Below are positions 1 through 55,222 of a DNA stretch of 55,222 nucleotides, one piece after another (the stretch's first letter is position 1; each line of letters starts with the position of its first letter). The notes beneath the pieces were generated by a model. That model did not search any database, had not been told where the DNA came from, and was given only the letters and a program-made list of their open reading frames with translations. This DNA is from a virus (taxonomy: Duplodnaviria > Heunggongvirae > Uroviricota > Caudoviricetes), in the IMG/VR virus record IMGVR_UViG_3300039452_000031. The stretch is one strand, 5' to 3'. Made by a program: the position numbers and the translations under genes.

Positions 1-185
1 TAGTCCTCAATGCGAGGACTGATGCAGTAGGTTTTGGCTGCAAAAGGGAGCCACGACAGGTCCAGTGCATTCGTGGTCTCAGGGCTCTTTTCAATCTCAA
101 CTGCAGGATCGTCGGCAATCATTGTCCCGACGATAGATCGCTTAGGACGGTTGCCGGCCTCTGAATAGGCCTTGGGGAACAGCAT
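1..185 (-). CDS. Partial CDS running off the left edge; possible head-morphogenesis protein (prohead protease-like is a guess)
   Basis: ATG at 185, 1 nt after the stop of the 187-573 gene; open frame MLFPKAYSEAGNRPKRSIVGTMIADDPAVEIEKSPETTNALDLSWLPFAAKTYCISPRIED to the edge. No catalytic motif is visible. Confidence 0.5.
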   Translation of the reverse strand, partial: MLFPKAYSEAGNRPKRSIVGTMIADDPAVEIEKSPETTNALDLSWLPFAAKTYCISPRIED

Positions 186-186
186 A

Positions 187-573
187 TCAAACTCCTGCGA
201 TAACGAGGATACCCTTCGTACCACCATTGGTGATTCGGAGGGCCGTTGCCGGGTTCTTCATCTTCGTGATCGTCCCCGGAACGAGGCCTGCGATATCAGA
301 GACCCAACTTGCACCGGCGGCCTGCTCGGGATTGATGGCCAGGTCAGCGGGAGCCAGTGTGGCATCGACAGTGAACGAACCACTAAGAGCCTGACAGAAG
401 ATGCCCTGGAACATGACGTGCTCGTGCCCGAAGAGGTCAACAGTTGGTAGGAACGCCTCCTCATTGGCCTCCAAGGTAATCTGCACCCACCCGAAGGGCA
501 CCTTCTGTGTGTCGATCCCGGAACCCGTCCGAGTCGGGGAAGTGCCTGGGCCGTGGTTTCCGATGATCTTCAT
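187..573 (-). CDS. Hypothetical protein, probably virion structural (beta-rich, 128 aa)
   Basis: AAGGAG upstream of the ATG; G/T/V/I-rich composition; packed tightly between neighbours. Confidence 0.65.
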   Translation of the reverse strand: MKIIGNHGPGTSPTRTGSGIDTQKVPFGWVQITLEANEEAFLPTVDLFGHEHVMFQGIFCQALSGSFTVDATLAPADLAINPEQAAGASWVSDIAGLVPGTITKMKNPATALRITNGGTKGILVIAGV

Positions 574-583
574 TCCCTACTCC

Positions 584-1024
584 TTACTGGGCTTCAGTCT
601 TTTGGGCAGCGTCAGCGGCGGCCTTGGCATCAGCAGCTTCTTGAGCAGCCTTGGCATCGGCTTCAACCTTGGCTGCGGCCTCGGCAGCCAGCTGGGCGGC
701 CTCTTGTTCGGCGGTAGCCTTAGCTTCAGCCTCTGCCTTTGCAGCTTCCTCTTCAGCAGCAGCTTTAGCCTTGGCTTCAGCGTCTGCGGCTTCTTGAGCA
801 GCCTTAGTCTCCGCATCCTTGGCCACCTGATCCGTGGCGGTCTCAACTTCCTTGCCTTGGGACTTTAGCCACTCACCAAAGCGATGGAACTCCTCGCCGA
901 TGTTGCAGCCGATGTGGAACATAAAGTCCCTAGCCTTTTGGAGGTCGGTGATGAGAAGTTCGTCACCTTCGGAGATGACGTGGCCGGCTGCGCGCATGGC
1001 GTTCTTCAGTGCAGAAATACTCAT
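584..1024 (-). CDS. Ala/Glu/Lys-rich coiled-coil protein (possible internal head or scaffold-like protein)
   Basis: AAGGA upstream of the ATG; C-terminal half is low complexity (AEAKAKAAAEEEAAKAEAEAK...). Confidence 0.7.
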   Translation of the reverse strand: MSISALKNAMRAAGHVISEGDELLITDLQKARDFMFHIGCNIGEEFHRFGEWLKSQGKEVETATDQVAKDAETKAAQEAADAEAKAKAAAEEEAAKAEAEAKATAEQEAAQLAAEAAAKVEADAKAAQEAADAKAAADAAQKTEAQ

Positions 1025-1059
1025 TATCAGTTTCCTTGTTAGGTCGTTACGTGATGAAA

Positions 1060-4000
1060 TTAAGCGTGAACGTCAATGGTCTCATCGTCCTTGGACGAGA
1101 CCTTCTTCACCGAACGGGCTGCCTTATTCAGTTCGTCCTTGTTGGTGATCTGAATGCCGGCCTCCAGCAACGAGTTGATGACCTTGTGAGCACCTTGAAT
1201 GTTGTTAACGAACACAGACAGGGTTGAATCACTGTGCATCCACCGCACACCGGGCACCTTGTACTTGGTTGAGATAGCCAACTTTGAAGCCGGTTGACCA
1301 GCAGCGGCGGGTAGGCACAGATACGCAACACCATAGTTCGGGGCCACACCATTGCGTTCAGCCTCACGAACAGCGGCTGCATCCGTATCACCGCCGTCGG
1401 TAACGATGGCGAACATATTCAGCATCTTCTTGTCCGCTGTAGCCTTCCAAGCCGTACGCAGGTAGTTCTTGAAGCCAGCCTTGGACATCATGCGGTCGTA
1501 GTGACGGTGACCACTGATATTCGACTTCGACAACTCATCGACCAGGATCTGGAACGTATCGTTGTCGACCTGCGATGAGGTTTCAAAACCTCCTTGAGCC
1601 CATGCTTGAGCCTGCTTGATCAAGACACGGTAGTTCTTGATCCTCGTGTAGTAGTAGGCAGGGTCCATAGAGAAGCCTAGGGCTTCCAAGGCCTTCACGG
1701 CACGAGTGTCCTTACCAACCACATAGGAGAGCCGCATGTAACCATTAAGCATGGACAGCTCAAGACCAATGGACAACTTCTTGCCCAGCTTCTGCGATTG
1801 ACGCAGGGCGTTCCGCTTTTCCTCTTCTGCCTGACGCTCCTGTTCACGCAGTTCCTTTTGGGTGATCGTGGTTTTCTTGGCCATAGGGCTTGGTGCCGTG
1901 ATCGGGGCAGTCACCGTCAAACCTGCAGCCTGAGCCAACTTGTTCCTCATGTCCGTCGAATTGGTTTCCGTACGGGTGATGATGAATACGTTGGTAACCC
2001 GAAGGGCGCGTACCGTTGTGCCGTCGTCAAGCTTGACACGAAGGCTTCGGATCTCGCCGTTCTTCTGAGCTGCACTGACGATCACGCCATCCCCGAATTC
2101 AGTATGACATCGGAGACCCATGATCTTGGCTTTCGCCTCCTTGACAGCTTCAGACTCTGTGCCTTCTTCCTCTTCCTCCATCACCTCATCTTCTGCACCC
2201 TCGACAACTTCAGTGCCAAGGAAGTTATCGACGCGGACCAGACCAAGTTCGGATGCCTTGTAGAGCTCCGTACCTTGGGCGTAAGGAACACGAGCCAGAA
2301 TGGCCGCCGATGCAGGGTTAGCTGCTTTCGGAACCTGCGTGAAGTGGAAGCCACCCTCGGCCGTGATCTTGGCCTTATACTCCGCGTTCTCATCCTTAGT
2401 CACCTGGTTCAATTGCGCCATCGACTGCGCGTACTGAAGCAGGTTGGACTGGAAGTCGTTTTGGGTCTGGATTGTGTTCAACGTCATGGGGATAATTGGG
2501 ATATCCTCGATGGCGTCATAGGCAGGATTGCCAGAGTTTTCAAACTTGGCTAGGGCAACGATCTTGGCTCTCAGTCGTGCAGCCTTAGTGATGTCAATGG
2601 TCTGGTTGGCGACCAAGGTAATGAAGAGCAGTTCGTCCCGCTTGTCACCGCCAGGGCCGAAGTACGGACGTTCAATACGTGAGTCACCTTGCTCCTGTTC
2701 GCCTGGAGTCCACGTGCCTTCGAGACGGCATAGCAAACCCGCAACTTGAAGGTTAAGCCCCACTTCAAGGGATTTGCGAATACCAATCATCCACCGGATC
2801 TTGGGATCGGTCTTGAAGCGGTTGACGTGCTCTGTCTTTTCTGAAGCTGAGTACAGAAGGCCGCACTCCTGAAGCTCAGGTGGCATGGCCTTGAACAGCG
2901 ATTCAGCGGATGCATTGTAGTTAACGAACACCAGAGCCTTGGACTTGTGGGTGTCTAGGAAGCTCTTGAGTCGGTTGGCCAACTCTACAGCCTTCGGAGC
3001 CTTCAGGTCTTCTCCGGTGAGGGGTGGATGGCGGCGACCGTTAGCATCAACAAATCCATCACGAGCGTAGGGGTGACTGGCAGGATCGGTAACGAAGCGC
3101 TCGATATCCGCAAGGTACGGCTGCAGGCTCATGCCCACGTCGCCCTCTTCGTCCAGAATATCGCCCTCACCTTCCTCTTCGCCCTCAGTTTGGCCAAGAT
3201 CACCAAAATCCTCTTCGTCCTTCTCCGTGGCCTTCTTGCCCTCCAGCTTTTCCAGCAGCTTCTTGGCCGCACCGCTACGCTCCGCATCCTTACGAATCAT
3301 CATGACCATGTCGTCAAAGATGGCGTTATAGCACTCGCGTTGGGCTTCTGTGAGTTCGACGGAGACAAACAGATCCTTACGTGGAGGCAAAGCGCACGCC
3401 CACTCCTTACGTTTGGCTGAAGTCCAGACGACGGAGCCCTTGATCTGGCGCATGATATCGCCAACGTTATTGCGACCCTTCTGACGCCACTTCATAACAC
3501 GGTCACCCCGGACGTCCTCACCGTAGGTGTTGTTGAAGTCCGAACGGGAACCCAGAATGGTGGGATCCAGTAGACCAACTTGGCCCGGAAGGTCCGACGG
3601 TGAGTCAGGATTCAGTGTACCTGAGGCAATGCGCTTCTTGGGGATGTCGGCAATAAGGGACAGAACACTGAGAGCACGTGAGGACTTGGCATTCCTAAGG
3701 TAGTGGCTTTCGTCCATGAAGGCATACCCGGGCTTGAACTTACGAAGAGCCTCGATGACAGGGTACACGTAGGTTGTTGCCGTACCATAGACCGTAGCCT
3801 TGGCTCGGAATTTCAGGACATCGTAGTCAACAACCAGGACAGTGTTGATGGGCGCCGTGGCCAGCATGTCCATATATCGAGCCAGACCGGTGACCCGCAC
3901 GCAGTAGGACGTTACAGGGATAACGTTCACCAGACCATCAGTGAACTCAACAAGTTCCGACACGTAGTTGGCAACCAAGTGCGATGGGCACATGATCAGG

Positions 4001-5844
4001 TACGGGGCGCTGCGATGGGCTTTAATCTCGTACAGCACGTCCGTGATGGCAAGCATAGACTTGCCGCCACCGGCATCGACCGACAGAACCGCGTTGTCAG
4101 GGCTTTCACGCAGGAGATTCCGAACCTTAGCCTGATGGGGGAGCATACCGCCCTCAGGAGACTGGAACTTCGAGGTTATAAGCGGTGCGGCGGGCGGAGC
4201 CCAGTTTGGGTCCAGCCCTTGGTTAATTGCCGACTTATTCTTCTCATTAGCTTCGGCACGAACCTCAGATACACGTGAGCCATACTCGACAACCACGCCG
4301 AGCATACCCATAGATTCGGTAACGGTCTTGACCGCGTAGCGCTCGAACAGAACTTCCTGATTAGCCAACGCGCCTTGGTACAGGGCTTTCAGGAAGCGCA
4401 TGATAGGAGCCCACAGCTCAGGCTCAGTGCCGCCTTCAGCGATATCAAGGTATCGGGCAACAAAGGCTTCGTTATGAGCCACTTCGGTCTGAATTATGGA
4501 ATCGAAGTATTGGCCAATGTCTTGACCTGATCCCATAACACCGTAATCAGAAGCTTGGAGAGGGACCTTAGACAGCGCCGCGTAGACTGCCATGTTGTTA
4601 ACCCAGCCCTCAGGCAGGTCACGTCTCAGCAGATTCATGGCCGCCGAAGCACTGCACTTGCGCATGTGCTCCAGACCCACGACCACAGGCTTACCAACCG
4701 ACGAGGAGTAGGTGAACTTGAGATTCACCCAGTCAACGAGGATCGGAATGTTGCGAGGCAGAATAGGTTCTTCAGGAGTTGCTGGCGTGCGGAGAGCGAA
4801 GACACCGCCTTCCTTGTTACCTGCGGCCGTGAGCTGGGACTCGTACTTGGCTGTTTGGTTGCAGTCCTTAGGCAGCCAAATAGGCTCCCCAACGGAGTTG
4901 ATGGTCAACCCATATTGGTCAACGCGAGTGTCATCCGGATCATGCGGAGGCAAGGTGGCCGCAATCTTGGACAAGCTCATTGCCGTCTTGCCGTAGTCAC
5001 GGGAGACAAAGTTCGCGTCAACCCAAGCTGAGAACAGCGGATAAAGGTCAACGGCTCGGATCTCCAGCCAATCGGTGGACAGCATGTGCACCGCTTCCTT
5101 GGCCATGATCTTGAATTCGAGGAACACCGTCATACCAGACTTGGTATTCCAAGCATAACGGATACCTGTTAGGCACTGACTAAACAGGGCCTTTGTGGCT
5201 TCTGGAAGACCAGTGCGACCTAGGTAGTTCTTAGCCGGGTAGAGTTCATCCCCGTCACCTCGGGCAACCAGCGCCTCATATTCCTGACGAGCGTCGTCGG
5301 TTAGCGTGACGCTCGTACCAGAGAACAGGGATAGAACACGGTCAATGCCTGACGAATCTCGGAGCTGGAGAACCGGAAGTGAGAGCTGGAAATGGGCGTC
5401 CGTGCCGTTGACCTTCTTCAAGGACACGAACTGCTCAAGGTGTTGTTCGTACCTACGGTTGTACCAGGTCTTAAGGTCAGCCATAGCTGCCTTACGAGCC
5501 ACCCTCTCCTCAGGAGTTTTAGCACGAGGGAGCTTACCGACAGAAACGATAGACGTGTCGGTTAGAGGCGAGATGGCGAGCTTGAGCAAGGTCTTGATAG
5601 GATCACCGGAGTACTCCCAACCAAAGACGCCCAGGAAACCAGCCTTAAGCTCCGGCTTAGGGAGTTGATACTTAGGGTCCGGGATGAGGTTCGTGGTCGG
5701 GCGCTTGACCTCGAAAGCCAGCAGTGCCTGCTTAACCGGGGAAGGTACGAGCATGTCCATGTTTTTCTGTCCTATCCAAAAAGAAGAGTTCGTAGCACTT
5801 GAGTTCACCCTTTTCTTCCGCATCGAGAAGATCCTGGGCTTCAA
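1060..5844 (-). CDS. Very large SNF2/SF2-family helicase-ATPase (up to 1594 aa; true start may be the ATG at 5760)
   Basis: Walker A DAGGGKS, Walker B MDESH, motif III ASGT, and C-terminal helicase motifs EVGLNLQ and WTPGEQEQGDSRIER. Confidence 0.85.
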   Translation of the reverse strand: MKPRIFSMRKKRVNSSATNSSFWIGQKNMDMLVPSPVKQALLAFEVKRPTTNLIPDPKYQLPKPELKAGFLGVFGWEYSGDPIKTLLKLAISPLTDTSIVSVGKLPRAKTPEERVARKAAMADLKTWYNRRYEQHLEQFVSLKKVNGTDAHFQLSLPVLQLRDSSGIDRVLSLFSGTSVTLTDDARQEYEALVARGDGDELYPAKNYLGRTGLPEATKALFSQCLTGIRYAWNTKSGMTVFLEFKIMAKEAVHMLSTDWLEIRAVDLYPLFSAWVDANFVSRDYGKTAMSLSKIAATLPPHDPDDTRVDQYGLTINSVGEPIWLPKDCNQTAKYESQLTAAGNKEGGVFALRTPATPEEPILPRNIPILVDWVNLKFTYSSSVGKPVVVGLEHMRKCSASAAMNLLRRDLPEGWVNNMAVYAALSKVPLQASDYGVMGSGQDIGQYFDSIIQTEVAHNEAFVARYLDIAEGGTEPELWAPIMRFLKALYQGALANQEVLFERYAVKTVTESMGMLGVVVEYGSRVSEVRAEANEKNKSAINQGLDPNWAPPAAPLITSKFQSPEGGMLPHQAKVRNLLRESPDNAVLSVDAGGGKSMLAITDVLYEIKAHRSAPYLIMCPSHLVANYVSELVEFTDGLVNVIPVTSYCVRVTGLARYMDMLATAPINTVLVVDYDVLKFRAKATVYGTATTYVYPVIEALRKFKPGYAFMDESHYLRNAKSSRALSVLSLIADIPKKRIASGTLNPDSPSDLPGQVGLLDPTILGSRSDFNNTYGEDVRGDRVMKWRQKGRNNVGDIMRQIKGSVVWTSAKRKEWACALPPRKDLFVSVELTEAQRECYNAIFDDMVMMIRKDAERSGAAKKLLEKLEGKKATEKDEEDFGDLGQTEGEEEGEGDILDEEGDVGMSLQPYLADIERFVTDPASHPYARDGFVDANGRRHPPLTGEDLKAPKAVELANRLKSFLDTHKSKALVFVNYNASAESLFKAMPPELQECGLLYSASEKTEHVNRFKTDPKIRWMIGIRKSLEVGLNLQVAGLLCRLEGTWTPGEQEQGDSRIERPYFGPGGDKRDELLFITLVANQTIDITKAARLRAKIVALAKFENSGNPAYDAIEDIPIIPMTLNTIQTQNDFQSNLLQYAQSMAQLNQVTKDENAEYKAKITAEGGFHFTQVPKAANPASAAILARVPYAQGTELYKASELGLVRVDNFLGTEVVEGAEDEVMEEEEEGTESEAVKEAKAKIMGLRCHTEFGDGVIVSAAQKNGEIRSLRVKLDDGTTVRALRVTNVFIITRTETNSTDMRNKLAQAAGLTVTAPITAPSPMAKKTTITQKELREQERQAEEEKRNALRQSQKLGKKLSIGLELSMLNGYMRLSYVVGKDTRAVKALEALGFSMDPAYYYTRIKNYRVLIKQAQAWAQGGFETSSQVDNDTFQILVDELSKSNISGHRHYDRMMSKAGFKNYLRTAWKATADKKMLNMFAIVTDGGDTDAAAVREAERNGVAPNYGVAYLCLPAAAGQPASKLAISTKYKVPGVRWMHSDSTLSVFVNNIQGAHKVINSLLEAGIQITNKDELNKAARSVKKVSSKDDETIDVHA

Positions 5845-6064
5845 GTCGTTTTAGTTCGGTATAGCGTTGGCCATCGAGATCATCAAGGTCAACGCCCATG
5901 TCTTTGCCGCTTAAGCGACGCATGCAATCTTTAAAGCGGGGGTCCGTGTGCCTTATTAAATCTTGAGCTAGGAAGGAGAGTTTGGCCTTCTGTTCTGCGG
6001 CAGCAAACGAACCAACGTTTAGAGCCTTGCCTTCCCGACCTCCGTATTTCCAGATGCAGTTCAT
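5732..6064 (-). CDS. Hypothetical protein (110 aa)
   Basis: ATG at 6064 overlaps the TGA of the upstream gene (ATGA). Confidence 0.6.
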   Translation of the reverse strand: MNCIWKYGGREGKALNVGSFAAAEQKAKLSFLAQDLIRHTDPRFKDCMRRLSGKDMGVDLDDLDGQRYTELKRLEAQDLLDAEEKGELKCYELFFLDRTEKHGHARTFPG

Positions 6065-6705
6065 AGCCACCTCAGCGGCTGGGTCTTGAAAGGTCGGTAG
6101 GAGTTCATCAACGGTTCCCACAACTGGTGCAGGATAAACTCATCCTCAGATAGGGGACCATCATAGTTCGGAAACAGAGGGCACCGAATTGTGTAGCCAA
6201 TGATCCACCTGTGTGGTATGGAAATCATTGGGTTCCGAACGTAGACAGTTAGACCTGGGTCAAGATGTAGTACCGTACGACCTAGCTCCTTTTGGATTTG
6301 GAAGCGATAGCCAAGGGGGAGCCGCCAAAGCTTTCGGTACCAAGTTGGGTCATCTTCGCGGATACGGGCCTCAATCGTGATCGAGAACCCATAAGGCTCA
6401 ACGTGAACTTCCCGCGTTATGGCTCTCAGAATCTTCCGACCCTGCATGAGCTTCGTAACGTTCAGGAACCTTACGAAGGTATGCCTCTTCTTATAGAGGT
6501 AGTTCCTAATCGCGAGATTGATGTCCACATCCTTTAGTAGCGGCAAAAGGCCAGCACGTTCACATCCCTCGGTGTAGTTGTGGAGGGCTGTGGACCATGC
6601 TAGCCGTCTGTCGGTCGGAAGGTTAGCGCATGCCGCAAACCATATGTCCACAGCATGCGGATTGAAGTCCTTCGGAAACTCCAGAGGATGTGGAGCGGCA
6701 TTCAT
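6061..6705 (-). CDS. Hypothetical protein (214 aa)
   Basis: Long ORF on the coding strand, coupled to its neighbours. Confidence 0.7.
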   Translation of the reverse strand: MNAAPHPLEFPKDFNPHAVDIWFAACANLPTDRRLAWSTALHNYTEGCERAGLLPLLKDVDINLAIRNYLYKKRHTFVRFLNVTKLMQGRKILRAITREVHVEPYGFSITIEARIREDDPTWYRKLWRLPLGYRFQIQKELGRTVLHLDPGLTVYVRNPMISIPHRWIIGYTIRCPLFPNYDGPLSEDEFILHQLWEPLMNSYRPFKTQPLRWL

Positions 6706-6716
6706 ACGCTTGATAA

Positions 6717-7340
6717 TCAGTAGGTGCTGGGCACCAGGTCATCCCTTAGGAGTTCCTGTTCACTAGGTTCTTCCACGCCACCATCGTCGTGCGTCAGCTC
6801 CTGAACCTCAGGGGTATCCTCGCCATCAGGCTCACCATCGACTAGGGTTTCGAATTGCTCACCCGTCGACAGCGGATCTTCCAGACCCTCTGTGGTGTCG
6901 TCAACATCGGCCGCCATACCGTTGGGTGCATCGAGGGGGCCCTCGTCAACGGTCGAGTTAGCCATCAGGCGTTGAGCAGCTTGGATTTTCATAGAACTCC
7001 TTATCTCGGCAGGTACGATTCTGTCAGTTGGTATGGTGGCAAGGAATTCCAGGACCTCCGGGTGACCGTTGATCACACAGTGGTACATTCCTTTAGACAC
7101 CGTACCGTTGTAGGCGTCTGCTAATTTGTGACCTTGAGGGTCAACCAGTAGGCAATGTGTAGGTATGCCCTCATCGCCTACCAGGCAGATGTAGCCTGTG
7201 GTATTTGGATTGTTACGGAGGAAGCGGGCCACTGTCGAACGGCAGTCCTTGCCGATAGGACGTGTGCCGTCGATCATCGCAGCCAGTACATCCAAGTAAC
7301 CGCGAATGGTCGAGTTCTGGACTCTCACTTGTGCTTCCAC
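6717..7340 (-). CDS. Hypothetical protein with an acidic C-terminal half; possible nested in-frame start at 6992
   Basis: GTG start at 7340; internal AAGGAG-TTCT-ATG at 6992 begins MKIQAAQRLMA; D/E-rich tail. Confidence 0.65.
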   Translation of the reverse strand: MEAQVRVQNSTIRGYLDVLAAMIDGTRPIGKDCRSTVARFLRNNPNTTGYICLVGDEGIPTHCLLVDPQGHKLADAYNGTVSKGMYHCVINGHPEVLEFLATIPTDRIVPAEIRSSMKIQAAQRLMANSTVDEGPLDAPNGMAADVDDTTEGLEDPLSTGEQFETLVDGEPDGEDTPEVQELTHDDGGVEEPSEQELLRDDLVPSTY

Positions 7341-7546
7341 TTCCGCGCGTTCTCTGCGAACTGCGCCATCTTGGCGGCGTGACCGCCCGCCTTCTTGCCC
7401 TTCGCGATATCCGCGTCCGTGATCGGCTCGTCCTCAGATTTTCCGAGCCACTTGTGGAACCCACCCTTCTTAAGATCCAGATGCATGGGCTCTCGGGCTT
7501 CCACCTGCGTGGTGGCCTCAAGACGGGCTTTGGCTTCGATCTTCAT
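7325..7546 (-). CDS. Small basic protein with MKIEAKARLEA N-terminus (73 aa), probable internal virion protein
   Basis: ATG at 7546; shares the N-terminal motif with three other ORFs in the window. Confidence 0.7.
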   Translation of the reverse strand: MKIEAKARLEATTQVEAREPMHLDLKKGGFHKWLGKSEDEPITDADIAKGKKAGGHAAKMAQFAENARKWKHK

Positions 7547-7556
7547 TTCCGTTTTC

Positions 7557-7910
7557 CTATGGCTTGTAGGGCTTAAGCGCAGGCTTGCGGCCCCAAGGGT
7601 TCTTCGGCTTCGGACGTTCATGATCACCGTGCCTCATATGCGAATGCCGTGCCTCATGGCAGTCTTTGCATACCGTGATCAGATTGGCCTTAGTTGAAGT
7701 ACCGCCCCGGCTCAAGGCCAAGACGTGGTGCACATCTGCACCAGGACGACCGCAGACGCGACCGCCAACAATAGCACGGCAACGACCGCCATCACGGTCA
7801 AACACTTCCTTTCGGATTGACCACCAGCTGGTTCCCGTACTTGAGTTTGAATAGTTGTCACGCTGGATCCTTGCCGTGCCGTTGAATAGGCGCTTGGTGC
7901 GGGCCTTCAT
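7557..7910 (-). CDS. HNH endonuclease (short, Zn-binding type)
   Basis: RDGGRC...C...DVHH...GG...NL...CKDCHEARH matches the HNH/McrA-like pattern. Confidence 0.9.
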   Translation of the reverse strand: MKARTKRLFNGTARIQRDNYSNSSTGTSWWSIRKEVFDRDGGRCRAIVGGRVCGRPGADVHHVLALSRGGTSTKANLITVCKDCHEARHSHMRHGDHERPKPKNPWGRKPALKPYKP

Positions 7911-7922
7911 ATGAAATTGTGT

Positions 7923-8273
7923 CTAGCCGTTGGCGTTGTTTTGGCCCTGCCCTTGCGATCCGTATATTGGCGGATCAGTAGGGCGAGACGAAAAATAGAA
8001 ACGGATAACCGCACCCTGAAGAGCCATGAAAGGTGCTAGGACCGCGGCAATCAAGACCGCCGCATCGGAGCCCTGACCTTGATGGACCTCAGCGAAGTGC
8101 ATTCCCCAAGTAGTCAGCTTGTAGGTCCAATACAAGGTCACCACGCATACGGCGTGTTTGTCGATGTCACGGTGATCAGCAAAGTCAAAAAGGCCTGTGA
8201 AGGCCTCCTTGGTTAACTTAATACCAGATTTGATTGCGGCCCTCAAGTAGGCGCCTAGTGTTTGGGTAGTCAT
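7923..8273 (-). CDS. Membrane protein with two hydrophobic segments (holin-like topology possible)
   Basis: Hydrophobic stretches AVCVVTLYWTY and AAVLIAAVLAPFMALQGAVI; ATGA overlap with the upstream gene. Confidence 0.6.
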   Translation of the reverse strand: MTTQTLGAYLRAAIKSGIKLTKEAFTGLFDFADHRDIDKHAVCVVTLYWTYKLTTWGMHFAEVHQGQGSDAAVLIAAVLAPFMALQGAVIRFYFSSRPTDPPIYGSQGQGQNNANG

Positions 8274-8500
8274 TCGCTACCTCCAAGAGGCATCCTTTCA
8301 GGATCGTAGGAAATATGTCGAGCGTGATTCATGTATTTCCTACACCCTGGACATGGAGTTTCAGATACGGTAGTAAACCGACCTTCGTGAATCACGCTCT
8401 TGGTTAGACTACGGTAGACCATACCGCATTTGCATTCCACCTCATGTGGTCCGTACTTGCGAAGAGGTTCCCAGTCAATCTGCGGGGTGGTCATTGGCAT
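8270..8500 (-). CDS. Small Zn-ribbon protein
   Basis: CKC...CPGC cysteines; AAGGAG upstream (the ATG at 8494 is better spaced). Confidence 0.65.
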   Translation of the reverse strand: MPMTTPQIDWEPLRKYGPHEVECKCGMVYRSLTKSVIHEGRFTTVSETPCPGCRKYMNHARHISYDPERMPLGGSE

Positions 8501-8504
8501 CTCC

Positions 8505-9497
8505 TTAGGCGAAGGTCATCTCGCGGCTCGGATCCGGATAGATCCATTCGCCTGACAGCGAGGTCTTTGAGTATTCCACGACCGTGACCTCGAAGAAGTT
8601 CTTTAGCGTGTTGCCGGTGATTTCCTCAACGAAAGGCAGGGGGTTCTCTGAGATGCCGTATTGGGGCTTGAAGCCCATTTGCTGCATGCGGTAGTCACCA
8701 ACGTAGCGAACGTACTGCTTACCTTCGTCAGCAGTCATCGCCGTGTTGGAGCCCACGGAATACGCTAGGTCGATCGAGGCGTCCTCGATGGCGATAACCT
8801 GCGTATACAGGCGATAGACCCAGGCCTTGAACTCGTCGTTAACAACCTCCGGATGCTCGGTCAGGAATTGCTTGAGAAGCAGAATCAGACCATGGACATG
8901 AAGACTCTCATCCGTGATCGACCACTGGTTAATGGACACCATTCCAGGCAGCTTGCCCTCCTTGCCGAAGGACAACAGGTTGGCGAACATGCCGAAGAGA
9001 TTAACGCCCTCCATCAGGACCTGTTTAGTCAGGTACTTAGCGATATTGGTCGGGGTGTCGAGCTGCACCTCGGCGATCATGAACTCGTGCTTGGCAACCA
9101 GAGCCTCATACTGCAGGAACTCTGAGGCAAAGGCCTCTGTGTCATAGCCAAGAGTGTCATTCAGCCTCTTGTAGCCGATGATGTGTGTGGTTTCCCGAGC
9201 AGCAAAGCCTAGGAGCATGATGCGCGCATCAGCCTGTCGGAAGATGGGAAGCAGCTTCTCCACGTAAGAGGCGCATACATTGTGGTCCGACTGAGTGAAC
9301 AGTCTGAGGATCATCTTGATAAAGGCCTTGTTCTCGACCGTGATCTTGCCATTCGACCACTGCTCAACGTCGGTACGCATGTCCGCTTCGTCCACATTCC
9401 AGTGGGCACGCTCATGCTGCTTCCAGACCTCTTGAAAGGCCATGAACTTGGGAACGAAAATCTCCTGGGGCACCAGGACGCTAACTTCACTCATCAT
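8505..9497 (-). CDS. nrdB: Ribonucleotide reductase class Ia beta subunit
   Basis: Diiron ligands D (QSDHNV), ExxH plus radical Tyr (RETTHIIGY), E (MEGVNLF) and DESLH; TGATG overlap with nrdA. Confidence 0.95.
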   Translation of the reverse strand: MMSEVSVLVPQEIFVPKFMAFQEVWKQHERAHWNVDEADMRTDVEQWSNGKITVENKAFIKMILRLFTQSDHNVCASYVEKLLPIFRQADARIMLLGFAARETTHIIGYKRLNDTLGYDTEAFASEFLQYEALVAKHEFMIAEVQLDTPTNIAKYLTKQVLMEGVNLFGMFANLLSFGKEGKLPGMVSINQWSITDESLHVHGLILLLKQFLTEHPEVVNDEFKAWVYRLYTQVIAIEDASIDLAYSVGSNTAMTADEGKQYVRYVGDYRMQQMGFKPQYGISENPLPFVEEITGNTLKNFFEVTVVEYSKTSLSGEWIYPDPSREMTFA

Positions 9498-11854
9498 CAA
9501 CCCCCGCAAGCCTTGCATTCTTCACCTTGCCAATCCACAAGCGCCTGCCTTTGGATTTCCTTCACGTTGTCGACCTTCACCTCGCGCTCAGTGCGGTAGT
9601 AGTACAAGGTCAGCACGTTCTCCAACTTCAGGAACAGAATGTGAACTGAATTCACATAGGCCCTAAGGGAACCAGGCGGGAAGAAGAGGTTAAGAGACTG
9701 TGCTTGGCAAATGTATTGACCACGCTCATGGGCTAGGTAGACCAGCCAGTGCTGGTCCAGCTCCATAGCTGTCTTGTAAACCTTCTTGAGCCAATCTGGA
9801 ACTTCAAGATGCTGCACTGAACCGTCGTGATCCAGAATCGACTTCCAGACCCCTTTGGTATTCAAACCCAGTTCCTCAAGGTCACGCTCAAGGTACGGGT
9901 TCTTGCACATATAGGCCCCAGCACGGGAGTCCTTCATGAAGACATTGCGGTACCAAGGTTCGCAGGAAGGACTCACATTGGCGATGTCTGCCGAATTCGC
10001 GTTAGGCGCGATGGCCAAGAGGCGTGAATTACGGCGACCAGTGCCGCGCATGTCCGGAGCTTCACCTCGTTCTGCCCCTAGACGTAAGGATTCGGCAACT
10101 GCTCGCCCCTTGATGAGGTCGAAAATGATGTGAGTGTGTTGAGTGGCGGAATTGAAGCCACCGGATTCAAACGGGATACGGTGCTTCTGAAGATACGAGT
10201 GCCAACCGAAGGCGCCTAGGCCTAGCGCCCGCTCACGCTCGGCGCTGAACTTTGCCTTAGCCATCGAACTTGGGGCAGTATCAACGAACCACTGCAAGAC
10301 GTTGTCCAGGAACCGAATTAGGTCCTCAACAATCGTAGAGTCACGCCATTCGTCAAACTTCTCCAAGTTTAGGCTGGAGAGGCAGCAGACAAAGGTACGG
10401 AATTTGTCGGTCGGTAAGGTGATCTCGGTGCAGTTGTGAACCAGCACGCCGTTAGCGTAGAAGTTATGGTTCCCGTCAACCGTGATGTCATAAACGGGAA
10501 TTTCTTCACTAAGCTCCTCTATTGAGGACGGTCCTGGTGCAAAGGGTTCACGGATTTGACCCAGCGTCTCAGGAACGATCCTGAAGGTATCGTCGGCCTT
10601 CAGGTCCTTAGCCATTACGTAACCTCGGTTCTCAGTCCACACTTTGTGATCAGGTGTGCAGACCAGCTGCTTGCCGGTCTCTGAGCAAGTTACGCGGAGA
10701 ACCTTAGCCTTCTTGGACATTAGGGCGCTATTAGTGATGGCCTTAAACTCGGATTGTTTGGTTTCCGTGTTGTAGGACAGAACCTTATATCCAGTTTTGC
10801 CAATCACGCTTTCCAATGAAACATCTTCTGGTGCATCAGATTTGGGCGCAAGCACTGTGACCTTGGTATCGCCCGCGAGACAAAGATTGCTGCCGTTCAC
10901 GCGAAGACCTAGCGCCTTCTGGGTCTCAGGCATCAGCTCATTGATGCGGTCAATCTTGGTGAAGAAGGGTTCACCTGTAAGTGCCCGGGTGTCCAGCATC
11001 TCTTCCCAAAGATGACGGGCGTTGACCGTGTCGTGAAGCTCGTTGGTGTGTGGGCACCGAAGCTCGTAGTCAGGATTCGGGTCGGAACCAATGATCTTCG
11101 CAATCAAATCCTTCTTAAGGTTCACACCTGTATGGAATTGAGTGCGGTTGTCTGAGCGACGCTTTGAGTCACCACCAGGGACACGGAATCGGATGTGCTC
11201 CTTGATCGATGGGTGCACGGAGTCCATGTAGTAGGCTAGCGCACCCTTGCGTGTACCTCGTTGCTTGAAGTAGCCGATAGCCCCGTCCAGAACCTTCTCA
11301 AAAGGAATAGGCCCAGGAGCCTTCTTCGAGGTCGCCCTAATAGCATTGTGCGCACCAGTACCGCCGCCTGAGGTCGACAGTCGTGCCAGTTCCTTGATGA
11401 TGTCTTCCTGACCTTCCAGAGAATCCGGGACCTCAAAGGCGAAGCAGGAAATGGGCTGGCCTTGCGGCTTGGCCTTGGGAATGAAAGTCTGCCTATGCCA
11501 GTAGTGAGCGCCTTCCTTGGTTGGATCCTCATACCAAGTGCCAGCAGTGGCGTTGGACAGCACTGGGGAAGCGTACATGAACCACCCTTTATGGGCGTAG
11601 TTGTAGATACGCTGAGCCAGTTCATAGTCACCGAAACAGAAATTCACCGCAGGCCTAGCCAGCGCCTGGGGGATGGTTTCCCCTTCACGAACGTAATCCC
11701 CTTCATGCAGGAGAGCCTTGGACAGATCGGAAAGGAAAGAAGGGTTGCGACGATGCACCCTAATCCCTAGGTAATCATAGCGACTCGGCTCGGGAGCTCC
11801 TCCACTCTCCGAGGGTTGCAATGTGGTTTCAATGCTGTGTGACTCAACTAGCAT
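9497..11854 (-). CDS. nrdA: Ribonucleotide reductase class Ia alpha subunit, no ATP-cone visible, interrupted by a mini-intein
   Basis: ASPVLSN, PISCF, GSNL-[intein]-CTEI, CCLSSLNL, IAPNANS, QAQSLNLF, TLYYYR and a C-terminal CKAC. Confidence 0.95.
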   Translation of the reverse strand: MLVESHSIETTLQPSESGGAPEPSRYDYLGIRVHRRNPSFLSDLSKALLHEGDYVREGETIPQALARPAVNFCFGDYELAQRIYNYAHKGWFMYASPVLSNATAGTWYEDPTKEGAHYWHRQTFIPKAKPQGQPISCFAFEVPDSLEGQEDIIKELARLSTSGGGTGAHNAIRATSKKAPGPIPFEKVLDGAIGYFKQRGTRKGALAYYMDSVHPSIKEHIRFRVPGGDSKRRSDNRTQFHTGVNLKKDLIAKIIGSDPNPDYELRCPHTNELHDTVNARHLWEEMLDTRALTGEPFFTKIDRINELMPETQKALGLRVNGSNLCLAGDTKVTVLAPKSDAPEDVSLESVIGKTGYKVLSYNTETKQSEFKAITNSALMSKKAKVLRVTCSETGKQLVCTPDHKVWTENRGYVMAKDLKADDTFRIVPETLGQIREPFAPGPSSIEELSEEIPVYDITVDGNHNFYANGVLVHNCTEITLPTDKFRTFVCCLSSLNLEKFDEWRDSTIVEDLIRFLDNVLQWFVDTAPSSMAKAKFSAERERALGLGAFGWHSYLQKHRIPFESGGFNSATQHTHIIFDLIKGRAVAESLRLGAERGEAPDMRGTGRRNSRLLAIAPNANSADIANVSPSCEPWYRNVFMKDSRAGAYMCKNPYLERDLEELGLNTKGVWKSILDHDGSVQHLEVPDWLKKVYKTAMELDQHWLVYLAHERGQYICQAQSLNLFFPPGSLRAYVNSVHILFLKLENVLTLYYYRTEREVKVDNVKEIQRQALVDWQGEECKACGG
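10433..10882 (-). mobile_element. Mini-intein (150 aa, no endonuclease) in NrdA
   Basis: Block A CLAGDT, block B TPDH, block F VYDITV, block G VHN followed by Cys+1; removing it restores GSNLCTEI. Confidence 0.95.
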
Positions 11855-11861
11855 AGGTGGT

Positions 11862-12161
11862 TCAGATTTTAGAGGAGAGATAGGTAATGACACCCATGCT
11901 TGGATCGTGTAGCACAGGACCAAGGTAGAGGGGTGTCATTGTCGAAAGGTTCAGGCCCCGGCTGTATTTCCGAGGCACAAAGACTTTTGGAGTTCGGTAA
12001 GCGTCAGGTTGGGTTGGGCAACCTGGCTGGGGCTTTAGATACAAACCTCGTATGGTTGAACCTTGCTTGTGCTTTTCCAGCGCAAAGTCTTCAAGGCTGT
12101 AGTAAAGAGGATCACCCGGCCGGAACTCCAACCTATATGCAACCGGCACGGGTAAGATCAT
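11862..12161 (-). CDS. Hypothetical protein (99 aa)
   Basis: ATGA overlap with the upstream glycosyltransferase; fills the gap to nrdA. Confidence 0.55.
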   Translation of the reverse strand: MILPVPVAYRLEFRPGDPLYYSLEDFALEKHKQGSTIRGLYLKPQPGCPTQPDAYRTPKVFVPRKYSRGLNLSTMTPLYLGPVLHDPSMGVITYLSSKI

Positions 12162-13243
12162 GATCTAAGGAACCTCAGCCATTCATCAAGGGAAGCCTTC
12201 ACATAGTTAGCTAGACCACGCCGCTGCTCCTGCTGAACCACTTGGTTTCCTGAGCGTAGCCAAGTCCTATACATGACGGCCTGGATATTCTGAACCTCAT
12301 CAGGCCGTGCCTGATACTTCTCGCCCAGCCACGGAATGTTTGCGCCTATGATAGGTACGCCTGATGCAACTGCATCAGCACATACAATGTTGAAGGTCTC
12401 ACTCATGGAGACCTGAGTCACCATGTCCATACCCTGCGTATAGACCAGAAACTGATCGTGGTCCATCCAAGGGACTTCGATAAGTTCGTTCTGTGGTTGC
12501 TGTACGAAAAGGGCCTTAAGAGCCCTAAGGAGAGGGTCGGCCTGGTTCTCAACCCGGGAGGAGTTGACATGGAACTTGAGCTTCAGTCCCAACCGCTTGG
12601 CCATTAACGTGGCAGCAATGGCCTGGTTCATGTGATTCTTCAGCGGCCTGATGGCTCCGAAACACCCAATGTTCAAGTCACCGGCAACCTTAAGGGCTAC
12701 AGACCGACCACTAAAGTGCGAAAAGAAGTCTTTCAGCGGCGACGGGGAGTAGTCGAAGTTATAGTAGTTCGGTAGGTATACAACGTTACCAACCATTGCC
12801 TCGTTCTCAGCCGCCAGAGACTGCATGGTCTTCGCAGCCTTCGGGGAATTGAAGGCGACCGTGACACCCTTCTTCAGGTACTCTAGGGCCCATCCGAAGA
12901 TCATCCCTTCGTGAGCTAGGAACTCAGTGTTGGAGTGGCACCGCACGATCCACTTAACACCTTGACAGTCCCGTTGAGCCTTCAGTTCATCAAACTTCGG
13001 AGGCACAACCCAGAAGCCTTCGACAACAACATGCGTCGCCTTATAGGCAACAACCTCTCGGTGAATCTGGTTGTTGTCCGCGACGTGAACGACTGTGGCC
13101 TCGATACCTGCCTTACTTAGGGCAGTAACCACCTGATCAACAGAAACCGATAGGCCACTACTTAGAGGTGCGGATCCCTCGCTGTAGTTCCAGGCCCCCG
13201 GAAGGCCGGACTCTCGGTACTTGAGTACGAACAAAACTCGCAT
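12158..13243 (-). CDS. GT-B fold glycosyltransferase (GT4-like)
   Basis: FGAIRPLKN donor-binding loop and SMSETFNIVCADAVASGVPII (E-x7 motif region). Confidence 0.85.
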   Translation of the reverse strand: MRVLFVLKYRESGLPGAWNYSEGSAPLSSGLSVSVDQVVTALSKAGIEATVVHVADNNQIHREVVAYKATHVVVEGFWVVPPKFDELKAQRDCQGVKWIVRCHSNTEFLAHEGMIFGWALEYLKKGVTVAFNSPKAAKTMQSLAAENEAMVGNVVYLPNYYNFDYSPSPLKDFFSHFSGRSVALKVAGDLNIGCFGAIRPLKNHMNQAIAATLMAKRLGLKLKFHVNSSRVENQADPLLRALKALFVQQPQNELIEVPWMDHDQFLVYTQGMDMVTQVSMSETFNIVCADAVASGVPIIGANIPWLGEKYQARPDEVQNIQAVMYRTWLRSGNQVVQQEQRRGLANYVKASLDEWLRFLRS

Positions 13244-13273
13244 TTCTAAACCTCATTTGTTGGCGCATTGTGC

Positions 13274-13283
13274 CTATTTATCG
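13274..13283 (-). promoter_or_regulatory. Variant of the putative phage promoter motif (CGATAAATAG)
   Basis: Intergenic, about 30 nt upstream of the 13243 start; shares the TAAATA core with other copies. Confidence 0.35.
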
Positions 13284-13285
13284 TT

Positions 13286-14773
13286 TTAGATTACAGGACG
13301 TGAACGACCGTACCCTCCATACAGTGTTGCCACGGTAAGGGTTATCCCGACTGATCCCATAGCCCCTCTTGCAAGGATAGAAAAGTCTCCATCCCCGTTA
13401 GGTCCGGCGCCGGTTCCGCTTGTCTGGCCCTTTATGATTAGGTTCTGCTTTATGGGCTTCAGCTCGTTGTCCAGCTGGCTCTGAATCTTAGAGGCTGCGT
13501 TGTCCAAGTAAGAAGTCCTGTCCACATCCAGCGTGATGTTTGCTCCCGAGAAGTTGAAAGCTTTTTCACCTTCCATCAAGTATTGTGCTTCCAGGGAGGC
13601 CTTCTCAGCACACAGAAGCCAATACTCACGAACCACACCCTTAGCGTTCGTCATCGTGAAGGAGGTGAACTGACCAGCAGCACCGTTGAAGGTATCCATG
13701 CCTCGGCGAAGCCATTTCATGATTTCCGTAGACGGGAACTGCGAGTCAGGAGTGCCGTACAGAGTCTGGCGTGCCTTGTTGACTTTCGACTTCACGTCCT
13801 CAACTGCTTGAAGGATAGAGTCATTCACTAGCCATAGTGCTGCCTTCTCTCGGAAGAGTTGCCGGGGGTCATTCCAGAATTTCCAAATGATCTGATACGG
13901 GATCAGGGTCACAGGCATAGTGGACGTATCGATGGTGGCGGCCACGAAGTAGCCATTGGCGATACGTTCAGGATTCGGAACCTGAAGGGAGGCTAGGAGG
14001 CTACCGTCTAGCCAAATCTCCACCACATAGTTGGCATACAGCGTCTCAGTGACCAGCTGTACCATAGCCGGGTCGCCCGCCATCTCGATGGAGTCCACCG
14101 CACCGACCTGCATGGTTGGGAAACCGCGAACGAAGATCGATTCGAACGAGTAGTAGATGCCCTGGGCGCCTGCCACTGCCTGCGGGAGAGTCAGTGTGTA
14201 GCGCAGTTGGTATGGCGTGTCCACTGAGACTGGAATATCAGCCGGCACGTTGACCACCGATTTAGCAATCGCTGTATTGCTGATCCCATTGGATACGATT
14301 GAGTAATCGTAGGCATTACCTGACGAGTAGATGGTACCTGCTTGGTCTAGGAGGTCCCACGTCACGTAGCCCCCTGAGACATCCAGAGAAGGCGGGAACG
14401 AAAACATTGTGGTCGCCAAACCGGATTTGCCAGCCTCAATCTCACCCAAGAGGTCTTGGTACGACCCAGGATCCGTAACTGGGTACGGGCTGTAGGTATC
14501 AGCCAGAACTGAACACGCAACGGTCAGCGTGAACACCCTGAGGTTTGTGGTAACCGTGATTGGGAAGCCGTAGGTAATGCCAGTGTCGCCTGAGGTGATC
14601 TTGAACTGCAGGGGATCAGCATTACCTGATAGATTCTGGAACTGGGCAGAGTTGGCAGTAACAGGTGTGGCAGCCGCGACCACAATTGAGGTCACAGTCT
14701 CACCCGACTGAAGCCCAAGTGCCACCTGATTGACGATGTCCGAAGCGTCTTTAGTGAAGACGTAGGTATTCAT
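13286..14773 (-). CDS. Putative virion neck/adaptor protein with an N-terminal fibre-adaptor-like domain
   Basis: N-terminal FTKD...L.SGETVTS...G.TY...VTT..R pattern typical of fibre-tail adaptor domains; helical C-terminal region resembling head-tail connectors. The fold call is inference. Confidence 0.5.
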   Translation of the reverse strand: MNTYVFTKDASDIVNQVALGLQSGETVTSIVVAAATPVTANSAQFQNLSGNADPLQFKITSGDTGITYGFPITVTTNLRVFTLTVACSVLADTYSPYPVTDPGSYQDLLGEIEAGKSGLATTMFSFPPSLDVSGGYVTWDLLDQAGTIYSSGNAYDYSIVSNGISNTAIAKSVVNVPADIPVSVDTPYQLRYTLTLPQAVAGAQGIYYSFESIFVRGFPTMQVGAVDSIEMAGDPAMVQLVTETLYANYVVEIWLDGSLLASLQVPNPERIANGYFVAATIDTSTMPVTLIPYQIIWKFWNDPRQLFREKAALWLVNDSILQAVEDVKSKVNKARQTLYGTPDSQFPSTEIMKWLRRGMDTFNGAAGQFTSFTMTNAKGVVREYWLLCAEKASLEAQYLMEGEKAFNFSGANITLDVDRTSYLDNAASKIQSQLDNELKPIKQNLIIKGQTSGTGAGPNGDGDFSILARGAMGSVGITLTVATLYGGYGRSRPVI

Positions 14774-15750
14774 TATCGCTCCCTAAAGAAGGTGTTCTTG
14801 CCGAAGGCCTTCCACTGGAAGCCTCGCTGGTTACCCTTGTTGTCCTTGAAGGTGAAGTTCGGTTTGTTCTTCACTACCGTAAGGGTGCCTTTCAAGAGCC
14901 GCCCCTTGTAGAGAGCCCAACAAGGATCTGTGTGCTCCAAATAGGTAAGAGGTTGAAGCTTGGCCATCGCAGAGTCAGTGGCCATGGTTCCCAAGTCCGA
15001 CAACTCCTCGTGCATCTTTGCCTTCTGGTCAGAGGTCATATACTCATCCTCTTCCGTAGGATCAAAGCGACGAGGATCTAGACCAACGTGCGTCATCCAA
15101 TGTTGCCACGTCTTACCGTGACCAGCCTGTGAGCGATCTCTGTCCTTGGAGATTACCCATGCGGCTTCATGACAAAGTTCGTGGAGGAAAATTTCGAGGA
15201 AGAAGGGGAGTCGAGCATTGAAGATGAAGGTTGCCATCCAGAGTCGACCAGCGGTGAAGCTTGACCCTGGGTAGTAGATGCCTCGAGGATTGGTTGCACC
15301 AGGGGCATTCTGAGGAGGCTTGTCCGAGGTTAGGAACTTAGGCTCGGGAAGGCGACCTTGAAATTTCTCGACATTGAAGAACTCGAACAGGGAGGTCATG
15401 AACGAAAGGCGACGGCCACTGCTGACCACCGCCTTAGACCACATGAGTTCCAACTCGGGAGTGATTTGCGTATGCCCTAGATGGGTATCCAAAGCCTTGC
15501 GAACCGTCCGAGTGCCGGAGGGGATGAAACGCAGGAGATTCTTGGCCGGAGAGATACCGATCTTGCCAATCTCAGGCAATGTATAGACCAATACCTTACC
15601 TGCTGCGACCGTAGGTTCACCGAAGGCGCGCATGCGCTTCTCTTCCATTGAGGCGAAGCTGAAGGTCGGCTTGCCTTCTTCATTCTTGATCAACTTCAGG
15701 TCCTTGAACCCCAAGCCAGTCAGGAACTTGACGATGTCTGGGAGTTCCAT
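14773..15750 (-). CDS. SprT-like zinc metalloprotease
   Basis: FLHELCH (HExxH) followed by GHGKTWQHWM, the SprT third-ligand motif. Confidence 0.85.
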   Translation of the reverse strand: MELPDIVKFLTGLGFKDLKLIKNEEGKPTFSFASMEEKRMRAFGEPTVAAGKVLVYTLPEIGKIGISPAKNLLRFIPSGTRTVRKALDTHLGHTQITPELELMWSKAVVSSGRRLSFMTSLFEFFNVEKFQGRLPEPKFLTSDKPPQNAPGATNPRGIYYPGSSFTAGRLWMATFIFNARLPFFLEIFLHELCHEAAWVISKDRDRSQAGHGKTWQHWMTHVGLDPRRFDPTEEDEYMTSDQKAKMHEELSDLGTMATDSAMAKLQPLTYLEHTDPCWALYKGRLLKGTLTVVKNKPNFTFKDNKGNQRGFQWKAFGKNTFFRER

Positions 15751-15751
15751 A

Positions 15752-16162
15752 TTAAGCCTCGGACCGATTCACGAAGTTGGTAATAGCCTGCTCAAGGCCA
15801 GGGTGCATGGGTTCTGGAAACTTGTCAGTCCACACGTAGTCCGTATGCTCGTCGTTTAGGACGGGAGTGAATTCCTCGGGAACGGCAGCGAAGTGATTGT
15901 GGAAAACGAAGCCACCATGGTCTTGGCGATCCATATGGTGAAGCTCGTAGTCACCGTCGTAGCCCAGCTCCTCAACGCACTCGCGGCGCACAGCTTGCTC
16001 GATAGTCTCATTGTTTTCCACACCACCGCCACTGGTGCACCACGTACCTGGATGATCACCTTGAGAGGAACGCTTGACGAACAGGCATCGACCTGTAGCA
16101 GGGCAAATGAACAGCACACCTGCACCGTAGCCGGTTTCTCGGCCAGCTTTTACTTTTTCCAT
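15752..16162 (-). CDS. NUDIX hydrolase
   Basis: Nudix box GGGVENNETIEQAVRRECVEELG; GAGG upstream of the ATG at 16162. Confidence 0.92.
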   Translation of the reverse strand: MEKVKAGRETGYGAGVLFICPATGRCLFVKRSSQGDHPGTWCTSGGGVENNETIEQAVRRECVEELGYDGDYELHHMDRQDHGGFVFHNHFAAVPEEFTPVLNDEHTDYVWTDKFPEPMHPGLEQAITNFVNRSEA

Positions 16163-16169
16163 ATCTACC

Positions 16170-16688
16170 TCAAGGCAAACATACTGGATCCGAGAACACA
16201 ACTTGAGGTCCTCGCCGCATAAAGTTCTTATCTGTTAGGTCCAAGAGACCGAAGTGTCGGGCGCAGAATTTGGCTAGGACCTTTGTGTCCTCATCTTGTG
16301 ATTCCTGCGAGGTCTTAACCCACTCAGGGTAAGACATTCGACACTTGATGGAGAAGCGATCTTGGTCGATTGTGGGGTTGATCTCCTGGATCGCCCGCTC
16401 GATCATCGACCAGTTGGTTGGCTGCAGGCGCTCGATTAGAATCAGGCATGCTTTAGCGTCCTCAAGATCAAGGGTATCGAAGGCTTGAATTCTAGGAAGC
16501 CAACGATTGCCTTGGTTGTGAAAGCAGAAGGGGATGAAGGCCTCTTGATAAGGAAGATCACCTACAGAGACCTTGACTACCGTGCGAGGATCACGTGGGT
16601 GATCGAACACCCAACTGTGCATACCCTTACCCAGAAAGCGGCAGTCCTTATTCATCTGAGCCAGGTACTGCTGTAGGGTTTGACCCAT
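16170..16688 (-). CDS. Minimal protein-kinase-fold enzyme (Ser/Thr kinase or APH-like)
   Basis: Gly loop LGKGMHSWV, VVKV lysine, IERL hinge, catalytic DLTDKN (DxxxxN) and a DP metal-binding motif. Confidence 0.8.
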   Translation of the reverse strand: MGQTLQQYLAQMNKDCRFLGKGMHSWVFDHPRDPRTVVKVSVGDLPYQEAFIPFCFHNQGNRWLPRIQAFDTLDLEDAKACLILIERLQPTNWSMIERAIQEINPTIDQDRFSIKCRMSYPEWVKTSQESQDEDTKVLAKFCARHFGLLDLTDKNFMRRGPQVVFSDPVCLP

Positions 16689-16689
16689 A

Positions 16690-17865
16690 TCAGGCTCCGT
16701 TGATAACGTTGGCAAGCTTTCGCAGTTGGGTGGGGCTAAGCTTATACTTGTCCTCCAAAAATTCCAGATCCGAGGGATGCACACCGCCTTCTTGATCCAA
16801 GTTGGAGAACGTAAAGATCAACTTGTTGCCTGCGGTACGCATACGAACCTGTGTGGAGCGCTTCTTCTTACGCAGCGATTTGACCTCGAGGTACAGTTGG
16901 TTTTTGACCTCGTCGATCTCTTCTTCAGAGAGTTGAGGATCGAGGACGAAGATCAGTTCGTCCCTGTCAGCCTTCACGTCCTTGATATGTTCGGCAGCCG
17001 AGAAAGCTTGACTGCGGAGGCCACCCACAGGTTCGCGAAGCTGCATCGCCACCGGTAGGTTACCAATCTGAGCCGAGAAGCCCTCTAATGAAAGTTGCTG
17101 CTCGATGACCTTCGCAGCCTGCTTGGTGTTCTCCACAACCGTACCTTCACCAAGGAGAGTCGGGGCTACAAACTCGTTCTCAACGAAAACCTCGACATCC
17201 CCACCAACCGTCCACTTGATGGTGATGTAGATATGGGGCGCGACATTGCCCTGATCATTGACTGCATTCTTGAGGATGATATAGCCTGCAAAAATGAGGT
17301 TACCTGTCTTGTCCAGAGCAGCGTAGGTCATGGTATCCACACCATCAACCTCAAGGTGCTGCTTGCTGTTCAGCTCCTCAGCTAGGGAAGCCACGAACTT
17401 AAGGTATTCCTTGGGTGCGTGGCGTTGAGCCACCGAAGCTAGTTCTTCAAACAGGCGCTTAAGGGTGGCTTCAATGTTGGACCTCATCTTGGTCACCGAA
17501 CCCAAGGTCTCCTTATAGGACGGGCTCGGGTTCTTACCGAACGTCATCTTCAGGTCGTTCTCGATGTCCAGGAGACGCTTGTACTGCTCACTCAGCTTCT
17601 CCGTGACCTTGTAGTTCTTCTCCAGGGCAGCGGCGTTCGGAACCTTGACGATTGGGAAGTCGACGTTGATGGTCTTCTTCGTCCTCTTGCCGCCCGTTGT
17701 GCCTGAGAAGTCAAATTCCTCGGCGGCCTTGAGTGCGGATGCGGCACTAAGTCGAGCCAGTTGACGGATATTCTTGTCCGCCATCTGGGTTTCGAGACCG
17801 ATGTCTTCGCCCATCTGCTTGAGAAGCCGACGCACGTCCTCAAGGGACCTAAACTTGTTATCCAT
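16690..17865 (-). CDS. Hypothetical protein, probably virion structural (391 aa)
   Basis: TGATG overlap at 17865; coiled-coil N-terminal half; lies within the structural block. Confidence 0.7.
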   Translation of the reverse strand: MDNKFRSLEDVRRLLKQMGEDIGLETQMADKNIRQLARLSAASALKAAEEFDFSGTTGGKRTKKTINVDFPIVKVPNAAALEKNYKVTEKLSEQYKRLLDIENDLKMTFGKNPSPSYKETLGSVTKMRSNIEATLKRLFEELASVAQRHAPKEYLKFVASLAEELNSKQHLEVDGVDTMTYAALDKTGNLIFAGYIILKNAVNDQGNVAPHIYITIKWTVGGDVEVFVENEFVAPTLLGEGTVVENTKQAAKVIEQQLSLEGFSAQIGNLPVAMQLREPVGGLRSQAFSAAEHIKDVKADRDELIFVLDPQLSEEEIDEVKNQLYLEVKSLRKKKRSTQVRMRTAGNKLIFTFSNLDQEGGVHPSDLEFLEDKYKLSPTQLRKLANVINGA

Positions 17866-18059
17866 CACTTTTCCTCTTTCTCTACGGGCCACACTTGTGT
17901 CCGTCGTTGAATATCTTGGCCCTCGCCATTAGGGCTGGTTGTTACTGAATAGGCCATGGAGGGGCAATACGTCCAGGCATTGGCCTGAAGCTCATCAGGA
18001 AGACCTTCGACTTGAATGGCATCCGCACCGTCACTGTCAATGAAGACTTGAATATCCAA
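17865..18059 (-). CDS. Small hypothetical protein
   Basis: TTG start; its stop overlaps the next ATG. Confidence 0.45.
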   Translation of the reverse strand: MDIQVFIDSDGADAIQVEGLPDELQANAWTYCPSMAYSVTTSPNGEGQDIQRRTQVWPVEKEEK

Positions 18060-18112
18060 CGGCGCAGTTCCACTCCAAGGCCTCTATCGCACAAGTCAGA
18101 CGATCACGAATC

Positions 18113-18493
18113 TCAGGGGAGGAGCAAACGATTTTCAGCTCTAGAGCACATTGAGATTCGGGAGGGATTGCTCTTGCGAACAACCTTTGGCGGGCCTGGA
18201 TCTTGGTCTTGCGCATAAGGTATCTTTCGTTCCCTATCTGGGACTAAATGTCGACGTGTGTCGTAGTCAAGGATACCTTGAACTGCCTTCTTGTTCAGGG
18301 ACCAGAAGTAGACGATTCGGAAATGGTCTTCAACCTCCTGGGTTGACATGCCTAGGCATTCATGAAGTCTCCTCATTTCCAGAATCATGTGGTCTGGGAG
18401 ACGCATGTTGTGCGCGGTCCTCAGTTGACCTATATGACCCATAGTTAGTCGTTGTCCTGAGGAGGCCCAAGAAAAGATATCAGAACAACTCAT
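18113..18493 (-). CDS. Hypothetical protein, possible helix-turn-helix DNA-binding
   Basis: ATGA overlap; ILEMRRLHECLGMSTQEVEDHF resembles an HTH. Confidence 0.55.
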   Translation of the reverse strand: MSCSDIFSWASSGQRLTMGHIGQLRTAHNMRLPDHMILEMRRLHECLGMSTQEVEDHFRIVYFWSLNKKAVQGILDYDTRRHLVPDRERKIPYAQDQDPGPPKVVRKSNPSRISMCSRAENRLLLP

Positions 18494-19113
18494 GCGATAA
18501 GGACCTTGATGAAGGCATTGAGCTCCAGGAGTTGATTCTCACAGTCCACTAGAGCATCATGTGCACCTGGAAGGAGTGGAAGGGCTTTATCAAACTTTGA
18601 TCCAACTCGATGTCTCGCTAAGGCCTTAACGGGATTGATGTCGAATTGCTCGTAAAAGAAGGTGCCTGGGATAGAAGTGTCGCCCTCAAAACGCGATAGG
18701 TCGATGACGCCCTTCTCCCACAGAAACAGGATGTCGGTCGATACGCAATCACCAGTGGGAGAGACTTCGTTAGCCCAACCAGACATCCATTGAGCAAGAA
18801 GGGGACGGGCATCAGCCAATGTATAGGTCGATGCTCTGCACTTCTCGTAGACCTCGCGCATATGCTCCAACGCAAACGCAGAGATCGGTTCCTTGTCGGT
18901 CCGGATGTAGAGATTGAAGATCGGCCACAAAGGCAGCGGGGCGTAACCTTGACCTACAGGATCCCAGACCAGCTTGATGGCTGCCACTTGGAGAAGGTCA
19001 TCGGTACGTGGATCAAGACCGGTCATCTCGCAGTCGATCATGACCAATCGTTCAGGCAGAAACATGGGGCGCTCATCTGAGGCCTTCAAGCGGGTAGCGG
19101 CTTCGATCTTCAT
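18490..19113 (-). CDS. DEDDh 3'-5' exonuclease, oligoribonuclease-like, with MKIEAATRLKA N-terminus
   Basis: MIDCEMTGLD (Exo I), VSTD (Exo II) and HDALVD (Exo III). Confidence 0.85.
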   Translation of the reverse strand: MKIEAATRLKASDERPMFLPERLVMIDCEMTGLDPRTDDLLQVAAIKLVWDPVGQGYAPLPLWPIFNLYIRTDKEPISAFALEHMREVYEKCRASTYTLADARPLLAQWMSGWANEVSPTGDCVSTDILFLWEKGVIDLSRFEGDTSIPGTFFYEQFDINPVKALARHRVGSKFDKALPLLPGAHDALVDCENQLLELNAFIKVLIA

Positions 19114-19126
19114 TTTAGACCTTGTT

Positions 19127-20371
19127 CTAGAACTCGAATTCGGTTGGACCAACACCAGAGGTCGGCTTGGAGAATGCTGGTGTAGTGGCATTAACAACCT
19201 TCTGGCCCGTTACCTTCTGCCTGATCGGTAGTAGGTAGTAGAGTTCCTGCGGCTGACAGACTCGCACCTGACACGTCCAACCCAGCATCTGCCTGTTCCG
19301 TGTGTTCCACGGATCGACGTTCTGGACGACCAGCAACTTGCCTAGCTGTGACTCGGCAACGATATCCTGAGGTTGGAGATTCGGGATGTCAGGGGAGACG
19401 ACGATCTGGAACGGCTCAGTCTGTTCCAGAAGCGAAATGTCCGAACTCTTTGTCCTCTTCGGGAACTCGAAGTAGATTGGTTCAGGCGACAGCGAGGCTT
19501 GGATCTCAATATGAGTCAGAGGCTCTGAGGTCTCGACCACTATCGTATGAGGCCGGCCGTCGAAGAAGGCCAGTAGCGAGGTATAGCCGCCTACTGGTTG
19601 GCCATCGATATAAAATTTGGACAGGGTTGGTAGCCTATCGTTCCAAGTCCGGAAAACATCGATGGCTGTCGGCATCCTGGGAAGGGTGACCGTGCAGGTG
19701 TGGCTACCCGGTTCGAGACTAAACTTGGGCAGCATCAGGGCTGAGTTGGTAGTCAAGTCTGAGGGTACCAACACCTTACGGAAAGTTCGGAACGGCGAAT
19801 AGCCACCTATATATGAGGTACCGAAGCAGATCGGGCACGACACGTCAGAGATTCCGAAGGCCGAGGGGTCCAGCCCGTTTAGGAGCGCCTCAACGATATC
19901 CGGTGCAGATTGACCAGCATCCTCTACTGCCTCGTCAGGTGTCAAAACGTTATCGAATCTGAAGTCCTCACCTGCCTTAGACAGGTCACCTAACCATTGG
20001 TTACGAGCGTCGGTTGGTGATGTCGGATACGCAACTAGCTCATTCATGGTCTCCAGGTCATCCTCAGGAGTACCCGGCTTGTATTCCGAGATGCCGAACC
20101 GTTGCTCGCCAGTCAGAACACGGTTGATGGCACCCATTGGCGCCTTACCGTCTGGTGAGAGGCGAGAGACTTCAGCGTTCTTCGTCCTGCAGGTACAGAG
20201 CATACCCTGACCAAGCCGTGAATACAAGATGGCCGACACTCCTTGGGTACGGAAGGCAGCCATCATGCGTTGTTGCTGCATAGGCGCAATGGACTCGGTC
20301 ATGCGGTGTGCGACATCCGCAGCGCGAGCGTTCGCCGGTGTCAGCGGTGCTTTCCTGTCGATGATTGGCAT
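19127..20371 (-). CDS. Putative virion head-completion/neck protein with a Zn motif
   Basis: CTC...CPICFGTSYIGGY, a pattern seen in large-myovirus neck proteins; structural-block context. Function is inference. Confidence 0.5.
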   Translation of the reverse strand: MPIIDRKAPLTPANARAADVAHRMTESIAPMQQQRMMAAFRTQGVSAILYSRLGQGMLCTCRTKNAEVSRLSPDGKAPMGAINRVLTGEQRFGISEYKPGTPEDDLETMNELVAYPTSPTDARNQWLGDLSKAGEDFRFDNVLTPDEAVEDAGQSAPDIVEALLNGLDPSAFGISDVSCPICFGTSYIGGYSPFRTFRKVLVPSDLTTNSALMLPKFSLEPGSHTCTVTLPRMPTAIDVFRTWNDRLPTLSKFYIDGQPVGGYTSLLAFFDGRPHTIVVETSEPLTHIEIQASLSPEPIYFEFPKRTKSSDISLLEQTEPFQIVVSPDIPNLQPQDIVAESQLGKLLVVQNVDPWNTRNRQMLGWTCQVRVCQPQELYYLLPIRQKVTGQKVVNATTPAFSKPTSGVGPTEFEF

Positions 20372-20379
20372 GATGCTTC

Positions 20380-21006
20380 CTACACGGTAACTACGTAAAC
20401 GCTTAGGGATTTGGCGTTGCCTTCTACCGAACGTCTGAGTTTCAAGTCACCCAAGGATACAAGTTCACCTGCCCTCTCAACTACAGGCCATACTGTCCCA
20501 CTAGGTGAGGTTTTGAACCCATGGATCTTGACTTTGTGCAGAACATCTTTGAAGTTTTCCCTAGTCTTGACGGACAGATAGCCGCCGTACTTCTTGATCA
20601 GCTTGGACCACAGTAATGAGGATCCCGGCGAGAGTTCCACCGAAGACGACAGTGATCCAAAGGTCTTCAGTAAGTATTCGTAAAGTGTGAAGCCAATGCC
20701 TTGTCCCTGATATTTGGGATTCACCATGGCCAATGAGATACTTTTGATACCTGGCACATACGAGAAGCCTAGGGTGACATTGGCTACAATCTTTCTTGCT
20801 TTCATGTCAAGTAGTAGATAGCCATGCCTGCGCAGGTGGTACAAGGGGTAGCCCATCAGCAAGGCCTTTGGTTTCAGCCCCTTGATGCCGTCAAACACCT
20901 CATCAAGCTCACGCTGGTCATCGTAGTTCGCCCATTTCCACATTCTTGTCTTGTTGAAGCGGTTGGCCTCGAAAGCCTCCAGGCGTTCGCGTGCTAGGAT
21001 TTTCAT
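20380..21006 (-). CDS. GNAT-family acetyltransferase with MKILARERLEA N-terminus
   Basis: Acetyl-CoA motif A VNPKYQGQGIGFTLY; downstream S..S..LW.KL motif B. Confidence 0.8.
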   Translation of the reverse strand: MKILARERLEAFEANRFNKTRMWKWANYDDQRELDEVFDGIKGLKPKALLMGYPLYHLRRHGYLLLDMKARKIVANVTLGFSYVPGIKSISLAMVNPKYQGQGIGFTLYEYLLKTFGSLSSSVELSPGSSLLWSKLIKKYGGYLSVKTRENFKDVLHKVKIHGFKTSPSGTVWPVVERAGELVSLGDLKLRRSVEGNAKSLSVYVVTV

Positions 21007-21009
21007 GGT

Positions 21010-22629
21010 TCAAGAGTCCGACATAAGCAACTTCTCCAGCGCAACTGGGGGTCTAAATCCCCACCTACTCCAAAGATCAAGCTGAAGAGAGCTATCAATA
21101 TACGAAAGTGCTGCCGTGGCCCCTGTCACCTTTTCGGTCTCAGTACCAACGCCTCGCTTGTGATTCAGAAGCTTACCGACCTGCTCGGTCATGTCCTTCC
21201 AACGCTGCAGGGCTTCCTTTTCCGTAGAGGGTGGGCGGCGCCCAGAGTCCTTCTCCATAAGTTGGCGGAACAGAGTGGTACCACGGCACGTCCTCAGTTT
21301 GTGGACGGTCACTTCAGCAGGTGCACCGAAGGCATGGAAAGCCTTGTTAACGTCCGATGGTGAAACCTTGATCAGACGGTTGCCCTGTTTATAGGTGTAG
21401 AGCGGCATCGAGGGCGTCTTGCCGGCCCGAAGTTGGTGGAGGGCCTTGATCAGCAATGCCTGCTCAGGGCCATTGGAGGCCTTGATGATATGCTTGGTCG
21501 GGATCGAGTCCTTGCCGATATAGGCGAGGTTGATACCCTGCTGGGTCTCGCTTGAATTCTTGACCAACAGTGTACCTGCGCCACGACCAGGGGCAGAACC
21601 AATACGAGCTGCGAAAGTGTAGAGGATCTCCAACACCACGGCGCAGACACTCATCTTGTCCTCGATGTTGAACTTCTTGAGCTTCTGTAGCCAGCCGGCT
21701 CGAATCTCAGGTAGCTTCTGCATCAGGTCCGCAACGTGTTGGTACTTGGAGCTCGATTGATCACGCCGGAAGTTTGTGGTGTAGGCGTAGGCATAGGTTC
21801 CATCGGGTTTGACGGCTTTAAAGACCCACTTGGCTTCAGGGTCGCGACCGTCATTCATTTGGACCTCAACGTAGGTCGACAGATTCGGTACACCGGCGAT
21901 CAGTTCACCACCCTTCGTGTACCACTTGCCCTGGTCATCGATTAGACCTTGGAAGCCTGGCACCATGGAGTGGGTGAAGCCTTGGGCAACCATGTACTTG
22001 TAGACCGTCTGGTAGTCTACTTTGTCCTTGCCCGAGGCACGAACGTAGTTCGCTAAGGTGGCCTTGAATTCCGCATTGTGGGCCTTTCTCAGATCCACAT
22101 ACTTGCCGTATTCCTTGGGATTCGTCTCCTTCAGAAGCTTCGACTCGTCAAGCGTAAGGTGGGTGCCGTCACGACCCACCAGCCCCTTGACCACCTTGCG
22201 AAGTGCATTATTGTCTGCCTTCGGAATCTCGGGAAGGAAGACCTGAGCAAGCTCAGGTGAGCCGAACACACCGGCGTTCTTCTTCACGTAGTTGAGGGCC
22301 GTATCTGAGTCCGTGACAAGGTAGGATGCCAAGGCCTTGAGCATTGTCAACTCAGGCGTCGTGAACTTGGCATTGGCTCGGAAGTCTGCGAACGAGGCTC
22401 GAAGCTCTTGGCCAACGTCATACAAGGCAGACATTTTGTCCCCGCCCTTGACCGCCGTAGATATAGCCTCGCCAAGGCTCGGAACGTCCTTCCACTGAAG
22501 AACGGTCTTCACATACGGACGGAGCTCCGGCCGCATGGGCTTCTTAGGGTTCTCAATGTAGTCCGCAACCAAGGCGCCGAGGATCTGAAGCAGGTTGGTC
22601 AGTTGGCTGGCTGTCAATAGGGTTAGCAT
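21010..22629 (-). CDS. DNA topoisomerase IB with a long N-terminal extension
   Basis: Catalytic pentad in the correct order: AARIG (R), GKD (K), HKLRT (R), LNH (H), SYID (Y). Confidence 0.85.
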   Translation of the reverse strand: MLTLLTASQLTNLLQILGALVADYIENPKKPMRPELRPYVKTVLQWKDVPSLGEAISTAVKGGDKMSALYDVGQELRASFADFRANAKFTTPELTMLKALASYLVTDSDTALNYVKKNAGVFGSPELAQVFLPEIPKADNNALRKVVKGLVGRDGTHLTLDESKLLKETNPKEYGKYVDLRKAHNAEFKATLANYVRASGKDKVDYQTVYKYMVAQGFTHSMVPGFQGLIDDQGKWYTKGGELIAGVPNLSTYVEVQMNDGRDPEAKWVFKAVKPDGTYAYAYTTNFRRDQSSSKYQHVADLMQKLPEIRAGWLQKLKKFNIEDKMSVCAVVLEILYTFAARIGSAPGRGAGTLLVKNSSETQQGINLAYIGKDSIPTKHIIKASNGPEQALLIKALHQLRAGKTPSMPLYTYKQGNRLIKVSPSDVNKAFHAFGAPAEVTVHKLRTCRGTTLFRQLMEKDSGRRPPSTEKEALQRWKDMTEQVGKLLNHKRGVGTETEKVTGATAALSYIDSSLQLDLWSRWGFRPPVALEKLLMSDS

Positions 22630-22662
22630 TTTTGGTCCTCACGAATGCTATTAAATTGAGGC

Positions 22663-22695
22663 CAAAATGAAAAGAGGCGACCCGAAAGCCGCCTC
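22663..22695 (-). terminator. Rho-independent terminator ending the deazaguanine/thyX operon
   Basis: Minus strand reads GAGGCGGCU-UUCG-GGUCGCCUC followed by UUUUCAUUUU. Confidence 0.85.
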
Positions 22696-22715
22696 TTCTT
22701 ACCTATGCGCCCATT

Positions 22716-22934
22716 CTAGAGACTCATTGATTCCGCTGCCTGTCGGGTGAGAAACAGTGCCTGCTTATCGCAGGAGAAGGTTCCGATCTCCTTGTCGTCG
22801 TCGAACAATTTGCCAACCACACGACCATCGGCCTGAACCTTGGTGACCAGAGCTTTGCAAATCATCGGCTTGCCGTCGACTTGTAATGGCGAGGCCTTCC
22901 AGTACGTTATGCCTACCTTTGGATCGGATACCAT
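22716..22934 (-). CDS. Small hypothetical protein (SH3-like beta barrel possible)
   Basis: AAGGA upstream of the ATG; last gene before the terminator. Confidence 0.65.
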   Translation of the reverse strand: MVSDPKVGITYWKASPLQVDGKPMICKALVTKVQADGRVVGKLFDDDKEIGTFSCDKQALFLTRQAAESMSL

Positions 22935-22943
22935 GCTCGTCCT

Positions 22944-24371
22944 TTACGTCGCAGACTTCTCAACGATGTCCTGCTTGGCCCTCTTAAAGGAAGGCCGCAG
23001 AGAGTTCTCAAGATCCAGATTGTCAGTCTTGATGTTGGCCGCCACCAATGTGGACAACCAGCTGTACTTGGAGTCGAACAGGGAGTCCTCAATCTGTTCC
23101 CAGGTACGGGTCGCGAACTTGCGGACCGTAGCATGCACCGTCTCACCGCTGCGAAGCTCGCAGAAATATAGCCAGTCACCGAGGGAGCCGTGCATACGGA
23201 AGCGGACCTTCATACCCATTGGATACGCGTACTGGCGTTCGTGTTCGAAGACCGGGGAACGATCAACGGCAGTGATCAGGTTCTCGATTCGGGTCAGCAG
23301 GAGTCGGTCATTATCGGTCTTCAAGGCGCCTAGGAAATCCAGAGCCTCAATGTACCAAGGTTCGAACACGTCAGTAAGACTTTGGGCCCTGAAGTTGTCG
23401 AAGCCCTTGATGATCGGGCTCCCCACATGAAGGGTGCGATGACGCTGCACATCACGGAATGAACGATAGTCCATCGTCACGTCCGCGTAGAAATGCGCCG
23501 CGTCGTGAAGGACCGGAGGGAGGCGTGCGTACTTGGGCCGCTCAGGCAACGTAGGTCCGGTCCACAGCGTTGTAGGTGCGGTGATGACGGACGTCATCGG
23601 AACAGGCGTAGTGTGAGGTGGTAGATACTGGTCGTAGTTCGCCAGACCATGAACACGGTTGTACTCAACTTCCTCGCAATCTCGCAGACCTTCCTGATAG
23701 ACACTAGGATAGTGAATGCGAACCTGCTCTTGGATTGCGGCCGCCAGCTCACGGACCTCGAACAGGGGATGAGCGAACAGCCGCTTGAGTTCCCGATTGA
23801 CGGTCGCAAGCGAAGTCGTCCAGCTCAAGTTGGTCAACACACCGCAGGGAAGGAATGCGCCAGCGATGTCGAAAGCCTTAGCCTTGCAGGCTTTGAGAAA
23901 CAGAGGATCGTAGTCGTCAGAGCCTTCAGTGATGCGGGAGGGCATTGTCGGACCATACTTCTCGATCAGGCCGTTGTAGACCTTGTTAGACACAATGGCG
24001 TAGACATCAAGCCATTCGTCAATGTTGTTCTTTAGTTGGTGTGGAACATTCTTGTACGCACCGGAGGCCTTGAAGTCAATGTAGCGGGTACTCGATTCCT
24101 GACCGTTGTACAAGGCATTGTGTTGAATGGCTTTAGCGGCCAGAATCGACACGTCCTCAAGGAAGAAGGTCGTGAAGCCGCACTGCCCAATGGAATCATG
24201 ACCGTAGCCAACGTAGAAGGACTTGAGCTTGGCCTTGATGGCCTCCGTGTCCAGTGTGGTCTCTGCCAAGCGGTCTTCAATACCTCGCTTCGAACGCGAG
24301 TAGAAGGCCTGCATCATTGCCAGCGATTCAGGATCAGCCAGAAGCTCTGGCGGTGCGGTAACGACTTTCAT
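22944..24371 (-). CDS. thyX: FAD-dependent thymidylate synthase, tandem-domain ThyX type
   Basis: GHDSIG, QESSTRY, FRDVQRHR and FCELRS motifs in a 475 aa two-domain arrangement. Confidence 0.85.
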   Translation of the reverse strand: MKVVTAPPELLADPESLAMMQAFYSRSKRGIEDRLAETTLDTEAIKAKLKSFYVGYGHDSIGQCGFTTFFLEDVSILAAKAIQHNALYNGQESSTRYIDFKASGAYKNVPHQLKNNIDEWLDVYAIVSNKVYNGLIEKYGPTMPSRITEGSDDYDPLFLKACKAKAFDIAGAFLPCGVLTNLSWTTSLATVNRELKRLFAHPLFEVRELAAAIQEQVRIHYPSVYQEGLRDCEEVEYNRVHGLANYDQYLPPHTTPVPMTSVITAPTTLWTGPTLPERPKYARLPPVLHDAAHFYADVTMDYRSFRDVQRHRTLHVGSPIIKGFDNFRAQSLTDVFEPWYIEALDFLGALKTDNDRLLLTRIENLITAVDRSPVFEHERQYAYPMGMKVRFRMHGSLGDWLYFCELRSGETVHATVRKFATRTWEQIEDSLFDSKYSWLSTLVAANIKTDNLDLENSLRPSFKRAKQDIVEKSAT

Positions 24372-25072
24372 TTCTTATCCTTGTTAGGTGTGGGACGGAG
24401 GTATTCCAATTCCGCGAGAACCGCCTCATGCTGTCGAAGGTAACGACCCTCGCTATGAGAAGAGGTATAACCTGGAGCAGCGTGCAGAGAAATAGTAGCC
24501 TTGGTACTGCCCGCTTTTTCGATGGACAGGATACCATTAGGCTGCTGGTTATACTGAAAGTCCGAAGGAAGCTTGGGGAGACGGTCAAGGGAGGCCTGAG
24601 TAAACCTCAGGTAATCTTTTGTCGTCAGCTCCCGGAAGGCCATGTTAGAGTCGGTCTCCCTGACCTCGACCTTGGTACAGATTACTCGGTCAGCGTAGCC
24701 GTTGATAGAGAGCCAACCGTCGTTGAGGTGCTCAAAGATGAAATCAGCCAGACCCTCACAGCCGGTACGTTCGACCTCTGTAATCTTAGCGACCTTGCGG
24801 CGGCCTAGTTCTCGGAGTAATTCGATCTCCGGGTCATCGACGGCAACAAGTGTTGTGTGGTCGAACCAGTCTTCCAGCTGACCTTTGAGACCTCTAAGGC
24901 CTCCGAAATCAACTGCCCAATTTCGAGCGTCAAGTTCTAAGCATCCGAATTCAAGGTGGATCGTCAGCGCATACCCGTGGAGAATCCTGCAGTGCGAGTC
25001 GGCCTTCCACTGGCGATAGGCAACTGGGAAAGCCTGATGCCAGGTCTTTGTTGACTTGAATGGGAATTCCAT
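24368..25072 (-). CDS. queD: 6-carboxytetrahydropterin synthase QueD with a C-terminal extension
   Basis: HCRILHGY, VDFGGL, DHTTL, GCEGLA and VEVRET motifs. Confidence 0.92.
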   Translation of the reverse strand: MEFPFKSTKTWHQAFPVAYRQWKADSHCRILHGYALTIHLEFGCLELDARNWAVDFGGLRGLKGQLEDWFDHTTLVAVDDPEIELLRELGRRKVAKITEVERTGCEGLADFIFEHLNDGWLSINGYADRVICTKVEVRETDSNMAFRELTTKDYLRFTQASLDRLPKLPSDFQYNQQPNGILSIEKAGSTKATISLHAAPGYTSSHSEGRYLRQHEAVLAELEYLRPTPNKDKK

Positions 25073-25584
25073 TAGCTGGTCTCTGTATAAGAGTTTTGCA
25101 GGTCTCTACTAACTTGGTCGACAACTACCAAATACATAGGGTTTACGTAGCATGCCTCCCACTTGAAGACCTTGAATTCGAAAGAACTATCGCCTTCAGC
25201 GATTCGTGCGGCTTCCAATCTTCTGTAAACCTCGTCAGCTTTATCCTTCAAGGCAGTTTCGAGAATAATTTCGGACTCTACTTGACACTCAAGACATCCA
25301 ATCTTGACAACCAAGTATCCGGTGCGGTAGAGAATGTCAGTCACGGGAATGACAGGCTTTAGTGTGACGTCCAAATGCAGTGCGTCCGAATCAACGCGCC
25401 CCTCATCGGAGGCCACAATCTTGTGGGAAGGGCTGTTCAGCGGAACCAGATCCGCAATTCCTCGAACTATAGTCATCGACCCCATAAGTTCAGGCGCCAC
25501 TTTGGTTCGTGAACGAGACAAGGCTTCAGCCTCATCACTAAGAGGATGCTGACCTTCAAAGTCATAAGGTCTAGCCTTGTCCAT
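25072..25584 (-). CDS. Hypothetical protein (170 aa) inside the modification operon
   Basis: ATG at 25584, 2 nt after the upstream stop; its TAA overlaps the queD ATG. Confidence 0.6.
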   Translation of the reverse strand: MDKARPYDFEGQHPLSDEAEALSRSRTKVAPELMGSMTIVRGIADLVPLNSPSHKIVASDEGRVDSDALHLDVTLKPVIPVTDILYRTGYLVVKIGCLECQVESEIILETALKDKADEVYRRLEAARIAEGDSSFEFKVFKWEACYVNPMYLVVVDQVSRDLQNSYTETS

Positions 25585-25586
25585 GA

Positions 25587-26258
25587 TCAGGCCTCTTGAG
25601 ACTTGTTGAAGTCCATAGCCGCTTGTTGCCCTTGATCGCTTCCACAATCTTCTTCGACAGCGAACGGAGGGGCACCGAAGAGAAGGGTCTTGATGGCGCC
25701 CTCAGGTGCAACGTAACGGCTCATATCCTTGAGGAACTTGCCGTTCTCGTCGTGCTTAGGCACACCGTCTGCAGAGAGCTTCGTGAAGTTGGAGGCCATA
25801 ACCACTTCCAGCACGTCCTCGACGTTGATGCCGAACTTCATGGCCTCGCTGCGAATGTAGACCACCATGTCCGAGAACCAGTCGGCCAGGTCAACCAACA
25901 CGTCCTTCTTGGCTTCCTCAGGGTTGGAGAGCACCAGTGAGTGGAAGGCTGCCAGCTTCTCATCCTCAGGCTTTCCATGACGGCAAAGTTCTCCAAGTTC
26001 AACCGCTTCGAGCTTGGACAGAATTTCCTTGCCCTCGTCCATCTCGTCTGACAACGTCCGTAGGAAACCCTTGACGCGCGCAGAGGCCGACTCTTGCAAA
26101 CCGTTGGGCTTCTTTAGTGCGTCAAGCGTGGGCTCTGTGTTGACCGGCAGCTTGTACATGGTATTCATGAACTTGATGTTGCCGACAAAGCTGCGCCCTT
26201 GAACGTCATGGCGATTCAGAAGCTCTTCGAACTGTTCTTGGGTAAGCTGGTTGTACAT
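25587..26258 (-). CDS. MazG-like (PRA-PH/dUTPase-type) nucleotide pyrophosphohydrolase
   Basis: LSDEMDEG, DLADWFSDMVVY and VMASNFTKL..DG.P..DENGKFLK motifs. Confidence 0.85.
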   Translation of the reverse strand: MYNQLTQEQFEELLNRHDVQGRSFVGNIKFMNTMYKLPVNTEPTLDALKKPNGLQESASARVKGFLRTLSDEMDEGKEILSKLEAVELGELCRHGKPEDEKLAAFHSLVLSNPEEAKKDVLVDLADWFSDMVVYIRSEAMKFGINVEDVLEVVMASNFTKLSADGVPKHDENGKFLKDMSRYVAPEGAIKTLLFGAPPFAVEEDCGSDQGQQAAMDFNKSQEA

Positions 26259-26260
26259 GG

Positions 26261-26956
26261 TTAACCTTTGGCGAGTGAGAGGAATTCAGCCCGAACCGGG
26301 CCGTCTAGGAAGATGCCTCCGAGCTTGGAGGTCACAGTTGAGGATCCGACATCCTTGATGCCCCTGGACTTCACGCAGAAGTGCTCGGCGTTTACCAAGA
26401 CTGCTACATCATCAGTTCCCAGGATGTAAGACAAGGCATGGTAAATCTGAAGCGTGAGCCGTTCCTGGATGGCCGGTCGCTTGCAGAAGAATTCGACAAT
26501 GCGGTTGATCTTAGACAACCCAAGGACCTTATCTTTGGGGATGTAGGCTACACAAGCCTTGCCGCTGATGGTTATCAGATGATGTTCGCAGGATGACTGG
26601 ACATTGATGTCCTTTTCGACAACCATCTCATCCACATGAAACTTGTTCTCAACAACCGTAGCCTTTGGGAACAGGTCGTAGTCAAGGCCATAGAAAATCT
26701 CATCGACGTACATTTTGGCAACCCGCTTAGGAGTCTCAGCCAAGCTGTCGTCCCCAAGATCAAGGCACAGAGCTTGCATGATGCCCCTTACATGGCGCTC
26801 AATAGCAGCCCTTTGCTCCTGCTTGTCGAATACGTCTCGTCCGTAGTTTGAGTTGTACGCCCTATACGGAGAAACAGTGGTCATGGGTGTCTCCACCCCA
26901 ACCTTCACAAGGTGCTGATGGACCTCGTACCCTAGAGTTGGATCACACTTACTCAT
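26261..26956 (-). CDS. folE: GTP cyclohydrolase I
   Basis: TPKRVAKMY, SSCEHHL, GLSKINRIV, RPAIQERLT and HFCVKSRG motifs. Confidence 0.97.
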   Translation of the reverse strand: MSKCDPTLGYEVHQHLVKVGVETPMTTVSPYRAYNSNYGRDVFDKQEQRAAIERHVRGIMQALCLDLGDDSLAETPKRVAKMYVDEIFYGLDYDLFPKATVVENKFHVDEMVVEKDINVQSSCEHHLITISGKACVAYIPKDKVLGLSKINRIVEFFCKRPAIQERLTLQIYHALSYILGTDDVAVLVNAEHFCVKSRGIKDVGSSTVTSKLGGIFLDGPVRAEFLSLAKG

Positions 26957-26965
26957 CTTCTTCCT

Positions 26966-27775
26966 TCACGCGATGGCCGCGAACAGGTGTTGTTGGATCG
27001 AAAGCTTCAGTCCCGGATTTTCAAGTACGTACTGGGCGGCATAACTGTAGTTGGCAGCCGTAGCCTCTGCGTTGATCAGCTCATGGTCCCAGGCGGATGA
27101 GACCTCGCCTTGATAGGCCTTCTTGTAGACAGCCATCGGCGATACGTAGACGGTCACGTTATTCTCGGAGGCCCAGTGAAGGGCCTCCGAGGGAAGTGTG
27201 TGGTACACAGACTCAGGATCAGCGGAGATCAAAAACTTCAGGTACAGATCCTCGATACCCATGTCCTCGAAGATTGCGAACGGTAGCGTGGGGTACTTCT
27301 TGGTCCGCTCGTTGGCCTTCGGAGAGACCACGATTGTGGGGTAAATGTCCCCACGATCGGACAGTGCAGAGAAGAACTTGGCCTGCGTACCATTGGTTTC
27401 AATCTGAGTGTGGATATCGTATTTGTGCTCCAACTCGATGATTAGGCTCAAGAGTGCGTCAGCTTGCAAGGTTGGTTCACCACCAGTGACGACAACGATG
27501 TCCCCTGCTTTGTACAGACCCCGCACATGCGCTGCGAGTTCCGAGACATCGAACTTGGTTGCCTTGTCGATTGCGAAAAAAGAATCACAAAATTCACAAA
27601 TACCATTCGACTTGGCGCCCCAGTTGCAACCTGCCAAGCGGATAAAGATCGCAGACTGCCCTGCGAACGGACCTTCGCCTTGGATGGTTCGGAAGATCGT
27701 AGTCACGTGGAGAACACTCGCGTCGGTAAACTCCGAAGCCTTGACCACACGGTCAGCGTTTTGAATGACTATCAT
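26966..27775 (-). CDS. queE: 7-carboxy-7-deazaguanine synthase (radical SAM)
   Basis: IFRTIQGEG, RLAGC-x9-CEFCDS, VTGGEP, IETNG, VSPK and SIQQH motifs. Confidence 0.95.
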   Translation of the reverse strand: MIVIQNADRVVKASEFTDASVLHVTTIFRTIQGEGPFAGQSAIFIRLAGCNWGAKSNGICEFCDSFFAIDKATKFDVSELAAHVRGLYKAGDIVVVTGGEPTLQADALLSLIIELEHKYDIHTQIETNGTQAKFFSALSDRGDIYPTIVVSPKANERTKKYPTLPFAIFEDMGIEDLYLKFLISADPESVYHTLPSEALHWASENNVTVYVSPMAVYKKAYQGEVSSAWDHELINAEATAANYSYAAQYVLENPGLKLSIQQHLFAAIA

Positions 27776-28152
27776 TTCTTGGCTTTCATAGACGAGACCT
27801 TGGAAGGCCCGGTGGTACCGATTCGGGTCACCTTGCGCTTCGCCTCGTCAAAGTAGATATAGGCTGGGAAGAAACCGCTCTTCTCTAGCACTGCTTCTCT
27901 ACCATTTAAAGTTTTGGGTTTGATAACCGTCGTCTCCTCAGGCACCTTCAACTTCTTAGGGTAGTAGATGCCGTCGATCATGGCCCCGTCGACGACCTTC
28001 AGTCCGATGCGAATCAGGTTGTAGGGCAGATCGTAGACCAGAGCATTTGAGGGACACTTGGCTTCAAACCATGCCTCGATGGTTCGATATGCACCCTCAG
28101 GGCAGGAGAAGATGACGCCCCCTACGTTCTTGCGCGTGAATGTCTTGTTCAT
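27772..28152 (-). CDS. Hypothetical protein (126 aa) between dpdA and queE
   Basis: ATGA overlaps at both ends. Confidence 0.7.
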   Translation of the reverse strand: MNKTFTRKNVGGVIFSCPEGAYRTIEAWFEAKCPSNALVYDLPYNLIRIGLKVVDGAMIDGIYYPKKLKVPEETTVIKPKTLNGREAVLEKSGFFPAYIYFDEAKRKVTRIGTTGPSKVSSMKAKK

Positions 28153-29465
28153 GTGAGGAACTTCTTCTTGTGAAACTCTTCATAGCGCCTGATGATGGTC
28201 TCGTAGTGGCCCAGACCCTCTGGTGTATGCTTGGTTTTGCGTTCGAACAAGCTCTTGGTCTTCTTAGGCTTCCACTCACGGTAACCCTTCTGGATGACCT
28301 CCTCCAGATAAGAGACCGCACGGGCTAGAAGCTCATAGCGACCAGCAGGGAGCCATTGGTCAGCCAGAGTGCGAAGGGTACATTTACCATCCAAGTAGAC
28401 CTGCACGGAATCCACGATTAGGTTCTTAGTCTCGATTGCGTTCCAAATGTTGTGGCACTCCATGACCACTGTGTTCAAGAACAGGCGTTGGTCAGTAACT
28501 GTCCGACACAGAGGGCAGCGGCAGGTCGTACCGACAGGCGTCAACTGGGTACGAACCACGTCATCCGATCTTGCCCCCTTACCACCAAGACCGTAGTTGT
28601 ATGTCCCGTTGATCGATGACATGCGGAAGCTCACGCTGTCGCCACCGCAACGCTCGACGTAACCGGTGCCGACCATGATCGCGTATAGGATGAACCAGAA
28701 GTTGGAGGTCACACCCAGGAAGTGAAAATACTTCGTGTCCTTCCGGACGTGATCAATAACTGCCAGACCGTTGGTCAGAGCCGTCATGATCTTCTGGAAA
28801 CTATCGCCCTCGACCAGCGTGTTCAGACCTGCGATGGCAACCACAGGGGACTTGCGCTTCAGACCATCAATTCGACGCAAACGGTTTGACACATTCGAGC
28901 CGTGGCTGACCAGCGCAAGCACTCGACCCTTCTCAAGGAGGGGTTCCATATACTGGTCGTTGGCCCTCATCATCTTCGTCACCGCGTCAAAGTAGTAGGG
29001 CTCCACGTCTGAGGGCAGCGGCAAGTCCAAGGGCATGCAAATCGTGGCATGCTGGTTGTAGAACTCGACCAGGTTGTCGGGATCGATGAAGTCGGCCGTA
29101 CCCCGCAGCATCTGGAAGCCACCAGAGTCCACGATCACCTGCTTCACCCAGGGTTGAAGACTTAGATCGTAGGTTCCCTTAGTATGATACGGGTTGATCA
29201 GAACGATGGGTTCCTTAACTACCTCAGGCGACAAAAGGGGAACCACTTGGTCAAAGGGCCCCAGGTTGTCGATCAGCGTCTTTTTGCCCGAATTGAGAGC
29301 CGCCAAGTAAACCGTACGATCAGGAAGACCGATCACCTGCAGATTCGTTCGATATCGAGTGAGGCCTAGCTTCTTAGGCCTACCGAACTTAACGTAGGCT
29401 GTCAATTGATTCTTCGACCACGCCTCGACACCGGCTGGTACTAGATGAACACGGTCACGGAGCAT
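28149..29465 (-). CDS. dpdA: TGT-family transglycosylase, probably DNA-directed DpdA (7-deazaguanine insertion)
   Basis: DSGGFQ, PLDLP, SHG, HFLGV, GDSVS and Zn site CRCPLC...HN; sits among folE/queD/queE in a phage. Confidence 0.85.
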   Translation of the reverse strand: MLRDRVHLVPAGVEAWSKNQLTAYVKFGRPKKLGLTRYRTNLQVIGLPDRTVYLAALNSGKKTLIDNLGPFDQVVPLLSPEVVKEPIVLINPYHTKGTYDLSLQPWVKQVIVDSGGFQMLRGTADFIDPDNLVEFYNQHATICMPLDLPLPSDVEPYYFDAVTKMMRANDQYMEPLLEKGRVLALVSHGSNVSNRLRRIDGLKRKSPVVAIAGLNTLVEGDSFQKIMTALTNGLAVIDHVRKDTKYFHFLGVTSNFWFILYAIMVGTGYVERCGGDSVSFRMSSINGTYNYGLGGKGARSDDVVRTQLTPVGTTCRCPLCRTVTDQRLFLNTVVMECHNIWNAIETKNLIVDSVQVYLDGKCTLRTLADQWLPAGRYELLARAVSYLEEVIQKGYREWKPKKTKSLFERKTKHTPEGLGHYETIIRRYEEFHKKKFLT

Positions 29466-30591
29466 GAGCCAGTTCCTTCAGGCAATCAGTAATCGCAAAC
29501 AGGGGATACTTGTCATAGTACGCAGCCCTAGCCTTAAGGAGCTGCTCATTTACGCCCCTGGTCATCAAGTATTCCAAACCTCGGATCTGTTCATCGTAGC
29601 CGATATGGGGATCGAACAGCATACGCTGAGTCAGGGGTTCGGAATCCAGATTCACCAGCTCAGGGTGAGAGGCATTGTTCTTGAGGTAGGGAACGCAACC
29701 GTACCGCATAGCTTCTACAACGCAGTAACCGAAGCTCTCTTCGCGCGAGTGAGAAACCATGACCTTGGAAGTCGCGAGCATATGATGGTACTCACGCTTG
29801 GTCAACCCTTCATGGATCTCCAGCACACCAGCCTTCTCGTAGGCGCGTGCTTTGGCTACCAATGCAGGATCGTTGGAGCGGAATTCCTTGCGACCCGTAC
29901 AGATGGCAAACTCCCAATCCGGGTGAGCTTGGTGAGCACGCAGGAAAAGCTCTAAGGTTTGCTCGACATCCTTCTCAGAGTCAAAGCGGTTAGTCAGCAA
30001 AATGCGGTTACACCGCTCAAGCGTTCCGAAATCCTCATATTGGGAAGCGAATGTTGGATTACCGGTAACCAGAATTCGGTTTTCGAGTTTAACGACGTTG
30101 CTAATGTGGAGACGCCGTTCTGTAACGGCCTTCTTGTGGTACTCAGAGCCGACAAAGACGCGATCCATGGCAGCGATCCAGCCCACTTCTGTGTAGCGCT
30201 GGTAAGGTGCGGCGATTTCAAACGCATCACCCTTGGTATACGAGGCAGCGTGAAGGAAGCCCGTCAGCTTCACCTTCACCTTGTTCATATCCGCCATCAA
30301 GCGAACAGCCTCAATGCCCCAGAACTCGATATCACCAAAGAAAAAGACCGTACCGTCCTTCACCTGCTTGGTGTGGAACAAGCGGGCGATCTTCTGCATC
30401 TGGCTAGATTTGAAGGCCACGGTTGAGTTGATGTCCAAAAAGGTTCCGACCTCGACATGGTTACTCAACGGTTCACCTTCGATGACTGTCACGTCGAAGC
30501 CAGCCTTGATGAACTCCTTCGGAAACTCTGAAGCCCACTGCGCGGTGTATCGTTCTTGAAGAGACTCAATAGGGACCCATACCAAGTTCAT
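29455..30591 (-). CDS. GT-B fold glycosyltransferase (GT4-like) adjacent to dpdA
   Basis: TNRFDSEKD and SREESFGYCVVEAMRYG (E-x7-E) motifs; ATG at 30591 follows the upstream stop. Confidence 0.88.
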   Translation of the reverse strand: MNLVWVPIESLQERYTAQWASEFPKEFIKAGFDVTVIEGEPLSNHVEVGTFLDINSTVAFKSSQMQKIARLFHTKQVKDGTVFFFGDIEFWGIEAVRLMADMNKVKVKLTGFLHAASYTKGDAFEIAAPYQRYTEVGWIAAMDRVFVGSEYHKKAVTERRLHISNVVKLENRILVTGNPTFASQYEDFGTLERCNRILLTNRFDSEKDVEQTLELFLRAHQAHPDWEFAICTGRKEFRSNDPALVAKARAYEKAGVLEIHEGLTKREYHHMLATSKVMVSHSREESFGYCVVEAMRYGCVPYLKNNASHPELVNLDSEPLTQRMLFDPHIGYDEQIRGLEYLMTRGVNEQLLKARAAYYDKYPLFAITDCLKELAHAP

Positions 30592-30592
30592 T

Positions 30593-30979
30593 TCAAATCT
30601 CCTTGTCACCCGCAAAGTCATCCGGATAGGTGTGGTGGCAGGCAGCCATTGGAAACACGAACACACGACGGTCGCGTTCGAACTTGATCTGGTCGAACAC
30701 TGAAAGCTTCTCGACCTCAGCATAGCTCGGATCGCGCAGCATCAACATGACATTGTTGGGCCTCGGACCTGTGACCTTCGTGACCTCTACAGTGGCGACC
30801 AAGGGTGCGATTTGCATGCCCGTCAGGTCGTAGTCCAACTTGTTTTCCTTGTCCGATATATAGAGGTGGTCAACCCCTCGGTCAAGAGCTTCGGTTATAG
30901 CGCAGCCTATCTCGTCAGCTTCACAGAAGATCATGGGCAGACCTTTGAACTGACCTTCGACTTCGATTCCGATCTTCAT
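30593..30979 (-). CDS. Hypothetical protein (128 aa) inside the modification operon
   Basis: ATGA overlap; begins MKIGIEVEGQFKGLPMIF. Confidence 0.7.
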   Translation of the reverse strand: MKIGIEVEGQFKGLPMIFCEADEIGCAITEALDRGVDHLYISDKENKLDYDLTGMQIAPLVATVEVTKVTGPRPNNVMLMLRDPSYAEVEKLSVFDQIKFERDRRVFVFPMAACHHTYPDDFAGDKEI

Positions 30980-31638
30980 GATTGGTACACCTTTCCTACA
31001 CACTCGATTCTGAAAGTCGTCGAATGGGCAGCAATATGGTTAACAAACTTCTCTAAGCTATCGAGCTTCAAGGCTTCACTCAATTCCTTTTGAGAAATGT
31101 CGGACTCTAGTGAGGTGTATTGGCCGGCCACGAACAGACCTTCATAGCGGTTAACCTCCAAGTAGTCCTTCTCGTGAATGTCCTCGAACAGATAGTAGGC
31201 AGCATCTGATTCCCATAGAGCAGATTGCGAGGGATAAAGGTTATTAAGGTACCACCGCTTGTCCTTAGCCAGGTCACCTAGAAACCTCCTCGTCCGGGAC
31301 TGACCAAGGTCAATTGAGTAGAAACGGAGTCGAGAAGGTTCGAAGTGAGTTCGAAGCCTGTTCACTGCCTGATGGTCCGGATGCGCGTCCTTACGGGAAG
31401 GGAGAAGCAACGTGCGGTCAGGTGCAATAGTGGTCAGGTAGTTGGCTTCAAAGTCCTTGATGCTAGTGAACACCGCTTGAAAGCCGAAGGCCCGGGCAGC
31501 GGTATCAGCTTCTGCCCTTCGCACCGAATCGTGCTCGAAGAAGTAGAACACGCGGTCGACGCGGTCGTTCTTCAAAATCGAGAAGCAACCAATTACCTCG
31601 TCATCTATATGTGGGGCTAGGATCGTGTAGAGGCTCAT
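30976..31638 (-). CDS. PIG-L/LmbE-family Zn-dependent N-deacetylase
   Basis: APHIDDEVIGC (HxDD) and AHPDH (HxDH) metal motifs. Confidence 0.9.
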   Translation of the reverse strand: MSLYTILAPHIDDEVIGCFSILKNDRVDRVFYFFEHDSVRRAEADTAARAFGFQAVFTSIKDFEANYLTTIAPDRTLLLPSRKDAHPDHQAVNRLRTHFEPSRLRFYSIDLGQSRTRRFLGDLAKDKRWYLNNLYPSQSALWESDAAYYLFEDIHEKDYLEVNRYEGLFVAGQYTSLESDISQKELSEALKLDSLEKFVNHIAAHSTTFRIECVGKVYQS

Positions 31639-32273
31639 GGTAGGTCCACTCCGTAGTGGATGCCATGATGCCAGTAATGAACGTGGCTACTTCGTGGGGG
31701 TGGGGCCTTGTCGGATACTTCCTTCAAGATTGCCTTCTCTTCGACGTACTCTTCCGAATACTTGATCTGGTACTTATGGATCGCGGCCCACACGTCAGCA
31801 TCGCCCCAATCGAAGAAAGGGAACACGAAGGTCATGCCAAACATGCTGTCGGGAACGACGAGGCGGAGATTCTGACGATTGACCGCTCTGCCACCCTCTA
31901 CAAAGTCGGCAGAGCGGTCGTTGCGGTCCTTCTCCGAAGTCCGCGAGCCATCGAACTGCAGGTTGTACTTCGGGTTGTGGCCGAGTTTGCGGGGCCATAG
32001 TTCGATAGCGAACGGCTGCTCGTAAAGGAACTCCAGCGTTCGAGGATGAATCGCGTTGTCACCGCCAGGCTTCGCCGTGTGAACGACAGGTAGGTTGGGG
32101 AAGATTTTGGAAACCAGCCAGTAGTTAACGACCGAGTCTTTACCACCGGAGTGACCGGTGCAGGCCTCATGGGCGTTCACCAGAACTTCTAGACCTTTCA
32201 GGCGCGACAGTGCGACCGAAACCTTGTCGTCGATAGTCTGAAGGGCGGCGATGACTTGCTTAGAAGTGATCAT
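31635..32273 (-). CDS. PAPS-reductase-family PP-loop (adenine nucleotide alpha-hydrolase) protein
   Basis: HSGGKDS PP-loop, DGSRTSE and PFFDWGDADVW motifs; no redox Cys motif. Confidence 0.85.
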   Translation of the reverse strand: MITSKQVIAALQTIDDKVSVALSRLKGLEVLVNAHEACTGHSGGKDSVVNYWLVSKIFPNLPVVHTAKPGGDNAIHPRTLEFLYEQPFAIELWPRKLGHNPKYNLQFDGSRTSEKDRNDRSADFVEGGRAVNRQNLRLVVPDSMFGMTFVFPFFDWGDADVWAAIHKYQIKYSEEYVEEKAILKEVSDKAPPPRSSHVHYWHHGIHYGVDLP

Positions 32274-32275
32274 GA

Positions 32276-32677
32276 TCAGGGCAGCGAAACGAGGTTGATG
32301 ATGGAACCGCACTCGCCATCTTCGGAGACTTCGACTTCGATGTGGCGGTGAGTGTAGCGGTTACCGATAGCGGTTGCCAGTTCCTGCGCAAGGGTCTCGC
32401 ACGACTTGTTGGAGGCCTCAAGCTGACCTTCAGTGTACAAGCTCTCAATCCAGTTCAGGAACTGGTGGAACTCAATCTCCCGCTCGTTGTGTTCGACGGT
32501 TATTGAAACCTTGAACTTGAAGAGGTGGCGGTGCCGGTCCTGCAGGTACGACACGTCTTCAGGTGCATTGGGGTAGCGGTGGTAACCCACGCGGCTGAAG
32601 GTAACCCAGATGCGCCGCTGGGCCACTTGATGATTGGTCTTCATTGCGGAATCAGAAGTTGAGTGAGCGTTAGCCAT
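32276..32677 (-). CDS. dpdL: QueD-like T-fold protein with an LxxxHRHxF motif, DpdL-like (proposed CDG decarboxylase); start may be the ATG at 32644
   Basis: YLQDRHRHLF, EIEFH, SCETLA and VEVSEDGE motifs; distinct from the canonical queD in the same operon. Confidence 0.7.
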   Translation of the reverse strand: MANAHSTSDSAMKTNHQVAQRRIWVTFSRVGYHRYPNAPEDVSYLQDRHRHLFKFKVSITVEHNEREIEFHQFLNWIESLYTEGQLEASNKSCETLAQELATAIGNRYTHRHIEVEVSEDGECGSIINLVSLP

Positions 32678-33069
32678 TTGTTTTCAGTCTCTGTATTTAC
32701 AGGTTGGGGAGGGTTGAGCATGACGGGCTTGATGCGGTGCACGAAGGTTCTGAGGGCAGCTGGCTGCCCGTCTGAGAGGTGAAGATTGGTATCCAACATC
32801 TTGGCCCCTCGATCCATCTGGATAACAAAAACTTGCGGATGTAGGATTTCCCGTATGGTGTACGAGTCCTGCTGGCGGCCAAAAGATACAACAGCATAGA
32901 GAGGGAATTGGCATCCCCACGCGAAGCTCCTCAACGAGGCTAGTCGATCTCGAACAGACTCCGACAGGAGGCCATCGATCCACAACAAGTAGTTGCCTAG
33001 TCGCTGTACTTGTCGATCAGAGCCTTCAGGTCCTTGACCTTCTTCAGAGGCATTGAGCAGGGGTCCCAT
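32641..33069 (-). CDS. Possible hypothetical protein filling the primase-dpdL gap; start uncertain
   Basis: Most protein-like frame in the gap; its TGA overlaps the ATG at 32644. Confidence 0.4.
   Translation of the reverse strand: MGPLLNASEEGQGPEGSDRQVQRLGNYLLWIDGLLSESVRDRLASLRSFAWGCQFPLYAVVSFGRQQDSYTIREILHPQVFVIQMDRGAKMLDTNLHLSDGQPAALRTFVHRIKPVMLNPPQPVNTETENKWLTLTQLLIPQ
32693..32702 (-). promoter_or_regulatory. Putative phage promoter motif CTGTAAATAC at the head of the modification operon
   Basis: Identical 10-mer at 51016-51025 upstream of another operon. Confidence 0.5.
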
Positions 33070-33959
33070 AGCTCCACTCCTTGTTGTTTAGCAGCCTTAG
33101 AGGGCTCGTCATCGTCCTTGAATTCCCAATACGGACTATCTTCGGCTGTCAGCGAGAAGACCTTCACCTTTACCAGCTTCGAAAGCAGCGGTCTCACCAA
33201 CTCTATAGCCCTCAGGCCTGCGTCGTCACCATCGAAGGCCAAGATGACGGTTTCGGCGCCAGTCATCTCAACTAGCTTGGACTTGGTCTCGGACCACGAC
33301 TGCGTCCCTAAGATAGCTATCGCCGGTATACCGTAAGATAGGAGACGCAACGCGTCACGCGGCCCCTCAACCAAGACCACTACCTTAGGTCGATTGCGAA
33401 CCGCGTGGTCATAGGGGAACAGTCCGTAGCGCTCGCTCCACTTGCCAGAGGAGTTGATGTACGAAGGCCGCCCATCTTCCTTCTTCATGCGGGCCGTGAT
33501 GTGGCCCCGAAGGTTGCCCTTGATGAAAACCGGTAGGTAAATGAATACCTTGCCGTAGGAGGATAGGGCCTTCTTACCACCTAGGTCATGTAGAAGGGCG
33601 GTACTTATGCCCCGCCAGCTCTTGCCTTCGGGGAGCCGTGAGTAGGTGTAGGTAACCTTAGGGCTTCCTTCCTTCTCCTCTCGGAGAATGGGGCGTGCGA
33701 ACTGCTGAGTCGGTGGAACGTATGTGAAGGGTTGGAGCCCTAGCTTGGGGGCCAGCTCGTCCCACTTGGCGGTCTGACCACACCCATAACATTTTCCAAA
33801 CCCAGGACTTTTGGAAGCCGAGGAGTGGAAGATGCGGAAGGAGGGCGTGCGTTCTGAGTGATAAGGGCAGGTAACAAACGTTGAGTCACCTACGCGTTTC
33901 TTCTGACCTGTGTAGCGATCAAGCTGATTGAGGATAAAATCAAGGCGACGAAGTTCCAC
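32997..33959 (-). CDS. dnaG: DnaG-type DNA primase (Zn-binding and TOPRIM domains)
   Basis: CPYHSERTPSF...CYGC; VEGPRDAL and AFDGDDAG; GGAG upstream of the GTG at 33959. Confidence 0.92.
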   Translation of the reverse strand: MELRRLDFILNQLDRYTGQKKRVGDSTFVTCPYHSERTPSFRIFHSSASKSPGFGKCYGCGQTAKWDELAPKLGLQPFTYVPPTQQFARPILREEKEGSPKVTYTYSRLPEGKSWRGISTALLHDLGGKKALSSYGKVFIYLPVFIKGNLRGHITARMKKEDGRPSYINSSGKWSERYGLFPYDHAVRNRPKVVVLVEGPRDALRLLSYGIPAIAILGTQSWSETKSKLVEMTGAETVILAFDGDDAGLRAIELVRPLLSKLVKVKVFSLTAEDSPYWEFKDDDEPSKAAKQQGVELWDPCSMPLKKVKDLKALIDKYSD

Positions 33960-34551
33960 GGAACAATCTCCGCTCCAAGGCATTGAAGCCCAAAAGGGTT
34001 GATGCGTGGGTTTGCCCCCACTTGTGCCATTTATAGACTAGGGTTTCGATGCTGAAGAACAGGGCGTCGTTCTCAAGCTTCGGGAACCTGTAGATCAGAA
34101 ACCTTAGGGGGTCGGTATCAAGAAGGGCTTGAAGATCGGATTCCTCTGTGGCCCACACGACATAGCAGGTCTCAGTATGTTGGTCTTGGACTCCCAAGAC
34201 AAAGACTTCAGAGGCGGCGACGAGAGCGAGACTCACATAGTTGGAGGTGTTGAGGTTCACGACCAGACCACGAAAGCCAGCATCACAGCCTTCGAGAAAA
34301 GCCCGTAGTTTCTCCTGATAGTTGGCACCCTCGGAGGCATCAACTGTGGCCATGAAGTCGGTGAAGTTCCCAAGGTCTGCACCATTCTCAGTCAGAAGCA
34401 GGACCTGCTTGTTACGGGTCGGGATGGAAAGTTTCCGACTAGCCCAGCCCTCGACATCGATGCCGCAGATGCCGCGACCCCAGTCAGCGAAGTGAGTGAA
34501 GGTAGGCAACGGCATCCGAGCTTTACCACTAAGAGAAAAGAAGCCTCTCAT
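33940..34551 (-). CDS. Hypothetical protein
   Basis: ORF in the replication operon, TAATG-coupled to the upstream gene. Confidence 0.65.
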   Translation of the reverse strand: MRGFFSLSGKARMPLPTFTHFADWGRGICGIDVEGWASRKLSIPTRNKQVLLLTENGADLGNFTDFMATVDASEGANYQEKLRAFLEGCDAGFRGLVVNLNTSNYVSLALVAASEVFVLGVQDQHTETCYVVWATEESDLQALLDTDPLRFLIYRFPKLENDALFFSIETLVYKWHKWGQTHASTLLGFNALERRLFRGTSSP

Positions 34552-34922
34552 TAGTGACTCCCTCTGATAGGGAACAACGTAGGTGTTCCAGTGGCTAGCG
34601 TACCGCCGTACGCCATGGTCAGCTCCAGAGGATGGTCAGGATCCACTGTGTTGAGGAACAAGTGGGCGATCTCCTCCTTGAGTCCTTTGGCACGAATCGG
34701 AACACACTTGATGAAGGTGCTATAGACCTCGGCTGGGAACTGGTGCATCTCGAAGCCCACCATAAGGTCGAGTTGAGCGATAAGAAACTGAAAACCTCCC
34801 GGAAGGTCGATTGCCATACCGCAGTAGACCTTGCTCAGACTAAGGTTCTCAACGATCCAGTAGTTGGTTTCCCATTCCCTATACGACCACATCGCCGATT
34901 TCCTTATATAGATCCACCCCAA
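34551..34922 (-). CDS. Hypothetical protein
   Basis: ORF overlapping the end of the polA C-terminal fragment. Confidence 0.6.
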   Translation of the reverse strand: MGWIYIRKSAMWSYREWETNYWIVENLSLSKVYCGMAIDLPGGFQFLIAQLDLMVGFEMHQFPAEVYSTFIKCVPIRAKGLKEEIAHLFLNTVDPDHPLELTMAYGGTLATGTPTLFPIRGSH

Positions 34923-35928
34923 GCAAAGGGAACCTATCGTTCAGAAGTTTCCGAACCTTCTTGTTCTTCCACGGCTCCATGATGGTGGCCATGATTTCCT
35001 CTTTGTTGCCGGTTAGGAGTTTGAGCTCCAGACCTTCAGTGACTGCCTTATCTAGATGGGCTACAAGCTCAGGCAAAGCCCATCCCCACTTGTGGCTAAG
35101 GGTGTCCTTGACGCCGACCTCAAGCTCAATCTCAGGCTCGATAGTGAACTTGAGACCGAATTCCTTCTCGTAGGTTTCTGCTATGCCGTAAGTGGCGTCA
35201 TACTGAAGGATGTGGATGAAAGGCAGAACCATAGCGTAGGGAACGCTTAGGTAGATAGCGTCGTGAACGATACGATTGAACTTGATTGGGAACTCACCTT
35301 CGAGGCCCAGCAACTCCTTAAGCTCCTCAAGCGTGTCGTAATAGGAGAGCATCATCATCCGCGAGGCCTTGACTGAAACCTCCGAAGCGAAGCCTTGAAT
35401 AGGTGCGTTCATACCTCGACGAACTTGACGGGCGACAATCTTCTTGTCTTCCGTCATGGCTGCGTATAGGTGCCGAATCTTGCCCAAAGGCGAGAAGACG
35501 TAGAACTTCTCCTTAGCCATCGTAGACATGCGCTCCAACCATTTCGCGCCATTCTGAAACTCAGTCATGAGCTTGTCGATGATTAACTGAGCCTTTTCAG
35601 AACGATCCTCCTCAAGAAGAGCCTCATATTCGGCTTCCAGTTTCTCAAGTGTTGCCGTATCTTTAGCTTTATGGGCCTCACCCATCTTGGCCTTCAAAAC
35701 ATCCAGCTCGGCCTTCTTGGTATCGTTACCAAGAGTTTCCGCCCCTTTGCCGTAGATGACCCCGAAGACCACAGCTTTCACAGCATCACGAAGGGGGTCA
35801 GACTTTTCGACCCACTTACCAAAAAAGCGCTTCACGTTCTGAATGTGAACGTCGCCTTCCTTTTTAATACGGTCTGTCAAAGCCGAAGCTATGAGAACAA
35901 GTTTTGCAGCTTTGATAAGGGAGCTCAT
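34879..35928 (-). CDS. polA: Family A DNA polymerase, C-terminal fragment (motifs B and C)
   Basis: GDVH, motif B RDAVKAVVFGVIYG, NAPIQG and motif C IVHDA; the ATG at 35928 overlaps the endonuclease stop. Confidence 0.9.
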   Translation of the reverse strand: MSSLIKAAKLVLIASALTDRIKKEGDVHIQNVKRFFGKWVEKSDPLRDAVKAVVFGVIYGKGAETLGNDTKKAELDVLKAKMGEAHKAKDTATLEKLEAEYEALLEEDRSEKAQLIIDKLMTEFQNGAKWLERMSTMAKEKFYVFSPLGKIRHLYAAMTEDKKIVARQVRRGMNAPIQGFASEVSVKASRMMMLSYYDTLEELKELLGLEGEFPIKFNRIVHDAIYLSVPYAMVLPFIHILQYDATYGIAETYEKEFGLKFTIEPEIELEVGVKDTLSHKWGWALPELVAHLDKAVTEGLELKLLTGNKEEIMATIMEPWKNKKVRKLLNDRFPLLGVDLYKEIGDVVV

Positions 35929-37049
35929 GACCTTTTCCGTTCTGTAGTCGAGTTGACAAGTTTTAGAAGCCCCTTCTTGGAAAAGTCTTCCCACCAGAAA
36001 TTGGGTAAGGTAAAGAATTTGTCCTCTTTACCAATTTGGCAGTGTATGACCCAACGAACCTCAGGACCGTATACCTTGGCTTTACGAAAGTTACGCGATA
36101 GATGGTCTACCTTTTTCGATGCCCCTGTCAGTGTCCAAGTGTTCTTGCATTCGACGTACAGGTCACGATCAGGTAAATAGAAGTCGGGAAAGCCACCTAC
36201 CTTGAAGAAGGTATCTTTCGGATATCCTAGACTGAACGGTGTGCAGACCCTTTTAAATTTGACGATAAGCCTAACTAGCATTGCTACTTCAGAAGAGCCT
36301 TGAACTGTATACCGTTTACCTTCGACAACTACAACTCGATTAAGTTTAACGTTTTTCTTGCGGAAGACCTCTAAGGATTGAGATGGGTTATTTACGCCAT
36401 ACCTTTTTAGGAAAGTCCTAACTATCTTACGTCTTACGGACGGTATACTGAGTACCCTTTCGACTCCATAGCGCTCCATATTAGTTCGTTTTTGGTTCTC
36501 ATGGGCCTCCGGTATGTACATAGCATTGGTGACACCGTGCTTATCTAGCACCCCCTGTACATGAAGGTGTTTACCTTTAGTGGTCTTCATCGGATGATCG
36601 GCACCCCAGGCTTCTAGATTGTTCCTTTTTGTGGTCTCTTGGATCTCCAATACCTGCTGCGGTGCTCTGATGCCTTTACCGTGAATGACCTCAAACCGGT
36701 CCCCACGAACTTCGTAACCTCTACGGCGCCTCTCTGCAAGAAGCGAAGAATCTCGGGAACAGCACGAATAGCACAGACCATGCTGCACTGGTAGGGTGTA
36801 GACCTCACCGCAGCTGTCGCACAGGTGATCGTGTATTAAGGCCTCTAGACGTTTTCTTGGGGATTGAGACCGAGTGATTTGGGTAGCAACTATAAACCAA
36901 GCAAAAGCTTTTGGATGATTAGCCTCAAGCTCCTTGAAGAAACCTGCGATACTTTTGCGGGTGGTTGACCGATCGTTTACCCTGTCCAGTTGGGCCAAAA
37001 GTTTCTTGGACTGGTGCCGAACTAGATGAACAAATTCCGACTTCTTCAT
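35925..37049 (-). mobile_element. Free-standing homing-endonuclease-like gene (PD-(D/E)xK) inserted in polA
   Basis: C-terminal PDFYLPDRDLYVECK; repeated (Y/H/W)G..N/H DNA-binding-type modules (RYGVER, RYGVNNPSQ); CxxC clusters; visibly more AT-rich than its flanks. Confidence 0.8.
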
Positions 37050-39175
37050 TGCTTACCTTTAACGTAGGCCTCAAGCTTTGCCTTATCTTCTGGGGATAGA
37101 GGGAGCTTAGTAGAAGAGATTAGCCCCGCCACGTGTAGGTCATTAAGAGCCTTGTCTAGACCAATGATCTTTATCCACTCCTGTCTCAGCTTCTGGCCCA
37201 CACGGAAAACGGAAGCCAACGCCTTGTCGAAGGCTACAATGGACCACCCACGAATTTCATGACTACTGTAGTCAAAACGTATGAGTAGATGACCGTCTTC
37301 AGTGACGAACATCTCCTTGATGATCTTCGCCAGCTTACCACGGTTTGGAATGTTCTGAAGATTGGGATCGAATGAGCCAAGACGACCTGAGTCGACACCG
37401 AAGAAACCGTAGTCAGCACGCAGGTGTGAGTCAGTTGCACCGTCGAGGTCTCGAAGCTTTTTGTACCAACCCTTGACGTATGTGGACAGCAACTTGGACG
37501 ACTTCTGGTACTCACCAAACTTGGCGACCAAGAAGTTGCGGTCCTTGTAGTGGTCGATGAAGGACGCGTCGATGGCCGGTGCGCCAGTGGCTGTCTTCTT
37601 CCTCGGAGTCAAGCCCATGATGTCAACAAAGAGCTTGATCTTGTGTGCCGCTTTGTTGAAGCTAAAGGTCCAAGACTCAGAGACCTTGCCTCCAATGGAG
37701 CCAAAGATCGACTTGGCTTTGAAACCCGTATCACCTAAGAGTTCCTTGTTGGCCTTCCGAACCTCAGGGAACTGCTTAAATTCCTCACCCAGCTCGGCCA
37801 ACGTTTTGACCAGGGGTGAATCACTGTTCATCAGCGACTTCAAGTACCGGCGATCTACCTTAGAGCCCGCGTCTTTCAGATGCGATAGCTGGTGCACCGT
37901 ATCCGACATTTGGTACAGCATGTGTCGGATGAAATACTTGGTATAAGGCTTACCGTTCAGGTCCTGCTTGGCAGCACGTCGAATCTGTTGGTATCGGATA
38001 TGATGGAGAGCACAGGCATCCATCGAACCGTATTCTAGGAAGCCCTTATCGGAGGGCGACACTGAGCCGGTGGTCGATCGATCTTCCTTGCCAAATGTTC
38101 GGTCCTCAGAGAGATAGAAGTCACAACCGTAGGAAGCTAAGACACCCATCAAGCCATTGATGCCCTTGCCGAGCAGAGGTGCTAGACCGTTGACGTTCTC
38201 ATCCAGGTCGTGCTCGCCGGCCATGATTTCCCATACACGATGGCGAATGATTGGCACACCCAAAGCTCTACGGATAATGCGGAGATCGAAGATGCCATTG
38301 AAGGTTAGGAGAAGCTTTGTCTCTCTGGACGCAAACTTCTTGGCCAACTCGCGCTTGATGTACCGCCGCTCCTTCTCACTAAAGGGGTTGTCCTCGTGAG
38401 GGTGATCGATGGGTAGGACGTAGCCGGAAGTAGGCAAAGGTCCGTCGTTCTTAGCGAACGCGAACTGAATGGTATAGATTGCGTTGTGGAGGACTGAGAG
38501 GTTTCTGGTCTCGGTGTCGACCGCAATCGAGTCTGCCTCGTCCCAGTAGCGCAAGAGCTTCTTGAACTTCGCAATCGTGTTCACGTACCGAGGGCGGAGT
38601 TCGATTTGACCAATGTCGTGGGGATTGCGACCTAGCAGGAGGTTGGCTAGATTTCGGCACCATAGGCCAAGAAGGTTGGCGTTCGCACCGTCCTTTTCAA
38701 GAAGCCGGGCGAAGTCCAACGTAGACGTGACTTTGCGTCCGTCAAGAGAGTGAACCCAACCATTCTTAAACGCCGCGTGTTTGATCTGCGGATATAGCAG
38801 TTCCAAGTCACCGGAGAACAAGATATGAGTTGGATTTAGTTTGGCGATCAACTTCTGCGCACGGGCCTTGAACTCTGATTCCGCATCGGATCGAGCCGAA
38901 CCTGATAGGTCAAGGTGCTTCCGGGCCTGATAGTTGATGACCGCGAAGGCAGGACTGCCGATGTCTCCGTAGAGCCGTGCCCACTTCTTCGCGTATGCCA
39001 GAGCCTTGGACAAATAAGGCTTGGAGCACAGCTCCCGCTCCTTCAGATCCTCTGAAGGAACCGTCTGCAGGATGATAAGCACTCGCTTGGAGGCGTCCTT
39101 ATACCCGCTGTCGGCCTTTAGTCGAAGGTCGTAGCCCCCGTTGGAGGGAGGTGAGGGGAACGTTGTGTCTAGCAT
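37046..39175 (-). CDS. polA: Family A DNA polymerase, N-terminal fragment (extra N-terminal domain, 3'-5' exonuclease, thumb, motif A)
   Basis: Exo I AVDTET, Exo II FNGIFD, SGRLGSFDPNLQNIP and motif A FDYSSHEIR. Confidence 0.9.
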   Translation of the reverse strand: MLDTTFPSPPSNGGYDLRLKADSGYKDASKRVLIILQTVPSEDLKERELCSKPYLSKALAYAKKWARLYGDIGSPAFAVINYQARKHLDLSGSARSDAESEFKARAQKLIAKLNPTHILFSGDLELLYPQIKHAAFKNGWVHSLDGRKVTSTLDFARLLEKDGANANLLGLWCRNLANLLLGRNPHDIGQIELRPRYVNTIAKFKKLLRYWDEADSIAVDTETRNLSVLHNAIYTIQFAFAKNDGPLPTSGYVLPIDHPHEDNPFSEKERRYIKRELAKKFASRETKLLLTFNGIFDLRIIRRALGVPIIRHRVWEIMAGEHDLDENVNGLAPLLGKGINGLMGVLASYGCDFYLSEDRTFGKEDRSTTGSVSPSDKGFLEYGSMDACALHHIRYQQIRRAAKQDLNGKPYTKYFIRHMLYQMSDTVHQLSHLKDAGSKVDRRYLKSLMNSDSPLVKTLAELGEEFKQFPEVRKANKELLGDTGFKAKSIFGSIGGKVSESWTFSFNKAAHKIKLFVDIMGLTPRKKTATGAPAIDASFIDHYKDRNFLVAKFGEYQKSSKLLSTYVKGWYKKLRDLDGATDSHLRADYGFFGVDSGRLGSFDPNLQNIPNRGKLAKIIKEMFVTEDGHLLIRFDYSSHEIRGWSIVAFDKALASVFRVGQKLRQEWIKIIGLDKALNDLHVAGLISSTKLPLSPEDKAKLEAYVKGKQ

Positions 39176-39202
39176 TGGAACCTCTAAGGGTCGTCAAACT
39201 CA

Positions 39203-39212
39203 ATATTTACTG
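39203..39212 (-). promoter_or_regulatory. Putative phage promoter motif CAGTAAATAT upstream of polA
   Basis: Intergenic, about 28 nt upstream of the ATG at 39175. Confidence 0.5.
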
Positions 39213-39300
39213 TTCGGGCTTGTGCGGCGGGAGACCTCGGCCGTCAGTCAAGAGCCATTACCGAGGACATAAGCCCTGTCTTACGAGAGCGCACCCCATG

Positions 39301-39522
39301 TCAGAGATCCTTGAGTGCGGTTTTGAGATTGTTAAAGAAGTGGACTCTGTCGGCGTCGCTGGGAGCTTTAAGGCCCACCCGTTGGGCGAAGGTTTGAACG
39401 TCGAGATCCTCTTCTGTGTACTGACATTGGTGAGTCTCACGATGCTGCCAGTAGCAGTGTCCCTTCTGAAGAGGACAGGTAGAGACCACGATGTCAGTCT
39501 TGACGGCCACACAGTAAGTCAT
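39301..39522 (-). CDS. Small Cys-containing hypothetical protein
   Basis: ATGA overlap at 39519-39522. Confidence 0.6.
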   Translation of the reverse strand: MTYCVAVKTDIVVSTCPLQKGHCYWQHRETHQCQYTEEDLDVQTFAQRVGLKAPSDADRVHFFNNLKTALKDL

Positions 39523-39782
39523 TTCCCATTCTCCTCGATATCTGGACTCCAAGGATCGGCACAAATATGACCTTCAACCTCCTTACCGTCCTTTAGGGCT
39601 TTGAACTTGAACTTCCAGCCAGACTTGACCATCCAGCAGCACATAATGCAAGACTCGACCTCAATTGGCTTGTAGCCGTTGGCCTCCAAAAGTTTTCGAG
39701 CGTCCTTATCAGTCGGCAGCATGGCTAGCCCAATAGCAATGCCGATCAGGGCCACGACCAGAATGACGGTCTTCTCCCTCAT
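39519..39782 (-). CDS. Small membrane-anchored protein
   Basis: N-terminal hydrophobic helix VILVVALIGIAIGLAML; ATGA overlap. Confidence 0.65.
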   Translation of the reverse strand: MREKTVILVVALIGIAIGLAMLPTDKDARKLLEANGYKPIEVESCIMCCWMVKSGWKFKFKALKDGKEVEGHICADPWSPDIEENGK

Positions 39783-40492
39783 GGCCGACGTGCCGGGAGC
39801 CAATCCGGTGCTGAGTTGCCAATGTCGATCACCACCTTGTTGGAACCCTCAGCAATCCTGGGCGCAATGTACTTACCAGCCGGACCTCCGGAGAAGAGCA
39901 CAAGCTGGTGACCGACATCCCGAGCCTTGGCGATAACGTCCTCAGTTTGTTCCCAGGAAGAGAGACGGATAAAGTTCATCTTGAAACGGGTGACCCTCTT
40001 CTGGAACTCATCGGCTAACTCAGCGGAGGAGTGAATCAGAGTCACACCCTCGGTCGCCTCATAGAGTTCTTCCTTCTGGGCGGCAGTCCACTGATTGACG
40101 AAGAAGTTGTCGACCAGCTTGGCGGTTATACTGCTTGAGCGCCAGCCCATATAAGGTAGGTCGATCTCGAACGTCGAGTTTGTCAGGCCACTGACTGATG
40201 GCGCAAAGAACGTAGAGTCCGTCATCGCGGTTCGCATACGGGTCAGCAGCTCCACCTTCGGAATGTTCCACAGGCCCATGCGCTTGAGCCATGTCTCTGG
40301 ATCCTTGACGAAGGGTAAGGTAGTCAATTCCTCAGGCAGGGAATCGAAGTGCTTGACCAATAGAGCCTCACCGTCACCCATGCGAGTCACCGACAGCGGT
40401 GTCAAGGTACGCAGGTGATGGGCAACGATCTGGTAGAAAGCAGAAGGGGCAATGGTGTAGACGCATCGAAGATATTGAGCATCAGTTAGCAT
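39779..40492 (-). CDS. GT-D fold (DUF1792-like) glycosyltransferase domain protein
   Basis: SVTRMGDGE and GGPAGK...VIDIGN match the RxGDGE and IDIGH signatures of GT-D. Confidence 0.75.
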   Translation of the reverse strand: MLTDAQYLRCVYTIAPSAFYQIVAHHLRTLTPLSVTRMGDGEALLVKHFDSLPEELTTLPFVKDPETWLKRMGLWNIPKVELLTRMRTAMTDSTFFAPSVSGLTNSTFEIDLPYMGWRSSSITAKLVDNFFVNQWTAAQKEELYEATEGVTLIHSSAELADEFQKRVTRFKMNFIRLSSWEQTEDVIAKARDVGHQLVLFSGGPAGKYIAPRIAEGSNKVVIDIGNSAPDWLPARRP

Positions 40493-40537
40493 GGTTAGGT
40501 CCTGAGGTTAAGTTGAGTTATGCAGAGCCGCGGGTGT

Positions 40538-40678
40538 TCACGTAGTAAGGTACTTACCGGCACCTTCGGCTAAGAAGAATTCAGCCAAGCGAGTCTTGCC
40601 ACCCTTCACTGCCTCCAAGATTCGCTGCTGATGAGGCGGAAGACGGAAGCGAAACGGGCGTCGGCTGGAGGTACGCAT
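40538..40678 (-). CDS. Possible 46 aa mini-ORF (not in the ORF track)
   Basis: MRTSSRRPFRFRLPPHQQRILEAVKGGKTRLAEFFLAEGAGKYLTT; AAGG upstream; fills a gap. Confidence 0.3.
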   Translation of the reverse strand: MRTSSRRPFRFRLPPHQQRILEAVKGGKTRLAEFFLAEGAGKYLTT

Positions 40679-40698
40679 GCGCGCCTTGTATCAAGCAT

Positions 40699-40941
40699 TT
40701 ACGTTTTCTGACCTTCATTTCCCCTCCTCTGATCACGAACGTATTTAATAAAACCTAGGTTCTTACCACATCCGCAGCATATGGCATCACAAGCTTGAGT
40801 CTCGTTGAATCGGTGTCTGGTGTGATCACAACGCCGTTGCCTCAATGTGACTCGTACCTGATGATAGAGCATGAATAGACCGAAACCGATGGCGATACCA
40901 AGAGCACAAAGATCACCCAGTGCCATGTGAAAGACAATCAT
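40699..40941 (-). CDS. Small membrane protein with a Cys cluster
   Basis: N-terminal TM segment; CDH...CDAICCGC; TAATG coupling. Confidence 0.6.
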   Translation of the reverse strand: MIVFHMALGDLCALGIAIGFGLFMLYHQVRVTLRQRRCDHTRHRFNETQACDAICCGCGKNLGFIKYVRDQRRGNEGQKT

Positions 40942-41156
40942 TACCTTCTCCTATTTAGGCGTCTAGCTTTTCTGGCCGCCTTCTGTTTCTTACGCGCCTT
41001 CTTGACAGGGGTATGGTAGCGATTGTTGCCGTAACGGCGAGGTTCGTTGAAACGACCTAGTGGCTCTTGCCCACCAGACTGACATTCGCGGTCAATTCCA
41101 GGGTTGGCAATCTCTGACGGAGTTATTGTCGAAGGTCCTTCGTCAACTGGTTCCAT
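40941..41156 (-). CDS. Small protein with a highly basic C-terminus
   Basis: KKARKKQKAARKARRLNRRR tail. Confidence 0.55.
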   Translation of the reverse strand: MEPVDEGPSTITPSEIANPGIDRECQSGGQEPLGRFNEPRRYGNNRYHTPVKKARKKQKAARKARRLNRRR

Positions 41157-41204
41157 GATTAGGTCTTCATGTGAAAACGAGAATAAAGATCGGACAAGGT
41201 GTGC

Positions 41205-42206
41205 TCACTTCGTTCTCCTGTTCAGAATTTCCCTGCGAACCTTGGCAGCTTGTTTCTTAAGAGCCGCATCAGCAGGATGTTCAGACAGCCAGTGCTTGAA
41301 AAACTCGTCGGTGGAGATTTCCACAGCCGAACCCTCCTTCAAGTCCTCAACTCGGGCGAGGGCTAGCTCGGCTTCCGAGTTGACGGCCTTAACCTTTACC
41401 ACGTTCAGATGCTGGTAGTCTGCAGCCGTTACCTTTGAGGTCTTGACGATCAACTTGACCAAATCGAACTCAGAGGCAGGAATGCCTTTTAGATCCGCTT
41501 TGCTCTCTATTTCTACCGAATGAAGACGGTAGACAGGCCTGACAGGCACGTCTTCAATAACCCAGCCATCATCATAGGTAATGTGGTGGAAGAACTTTTC
41601 TGGGCGCTCGCCAAAGTTTGTCTGGTAGAGCGTTCCCGAGTAGAACGAGTTCCTTACCCGTTGTCGGGTATGGATGTGGCCGATAACCGCCGTGGCCTTT
41701 GAGGTGTTCAAGTCCTCTTTATCGTTGAGTCTTCCGGAGTCTGTGCGAGAGCCTTGGACATCGATGTGAGCCACATTCAAGGCCTCAAGATCAAACTTCT
41801 TATGAGGCCAGGGAAGAAAGCGAACTTGTTGACCATCGAAGTCCACTGTCTTGGGCTTGGTATAGACCGTGACGTTCTTGGGCTTGAACAGCTCCACCAA
41901 CTGAAGGCTGTGACCTACTTCAGGATCTTCGGCGAACAGATCGTGGTTACCAAGGAGCACGTGGAATTGGAATGGCTGATCGAAGATGCGAGCCAATGCC
42001 ATCTGAGCATCGTAGCTCATTCTCGGGTTCTCGCAGATATCTCCGTAGAGGATGATGTCCTTGATGCCCTTCTTCTTCGCATACTTGAGAGGTTGATCGA
42101 TTACCAAGTCGGCTACGAATTGATCGTGACGTCCCTTCAGGTACTCGTTGAGGCCTCCACGGCCTGAGCTGTCGGTCAAATGCAAATCGCCGATTCCTAC
42201 GAACAT
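41205..42206 (-). CDS. SbcD/Mre11-like (gp47-like) metallophosphoesterase nuclease
   Basis: GDLH, GD, GNHD and GHIH motifs. Confidence 0.9.
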   Translation of the reverse strand: MFVGIGDLHLTDSSGRGGLNEYLKGRHDQFVADLVIDQPLKYAKKKGIKDIILYGDICENPRMSYDAQMALARIFDQPFQFHVLLGNHDLFAEDPEVGHSLQLVELFKPKNVTVYTKPKTVDFDGQQVRFLPWPHKKFDLEALNVAHIDVQGSRTDSGRLNDKEDLNTSKATAVIGHIHTRQRVRNSFYSGTLYQTNFGERPEKFFHHITYDDGWVIEDVPVRPVYRLHSVEIESKADLKGIPASEFDLVKLIVKTSKVTAADYQHLNVVKVKAVNSEAELALARVEDLKEGSAVEISTDEFFKHWLSEHPADAALKKQAAKVRREILNRRTK

Positions 42207-42208
42207 GG

Positions 42209-42565
42209 TCAGTCCTTAAGGAGTCGAACCTTGATGATGGAGCTGAACTCCACCCCAATGACCTTACCACGCCAGCGGCTTTCTTTCAGTGCCCTATTGT
42301 CAATGCAGAGCCAGCTTGCTGGGGCGCGCATGACCGCCAGTTGGGATAGAAACTGAAGCTCGTTCCAGATGTTGTGCCACTGAAGGTCAGTACCATCCTC
42401 TTCCTGTGACGGAGAGACGATCATCTCCACTGTATCATCCTCACCGTAGGTAAGCTTCAGTACCGATCGGGAGAGGAGTGGAAATTGCCGAATTTCAGAG
42501 CTTAGGCCACGACCGAGAAACTGACCTTGGGAAAAAATCGACAGGTGGTGAATACGGTTATTCAT
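42209..42565 (-). CDS. Hypothetical protein
   Basis: ATGA overlap with the upstream gene. Confidence 0.6.
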   Translation of the reverse strand: MNNRIHHLSIFSQGQFLGRGLSSEIRQFPLLSRSVLKLTYGEDDTVEMIVSPSQEEDGTDLQWHNIWNELQFLSQLAVMRAPASWLCIDNRALKESRWRGKVIGVEFSSIIKVRLLKD

Positions 42566-43131
42566 GGTAGGTCCTCGTATTGCAGACTGTAGATGGTGTA
42601 CGACAGTTCGGCATCTCGCTTAGGATTCGAGGATGAAGCGCTGTCGGCTTTGCTCTGGGAACGCCAACGTCCGGTAAGAATCATCGCCTTGTGACCCTTG
42701 GTCTTGATAACGATCTTTGGATCTGGACGGAAGCTGTGATAAGCACCCAGGGGAAGAGTGAGATTCAGGACCGAGGACGTGGATAAGGTTTCGGGAACAA
42801 CTTCCCAACCCAGAACCTCAACCTCTTGGACGTCAATCATCACCGTAGGCTTGTGAGCTTTGAGCACTACAAGGGTCTGAGACACAGTGCCAGGATCTGA
42901 TCGATGAGAAACGGAGGCCACAGTTCCGCTGAACTCGAACGCACGGCCCTCAACCTTGGTCGACAGATGGACATTCTCCCATGTCAGGTGAGCGAACAGT
43001 TCTTCCTCAAGGAATGGGTTGGTTGGCAGGAGAAGGGCGACAGTGCCCAAGTATTTCTCGTAGCCTATTTGCGCATCCTTGAGGGCTACGCTGAGGCCGG
43101 GCATGAATACCTCATTGGCTAGGAATTCCAT
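42562..43131 (-). CDS. Hypothetical protein
   Basis: ORF on the coding strand, coupled to the downstream gene. Confidence 0.6.
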   Translation of the reverse strand: MEFLANEVFMPGLSVALKDAQIGYEKYLGTVALLLPTNPFLEEELFAHLTWENVHLSTKVEGRAFEFSGTVASVSHRSDPGTVSQTLVVLKAHKPTVMIDVQEVEVLGWEVVPETLSTSSVLNLTLPLGAYHSFRPDPKIVIKTKGHKAMILTGRWRSQSKADSASSSNPKRDAELSYTIYSLQYEDLP

Positions 43132-43237
43132 TGCGCTGGCCTCCGAAGGTCATTGTCAGTTCACCAGCCTTATAGCTCTGCCAGTAGAAGGTGGCTGTAG
43201 AGCTGGGCTTGGCTAGAAGATGGTCAAGCTTCGGCAT
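43112..43237 (-). CDS. Possible 41 aa mini-ORF (not in the ORF track)
   Basis: AAGGAG-TGACC-ATG; MPKLDHLLAKPSSTATFYWQSYKAGELTMTFGGQRNGIPSQ. Confidence 0.35.
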   Translation of the reverse strand: MPKLDHLLAKPSSTATFYWQSYKAGELTMTFGGQRNGIPSQ

Positions 43238-43239
43238 GG

Positions 43240-44064
43240 TCACTCCTTGCCCTCAGGGCCTTGAACAAAGAACTCGCAGCCGTCATAGACCGCGAGGATG
43301 AGATGCAGATGAACTTCAGAATCCGATCCGCGATCAACCGTGAACGAGGACTCCGGGGCATCTTCGAAGATGCCAATGAACTCAGAACAGACCGCAGAGT
43401 CCTTAGGACCTGCCTCACGGTCGAACTCAAACCTGATGGTCACCACATCACCGAGAAGCGTGTTGATGTCATTGATGACGTTCGCTGTCGCCGAAATCTT
43501 CAAGTGCAGGAGACCTTTGAGGATCATCTTATCCTCCCCATCTTCCGCATCGTCATCAGGGAAGTCGAAATCCTCACCTTCAGACTCTTGCTCGTCCTCA
43601 CCTGCCAGGTTATCAGGATGGGATTGGCAGTCCAGGGCGTGCTCGTCTTCCTGCCCAGTACGTTCCCTCAGCTCCGAAATGGTTTCGAAGTCGGAGGCCA
43701 GGATATGAGCCGCGAGGTTGGGGAACTGCTGGTTATCGCACTCGACGAAGACCCGGAAGTCGTTGACCTTCAGGACCTTGTCATCACCAGATGGTTCATC
43801 GTAGACCGAGCGTCGCTCGGGGGCGAGAACGAATAGGATCTGAGCTTGAGAGTCCAGATATCGACCACAGTAGAGACGGCTCCCAACGTAGGCCATGATC
43901 GACCCGTATTTCATGTCCATCATCTGGAGTTGATTCTTTGTGGTCTCAGACAGGGATGAGGTAGGGAACTTAATGGTCAGGGGATGGTTAGTCTCTGAGC
44001 TAACAAGGAGTTCAAGCCGGAAGGTCGGGTCTTCAGGGGAGACGACGGCGAGGATTAGGTTCAT
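43240..44064 (-). CDS. Hypothetical protein with a central acidic linker
   Basis: 274 aa ORF; first gene of the leftward arm. Confidence 0.7.
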   Translation of the reverse strand: MNLILAVVSPEDPTFRLELLVSSETNHPLTIKFPTSSLSETTKNQLQMMDMKYGSIMAYVGSRLYCGRYLDSQAQILFVLAPERRSVYDEPSGDDKVLKVNDFRVFVECDNQQFPNLAAHILASDFETISELRERTGQEDEHALDCQSHPDNLAGEDEQESEGEDFDFPDDDAEDGEDKMILKGLLHLKISATANVINDINTLLGDVVTIRFEFDREAGPKDSAVCSEFIGIFEDAPESSFTVDRGSDSEVHLHLILAVYDGCEFFVQGPEGKE

Positions 44065-44100
44065 GATCTAGTTGTGTTGGGTTCGGGATCGTACTCTAGT

Positions 44101-44109
44101 TGTTTACAG
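44101..44109 (-). promoter_or_regulatory. Putative leftward promoter motif CTGTAAACA
   Basis: About 37 nt upstream of the ATG at 44064; mirror copy at 44852-44860. Confidence 0.5.
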
Positions 44110-44851
44110 TCCTCTATGAATACGCGAGATTGCTTCAGGTGCTGTGCACCAGTCCCAATCGCAATTCTGGCATCCTTAACCAACCCAACTAGTCCTCATC
44201 CTACTAGCTGAGGAAGAGAAAAGAGGCGTAGCCTCGTCCTCGATGTGGTAGGGGAGCAAGGCGACCCTACCCATTCCAGCTTGAGGTCTCTTGCGCGGTC
44301 CAAGGCGTAGCCGAGGAGCTACGAAGTGGAGTCGAGAGACGTAGCGAACGGAGCGTGTGAAGCGCTGGAAGCGCGGAACGAAGCGTAGTGGAGCGGAGAC
44401 GAAGACGAGCGTGCACGGAGCGAAGCGAAGTGCTCGTAGCTACCCGAATCCGTTTAGGGTACCGCACCTCTTCCAAGACCTGCAGAGAATGGGTGACCTA
44501 AACTTTCTCGGTCATCACCTGGAAGACCTACCCTTCGCTTTGCTCAGGGTTAACGGTCTTCAGTTGACGAAGGGAACCTTCACCCCAACTAGTTTGTTGC
44601 CTCAGAGTAGTTCTTTGGCTACTCCGCGCTTCCAGCGCTTCGTAGCCCAAAGTCTAGGAGCCTAGGCTGCTAAATCCTAGCTATTTCTGGTCTCATTTAT
44701 AGATGCTAAGGCTCTTAAGGAAGACCTTAGAATCCATAAATCCCATGGCTAAGGACAGAGCATTTATAATGGATTCCTAAGGTTTTGACCTCGCCCCTTT
44801 TATATTATAGATTCTAAGGCTCTAGTAAAGAGACCTTAGCGTTTGTAAAAA
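44110..44851. other. Large non-coding strand-switch region; candidate replication origin
   Basis: No credible ORF; GAAGCG/GGAGCG repeats, a 19 bp inverted repeat, and an AT-rich tract with seven YTAAGG hexamers. Confidence 0.5.
44359..44641. repeat. 19 bp perfect inverted repeat (44359-44377 and 44623-44641)
   Basis: GAAGCGCTGGAAGCGCGGA and its reverse complement TCCGCGCTTCCAGCGCTTC. Confidence 0.9.
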
Positions 44852-44860
44852 CTGTAAACA
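44852..44860 (+). promoter_or_regulatory. Putative rightward promoter motif CTGTAAACA
   Basis: About 33 nt upstream of the ATG at 44893. Confidence 0.5.
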
Positions 44861-44892
44861 AACCGGGTAGGTCAACTAAACCGGAGTTCCAG

Positions 44893-46971
44893 ATGCCACG
44901 TATTTTCAACTACATCGATGCCTCCCCAGGTGCAGGTAAGACCGAGTATTTCGTTAACAAGGCGGTCAAGCACCTTGAGGGACCTTCGAAGCAGATCCTA
45001 GTGTATGTGGCACCTACCATCCAGCTCCTGTCTGAGGCTCTGAGACGGGTGCATGCCAGGACAAAGTTCCCACCCCATAAGGTTCACCTTGTGGTTGACA
45101 AGGGGGTGGGTTGCAGCAAGCTCGATCTAACAGACATACCTAGGACAGACCTGCGCATTCCGGCTGACCAAGCCACTGTGGCTGTCAACTACCTACTAGG
45201 TCTCATTCCAGAGGATGAGTATAAGGATCTGAAGCAGCGCAACGGTTACCGAAGGTCTTGCGTCCGACCGCTTCAGGATGGGGATGTCTTGTTCACAACT
45301 CATGAGACGTTCCTTCGTGTTCGGATGCGGGACGCTAGCCCTAACCCTTTCCAGATCCTCAAGAAATGTCATGTGGTCTTCGACGAAGCCCGCAACTGTG
45401 TGGCTCATACTCGATCTGTGCAGATGAAGGGTAAGCAGTGGCTCAACTTTTTGAACTCAATCGAGACCGAGACGCATGCGCGAGTGACTACAAAGGGGCA
45501 GCCTTCTTGGCATGTGATGAAGATCATCAACGTTCCCAAGTTGGCAACCTTGAAGCGGGTATTCAAGGTCACGACCACAGATCAGCTCCCAGAGACAGCC
45601 AGAGTAATTCATCGAGACTTCACAAAGTTCGCTAAAGATGGTCGTGCCGCCCTGTACATCACGGGCACTGATGTGGCCAATCTAACGGATCGTAAGAATC
45701 CGAAGGTTACCTTATACGCCATCATTAGGCCTGTGACATTGTTTGAGCACTATGGTCGAGTTACATTGACGTCCGCGTTTTTTAAGGACAGCCAAATGTA
45801 TCACTTCTTGAAGGCGGATGGTCACTCGTTTAACTCCCTTCTTGACGGTGATGATCCTGACGTGGCGGTTATCCGAAAACGAGACCTCCTTCTGAAGTCC
45901 AAGGTCTCTAAGCGCCTCCGGGTTGCCCCACTGATCGCATCACCAGCCTTGTCCTCAAACACTAGGTTCAGAAGTAGCTTGACCACAACCCTGTTACAGA
46001 GTGGGTTGCTTGTACCCATAACCTACAGGCCAAAACCTGGAACCGAGGCTGCAGCCGCAGCCTTATCTCGCATGGCTTCTGGCGAACTCTACCCCAGTGA
46101 GCAGGCTCTATCCCAACACATAGCGCCACCTATCTGGGTTCTGATTCGGGAAGCTGCCAAGGTCTTCGCTATGTGGCAAAAGAACTACCCTGAGTCTGAC
46201 GTAGCTCTCTTGACGCTGAACAAGGACAGAGGACAAAAGTGGGAACCTAGCGGGGTGAACCACATGGGGGTTGTCCGAACCATCGCTAACTATGGTCGCC
46301 TTCAGGCTAGTAAAGGCATCGGGGGGTTCTCCTCAACCACGCACCCTGATTCAGCACTGACCTCTGAGAGTTGGGTCTCCTTTTTACGCAACACCTTGTG
46401 GTGCGAGTCCAAGACCGGCATCTTTCACCTGACCAGCTCTCCTGTTCTCTACGGAGTCAATACGTTCTCACGACTTCAGGCATTCGTTCACTTGTCTGCC
46501 CTGAACCCAGCTCCTGACCTTATTCGCCTATACGAAGTCCTGCTACCGAGCTACAACATAGACCTTGACCATTCTATAGACAACCTGATGCAGATGTTGT
46601 ACCGAACAAATCTTCGGGATCCGAAAGGCACCAGCAAAATCCTACTAATCACTCCCTACGAAACGTCCGCCCAGCTTATGGCACGCAAGTTGGGTGTAGA
46701 AGAGTTCTCCATCATAAGGCCCCCGAAACTTAAAGTCTGGGATTACACCAAGGAGCGAGATGACGACGAGTTTACCCAGACTCGTTCCCGCGGGGGTAAA
46801 GCAAAACGCAAATACACCGAAGAAGGTGCCTTGGAGGTTGTCAGGGTTCGGGCCCGTCTCCATGCCGCAAAGAAAGTGGATGCCAGCCACTCTACCCCAG
46901 ATTCTCGAAAGAAAATCAAACAACTCGAAGCCCTTTTAGCTTCAATCATGGACTCGGCCAGGATTAAATAA
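44893..46971 (+). CDS. SF2 helicase-like protein, candidate origin-binding/initiator protein
   Basis: Walker A ASPGAGKT, motif Ia YVAPT, TTHETF, Walker B VFDEA and motif VI-like QMLYRTNLR. Confidence 0.7.
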   Translation: MPRIFNYIDASPGAGKTEYFVNKAVKHLEGPSKQILVYVAPTIQLLSEALRRVHARTKFPPHKVHLVVDKGVGCSKLDLTDIPRTDLRIPADQATVAVNYLLGLIPEDEYKDLKQRNGYRRSCVRPLQDGDVLFTTHETFLRVRMRDASPNPFQILKKCHVVFDEARNCVAHTRSVQMKGKQWLNFLNSIETETHARVTTKGQPSWHVMKIINVPKLATLKRVFKVTTTDQLPETARVIHRDFTKFAKDGRAALYITGTDVANLTDRKNPKVTLYAIIRPVTLFEHYGRVTLTSAFFKDSQMYHFLKADGHSFNSLLDGDDPDVAVIRKRDLLLKSKVSKRLRVAPLIASPALSSNTRFRSSLTTTLLQSGLLVPITYRPKPGTEAAAAALSRMASGELYPSEQALSQHIAPPIWVLIREAAKVFAMWQKNYPESDVALLTLNKDRGQKWEPSGVNHMGVVRTIANYGRLQASKGIGGFSSTTHPDSALTSESWVSFLRNTLWCESKTGIFHLTSSPVLYGVNTFSRLQAFVHLSALNPAPDLIRLYEVLLPSYNIDLDHSIDNLMQMLYRTNLRDPKGTSKILLITPYETSAQLMARKLGVEEFSIIRPPKLKVWDYTKERDDDEFTQTRSRGGKAKRKYTEEGALEVVRVRARLHAAKKVDASHSTPDSRKKIKQLEALLASIMDSARIK

Positions 46972-46988
46972 GGACAGTAAATAGGATC

Positions 46989-47528
46989 ATGAAATATCAC
47001 GTCAAAGCCTACAAGCACAACGCCGTACCTGGGTCTGTCTTCCGGCAAGGTGCTTACACTTGGACGCCGGCCGACGGTCCGGACTTCACGGCCTCCAGCC
47101 AACTTCAGAGCCTCAAGGACTGGTACTCAGATCCTTCCCGCTTTCAGACCTACGTAGTGACCTCCCCGTCCATGGGTAGGGCCCAATTGATGGCCGCCCA
47201 TCTTCTTAACCACCATGTGGTGCGCCATCCTCTGGCCGCTCCTTACTGGGCAACGGTCTACGATAAAGAAGAGGACGAGTTCACGGGTTCGGTTTACGAG
47301 AAGCTGTTGGTCAAGGATATGGAGATCACGATGTTGGTCTTGACCTTGACCAAGACCACAAGTCTTCAGGTAGAGGTCGCCCGTGACCTGTTGGTCAAGT
47401 ACATGGTGCCAACTGTGGTCGTAGCCTCAGGTGTGTATCCAACGGAACTCGCTCGCGCCATGTACCTGTCGGCGCACCGCATCGCCTACATCAACACCTC
47501 AACAGTCAAGGAGCTTGGAAATGACTGA
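46989..47528 (+). CDS. Hypothetical protein, possibly a degenerate DnaC/IstB-like ATPase fold
   Basis: TSPSMGRAQL in a P-loop-like position followed by an alpha/beta pattern; similarity is weak. Confidence 0.55.
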   Translation: MKYHVKAYKHNAVPGSVFRQGAYTWTPADGPDFTASSQLQSLKDWYSDPSRFQTYVVTSPSMGRAQLMAAHLLNHHVVRHPLAAPYWATVYDKEEDEFTGSVYEKLLVKDMEITMLVLTLTKTTSLQVEVARDLLVKYMVPTVVVASGVYPTELARAMYLSAHRIAYINTSTVKELGND

Positions 47529-48171
47529 CTCTAAAGACCTGTCGCTACCCAAAGACGTGCTCTATGCACGAAACCCTAGCGACCCTCAAGGTCGACACGC
47601 CTTCATCCGTGTCCATCCCAATGGTGTTCAGGAAATCATCTACCCTCAGAAGGTCCCTGCACACTGGGAGGCAATGAAGAATGACTTCCCGACCTCGCGA
47701 TTAGCAGTCATGAGGGTTCTTCACGCTCAGGGTCTCCTTTCTCCTAACCCAGGTATGTACTGCTGGTCTGGTGCGATGTGGTCATTCCCTTACGGTCATC
47801 TTCTTAGTGGTGAGAAGGATTGGGCATCTTTCCCTGAACTGTTCCCTTCGTCGGCGCAAGAAGCCTACGACCTTACAGCCGACACTATGGCCTTCGGCAT
47901 CTTCCAGGAAGGTATCATCCTCTCGGGGAGAATCAAACTCAAGAACGGTGATCGAATTGAGGTCTCCGAGGAACATGCCTTGGCCGGAGGCGAGCGGTAC
48001 GTTGTTTGGTCCTATCGGAATAGTTTCGACTATGCCTCGACCTTCTTGACTGAGCAGGACTGGGCTATCGAGCTTATGAAATCGTGGGCCAATCCTCTTC
48101 ACGCGACCTTCGACCCCAAGAAGGCCAAGCGCGTTCTCGCCTATCTGCTACGTACCTCGGGCAAGCAATGA
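47521..48171 (+). CDS. Hypothetical protein (216 aa)
   Basis: GGAG upstream of the ATG at 47521; overlaps both neighbours. Confidence 0.65.
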   Translation: MTDSKDLSLPKDVLYARNPSDPQGRHAFIRVHPNGVQEIIYPQKVPAHWEAMKNDFPTSRLAVMRVLHAQGLLSPNPGMYCWSGAMWSFPYGHLLSGEKDWASFPELFPSSAQEAYDLTADTMAFGIFQEGIILSGRIKLKNGDRIEVSEEHALAGGERYVVWSYRNSFDYASTFLTEQDWAIELMKSWANPLHATFDPKKAKRVLAYLLRTSGKQ

Positions 48172-51005
48172 CGACCGACCTGGCTATACTCCCTCTTACC
48201 GAGGCAATGGATCAGGTTTTGTTGGCTTGGCGTGCTGGGGACTTAGGTAAGGTTCACCGCTGGCTGGAGCAATATGACCTGATTCGGAATCCAAACCTAG
48301 TGGGAACCAAGACCTGGGACCAACTAGCGTCTGCACCTGGGGCGACCTACAGCAACCCTAAAGAAGAGGAAAAGATAGAACTCACGGAGTGTCAGAAGAA
48401 GGCGTGGGTGAGGATTCAGAATTGGATTCAGTCTGATAGACCGTACTTTAATCTCCGTGGCTACGCAGGTACAGGCAAATGCGTGGTAGGCTCAACCCTT
48501 GTGGGGACCTCTAATGGTCTACTAACCCTAAGGGAATTATTCAAAGAAGCACAAATACCACTAAAGAGAGACAAGGAGACTGAGGTCCTACTAGACGGCT
48601 TTCGCGTGGATACTGCTTTAGGTAGGAGAAAGATTGGGGGCTTCTATACAAAAGAAGTCACTCGAACCGTTAGAGTAAAAACCTCTAACATGCTATACCT
48701 CGAGGGTACCCCCAACCACAAAGTGAAAACTCTCACTTCGCAGGGATTTAAATGGATACCATTAGAGAATCTTAGTGAAGGTGACGTCATTGTTGGGTCG
48801 ACCTCCCCAAAATGGCCTGGTACAAGTTCTAAGCTTCTGTGTAAGAATACATTTGTGTCTGACCTGGTGCGCTCAGAGGAGTATCGTAACCCTACACCCC
48901 AGTACGAGACCCCAGTAGAATTGACTTTTGAGCTAGCACGTCTTTTGGGCTACCTAGTAGCCGATGGTTACATGGCCGGCTCAGGTTTCAAGGTTACGAA
49001 CTTTAACCGACTCATTTTGAAAGACCTTAGCAAATGTATCGAGACCTGCTTTCCTGATGTGACCATTCATGAACAACCCAACACGCTAACCGTTAGATCA
49101 AAACATTTGCGCCTTTGGCTGCACCACGCATGTGGGTTTAGCCAGGAATTGGCATGCAAATCCCGTCACAAGCAAATTCCGGAAATCATAAGGCGGGCGC
49201 CTAAGGAGTTCTTTTTAGAATTTCTCGGTGCTTACTTATCATGTGACTCCGAGTTGACAAACGCCGGACTAAGGATTTGTTCGGCTTCCAAGAATTTGGT
49301 CGCTCAACTGATTACTACACTGACCTATCATGGCCTACAACCCGCTTCTACTGGGCACACCCGTAAATCCGCTACAAACGGTAGCGGGACGCTGAGGAGC
49401 TATTACCATGCGTTCTACAATGCCTCGTCCGTAAAGCCTTTGCTTCAAGCACTAAAGTTGCTGAAACCTGTGCCAAGAGGTAGTAACCAGGATCAGCGAC
49501 GACTACCTGATATTGTGGTCGAGGCCTGGAAAACTCTGAGAAGCGCCTTTGTTACCGTCAATAACAACTCGTCACAAGTCAAACTGGCTAATGGGTCCCT
49601 GGTCCCGTGCAAGCTCAACAGCTTGCGTAAAGGCCTCCTAACCTCACGCGCAGGTTCAGGAACTCACCTGACTCGAAGGGCTATCCAAGGTTTGAACCTC
49701 GAGCTTGCTGCCAAAATAAATCCAGAAGCAGCCTTTATACTTGAACAGGCCTTAAACCCCTCCTGCATTCTGTCTACGGTAAAAGCTGTATCAATAAGGA
49801 ATCGTAAGACACGAGTTTATGATGTGTGCGTACCAGGCCCCCATGAATTTCTAGCGAACGGGCTGGTTAACCACAACACGTTTCTTATGAAGATGGTTCT
49901 GCAACTGGACCGACATAATTGCATCTTCTCCGCACCTACGAACAAGGCTACTAAGGTCTTGTCCGACTTCCTTGGCTTGAAATGTAGGACCACATACTCG
50001 GTTCTAGGTCTGAGAATGACCGCCGATGAGGATAAGAAAAAGATCACATCCTCAGGTCGGCGCCTTGATCTTGGTCGGGACCCAATCTTGGTTATCGATG
50101 AGTGCGGCATGATCCCTTCCTTCATGGTCGAGATTATCATCGACCTTGTGAGGTCTATCGGCCTCCGTGTCATGTTCGTTGGCGACCCTGCGCAGTTGAA
50201 TCCTGTGGGTGAACGTCGCTCTCAGTGCTGGGACTTGGCGGAGAAAGAAGACCGAGCCCTCTTGCGAGAGGTCAAGCGCTACGACAACCAGCTGCTTGAC
50301 TTGTCGATGGTCCTCAGGGCCCACATCAAGGCCAAGGATTTCAACCTCTGCATTGAACCCAACAACGACGGTCATGAAGGTGTGTTCGTCACCCCCAGGC
50401 GTCGAATGGACAAGCTAATCCTCTCCAAGCCTCTCGACTACTGGCGCACGTCCAAGGTTGCGGCTTGGCGTAACAAGACCGTGGACGGCTACAACCAAAT
50501 GATTCGTGCCAACTTGGGTCTGAAGAACGACATGGACATCGGTGACCAAATCCTTCTCGCCGAACCCATCATGGAAGGTCAAAACATTATGGCCTATACG
50601 GATGAAGAATTCACGGTCTCTTCGATTCAGAAACGGACTTTCAAGTTCGAGGAAGGCAACATCCCATCACGAGTGTTTGCCTTAGATGGTTCGGCATTCA
50701 CGATTGCCGTGCCAGACAACCCTGCTACGTTGGAAACCTTGCTAGCGCATCGGGCATCCAAGGCTTCGGCAGCGCGCAACCGTATTGACCGCGCGGCGAA
50801 GTGGAAAGATTTCTGGGCTCTTAAGGAATCGTTCACCAAAGTTCGGCACGCGTATGCACTTACTGCCCACCGCCTCCAGGGCTCCTCGGTGGACGACATT
50901 TATGTGGACCGTGCGGACGTTATGGCCAATCAAGATGGCTTGGAAGCCTTACGGTGTATGTACGTGTTGGCAACCCGCCCCAGAAAGTCTTTTCACACGG
51001 TGTGA
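48168..51005 (+). CDS. Dda/RecD-like SF1B helicase interrupted by an intein
   Basis: GYAGTGK-[intein]-T, APTNKA, VIDE, VGDPAQL.PV, RY, and YALTAHRLQGSS...YV..TRP motifs. Confidence 0.92.
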   Translation: MTTDLAILPLTEAMDQVLLAWRAGDLGKVHRWLEQYDLIRNPNLVGTKTWDQLASAPGATYSNPKEEEKIELTECQKKAWVRIQNWIQSDRPYFNLRGYAGTGKCVVGSTLVGTSNGLLTLRELFKEAQIPLKRDKETEVLLDGFRVDTALGRRKIGGFYTKEVTRTVRVKTSNMLYLEGTPNHKVKTLTSQGFKWIPLENLSEGDVIVGSTSPKWPGTSSKLLCKNTFVSDLVRSEEYRNPTPQYETPVELTFELARLLGYLVADGYMAGSGFKVTNFNRLILKDLSKCIETCFPDVTIHEQPNTLTVRSKHLRLWLHHACGFSQELACKSRHKQIPEIIRRAPKEFFLEFLGAYLSCDSELTNAGLRICSASKNLVAQLITTLTYHGLQPASTGHTRKSATNGSGTLRSYYHAFYNASSVKPLLQALKLLKPVPRGSNQDQRRLPDIVVEAWKTLRSAFVTVNNNSSQVKLANGSLVPCKLNSLRKGLLTSRAGSGTHLTRRAIQGLNLELAAKINPEAAFILEQALNPSCILSTVKAVSIRNRKTRVYDVCVPGPHEFLANGLVNHNTFLMKMVLQLDRHNCIFSAPTNKATKVLSDFLGLKCRTTYSVLGLRMTADEDKKKITSSGRRLDLGRDPILVIDECGMIPSFMVEIIIDLVRSIGLRVMFVGDPAQLNPVGERRSQCWDLAEKEDRALLREVKRYDNQLLDLSMVLRAHIKAKDFNLCIEPNNDGHEGVFVTPRRRMDKLILSKPLDYWRTSKVAAWRNKTVDGYNQMIRANLGLKNDMDIGDQILLAEPIMEGQNIMAYTDEEFTVSSIQKRTFKFEEGNIPSRVFALDGSAFTIAVPDNPATLETLLAHRASKASAARNRIDRAAKWKDFWALKESFTKVRHAYALTAHRLQGSSVDDIYVDRADVMANQDGLEALRCMYVLATRPRKSFHTV
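48480..49877 (+). mobile_element. Intein with a LAGLIDADG homing endonuclease (466 aa) in the helicase P-loop
   Basis: CVVGST, TPNH, LLGYLVADG, FLGAYLSCDS, VYDVCV and NHN followed by Thr+1. Confidence 0.95.
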
Positions 51006-51015
51006 TGGCAAGAAA

Positions 51016-51025
51016 CTGTAAATAC
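51016..51025 (+). promoter_or_regulatory. Putative phage promoter motif CTGTAAATAC
   Basis: Intergenic, about 28 nt upstream of the ATG at 51053. Confidence 0.55.
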
Positions 51026-51052
51026 GCGTGTTCATAACCCATAGGAGAACCG

Positions 51053-51547
51053 ATGAACACGAACGACGACCAAATTGACCTGACCGAAGGCACTCAAGAC
51101 GCGGCAAGCAGCGGCGCGAACGGTCAGGCTGCCCTCTCTGACGCCCCTGCCCAAGGCCTCGCTGGCGGTGATGTGCAGGTCTCCCAACAGCAAGTGCCTA
51201 CCGTGCCGGCACTCACGCTCGTGGCACAAATGCAGCAAGGTGGCCTGTGCATCGGCTTCGCTGACCGCGCAGCAATCCAAGCCGCTCAGGATGCTGCCAA
51301 GGACGGTGGCGAACCGCAGCAGATTGAACTCCAAGGTCAGAACACTTACCCTGACCTGGCCTTGGCCGTTGACGAGCTGACCAACATTCTGGCGTTCGCT
51401 CACCGAGCCCTGCTCGACGTGGCGGTCTCCAACGGTAAGATGCTTGGTCGCCAGGAGCTCCTGGCCCAATTGCAACAGGGCGCTGCCAACCAAACGCAAG
51501 GCCAAGTCGGCACAGCCCAGAACGCATCGGGACAAACTCTGCAATGA
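51053..51547 (+). CDS. Gln/Ala-rich hypothetical protein
   Basis: AGGAG upstream of the ATG; ATGA overlap with the next gene. Confidence 0.75.
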   Translation: MNTNDDQIDLTEGTQDAASSGANGQAALSDAPAQGLAGGDVQVSQQQVPTVPALTLVAQMQQGGLCIGFADRAAIQAAQDAAKDGGEPQQIELQGQNTYPDLALAVDELTNILAFAHRALLDVAVSNGKMLGRQELLAQLQQGAANQTQGQVGTAQNASGQTLQ

Positions 51548-51891
51548 TAGTCGAGCCCATCTATCTGGATCACAACGGGGTAGGGGCCTGCTCGTATGTC
51601 CCTGTGCATCATCCGATGTATGGGCATCGATATCAAGTTGAGGCACCTGACGGCCGTACCCTTGCAGTCCTCAACTTTCAAGAAGGCCCTGTGCCCGCCA
51701 ATGGTGTCAATGGCGTTACCAACGAAACCCTAATTGCGGTTCTCATTCATCGTCTGGAAGTCCTCAACGCGAAAGTTGCCTGCGAAGAAAACACGCAGGC
51801 GATCTTCTACTTGCACGAGGCACTGAGTGCCCTGGAGTCCAGAACCAAGCAACGTATGGCACGTGGCGTCGAAGGCCACGAGAAAGAGTGA
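51544..51891 (+). CDS. tad1: Tad1-like anti-defence signal-sequestering protein
   Basis: H.Y.V...FQEGP....NGV....LI..L..RL......EN..A...L.EAL..L..R...R..R.VEG follows the Tad1 family pattern. Confidence 0.75.
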   Translation: MIVEPIYLDHNGVGACSYVPVHHPMYGHRYQVEAPDGRTLAVLNFQEGPVPANGVNGVTNETLIAVLIHRLEVLNAKVACEENTQAIFYLHEALSALESRTKQRMARGVEGHEKE

Positions 51892-51892
51892 T

Positions 51893-52516
51893 ATGCAAAA
51901 GGTGACAATCGCCGACCTCGAAAGAGGCAAAGACAGGGACCCGATCTGGGCCCTAAACGGTTCGACTTCCTCTCCGGACATCGCCCAGCCTGGTGACGTC
52001 CATGTCCAAATTCCGAAGGGGAATGGAACGAAGTCTGACGATCTGGTTCTTGACCAGACCTGGCTTCCCATCTGTCTGACAGAACAGATTCCTCGCCAGC
52101 AACTGCTGGCCGCCTCAGAGTTCCGCGTCGCGGTTCGTAAGGGCCTGATTCAACTCATCACCGAGGAAGACGCTAAGGCGATCCTAAGCCAGGACGGTGC
52201 TGATGAGGAAGATGAGCGAATCAAGGAAGCCAAGCGGCGTGTACGTGAAGCCTCGGCTGCCAAGGGCATCAATGAGGACAATGTGCAAGTGATCTCTCAC
52301 GAGGAAATCAAGGAGAAGGAGACCGAGCAGGTCGGCCCTGAATCCAATCCGCAATTCCTCATGTTCGTGGACAGCCTGGAAGGGAAGAATGACATCCAGA
52401 CCTTGAACTTGATCCGCTCCCGCGGCAAGTTCAAGCGCTCGGAGATCCAGCATCTGGCTAAGGTGCTGGTCGACAAGCCGAAGACGGTGTCGTTCTTGAA
52501 GGCCAAGCTGGTCTGA
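51893..52516 (+). CDS. Hypothetical protein (207 aa)
   Basis: ATG 1 nt after the upstream stop; charged central helix. Confidence 0.75.
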   Translation: MQKVTIADLERGKDRDPIWALNGSTSSPDIAQPGDVHVQIPKGNGTKSDDLVLDQTWLPICLTEQIPRQQLLAASEFRVAVRKGLIQLITEEDAKAILSQDGADEEDERIKEAKRRVREASAAKGINEDNVQVISHEEIKEKETEQVGPESNPQFLMFVDSLEGKNDIQTLNLIRSRGKFKRSEIQHLAKVLVDKPKTVSFLKAKLV

Positions 52517-52541
52517 TTCGGCGCCCAACTCAGCGCAAGAC

Positions 52542-52571
52542 AAGGGAAGTCAGTGATGGCTTCCCTTTTTT
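52542..52571 (+). terminator. Rho-independent terminator
   Basis: AAGGGAAGUCA-GUGA-UGGCUUCCCUU followed by a U-run. Confidence 0.88.
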
Positions 52572-52635
52572 GTCGTCTCCGCGTCTTCTCCTACGCTGCC
52601 GAACCTTGTCAACCTCTTCCTGACGCTCAGGAACG

Positions 52636-52719
52636 TCAAAAATGCTCGATTTTTGAGCAGGATTCGCTGTCAAGGGCTGAAAATCAGTGTTTTCACTGAG
52701 AAAAATCGAGCATTTTTGA
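52636..52719. repeat. 19 bp inverted repeat of self-palindromic elements, with an internal hairpin
   Basis: TCAAAAATGCTCGATTTTT (52636-52654) and AAAAATCGAGCATTTTTGA (52701-52719); TCAGTG-TTTT-CACTGA at 52684-52699. Confidence 0.85.
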
Positions 52720-52749
52720 GCGTTTCAGCACGTTCCAGCCGGTTTCCGG

Positions 52750-52758
52750 TGCTATACT
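52750..52758 (+). promoter_or_regulatory. Extended -10 sigma70-like promoter element (TGcTATACT)
   Basis: Precedes a run of small plus-strand ORFs; no good -35 at canonical spacing. Confidence 0.5.
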
Positions 52759-52823
52759 GAAAGCGCGGAGACGCAGCCATGGTGCTGCGCGTATTTCGTG
52801 AAAACGATCTAGAAAGGTCTGAT

Positions 52824-53081
52824 ATGACGGAGAAGAAGCTCATCACCCCTCACGCTCACGAGGTCATGCTGCCGACCATGCAGGTGATCCTGCACGTGGC
52901 TCAGAAGAAGAAGCTGCCGCCCACCAACTGGGGCATCGAGGAGACCTTCCTCGATCACCTCCAGACCCAGGGCTACGTCTTCCTTCAGGGAAGTCACTGG
53001 TACCTTGGGCACCGCGGTCGCAAGCTGCTGGCCACCGTGGCCACGGAGATCACGAAGGCTCTGATTGGGGCTGCTCGATGA
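52824..53081 (+). CDS. Small hypothetical protein (winged-helix-like possible)
   Basis: GAAAGG upstream of the ATG at 52824. Confidence 0.65.
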   Translation: MTEKKLITPHAHEVMLPTMQVILHVAQKKKLPPTNWGIEETFLDHLQTQGYVFLQGSHWYLGHRGRKLLATVATEITKALIGAAR

Positions 53082-53452
53082 TCTACCTGTTCGCTGATGG
53101 TCGTATCGTAGATCGTAGGCTCCCGAACATGGAGCTTTTTCGGCAACCCTACGCGCTGATCTCCTTGGAGAAGTGGCAAGGTGACGAGGACTGCAAATAC
53201 GCGGTGACCCTGTCCTACTTGCACAGCCCTCCGATGTTTCGCAAGCAGGGTTGCGCCGCGCACATGGTGCAGTTGGTATTCGAGTTCATGCACCACAACC
53301 GCATCGAATGCCTCCCCTTCACTGACTGCGCTTCTGAGTTCTGGCTGAAGATGCGTCATCGCTACGGTGACCATGTTTGGCTCAAATCGGGAATCGAAGG
53401 TTGCCTGCGCCTCGATCCCACCACACCGTTCCCAGCGTACCTCAACGACTAA
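53078..53452 (+). CDS. Small GNAT-like protein
   Basis: PPMFRKQGCA (motif A-like) and ASEFWLKM (motif B-like). Confidence 0.55.
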   Translation: MIYLFADGRIVDRRLPNMELFRQPYALISLEKWQGDEDCKYAVTLSYLHSPPMFRKQGCAAHMVQLVFEFMHHNRIECLPFTDCASEFWLKMRHRYGDHVWLKSGIEGCLRLDPTTPFPAYLND

Positions 53453-53467
53453 CCTAGAAAGGTTTGT

Positions 53468-53665
53468 ATGCAAATCATCATCAAAGAGCCTGAGACCGGC
53501 AAGCTCAAGGCTCTGAACAAAGAGCAGTTTGACGCTTGCCACGACATCATCGTGGCCTACATGAATGCGGCCATGCAAGGTCGCGTGGCCAAGAAAAACC
53601 GCCTAGATGACGCCAAGGTCATCGCCAAGTGTGCCGAAGCCGGTTGCCCGATCAAGTTCGGCTAA
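53468..53665 (+). CDS. Small hypothetical protein
   Basis: GAAAGG upstream of the ATG. Confidence 0.7.
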   Translation: MQIIIKEPETGKLKALNKEQFDACHDIIVAYMNAAMQGRVAKKNRLDDAKVIAKCAEAGCPIKFG

Positions 53666-53699
53666 TCACTCACTGCTCATAAACCTAGAAAGGTTCATC

Positions 53700-54185
53700 A
53701 TGTCGGCTCTTATCAAGTCCCATAACGGCAAGACGTTCTTTGCCCACGCCCAAGGTCTGTACCGCTACTGGCTGTCGCCTGCACATGGCCAGCACGTCCC
53801 GGTCCTTAAGATTCAGGTCTCCAAGAAGATCATGAATGCCTTCCGCGCCAGCCCTGAGGGCCGCAAGGCCGAGCTGGCGGTCGATATCTTCGAAGTCGGT
53901 GGCGGCTGGTATGAAGTGCGGTCCGTCGAGGCCGAGCTGTGGGGCCGGATTTTCAAGGGCGTCCTGAGCTTCAACGGCATTCGCATCTTCCTTGCGGCCT
54001 TCAATCTGGCTCACGTCAAGGCTGTGAACGCCAACCCGTGCCAACCGATCAAGCTCGTGCGTGGCTGGGAGGCAGCGGTGGGTCGCCATCATCAGCACGA
54101 GCCCTCCGAGGCCGATCTTCAGCAATTGGTTGCCCGCTTCGGTCGTGGCGGTCAGAAGCCCTCACACTACGGCATGAGTCACTAA
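53700..54185 (+). CDS. Hypothetical protein (161 aa)
   Basis: GAAAGG upstream of the ATG at 53700. Confidence 0.7.
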   Translation: MSALIKSHNGKTFFAHAQGLYRYWLSPAHGQHVPVLKIQVSKKIMNAFRASPEGRKAELAVDIFEVGGGWYEVRSVEAELWGRIFKGVLSFNGIRIFLAAFNLAHVKAVNANPCQPIKLVRGWEAAVGRHHQHEPSEADLQQLVARFGRGGQKPSHYGMSH

Positions 54186-54187
54186 CC

Positions 54188-54481
54188 ATGACGCAGTTCA
54201 ACATTCAAGCCCACCTGCATCGCTTCGAAGGCCAAAGCAAGATCAGAACCACGGCCTGGATTCGATACTACGCGAGGATCGAAACCGCGATTCGGAGGTG
54301 CAGTGAATACCTGGTCGTCGAAGGTCAAGTTGGGGACGTGATCGAGTTCGTTTTGATCAAGATTCCTGGCTACCAACTAGGTACGGTTCGACTGAAGGCC
54401 ACAGGTCATCTCGATATCTTGTGGAACACTGCCGATGCAGCAAAGATTCGCAACCAGCAGTTGCTATGCGCCGCACCTTAG
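54188..54481 (+). CDS. Small hypothetical protein
   Basis: ATG 2 nt after the upstream stop. Confidence 0.6.
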   Translation: MTQFNIQAHLHRFEGQSKIRTTAWIRYYARIETAIRRCSEYLVVEGQVGDVIEFVLIKIPGYQLGTVRLKATGHLDILWNTADAAKIRNQQLLCAAP

Positions 54482-54551
54482 ACCAACTGAAGAAGCTCGG
54501 CTCCGACAAGTTTTCAAGCTCTTTTGAGTCCTAATCAAAAAAGGAAAGATC

Positions 54552-54845
54552 ATGTCTCTGAACGAACTATCGGTGCTCCCCTTGGTCACCATTGAGGGCA
54601 ACAACAAGGCTCTGGAACTCATCGCCAAGCACAAACGGGAGATCCTCTTCGCCGAGGCCGTCGTACAGTGCCACAACATCGTTAATCAAGCCCACGCAGG
54701 CATCATCACTTCCGCAGAAATGCTTGATGCCTTGGCTACGGTCACAAACGTAAGCAGGGTTCTGAAGATCGGCGACAAGGACCTGATCACGGGTCTTACG
54801 GTTACGATTGCGGACCTGGTGACGGGCTCGACTGTTAGGCCTTGA
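54552..54845 (+). CDS. Small hypothetical protein
   Basis: AAGGA upstream of the ATG. Confidence 0.65.
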   Translation: MSLNELSVLPLVTIEGNNKALELIAKHKREILFAEAVVQCHNIVNQAHAGIITSAEMLDALATVTNVSRVLKIGDKDLITGLTVTIADLVTGSTVRP

Positions 54846-54873
54846 AGTAAAATCTATCCACAGAGGAAGAACA

Positions 54874-55062
54874 ATGATCTTCGATATCGTTATCAAGGGC
54901 GAAGGGGTGATCTTCGTTGAACCTAAAGAGTTTTACGGCTCTCGCTACTTTGCCGCAGACACGGCCGAGCTTCTTTGGGAATGCGGCTGGCGGGCTGCCA
55001 AACAGAATTGGAACCTCGCCTGCTACGATGGCTACGAGAACGCTATCGCCTTCCAACACTAA
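54874..55062 (+). CDS. Small hypothetical protein
   Basis: GAGG upstream of the ATG. Confidence 0.6.
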   Translation: MIFDIVIKGEGVIFVEPKEFYGSRYFAADTAELLWECGWRAAKQNWNLACYDGYENAIAFQH

Positions 55063-55072
55063 GGAGACCTTT

Positions 55073-55222
55073 ATGACCATCACTGCGATGATTATTGCCC
55101 TGATCTTCACGGCGCCCATGGCCTACCTGACCTATATTCTGCTCAAGGCGCGTATGGAGCTTCGCCTTTTCAGGCTTCGTCGACAAATCAGCGACGAGTG
55201 TGCCCAGCTCTGCGTGGACCTC
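55073..55222 (+). CDS. Partial CDS with an N-terminal transmembrane helix
   Basis: AAGGAG upstream; MTITAMIIALIFTAPMAYLTYILLK...; open to the window edge. Confidence 0.6.
   Translation, partial: MTITAMIIALIFTAPMAYLTYILLKARMELRLFRLRRQISDECAQLCVDL

What the first reader, a model, noticed from the sequence alone, without database searches (positions are those of the whole stretch)
6960..21006. Shared N-terminal signal MKIxAxxRLxA on four unrelated proteins: candidate capsid-targeting or protease-cleavage tag
Seen: MKIEAKARLEA (start 7546, small basic protein), MKIEAATRLKA (19113, DEDDh exonuclease), MKILARERLEA (21006, GNAT) and MKIQAAQRLMA (6992, acidic protein). All match at seven fixed positions with identical spacing, and the downstream sequences share nothing. 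All lie in the structural block. Established analogy: T4 internal proteins carry a ~10 aa capsid targeting sequence removed by the prohead protease. Inference: this is a packaging address that loads enzymes into the head for injection, and it could serve as a protein-cargo tag.
Basis: partly seen in the sequence, partly recalled or inferred. Interest (0 to 1): 0.78.

Follow-up and report, generated by a model that had tools for sequence, protein, structure and literature searches.

The report
Shared N-terminal address tag, phiRSL1-like phages
Four unrelated proteins of this giant phage really do begin with the same 11-residue peptide, which heads about 200 different proteins across its relatives and most likely loads them into the virus head, though packaging and cutting have not been tested.

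Summary
MKIxAxxRLxA occurs four times in the window, against 0 in 100 shuffles. Synonymous codons differ between copies, so selection acts on the peptide.

The contig is a 136-kb fragment of an uncultured jumbo phage related to Ralstonia phiRSL1, Burkholderia BCSR5 and BcepSauron, and Achromobacter Motura. It holds 6 strict copies and 8 by a looser core pattern.

The tag runs through the clade. I collected about 203 non-redundant tagged N-termini in 137 unrelated sequence clusters, with core [ILV]-x-A-[AS]-x-R-L-x-A. They include:
- an Orn-like exonuclease
- GNAT-like, NUDIX, T7 gp0.7-like kinase, SprT-like and homospermidine-synthase-like enzymes
- many small charged proteins

The tag behaves as a separable module. 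Inserts of 20-70 residues lie between tag and domain in some orthologues, and other orthologues lack the tag. A more distant clade carries M[SG]FLx[KR][VI]xA on the same kinds of protein.

Tagged genes cluster near the head genes. The head protease has the T4 gp21 fold (Z 9.9).

Best reading (about 0.5): a T4-type capsid-targeting propeptide. Packaging and cleavage are not shown, and the cut site is undetermined.

This scan has already reported analogous LxE-ending tags in T4-like phages on other DNA. This is a new variant in a different lineage.

The parts
6960..6992 (-). Tag copy MKIQAAQRLMA. It heads a 91-residue acidic polypeptide (6717-6992), but it is in frame with, and internal to, a 203-207-codon ORF reaching 7340.
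   Evidence: AAGGAG lies 5 nt upstream of the ATG
7514..7546 (-). Tag copy MKIEAKARLEA at the start of a 73-residue basic protein (gene 7325-7546). The upstream HNH gene stops at 7557.
   Evidence: A relative (P0297) fuses this protein's homologue to the acidic tail of the 6717-6992 product.
19081..19113 (-). Tag copy MKIEAATRLKA at the start of an Orn-like DEDDh exonuclease (gene 18490-19113).
   Evidence: Pfam RNase_T 29 bits. The 15 closest homologues all carry the tag; two have 20-70 residue inserts between tag and domain; more distant homologues lack it or carry a variant.
20974..21006 (-). Tag copy MKILARERLEA at the start of a GNAT-like protein (gene 20380-21006).
   Evidence: Pfam Acetyltransf_1 20.9 bits, at the cut-off. 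Tagged homologues occur in 6 sources.
18037..18216 (-). Possible fifth tagged ORF (MRKTKIQARQRLFARA, 59 residues). It overlaps the 126-codon ORF 18113-18493 in another frame, so its reality is uncertain.
3..227 (-). 5' part of the head maturation protease gene (first 75 codons), cut by the contig end. This is the candidate enzyme that would remove the tag.
   Evidence: tblastn to the phiRSL1 ORF132 and BcepSauron gp085 proteases; ORF listing. The family model's best PDB match is T4 gp21, 5jbl_A, Z 9.9, rmsd 2.9 A over 128 residues.
13286..14773 (-). Head-tail connector (portal-like) gene, flanked by the tagged genes.
   Evidence: phrog_17327, E 3.4e-62; DNA similarity to the connector genes of phiRSL1, BcepSauron, Motura and BCSR5
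14773..15750 (-). SprT-like metalloprotease-domain protein with no tag here. Homologues in relatives carry the tag.
   Evidence: Pfam SprT-like; tagged SprT-like proteins L064:574-1779 and L066:5730-7028
15752..16201 (-). NUDIX hydrolase with no tag here. NUDIX proteins are tagged in phiRSL1 (weak variant), BcepSauron (short variant) and several metagenomic relatives.
16170..16784 (-). T7 gp0.7-like kinase-like protein with no tag here. A homologue in a relative is tagged.
   Evidence: phrog_15752; tagged kinase L131:3672-4286, phrog_15752 E 2e-21

Best explanation
The 11-mer is a lineage-specific N-terminal address peptide of phiRSL1-like jumbo phages: a few residues after Met, then [ILV]-x-A-[AS]-x-R-L-x-A-[small]. 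A phage-encoded part of head assembly reads it. Candidates are the scaffold/core, the inside of the shell, or the gp21-type protease itself. Tagged proteins are thereby built into the prohead, and the prohead protease probably trims the tag off. The cargo (small charged 'internal' proteins and host-takeover-type enzymes) would then enter the cell with the DNA.

Shown here: the tag exists, is under peptide-level selection, is modular, is clade-wide, its genes lie near the head genes, and the clade has a T4 gp21-fold protease.

Inferred, not shown: binding to a head component, encapsidation, cleavage and where it occurs, and injection.
For: 1. Not chance, and selected as a peptide: 4 matches against 0 in 100 shuffles, with differing synonymous codons.

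2. N-terminal and clade-wide. By a looser core pattern, the count within 6 residues of a start was 8 in the own contig (1.2 expected if uniform), 18 in G002 (0.9), 18 in Motura (2.8) and 13 in BCSR5 (2.6). Reversed-sequence controls gave 0-2. Strict copies: 7 in BCSR5 and 1 in Motura. IMG/VR gave 75 loci, and all five multi-copy contigs tested carry the phiRSL1-type protease.

3. Cargo diversity: about 203 non-redundant tagged N-termini in 137 clusters. They include an Orn-like exonuclease, GNAT-like, NUDIX, kinase, SprT-like, homospermidine-synthase-like and DUF3175 proteins.

4. Modularity. Orn-like orthologues have 20-70 residue inserts between tag and domain, and other orthologues are untagged. 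The SprT-like, NUDIX and kinase genes are tagged in relatives but not here.

6. Link to head genes. Tagged genes within 25 kb of the capsid gene: BCSR5 7/9, Motura 16/17, G001 13/13. The gene just after the protease gene is tagged in phiRSL1, BCSR5, G001 and G002; in G001 and G002 the region between the protease and capsid genes also holds a tagged, small, acidic coiled-coil, scaffold-like protein.

7. The protease has the T4 gp21/assemblin fold. In T4, such a protease removes 10-20 residue N-terminal capsid-targeting propeptides from the internal proteins, Alt and gp24 (PMC5694885).

8. The N-termini of the capsid protein and of the gp084-like protein carry a similar basic-aliphatic-x-Ala-small unit.
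Against: No virion proteome, N-terminal sequence or localisation data exist for any member of the clade that I could find.

The tag does not end in the L/I-x-E or S/A/G-x-E motif known for gp21-type proteases, and no residue at a fixed distance downstream is conserved. Cleavage and its position are therefore guesses.

Some cargo, such as a homospermidine-synthase-like enzyme, is not an obvious capsid passenger.

Much of the clustering near head genes comes from tandem arrays of small paralogues, so the positions are not independent. In G002 the clustering is not significant (P 0.41).

The resemblance to the capsid protein's N-terminus is a short, low-information motif.
Confidence: 0.5

Rival explanations
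1. The tag is an address or docking peptide for a phage-encoded partner other than the capsid. Candidates are a hub or chaperone, an AAA+ machine, or a phage-built compartment or replication factory that gathers takeover and nucleic-acid enzymes.
For: Many tagged proteins are enzymes whose site of action is the cytoplasm: kinase, NUDIX, Orn-like exonuclease, SprT-like, homospermidine-synthase-like. Lineage-specific tag variants point to a phage-encoded reader but do not say which. Relatives encode AAA-family ATPases.
Against: Tagged genes cluster by the head module, and the gene next to the head protease is tagged in four phages. Small acidic scaffold-like proteins carry the tag. No candidate non-capsid receptor was identified. 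The AAA matches may simply be replication clamp-loader-type proteins and were not examined further.
Confidence: 0.2
2. The tag is only a substrate site or a stability signal. Either it is an N-terminal degron (or anti-degron) read by host proteases to time the life of takeover enzymes, or it is a pro-sequence that keeps enzymes inactive until cut.
For: It is short, N-terminal, begins Met-basic-aliphatic, and sits on potentially toxic enzymes. From my own knowledge, ClpX recognises some N-terminal motifs that begin Met-basic-hydrophobic.
Against: A host-read degron need not change between phages of similar hosts, yet the Burkholderia phages BCSR5 and BcepSauron use different variants. The tag also heads inert-looking small acidic and basic proteins in the head module. 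No ClpP-family protease is encoded by the phages.
Confidence: 0.1
3. The similarity has no function at the protein level. It would be a translation-start optimum, or a shared recombination joint spread by module shuffling.
For: Lys at codon 2 and A-rich starts favour expression in general (my own knowledge). The 6992 copy sits at a junction where a relative has a differently assembled gene.
Against: The nucleotide sequence is not conserved while the residues are. Residues 8-11 are as conserved as residues 2-5. The core tolerates 0-5 extra residues after Met. It persists across lineages whose cargo proteins have diverged beyond recognition.
Confidence: 0.05

Closest known systems
Capsid targeting sequences (CTS) and short N-terminal propeptides of phage T4 head proteins (IPI-III, Alt, gp24, gp67/68), removed by the gp21 prohead protease (Mullaney and Black 1996, as reviewed in PMC5694885)
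   Same: A 10-20 residue N-terminal peptide shared by unrelated proteins of one phage, enzymes included. The phage has a gp21-fold head protease. The genes lie by the head genes. The tag is portable.
   Different: The phage lineage differs (phiRSL1-like, with a small 360-residue capsid protein). The sequence is unrelated. It ends in R-L-x-A, not L/I-x-E. It marks many more protein families (137 clusters). Nothing has been tested experimentally.
Propeptides of ejection and inner-body proteins of phiKZ-like giant phages (SPN3US gp53/gp54 share an identical 15-residue N-terminus; cleavage at S/A/G-x-E; PMC5694885)
   Same: Giant phages in which paralogous inner-head proteins share a conserved N-terminus and are processed by a gp21-type protease.
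   Different: Those propeptides are mostly over 100 residues and are shared only among paralogues. Here an 11-mer is shared across unrelated families, and no x-E site is conserved.
Herpesvirus assemblin maturation and release sites, consensus (V/L/I)-x-A|S (my own knowledge; not checked in a paper here)
   Same: The protease has the same fold superfamily (Z about 7.5 to assemblins). The tag's L-x-A-[A/S/T] fits an aliphatic P3, Ala P1 and small P1' pattern.
   Different: The assemblin sites lie in scaffold proteins near the C-terminus and are not N-terminal address tags. The specificity of the phiRSL1-type protease is unknown.
Encapsulation peptides of bacterial microcompartments and cargo-loading peptides of encapsulins (my own knowledge)
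   Same: A short terminal peptide plus a variable linker, appended to diverse enzymes, is enough to address them to the inside of a protein shell. Encapsulin shells share the HK97 fold with phage capsids.
   Different: Sequences and shells differ. Those peptides are not cleaved. This is a likeness in how it may work, not membership.
Earlier findings of this scan on other DNA (e1-1730725, e1-1844984, e1-1678222 and others)
   Same: Uncultured large phages in which many unrelated proteins share short N-terminal leaders, read as capsid-targeting propeptides.
   Different: Most of those are T4-like phages with leaders ending in (I/L)-x-E. This one is the phiRSL1 lineage, with an Ala-ending core.

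Membership tests
T4-type capsid targeting sequence / N-terminal head propeptide | Short (about 10-20 residue) peptide at the extreme N-terminus, shared by otherwise unrelated proteins of the phage | tested here: met
T4-type capsid targeting sequence / N-terminal head propeptide | The phage encodes a gp21-type (assemblin-fold) prohead serine protease | tested here: met
   Model pLDDT 88.8. Best PDB match 5jbl_A (T4 gp21), Z 9.9, rmsd 2.9 A over 128 residues, followed by herpesvirus proteases. His and Ser are invariant in 104 homologues. The gene's 5' end is at window 3-227.
T4-type capsid targeting sequence / N-terminal head propeptide | The peptide ends in the protease's cleavage motif (in T4, L/I-x-E; in phiKZ-like phages, S/A/G-x-E) | tested here: inconclusive
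   The core ends in R-L-x-A. Glu is only weakly enriched two residues later (22/203) and no downstream position is fixed. The phiRSL1/BcepSauron-type variants continue A-T-E-V, which does fit A-x-E. The specificity of this protease is unknown.
T4-type capsid targeting sequence / N-terminal head propeptide | Tagged proteins are present in proheads and virions, and the tag is absent from the mature protein | not testable with these tools
   No virion proteome or N-terminal sequence for this clade was found.
T4-type capsid targeting sequence / N-terminal head propeptide | The tag is sufficient to carry a foreign protein into the head | not testable with these tools
   Needs a fusion experiment in a cultured relative.
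T4-type capsid targeting sequence / N-terminal head propeptide | Genes are associated with the head-morphogenesis module | tested here: met
   Within 25 kb of the capsid gene: BCSR5 7/9, Motura 16/17, G001 13/13. Not significant in G002. The positions are not independent.
Assemblin-type cleavage site (V/L/I)-x-A|S | Aliphatic residue at P3, Ala at P1, small residue at P1' | tested here: inconclusive
   Among the 203 tags: L or I at P3 (required by the search pattern; L 192, I 11), Ala at P1 in 159, and A/S/T at P1' in 110 (that position was not constrained). The pattern fits, but it is short and cleavage is untested.
Host ClpX-type N-terminal degron | Recognition and degradation by the host AAA+ protease | not tested
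   Only indirect arguments: the variants follow phage lineage, not host, and no phage ClpP was found.

The most novel reading that the evidence does not exclude
phiRSL1-like jumbo phages run a general protein-packaging system. One short, portable, lineage-specific peptide sends dozens of unrelated proteins into the capsid for co-injection, among them a protein kinase, NUDIX, nanoRNase-like, acetyltransferase-like, SprT-like and polyamine-synthesis enzymes. A gp21-fold protease that has shifted to an Ala-type (assemblin-like) site trims the peptide off. The tag alone would then serve as a programmable cargo-loading handle.
Probability: 0.3. Interest if true: 0.75.

Novelty: new variant of a known kind. 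Interest (0 to 1): 0.6.

Why it matters
If the reading is right, the tag gives a sequence-only way to list the injected proteome of a whole, mostly uncultured clade of giant phages of Burkholderia, Ralstonia and Achromobacter.

It would point to which enzymes act in the first seconds of infection. It would also offer a compact handle for loading foreign proteins into large capsids.

It would extend the T4 capsid-targeting principle to an unrelated lineage with a different recognition sequence.

Tried and rejected
- Complex prediction: capsid protein + protease (residues 36-248) + a 69-residue tagged acidic protein, each with an alignment. Score 0.00, verdict 'no answer'. This is no evidence either way.
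- First protease model, from a 12-sequence alignment: pLDDT 48.5, unusable. Redone with 104 sequences.
- Protease against Pfam: no family. Against PDB sequences by phmmer or profile: no protease hit. hhalign against T4 gp21: not significant (E 0.3 and 0.048), although the deeper profile placed the invariant Ser opposite the gp21 residue I take to be its catalytic Ser.
- Conserved DNA element instead of a peptide: rejected, because codons and upstream DNA differ.
- Fixed downstream Glu as a T4-like cut site: not found.
- tblastn of a 20-residue tag against cultured phage genomes: only BCSR5 itself.
- Orthologues of the window's small tagged proteins in the five relatives: none by tblastn.
- Literature and annotation searches for a virion proteome or any mention of this motif: nothing.
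- Link to the phage tmRNA tag (which ends RLAA): noted as a superficial likeness and not pursued.
- Phage-encoded ClpP: absent. AAA-family hits in relatives were not followed up.
Full report
**What is in the window.** The four N-termini are as described: MKIQAAQRLMA (start 6992), MKIEAKARLEA (7546), MKIEAATRLKA (19113) and MKILARERLEA (21006), all on the minus strand. The back-translated pattern matches 4 times in the window and never in 100 dinucleotide-preserving shuffles. At the fixed residues the codons differ between copies (AAA/AAG; GCT/GCC/GCA; CGC/CGT; CTG/CTT/TTG), and the DNA upstream is unrelated. What is conserved is therefore the peptide, not a DNA or RNA element.

Three copies sit exactly at gene starts, just after the stop codon of the preceding gene. 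The copy at 6992 has a strong AAGGAG upstream, but it lies in frame inside a 203-207-codon ORF with no intervening stop. The source's gene call treats it as internal. A possible fifth copy in the window (MRKTKIQARQRLFARA, 18216) lies in an ORF that overlaps another one.

**Where it comes from.** The window is the first 55 kb of a 136-kb viral contig, about 58% complete. Its connector gene resembles those of Ralstonia phage phiRSL1, Burkholderia phages BcepSauron, BcepSaruman and BCSR5, and Achromobacter phage Motura. The contig breaks inside the head maturation protease gene (window 3-227), so the capsid gene is missing from it. The 'structural block' of the finding is in fact mixed. It holds a connector and the protease, but also ribonucleotide reductase, an HNH endonuclease, a glycosyltransferase-like protein, SprT-like, NUDIX and kinase-like proteins, topoisomerase IB and a large helicase.

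**The tag is clade-wide and N-terminal.** The whole contig has 6 strict copies and 8 by a looser core pattern. BCSR5 has 7 strict copies (9 with Arg at position 2). Motura has about 17 of the form M-x-I-Q-A-x-x-R-L-x-A, almost all within 25 kb of the capsid gene. BcepSauron and phiRSL1 have recognisable variants: AAYRLL, and AAVxRLxATEVxA.

A scan of IMG/VR gave 75 loci. The contigs with several copies all carry the phiRSL1-type protease and capsid genes. One 78-kb contig (G002) has about 18 tagged genes. Fetching 36 head modules through the capsid protein gave more, often as M(x1-5)-L-N-A-A-x-R-L-x-A.

By a looser core pattern, the number of cores within 6 residues of an ATG start far exceeds the uniform expectation: own contig 8 against 1.2, G002 18 against 0.9, Motura 18 against 2.8. 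Reversed-sequence controls gave 0-2.

Pooled, there are about 203 non-redundant tagged N-termini. The core is [ILV]-[E/N/Q]-A-[A/S]-x-R-L-x-A-[A/S/T], and 131 of them have exactly 'M-x' before the core. The pooled set rests on a search pattern that requires R, L/I and a small residue, and it surely contains some false positives.

**What carries it.** With the tag removed, the 203 proteins fall into 137 BLAST clusters, 114 of them singletons. The families I could identify are:
- an Orn-like DEDDh exonuclease (this window)
- a GNAT-like protein (this window; Pfam score at the cut-off)
- NUDIX hydrolases
- a T7 gp0.7-like protein kinase
- SprT-like proteins
- a saccharopine-dehydrogenase/homospermidine-synthase-like enzyme
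- DUF3175 proteins

The rest are mainly small acidic, basic or coiled-coil proteins, some in tandem paralogue arrays.

**The tag is a separable module.** Among homologues of the window's exonuclease, the 15 closest all carry the tag. Two of them have 20-70 extra residues between the tag and the first strand of the domain. Two more distant homologues lack it. A further group starts MSFLSKVEAV or AALRRVIA instead.

A contig from that distant group has at least seven genes starting M[SG]FLx[KR][VI]xA, again including an exonuclease and a NUDIX protein. So the same kinds of protein carry a different, lineage-specific version of the tag.

Conversely, the SprT-like, NUDIX and kinase-like genes of this window have no tag, while their relatives do. 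Variants differ between phages of similar hosts (BCSR5 and BcepSauron, both on Burkholderia). That argues that whatever reads the tag is phage-encoded.

**Link to the head.** In the near-complete genomes the tagged genes lie near the capsid gene: BCSR5 7/9, Motura 16/17 and G001 13/13 within 25 kb. G002 is not significant, and tandem arrays make the positions non-independent.

The gene immediately after the protease gene is tagged in phiRSL1 (ORF133), BCSR5, G001 and G002. In G001 and G002 the region between the protease and capsid genes also holds a tagged 66-69-residue acidic coiled-coil protein, the place and character of a scaffold or core protein.

The protease family has no Pfam model. 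A model built from 104 homologues (pLDDT 88.8) matches T4 gp21 best: 5jbl_A, Z 9.9, rmsd 2.9 A over 128 residues. Herpesvirus assemblins follow at Z about 7.5. His and Ser are invariant.

In T4, gp21 removes 10-20-residue N-terminal propeptides from gp24, Alt and the internal proteins. Those propeptides are the capsid targeting sequences, and they have been used to load foreign proteins (PMC5694885, citing Mullaney and Black).

**Where would it be cut?** This stays open. The tag looks like two copies of one unit, basic-aliphatic-x-Ala-small (K-I-x-A-A, then R-L-x-A-a).

Similar units stand at the N-termini of the capsid protein (M-x(1-3)-K-[VI]-[KQ]-[VI]-x-A-[AS]-[RK]-T-P; 65 of the 120 capsid homologues fit the strict form) and of the gp084-like protein encoded between the protease and capsid genes. 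L-x-A-[small] fits the assemblin type of site, aliphatic-x-Ala|Ser (my own knowledge).

On the other hand, gp21-type proteases studied so far cut after Glu. The phiRSL1- and BcepSauron-type tags continue A-T-E-V, and the capsid N-terminus continues A-[AS]-E-[YF]. No downstream Glu is fixed across all tags. These are short motifs and I treat them as leads only.

A profile of the capsid protein aligns to the one solved relative (6wkk_A) only from residue 73 onward. The first 70 or so residues are therefore an extension that could be a propeptide.

**Interpretation.** The best-supported reading is a capsid-targeting, probably cleavable address tag (about 0.5). The rivals are:
- an address for some other phage-encoded partner (0.2)
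- a degron or pro-sequence (0.1)
- no protein-level function (0.05)

The evidence argues mainly against the last two: peptide-level conservation, lineage-specific variants, and no phage ClpP.

I found no paper or annotation that mentions this motif, and no virion proteome for the clade.

This scan has already reported analogous leaders, mostly ending in (I/L)-x-E, in T4-like phages on other DNA. The present case is a new variant in a different lineage, with a different core.

**An oddity at 6992.** A relative's single 122-residue protein (P0297) combines a homologue of the 73-residue tagged basic protein (7325-7546) with the acidic tail of the 6717-6992 product. Here the two are separated by a stop codon, an extra domain of about 116 residues, and a second copy of the tag. 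An internal tag would make sense as a protease site or as an internal start. I could not decide between these.

Noticed in passing
window 6717-7546 (minus strand); protein P0297: Gene rearrangement. A relative encodes one 122-residue protein that joins a homologue of the 73-residue tagged basic protein to the acidic C-terminal tail found here in the next ORF. In this phage a stop codon, a domain of about 116 residues with no homologues, and a second tag copy lie between them.
   Followed up: partly
L194 (JGI contig Ga0617945_0002166), genes at 2478, 3262, 4127, 7743, 9843(-), 10351(-), 11002(-): A more distant phage lineage uses a different shared N-terminus, M[SG]FLx[KR][VI]xA, on an Orn-like exonuclease, a NUDIX protein and several small proteins. 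This looks like a parallel, lineage-specific version of the tag. The same contig has an AAA+ ATPase and a secreted trypsin-like protease.
   Followed up: partly
window 9497-11923 (minus strand): The large ribonucleotide reductase ORF (808 residues) appears to carry an intein-like insert: a Cys-led block near CLAGDTKV and an ending in VHNC before the resumed reductase sequence.
   Followed up: no
window 14773-15750, 15752-16201 and 16170-16784 (minus strand): The SprT-like, NUDIX and T7 gp0.7-like kinase-like genes sit beside the connector gene and lack the tag here, while homologues in related phages carry it. Tag gain and loss on orthologues seems frequent.
   Followed up: partly
Head modules L158-L192: N-termini of the capsid protein and of the gp084-like protein: Both begin with a conserved basic-aliphatic-x-Ala-small unit resembling half of the tag. 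The capsid protein has an N-terminal extension of about 70 residues relative to its only solved relative (6wkk_A).
   Followed up: partly
Protease family alignment A4 (first-sequence residues 176-195): The gp21-fold head protease of this clade carries a conserved Cys-x2-Cys ... Cys-x-His insert after the catalytic Ser. This is a probable zinc-binding knuckle; I do not know of one in T4 gp21.
   Followed up: no
BcepSauron about 190.4 kb; Motura about 209.2 kb; G001 about 101.6 and 105.9 kb: Weak second matches to the major capsid protein (30-36% identity over 50-84 residues) elsewhere in these genomes. They may be capsid-protein paralogues such as a vertex protein.
   Followed up: no
window 21010-22629 (minus strand): A eukaryote/poxvirus-type topoisomerase IB (Pfam Topoisom_I, E 2e-17) lies directly upstream of the tagged GNAT-like gene and is conserved in phiRSL1 (ORF108).
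   Followed up: no

Follow-up and report, generated by a model that had tools for sequence, protein, structure and literature searches.

A putative DUF7487 homing endonuclease cassette divides a phiRSL1-type family A DNA polymerase gene in a Caudoviricetes genome

We analysed a stretch of 55,222 nucleotides (hereafter, the window) from a Caudoviricetes virus (IMG/VR record IMGVR_UViG_3300039452_000031), in which three chained open reading frames (ORFs) on the minus strand encode, in this order, the N-terminal part of a family A DNA polymerase (polA-N), a DUF7487 protein and the C-terminal part of the polymerase (polA-C) (Table 1). A preliminary description made from the sequence alone had stated that each ORF has its own start and stop, that neighbors are joined by exact ATGA overlaps, and that the N-fragment ends shortly after DYSSHEIR while the C-fragment begins just before GDVH and motif B; the ORF list, the bases themselves and the residue positions agree with all of this. 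For polA-C, a GTG at 35994 is likewise open; relatives, however, conserve the ATG form. An AAAGG-type Shine-Dalgarno-like run lies directly 5' of both internal starts, i.e., those of the endonuclease gene and polA-C. The phage promoter word of this genome has no copy in or just 5' of the polA region, and a scan for sigma-70 promoters and terminators returned nothing above chance inside it. Since no promoter or terminator signal above chance was found in the polA region, we assumed one transcript for the three ORFs.

Table 1. Features of the divided polA locus (positions in the window)
Feature	Position	Strand	Description
polA-N gene	37046..39175	-	709 aa + stop; N-terminal region, 3'-5' exonuclease, thumb, motif A part of palm
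Motif A, DYSSHEIR	37250..37273	-	aa 635-642 of polA-N
polA-N C-terminal extension (tail)	37046..37171	-	aa 669-709 + stop; putative cassette part
ATGA overlap, polA-N stop / endonuclease-gene start	37046..37049	-	bases inspected
Free-standing putative endonuclease gene	35925..37049	-	374 aa + stop
Predicted nuclease domain	35928..36350	-	aa 234-374 of endonuclease protein
D289 codon	36183-36185	-	candidate nuclease motif residue
E300 codon	36150-36152	-	candidate nuclease motif residue
K302 codon	36144-36146	-	candidate nuclease motif residue
ATGA overlap, endonuclease-gene stop / polA-C start	35925..35928	-	bases inspected
polA-C gene	34879..35928	-	349 aa + stop; ATG at 35928
polA-C N-terminal extension (head)	35863..35928	-	aa 1-22; putative cassette part
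GDVH	35845-35856	-	aa 25-28 of polA-C
Motif B	35743-35790	-	polA-C; FGVIYGK at aa 55-61
Motif C, VHDA	35257-35268	-	polA-C

The two polymerase fragments correspond to complementary halves of the Pfam DNA_pol_A profile (PF00476), which is matched at residues 514-661 of polA-N (E-value 1.4e-21, profile positions 40-184) and at residues 16-234 of polA-C (E-value 1.8e-17, profile positions 175-346), and with motif A on polA-N and motifs B and C on polA-C the pair belongs to family A. A match of polA-N to DNA_pol_A_exo1 lies below the Pfam cut-off of that family. In tblastn searches polA-N is 45-48% identical to the single-ORF polA of phiRSL1, BCSR5, BcepSauron and Motura, and polA-C is 46-52% identical to the C-terminal third of single-ORF relatives. 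Taking 66 unsplit relatives as the reference, we found that the split enzyme keeps 118 of the 120 invariant residues, those of motifs A, B and C included, as well as 150 of the 158 near-invariant ones, a retention typical of unsplit members; moreover, R47, K51, F55, G56, Y59, H222 and D223 of polA-C are invariant across 10 split relatives. In the polymerase tree, the branches of split lineages are no longer than those of their sisters. We judged retention by invariant residues and branch lengths instead of dN/dS, since the nearest relatives are only about 60% identical in protein and synonymous sites are therefore saturated.

The protein encoded between the two halves begins with helices that include a Cys-rich element, continues with the helical repeats of DUF7487 (Pfam E-value 1.1e-22) and ends in a predicted nuclease domain of the PD-(D/E)xK type, and its AF2 model has a pLDDT of 90.4. 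It matches PHROG families annotated as homing endonuclease (E-values 4e-11 and 1e-8) and 8767 representatives at an E-value ≤0.001, and its gene has a GC content of 0.46 versus 0.53 for the window. Among 30 homologues, D289 and E300 are invariant and K302 is nearly so. The best VIA-align matches of the nuclease domain are TnsA (Z 6.6), Vsr (Z 5.8), I-Ssp6803I (Z 5.0, rmsd 3.9, 93 aligned) and Hjc (Z 4.8), where scores of 5-6.6 are in the range that a common arrangement can give. Foldseek found no match of the endonuclease in the PDB at an E-value ≤0.001 and returned weak rows for the influenza PA-N endonuclease only, a sequence search of the PDB with the endonuclease profile gave no meaningful match, and our literature search found no mention of DUF7487. 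From the family annotation, the conserved D..ExK motif and the middling fold scores, we infer that the intervening gene encodes a putative homing endonuclease.

In phiRSL1, BCSR5, BcepSauron and Motura, polA is one ORF with the same polA-x-x-primase synteny, and comparison with these uninterrupted genes, which the preliminary description had proposed as a way of defining the insertion site, places the insert between motif A and GDVH. At least 13 metagenomic relatives share the split, and they are dispersed across the polymerase tree: 13 N-fragments stop at the shared site with related tails, and 10 C-fragments begin there with related heads. The split state requires 12 changes on the tree for 13 rows, and short-branch sister pairs of split and unsplit forms are found, such as L043 and L052, in which a clean 1392-nt cassette stands in place of 62 nt between flanks that are 77-81% identical. 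The split loci contain three DUF7487 lineages in both orientations, with the gene between the halves on the same strand in the window, L046 and L053, and on the opposite strand, with fewer than 50 nt to spare, in L006, L043, L044, L047 and L048. In L042 a 94-aa endonuclease remnant lies between the halves while the split, the tail and the head are all kept, and the contig of the closest split relative (P0002) has a 167-aa truncated endonuclease copy at this place. Taken together, these comparisons indicate that the cassette arrangement is recurrent and mobile, the clean presence/absence boundaries being those of relatives and the support from the window itself being limited to its break in GC3 (see below). 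L046 carries a cassette of the same type as that of the window. The fourth position of motif A is Ser in the window; Ala is invariant there in 114 other relatives, and the change from Ala to Ser is confined to carriers of the window's cassette type. We detected no co-conversion signal, as the identity among same-cassette carriers rises in the last 120 residues equally versus non-carriers.

Short additions had been noticed on both fragments at the break, and they prove to be conserved helices located in the predicted interface of the two halves. About 41 aa end polA-N and about 22 aa open polA-C where unsplit relatives have about 13-20 aa; the tail is without counterpart in unsplit minimal-loop relatives, and a helical head is conserved across 10 split relatives. 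The GC3 values of the tail (0.46), the endonuclease gene (0.48) and the head (0.36) differ from those of the polymerase cores (0.65 in polA-N and 0.62 in polA-C). This composition in the window and the clean boundaries in the sister pair L043/L052 argue that the tail and the head came with the mobile cassette rather than arising in place, with the window's own cassette boundaries drawn from protein alignment and composition, as its nearest relative is only 61-62% identical in amino acids. Furthermore, the tail and the head are conserved within each cassette type, though the polymerases of the carriers are only 55-62% identical. Fused relatives have a helical hairpin whose first helix is homologous to the tail and whose second helix is homologous to the head; in the AF2 model of one of them (P0013, pLDDT 90.2), a helix (680-689), a turn (690-693) and another helix (694-712) lie at the split place, and the break of the split forms falls at the turn of this predicted hairpin.

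A complex model of the two halves reached an ipSAE of 0.85 versus 0.00 for the best control (the ipSAE mark is reached by 58 of 80 solved complexes and by 2 of 110 mismatched pairs), with runs agreeing in at least 87% of contacts and a partner pLDDT of at least 82. The multimer prediction suggested earlier thus passes its controls, partly through likeness to solved polymerases, as much of the pass may stem from likeness to solved single-chain Pol I structures. The predicted interface takes in residues 663-708 at the tail of polA-N and residues 3-25 at the head of polA-C, including all of head residues 3-22 and the hydrophobic face of the tail, and the hydrophobic faces of both helices are within the confident part of the interface; most of it, on the other hand, is the native contact of palm and fingers. 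We infer that the two chains may form an active enzyme and that the tail and head helices may be needed as a clasp joining the halves. However, 'clasp' may be the wrong picture of what these helices do, since the tails of the split NrdA of Aeromonas phage Aeh1 are needed for activity and not for the binding of the pieces (PMC3045599).

Phage polA is a classic host of introns (SPO1 and T7-like phages, as cited in PMC8351571), and group I introns do occur in the polA genes of this clade, namely, at the motif B site of six relatives (L042, L043, L044, L046, L052 and L054; Rfam, 57-72 bits). The insert might thus be a group I or II intron with an endonuclease ORF, in which case the mRNA would be spliced and one full-length polymerase made. 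We consider this very improbable. No Rfam family was matched in 33500-40500 at an E-value ≤1 with permissive filters, or in the whole window at the gathering score, and the same scan of the six relatives found nothing at the split site, their introns at the other polA site serving as a positive control. The search with the Rfam model (RF00028) found no intron core spanning the insert. In agreement with the preliminary description, the junctions show no group I P7 S-element, as no AAGATATAGTC-like P7 element with ≤2 mismatches exists in 34879-39175. Moreover, the whole of 35863-37171 is coding, with its exact ATGA overlaps; the tail and the head are conserved as peptides and read in frame within the protein of fused relatives; and the five opposite-strand endonuclease genes leave fewer than 50 nt unassigned. 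Fractured genes with a free-standing endonuclease between split-intein halves have also been described in phage metagenomes (Dassa et al. 2009, PMC2677866), and by analogy the tail and the head might be the halves of a split intein, through which trans protein splicing would join the two chains. The chance of this appears slighter still: at their lengths the two peptides are too short for known split inteins, the tail start has no Cys or Ser and the head end has no His-Asn plus Cys/Ser/Thr, which bears out the earlier remark that intein ends are missing, no intein or Hint family of Pfam matches any of the three proteins, and fused relatives retain the same peptides, as a hairpin of two helices, in their mature protein.

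If the insertion had instead inactivated the polymerase, the pieces would be a decaying pseudogene and another enzyme would replicate the genome, for which there might be room in the missing part of the 136-kb record (about 58% complete). We found no second polA or PolB in this record, and the relatives carry a single polA. Since, in addition, both pieces are open and retain nearly all invariant residues, at least 13 diverged lineages have kept the split and evolve no faster, and the split outlasts the decay of the endonuclease (L042), we regard decay as quite improbable. A less easily dismissed alternative is that the halves reassemble via the native polymerase interface alone, the tail and the head being tolerated leftovers with no role in assembly. 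The dominance of palm and fingers contacts in the model, the dispensability of the Aeh1 NrdA tails for the heterodimer (PMC3045599) and the site 3 two-gene forms, in which the polymerase is split at another place, are all in line with it. Nevertheless, the site 3 forms too have coiled-coil-like ends, the tail and the head are conserved within a cassette type across diverged polymerases and kept both after endonuclease decay (L042) and in fused forms (P0013 and others), and their hydrophobic faces lie in the confident part of the interface. We therefore consider this alternative unlikely, albeit with an appreciable chance.

The explanation that we consider likely is that a mobile endonuclease cassette split a phiRSL1-type family A polymerase, and that the two chains reassemble without splicing of RNA or protein. 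The cassette would have replaced a short loop on the surface of the fingers subdomain, one that lies after motif A and ahead of the GD(I/V)H element preceding motif B. It would comprise a tail (about 41 codons) that continues the frame of the upstream half, then the free-standing DUF7487 / PD-(D/E)xK homing endonuclease gene, and finally a head (about 22 codons) with which the downstream half acquires a new start. Translation of the three ORFs is probably coupled at the two ATGA overlaps on one transcript, and the chains of 709 and 349 aa would complete the palm sheet between them, with the motif A strand from polA-N and the motif C hairpin from polA-C, while the cassette-borne helices would pack together where fused relatives have their helical hairpin. 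In co-infection, polA alleles that lack the cassette would presumably be cut by the endonuclease, and repair would copy the whole cassette in. We put forward more tentatively, as a conjecture that may well prove wrong, that DUF7487 cassettes carry a portable two-helix 'stitch' that makes the insertion harmless, that the stitch remains as a new fingers hairpin after in-frame deletion of the endonuclease, and that the motif A change from Ala to Ser either protects the phage's own endonuclease target (self-immunity) or adapts the enzyme to its split state.

If our reading is correct, this locus joins the few natural cases of an essential enzyme that withstands division by a selfish gene with no help from RNA or protein splicing, the enzyme here being the replicative polymerase of giant phages. 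The intact, decayed and fused states of the cassette across lineages would make its life cycle readable from sequence, and the helix stitch, if true, would rank with introns and inteins as a third general solution, along the lines that Crona et al. proposed for NrdA. The site in family A polymerases appears to accept a break, a hairpin or an in-frame domain of 185 aa and may be useful for the engineering of split polymerases. For DUF7487, an uncharacterised family with thousands of members, a homing endonuclease function becomes a testable proposal. Annotators should not call a two-piece polA in phiRSL1-like phages a frameshift error or a pseudogene.

The arrangement resembles several known systems. 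In Aeromonas phage Aeh1, the insertion of mobE splits nrdA (Friedrich et al. 2007, as cited in PMC2988022; Crona et al. 2011, PMC3045599). In both cases an essential gene of DNA metabolism is split at a conserved region by a free-standing gene for a homing endonuclease, a putative one in the window, with no intron or intein and with unique insertion-born tails on both pieces. However, the enzyme split here belongs to the family A DNA polymerases, the putative endonuclease is of the DUF7487 / PD-(D/E)xK type instead of the MobE-type HNH, and many lineages carry the cassette, which can have either orientation. For Aeh1, enzyme activity and the requirement for the tails have been demonstrated, whereas for the split polA both are presumed. 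Split polymerases are also known from Aeromonas phages 25 and 44RR, in which the PolB gene 43 is divided into 43A and 43B, and the two products purify together and have activity (Petrov et al., as summarised in PMC2988022). There, too, a phage replicative polymerase is encoded by two genes with an endonuclease gene between them in some phages and not in others, but the enzyme is of family B, the split site is unrelated and the endonuclease is of the seg-type GIY-YIG kind. In the OM43 phages MEP401/402, the annotation likewise gives two genes for a family A polymerase, separated by a small ORF; no homology is known for this inserted ORF, and the authors did not settle on a mechanism (PMC10580990). 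The split polymerases of the jumbo-phage review of Iyer et al. (PMC7824862) and of the MIJ3 paper (PMC6892783) are different, being Pol III alpha and a PolB with an intein. Finally, the MobA element splits the large subunit of T4-type topoisomerase II into gp39 and gp60 (Manning and Atkins 2022, bioRxiv 10.1101/2022.08.31.505936). As in our case, the mobile unit consists of a C-terminal extension, an endonuclease gene and an N-terminal extension with out-of-frame overlaps, insertion is repeated at one site with a short host stretch replaced, tight genome pairs with and without the element as well as fused forms exist, and the endonuclease can be decayed or lost while the split is kept. On the other hand, the split polA cassette has no translational bypass element, its endonuclease is of another family and lies on either strand, and its extensions are shorter (about 41 and 22 aa). 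Judged from these sequence comparisons, the split polA appears to be of the same kind as mobE/nrdA and MobA/topoisomerase, in a new enzyme and with a new endonuclease family.

The window covers the opening 55 kb of an IMG/VR virus record of 136 kb that is ~58% complete. Among cultured phages its closest relatives are jumbo phages: Ralstonia phiRSL1, Burkholderia BCSR5 and BcepSauron/Saruman, and Achromobacter Motura. Two pieces of a family A DNA polymerase gene (polA-N and polA-C) and an endonuclease gene between them (the middle ORF) are arranged head to tail on its minus strand. Reading the bases confirmed that each ORF has its own start and stop and that the three are joined by two exact ATGA overlaps, with an AAAGG-like run shortly 5' of both; within the three ORFs a scan for promoter-like and terminator-like sites found none beyond the chance level. 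Pfam divides the DNA_pol_A profile between polA-N (positions 40-184) and polA-C (175-346), and the motif positions agree with the preliminary description in that polA-N ends soon after motif A and polA-C begins just before GDVH. The polymerase is a single ORF of 1050-1075 aa in phiRSL1, BCSR5, BcepSauron and Motura, which have in common with the window the order polA, one to three small genes, primase. An annotated HNH endonuclease gene adjoins the start of the intact polA of BcepSauron; free-standing endonucleases are drawn to the polA neighbourhood in cultured relatives too.

Features of the split polymerase locus and of relatives' loci (L handles, DNA; P handles, polymerase proteins)
Feature	Position	Strand	Remark
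polA-N	37046-39175	-	ORF, 709 aa
Middle ORF	35925-37049	-	ORF, 374 aa; Pfam DUF7487
polA-C	34879-35928	-	ORF, 349 aa
ATGA stop/start overlap, polA-N/middle ORF	37049-37046	-	bases read
ATGA stop/start overlap, middle ORF/polA-C	35928-35925	-	bases read
Motif A DYSSHEIR	polA-N aa 635-642		relatives' alignment
Ser638 of polA-N	37262-37264	-	same position in L046, L053, P0002
GDVH	polA-C aa 25-28		relatives' alignment
Motif B	polA-C aa 47-62		relatives' alignment
Motif C VHDA	polA-C aa 221-224		relatives' alignment
ORF-less group I intron, polA motif B	L042 8594-8817		RF00028
ORF-less group I intron, polA motif B	L043 3673-3908		RF00028
ORF-less group I intron, polA motif B	L044 5803-6017		RF00028
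ORF-less group I intron, polA motif B	L046 4535-4765		RF00028
ORF-less group I intron, polA motif B	L052 7133-7364		RF00028
ORF-less group I intron, polA motif B	L054 1569-1789		RF00028
Inserted unit	L043 2197-3588
HNH endonuclease gene, BcepSauron	L004 2425-3000		annotated
Locus of the in-frame AP2-HNH polA forms	L015 5908-9663
Break between motifs B and C	L027 ~8320-8330; L029 ~8290-8300		stop/start adjacent or overlapping, e.g. TAATG

Searching 5.8 billion proteins with each polymerase half yielded many relatives at 55-62% identity. Thirteen N-fragments (693-715 aa) stop at the same site after a conserved GQxLRQxWIK, their C-terminal extensions (tails) being related through a common K(L/F/Y)PL(S/T)xE helix. 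In ten C-fragments a related helix (head) opens the chain 25-37 residues ahead of GD(I/V)H. The short additions reported on both pieces (41 aa and 22 aa in the window) are real. Among the loci whose between-piece DNA could be read, a DUF7487 gene lies on the same strand in the window, L046 and L053, the upstream junction being an ATGA overlap in the first two and an abutting stop and start in L053; in L006, L043, L044, L047 and L048 the gene (347-412 aa) lies on the opposite strand, with <50 nt unassigned. The P0002 contig has a shortened 167-aa copy with the nuclease domain only, and L042 a 94-aa remnant. These DUF7487 proteins form three lineages only ~25% identical to one another, that of the window being 49-50% identical within itself. 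When mapped onto a maximum-likelihood tree built from 117 polymerase cores, split genes are scattered: the state requires 12 changes for 13 rows, which random shuffling of the labels equals in 202 of 500 trials, and there are short-branch split/unsplit sister pairs (P0040/P0038, P0005/P0015, P0055/P0053 and P0059/P0064). In L043, a stretch of 1392 nt, namely the endonuclease gene flanked by a ~46-codon tail and a ~22-codon head, stands in place of 62 nt of L052, between flanks 77% and 81% identical, a comparison that defines the boundaries of the mobile unit. Tail, head and endonuclease lineage co-vary by type: the window, P0002, P0003/L046 and L053 have a common long tail (AG(L/I)I..KLPL), a common head (A(A/K)(L/V)(V/I)L) and a same-strand endonuclease of one lineage, yet the polymerases of these carriers are found at different places on the tree. 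Taken together, the sequences indicate a mobile cassette and a recurrent split.

Since the window has no close relative, its own cassette boundaries rest on alignment and composition. GC3 is 0.65 in the polA-N core, 0.46 in the tail, 0.48 in the endonuclease gene, 0.36 in the head and 0.62 in the polA-C core; tail and head together have G or C at 27 of 63 third positions against ~0.64 expected from the polymerase cores, a deficit of ~3.5 standard errors by our own normal approximation. This composition places tail and head with the cassette.

A group I intron at the split site was rejected: Rfam gave no match in 33500-40500 with E up to 1 and permissive filters, nor in the whole window at the gathering score, and no AAGATATAGTC-like word occurs in the polA region with up to two mismatches. 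The same tool found group I introns (RF00028, 57-72 bits against a gathering score of 50) in six relatives' loci, including L046, which has the window's cassette type and is therefore a within-locus positive control. These introns lie inside motif B, between FG and (V/T)LYG, a site that differs from the split site; what looks like a 'third piece' of polA in those relatives is thus an exon, and their sole real protein-level break is the split studied here. Many relatives have the motif B intron and the window does not; it is polymorphic among very close genomes, since L053 and L054 encode an identical endonuclease yet differ in it. A split intein was likewise rejected, as Pfam found no intein or Hint match in any of the three ORFs and the additions fall short of the length of split-intein halves and have neither junction nucleophiles nor His-Asn. 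Moreover, the opposite-strand gene and the few nucleotides left in the five relatives exclude an intein and leave no room for an intron core. The preliminary reading of polA as genes in pieces, with neither P7 element nor intein signature, is confirmed as an observation and supported as an interpretation.

Pfam assigns the middle ORF to DUF7487 (E 1e-22), and the two PHROG families that it matches carry a homing endonuclease annotation. DUF7487 counts 8767 representatives at E up to 0.001, whose proteins of 400-1100 aa often contain 3-7 stretches of the repeat, and no mention of it was found in the literature searched; it is therefore a large uncharacterised family of putative endonucleases. 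In the AF2 model (pLDDT 90.4) a helical N-terminal part is followed by 4-5 helix-loop repeats (aa 126-231) and then by an alpha/beta domain (aa 234-374). Across 30 homologues this domain keeps D289 and E300 without exception and K302 almost always, in a PDxxxP...ExK setting. VIA-align of this domain against 48,161 chains ranked TnsA first (Z 6.6, rmsd 3.7, 107 aligned), then Vsr (Z 5.8), followed by tRNA-splicing endonucleases, the homing endonuclease I-Ssp6803I (Z 5.0) and Hjc resolvases (Z 4.8), all restriction-endonuclease-like folds, with Z values in the range that a common arrangement can give. The nuclease domain is thus probably of the PD-(D/E)xK type.

Nine unsplit relatives (P0004, P0009, P0013, P0053, P0054, P0058, P0037, P0063 and P0092) have a 39-69-residue insert at the fingers loop that reads as tail plus head in frame; P0053 is a near tree neighbour of the split P0055. 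In the AF2 model of P0013 (66-row alignment, pLDDT 90.2, pTM 0.89) the insert folds as a loop, a helix (680-689), a turn (690-693) and a second helix (694-712) at pLDDT 85-95, a predicted helical hairpin directly ahead of GDIH, at whose turn the split genes break. The hairpin forms may be healed splits or an ancestral landing pad; fused forms are likewise reported for the MobA element (bioRxiv 10.1101/2022.08.31.505936). In P0012, P0089, P0106 and P0111 an AP2-HNH endonuclease domain of ~185 aa lies in frame in the same loop of a single polA ORF, where neither a Hint domain nor an Rfam intron was found, and forms an internal domain of the polymerase; a branch of 0.005 separates P0012 from the insert-free P0010. 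A third break point falls in the variable coiled region that separates motifs B and C and leaves polA as two genes without another gene between them, their ends looking coiled-coil-like (P0064, P0077, P0083, P0086, P0090, P0097, P0102, P0104, P0105, P0116 and P0093), which may be a hit-and-run scar.

The window's two pieces retain 118 of the 120 residues invariant in 66 unsplit relatives, and 150 of the 158 conserved at ≥90% (8 changes, against a median of 6 among unsplit members). Branches of split lineages are not longer than those of unsplit sisters, the split persists after endonuclease decay in L042, and no other polA or PolB was found in the ~58% complete record. Complex prediction of polA-N 430-709 with polA-C, each given as an alignment, gave ipSAE 0.85, 0.85 and 0.83, whereas the best control scored 0.00. 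Of solved complexes, 58 of 80 attain the mark passed here, and of mismatched pairs 2 of 110; at least 87% of contacts recur between runs, with partner pLDDT of at least 82. Error is lowest for contacts between the motif A strand (N 628-632) and the motif C hairpin (C 227-231), which make up the native palm sheet, so this part of the pass can come from resemblance to solved single-chain Pol I structures, and the model speaks for likeness, not binding. The confident interface takes in tail residues 663-677, 679-680, 683, 685-686, 691-693, 698, 701-702, 704-705 and 708, a helical-face pattern including L701, Y704 and V705, and head residues 3-22. Support for a functional split enzyme is indirect but consistent, and we think it quite likely that an endonuclease cassette with neither intron nor intein yields a working two-chain polymerase; that assembly or activity requires the extensions is about as likely as not.

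The two changes in invariant columns are a conservative Arg to Lys and an Ala to Ser in motif A. The latter gives DYSSHE in 3 of 117 surveyed relatives (the window, P0002 and P0003/L046), precisely those of the set that carry the window's cassette type, against DYSAHE in the other 114, nearest tree neighbours included; L053, a fourth carrier read separately, also has DYSSHE. The Ser codons differ among carriers (AGT, AGC and TCC), which argues for selection for Ser rather than one shared DNA tract. Possible reasons are immunity of the carrier to its own endonuclease or an adaptation of the split polymerase.

Three established systems are of the same kind. In Aeh1, mobE sits in nrdA, and activity depends on tails that came with the insertion (PMC3045599). 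In Aeromonas phages the PolB gene 43 is split (PMC2988022). The MobA element of a T4-type topoisomerase joins an endonuclease to defined C-terminal and N-terminal extensions; it has inserted repeatedly at one site, and decayed and fused forms as well as hit-and-run loss are described for it (bioRxiv 10.1101/2022.08.31.505936). OM43 phages, too, have a split polA, which was noted but not explained (PMC10580990). The novel elements of the present case are the host gene, a phiRSL1-type jumbo-phage polymerase, the endonuclease family (DUF7487/PD-(D/E)xK), the use of the cassette endonuclease in both orientations, and structural support, from models, for the two extensions as a helical hairpin cut at its turn. 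This clean and richly documented case widens the principle known from these systems and overturns nothing.
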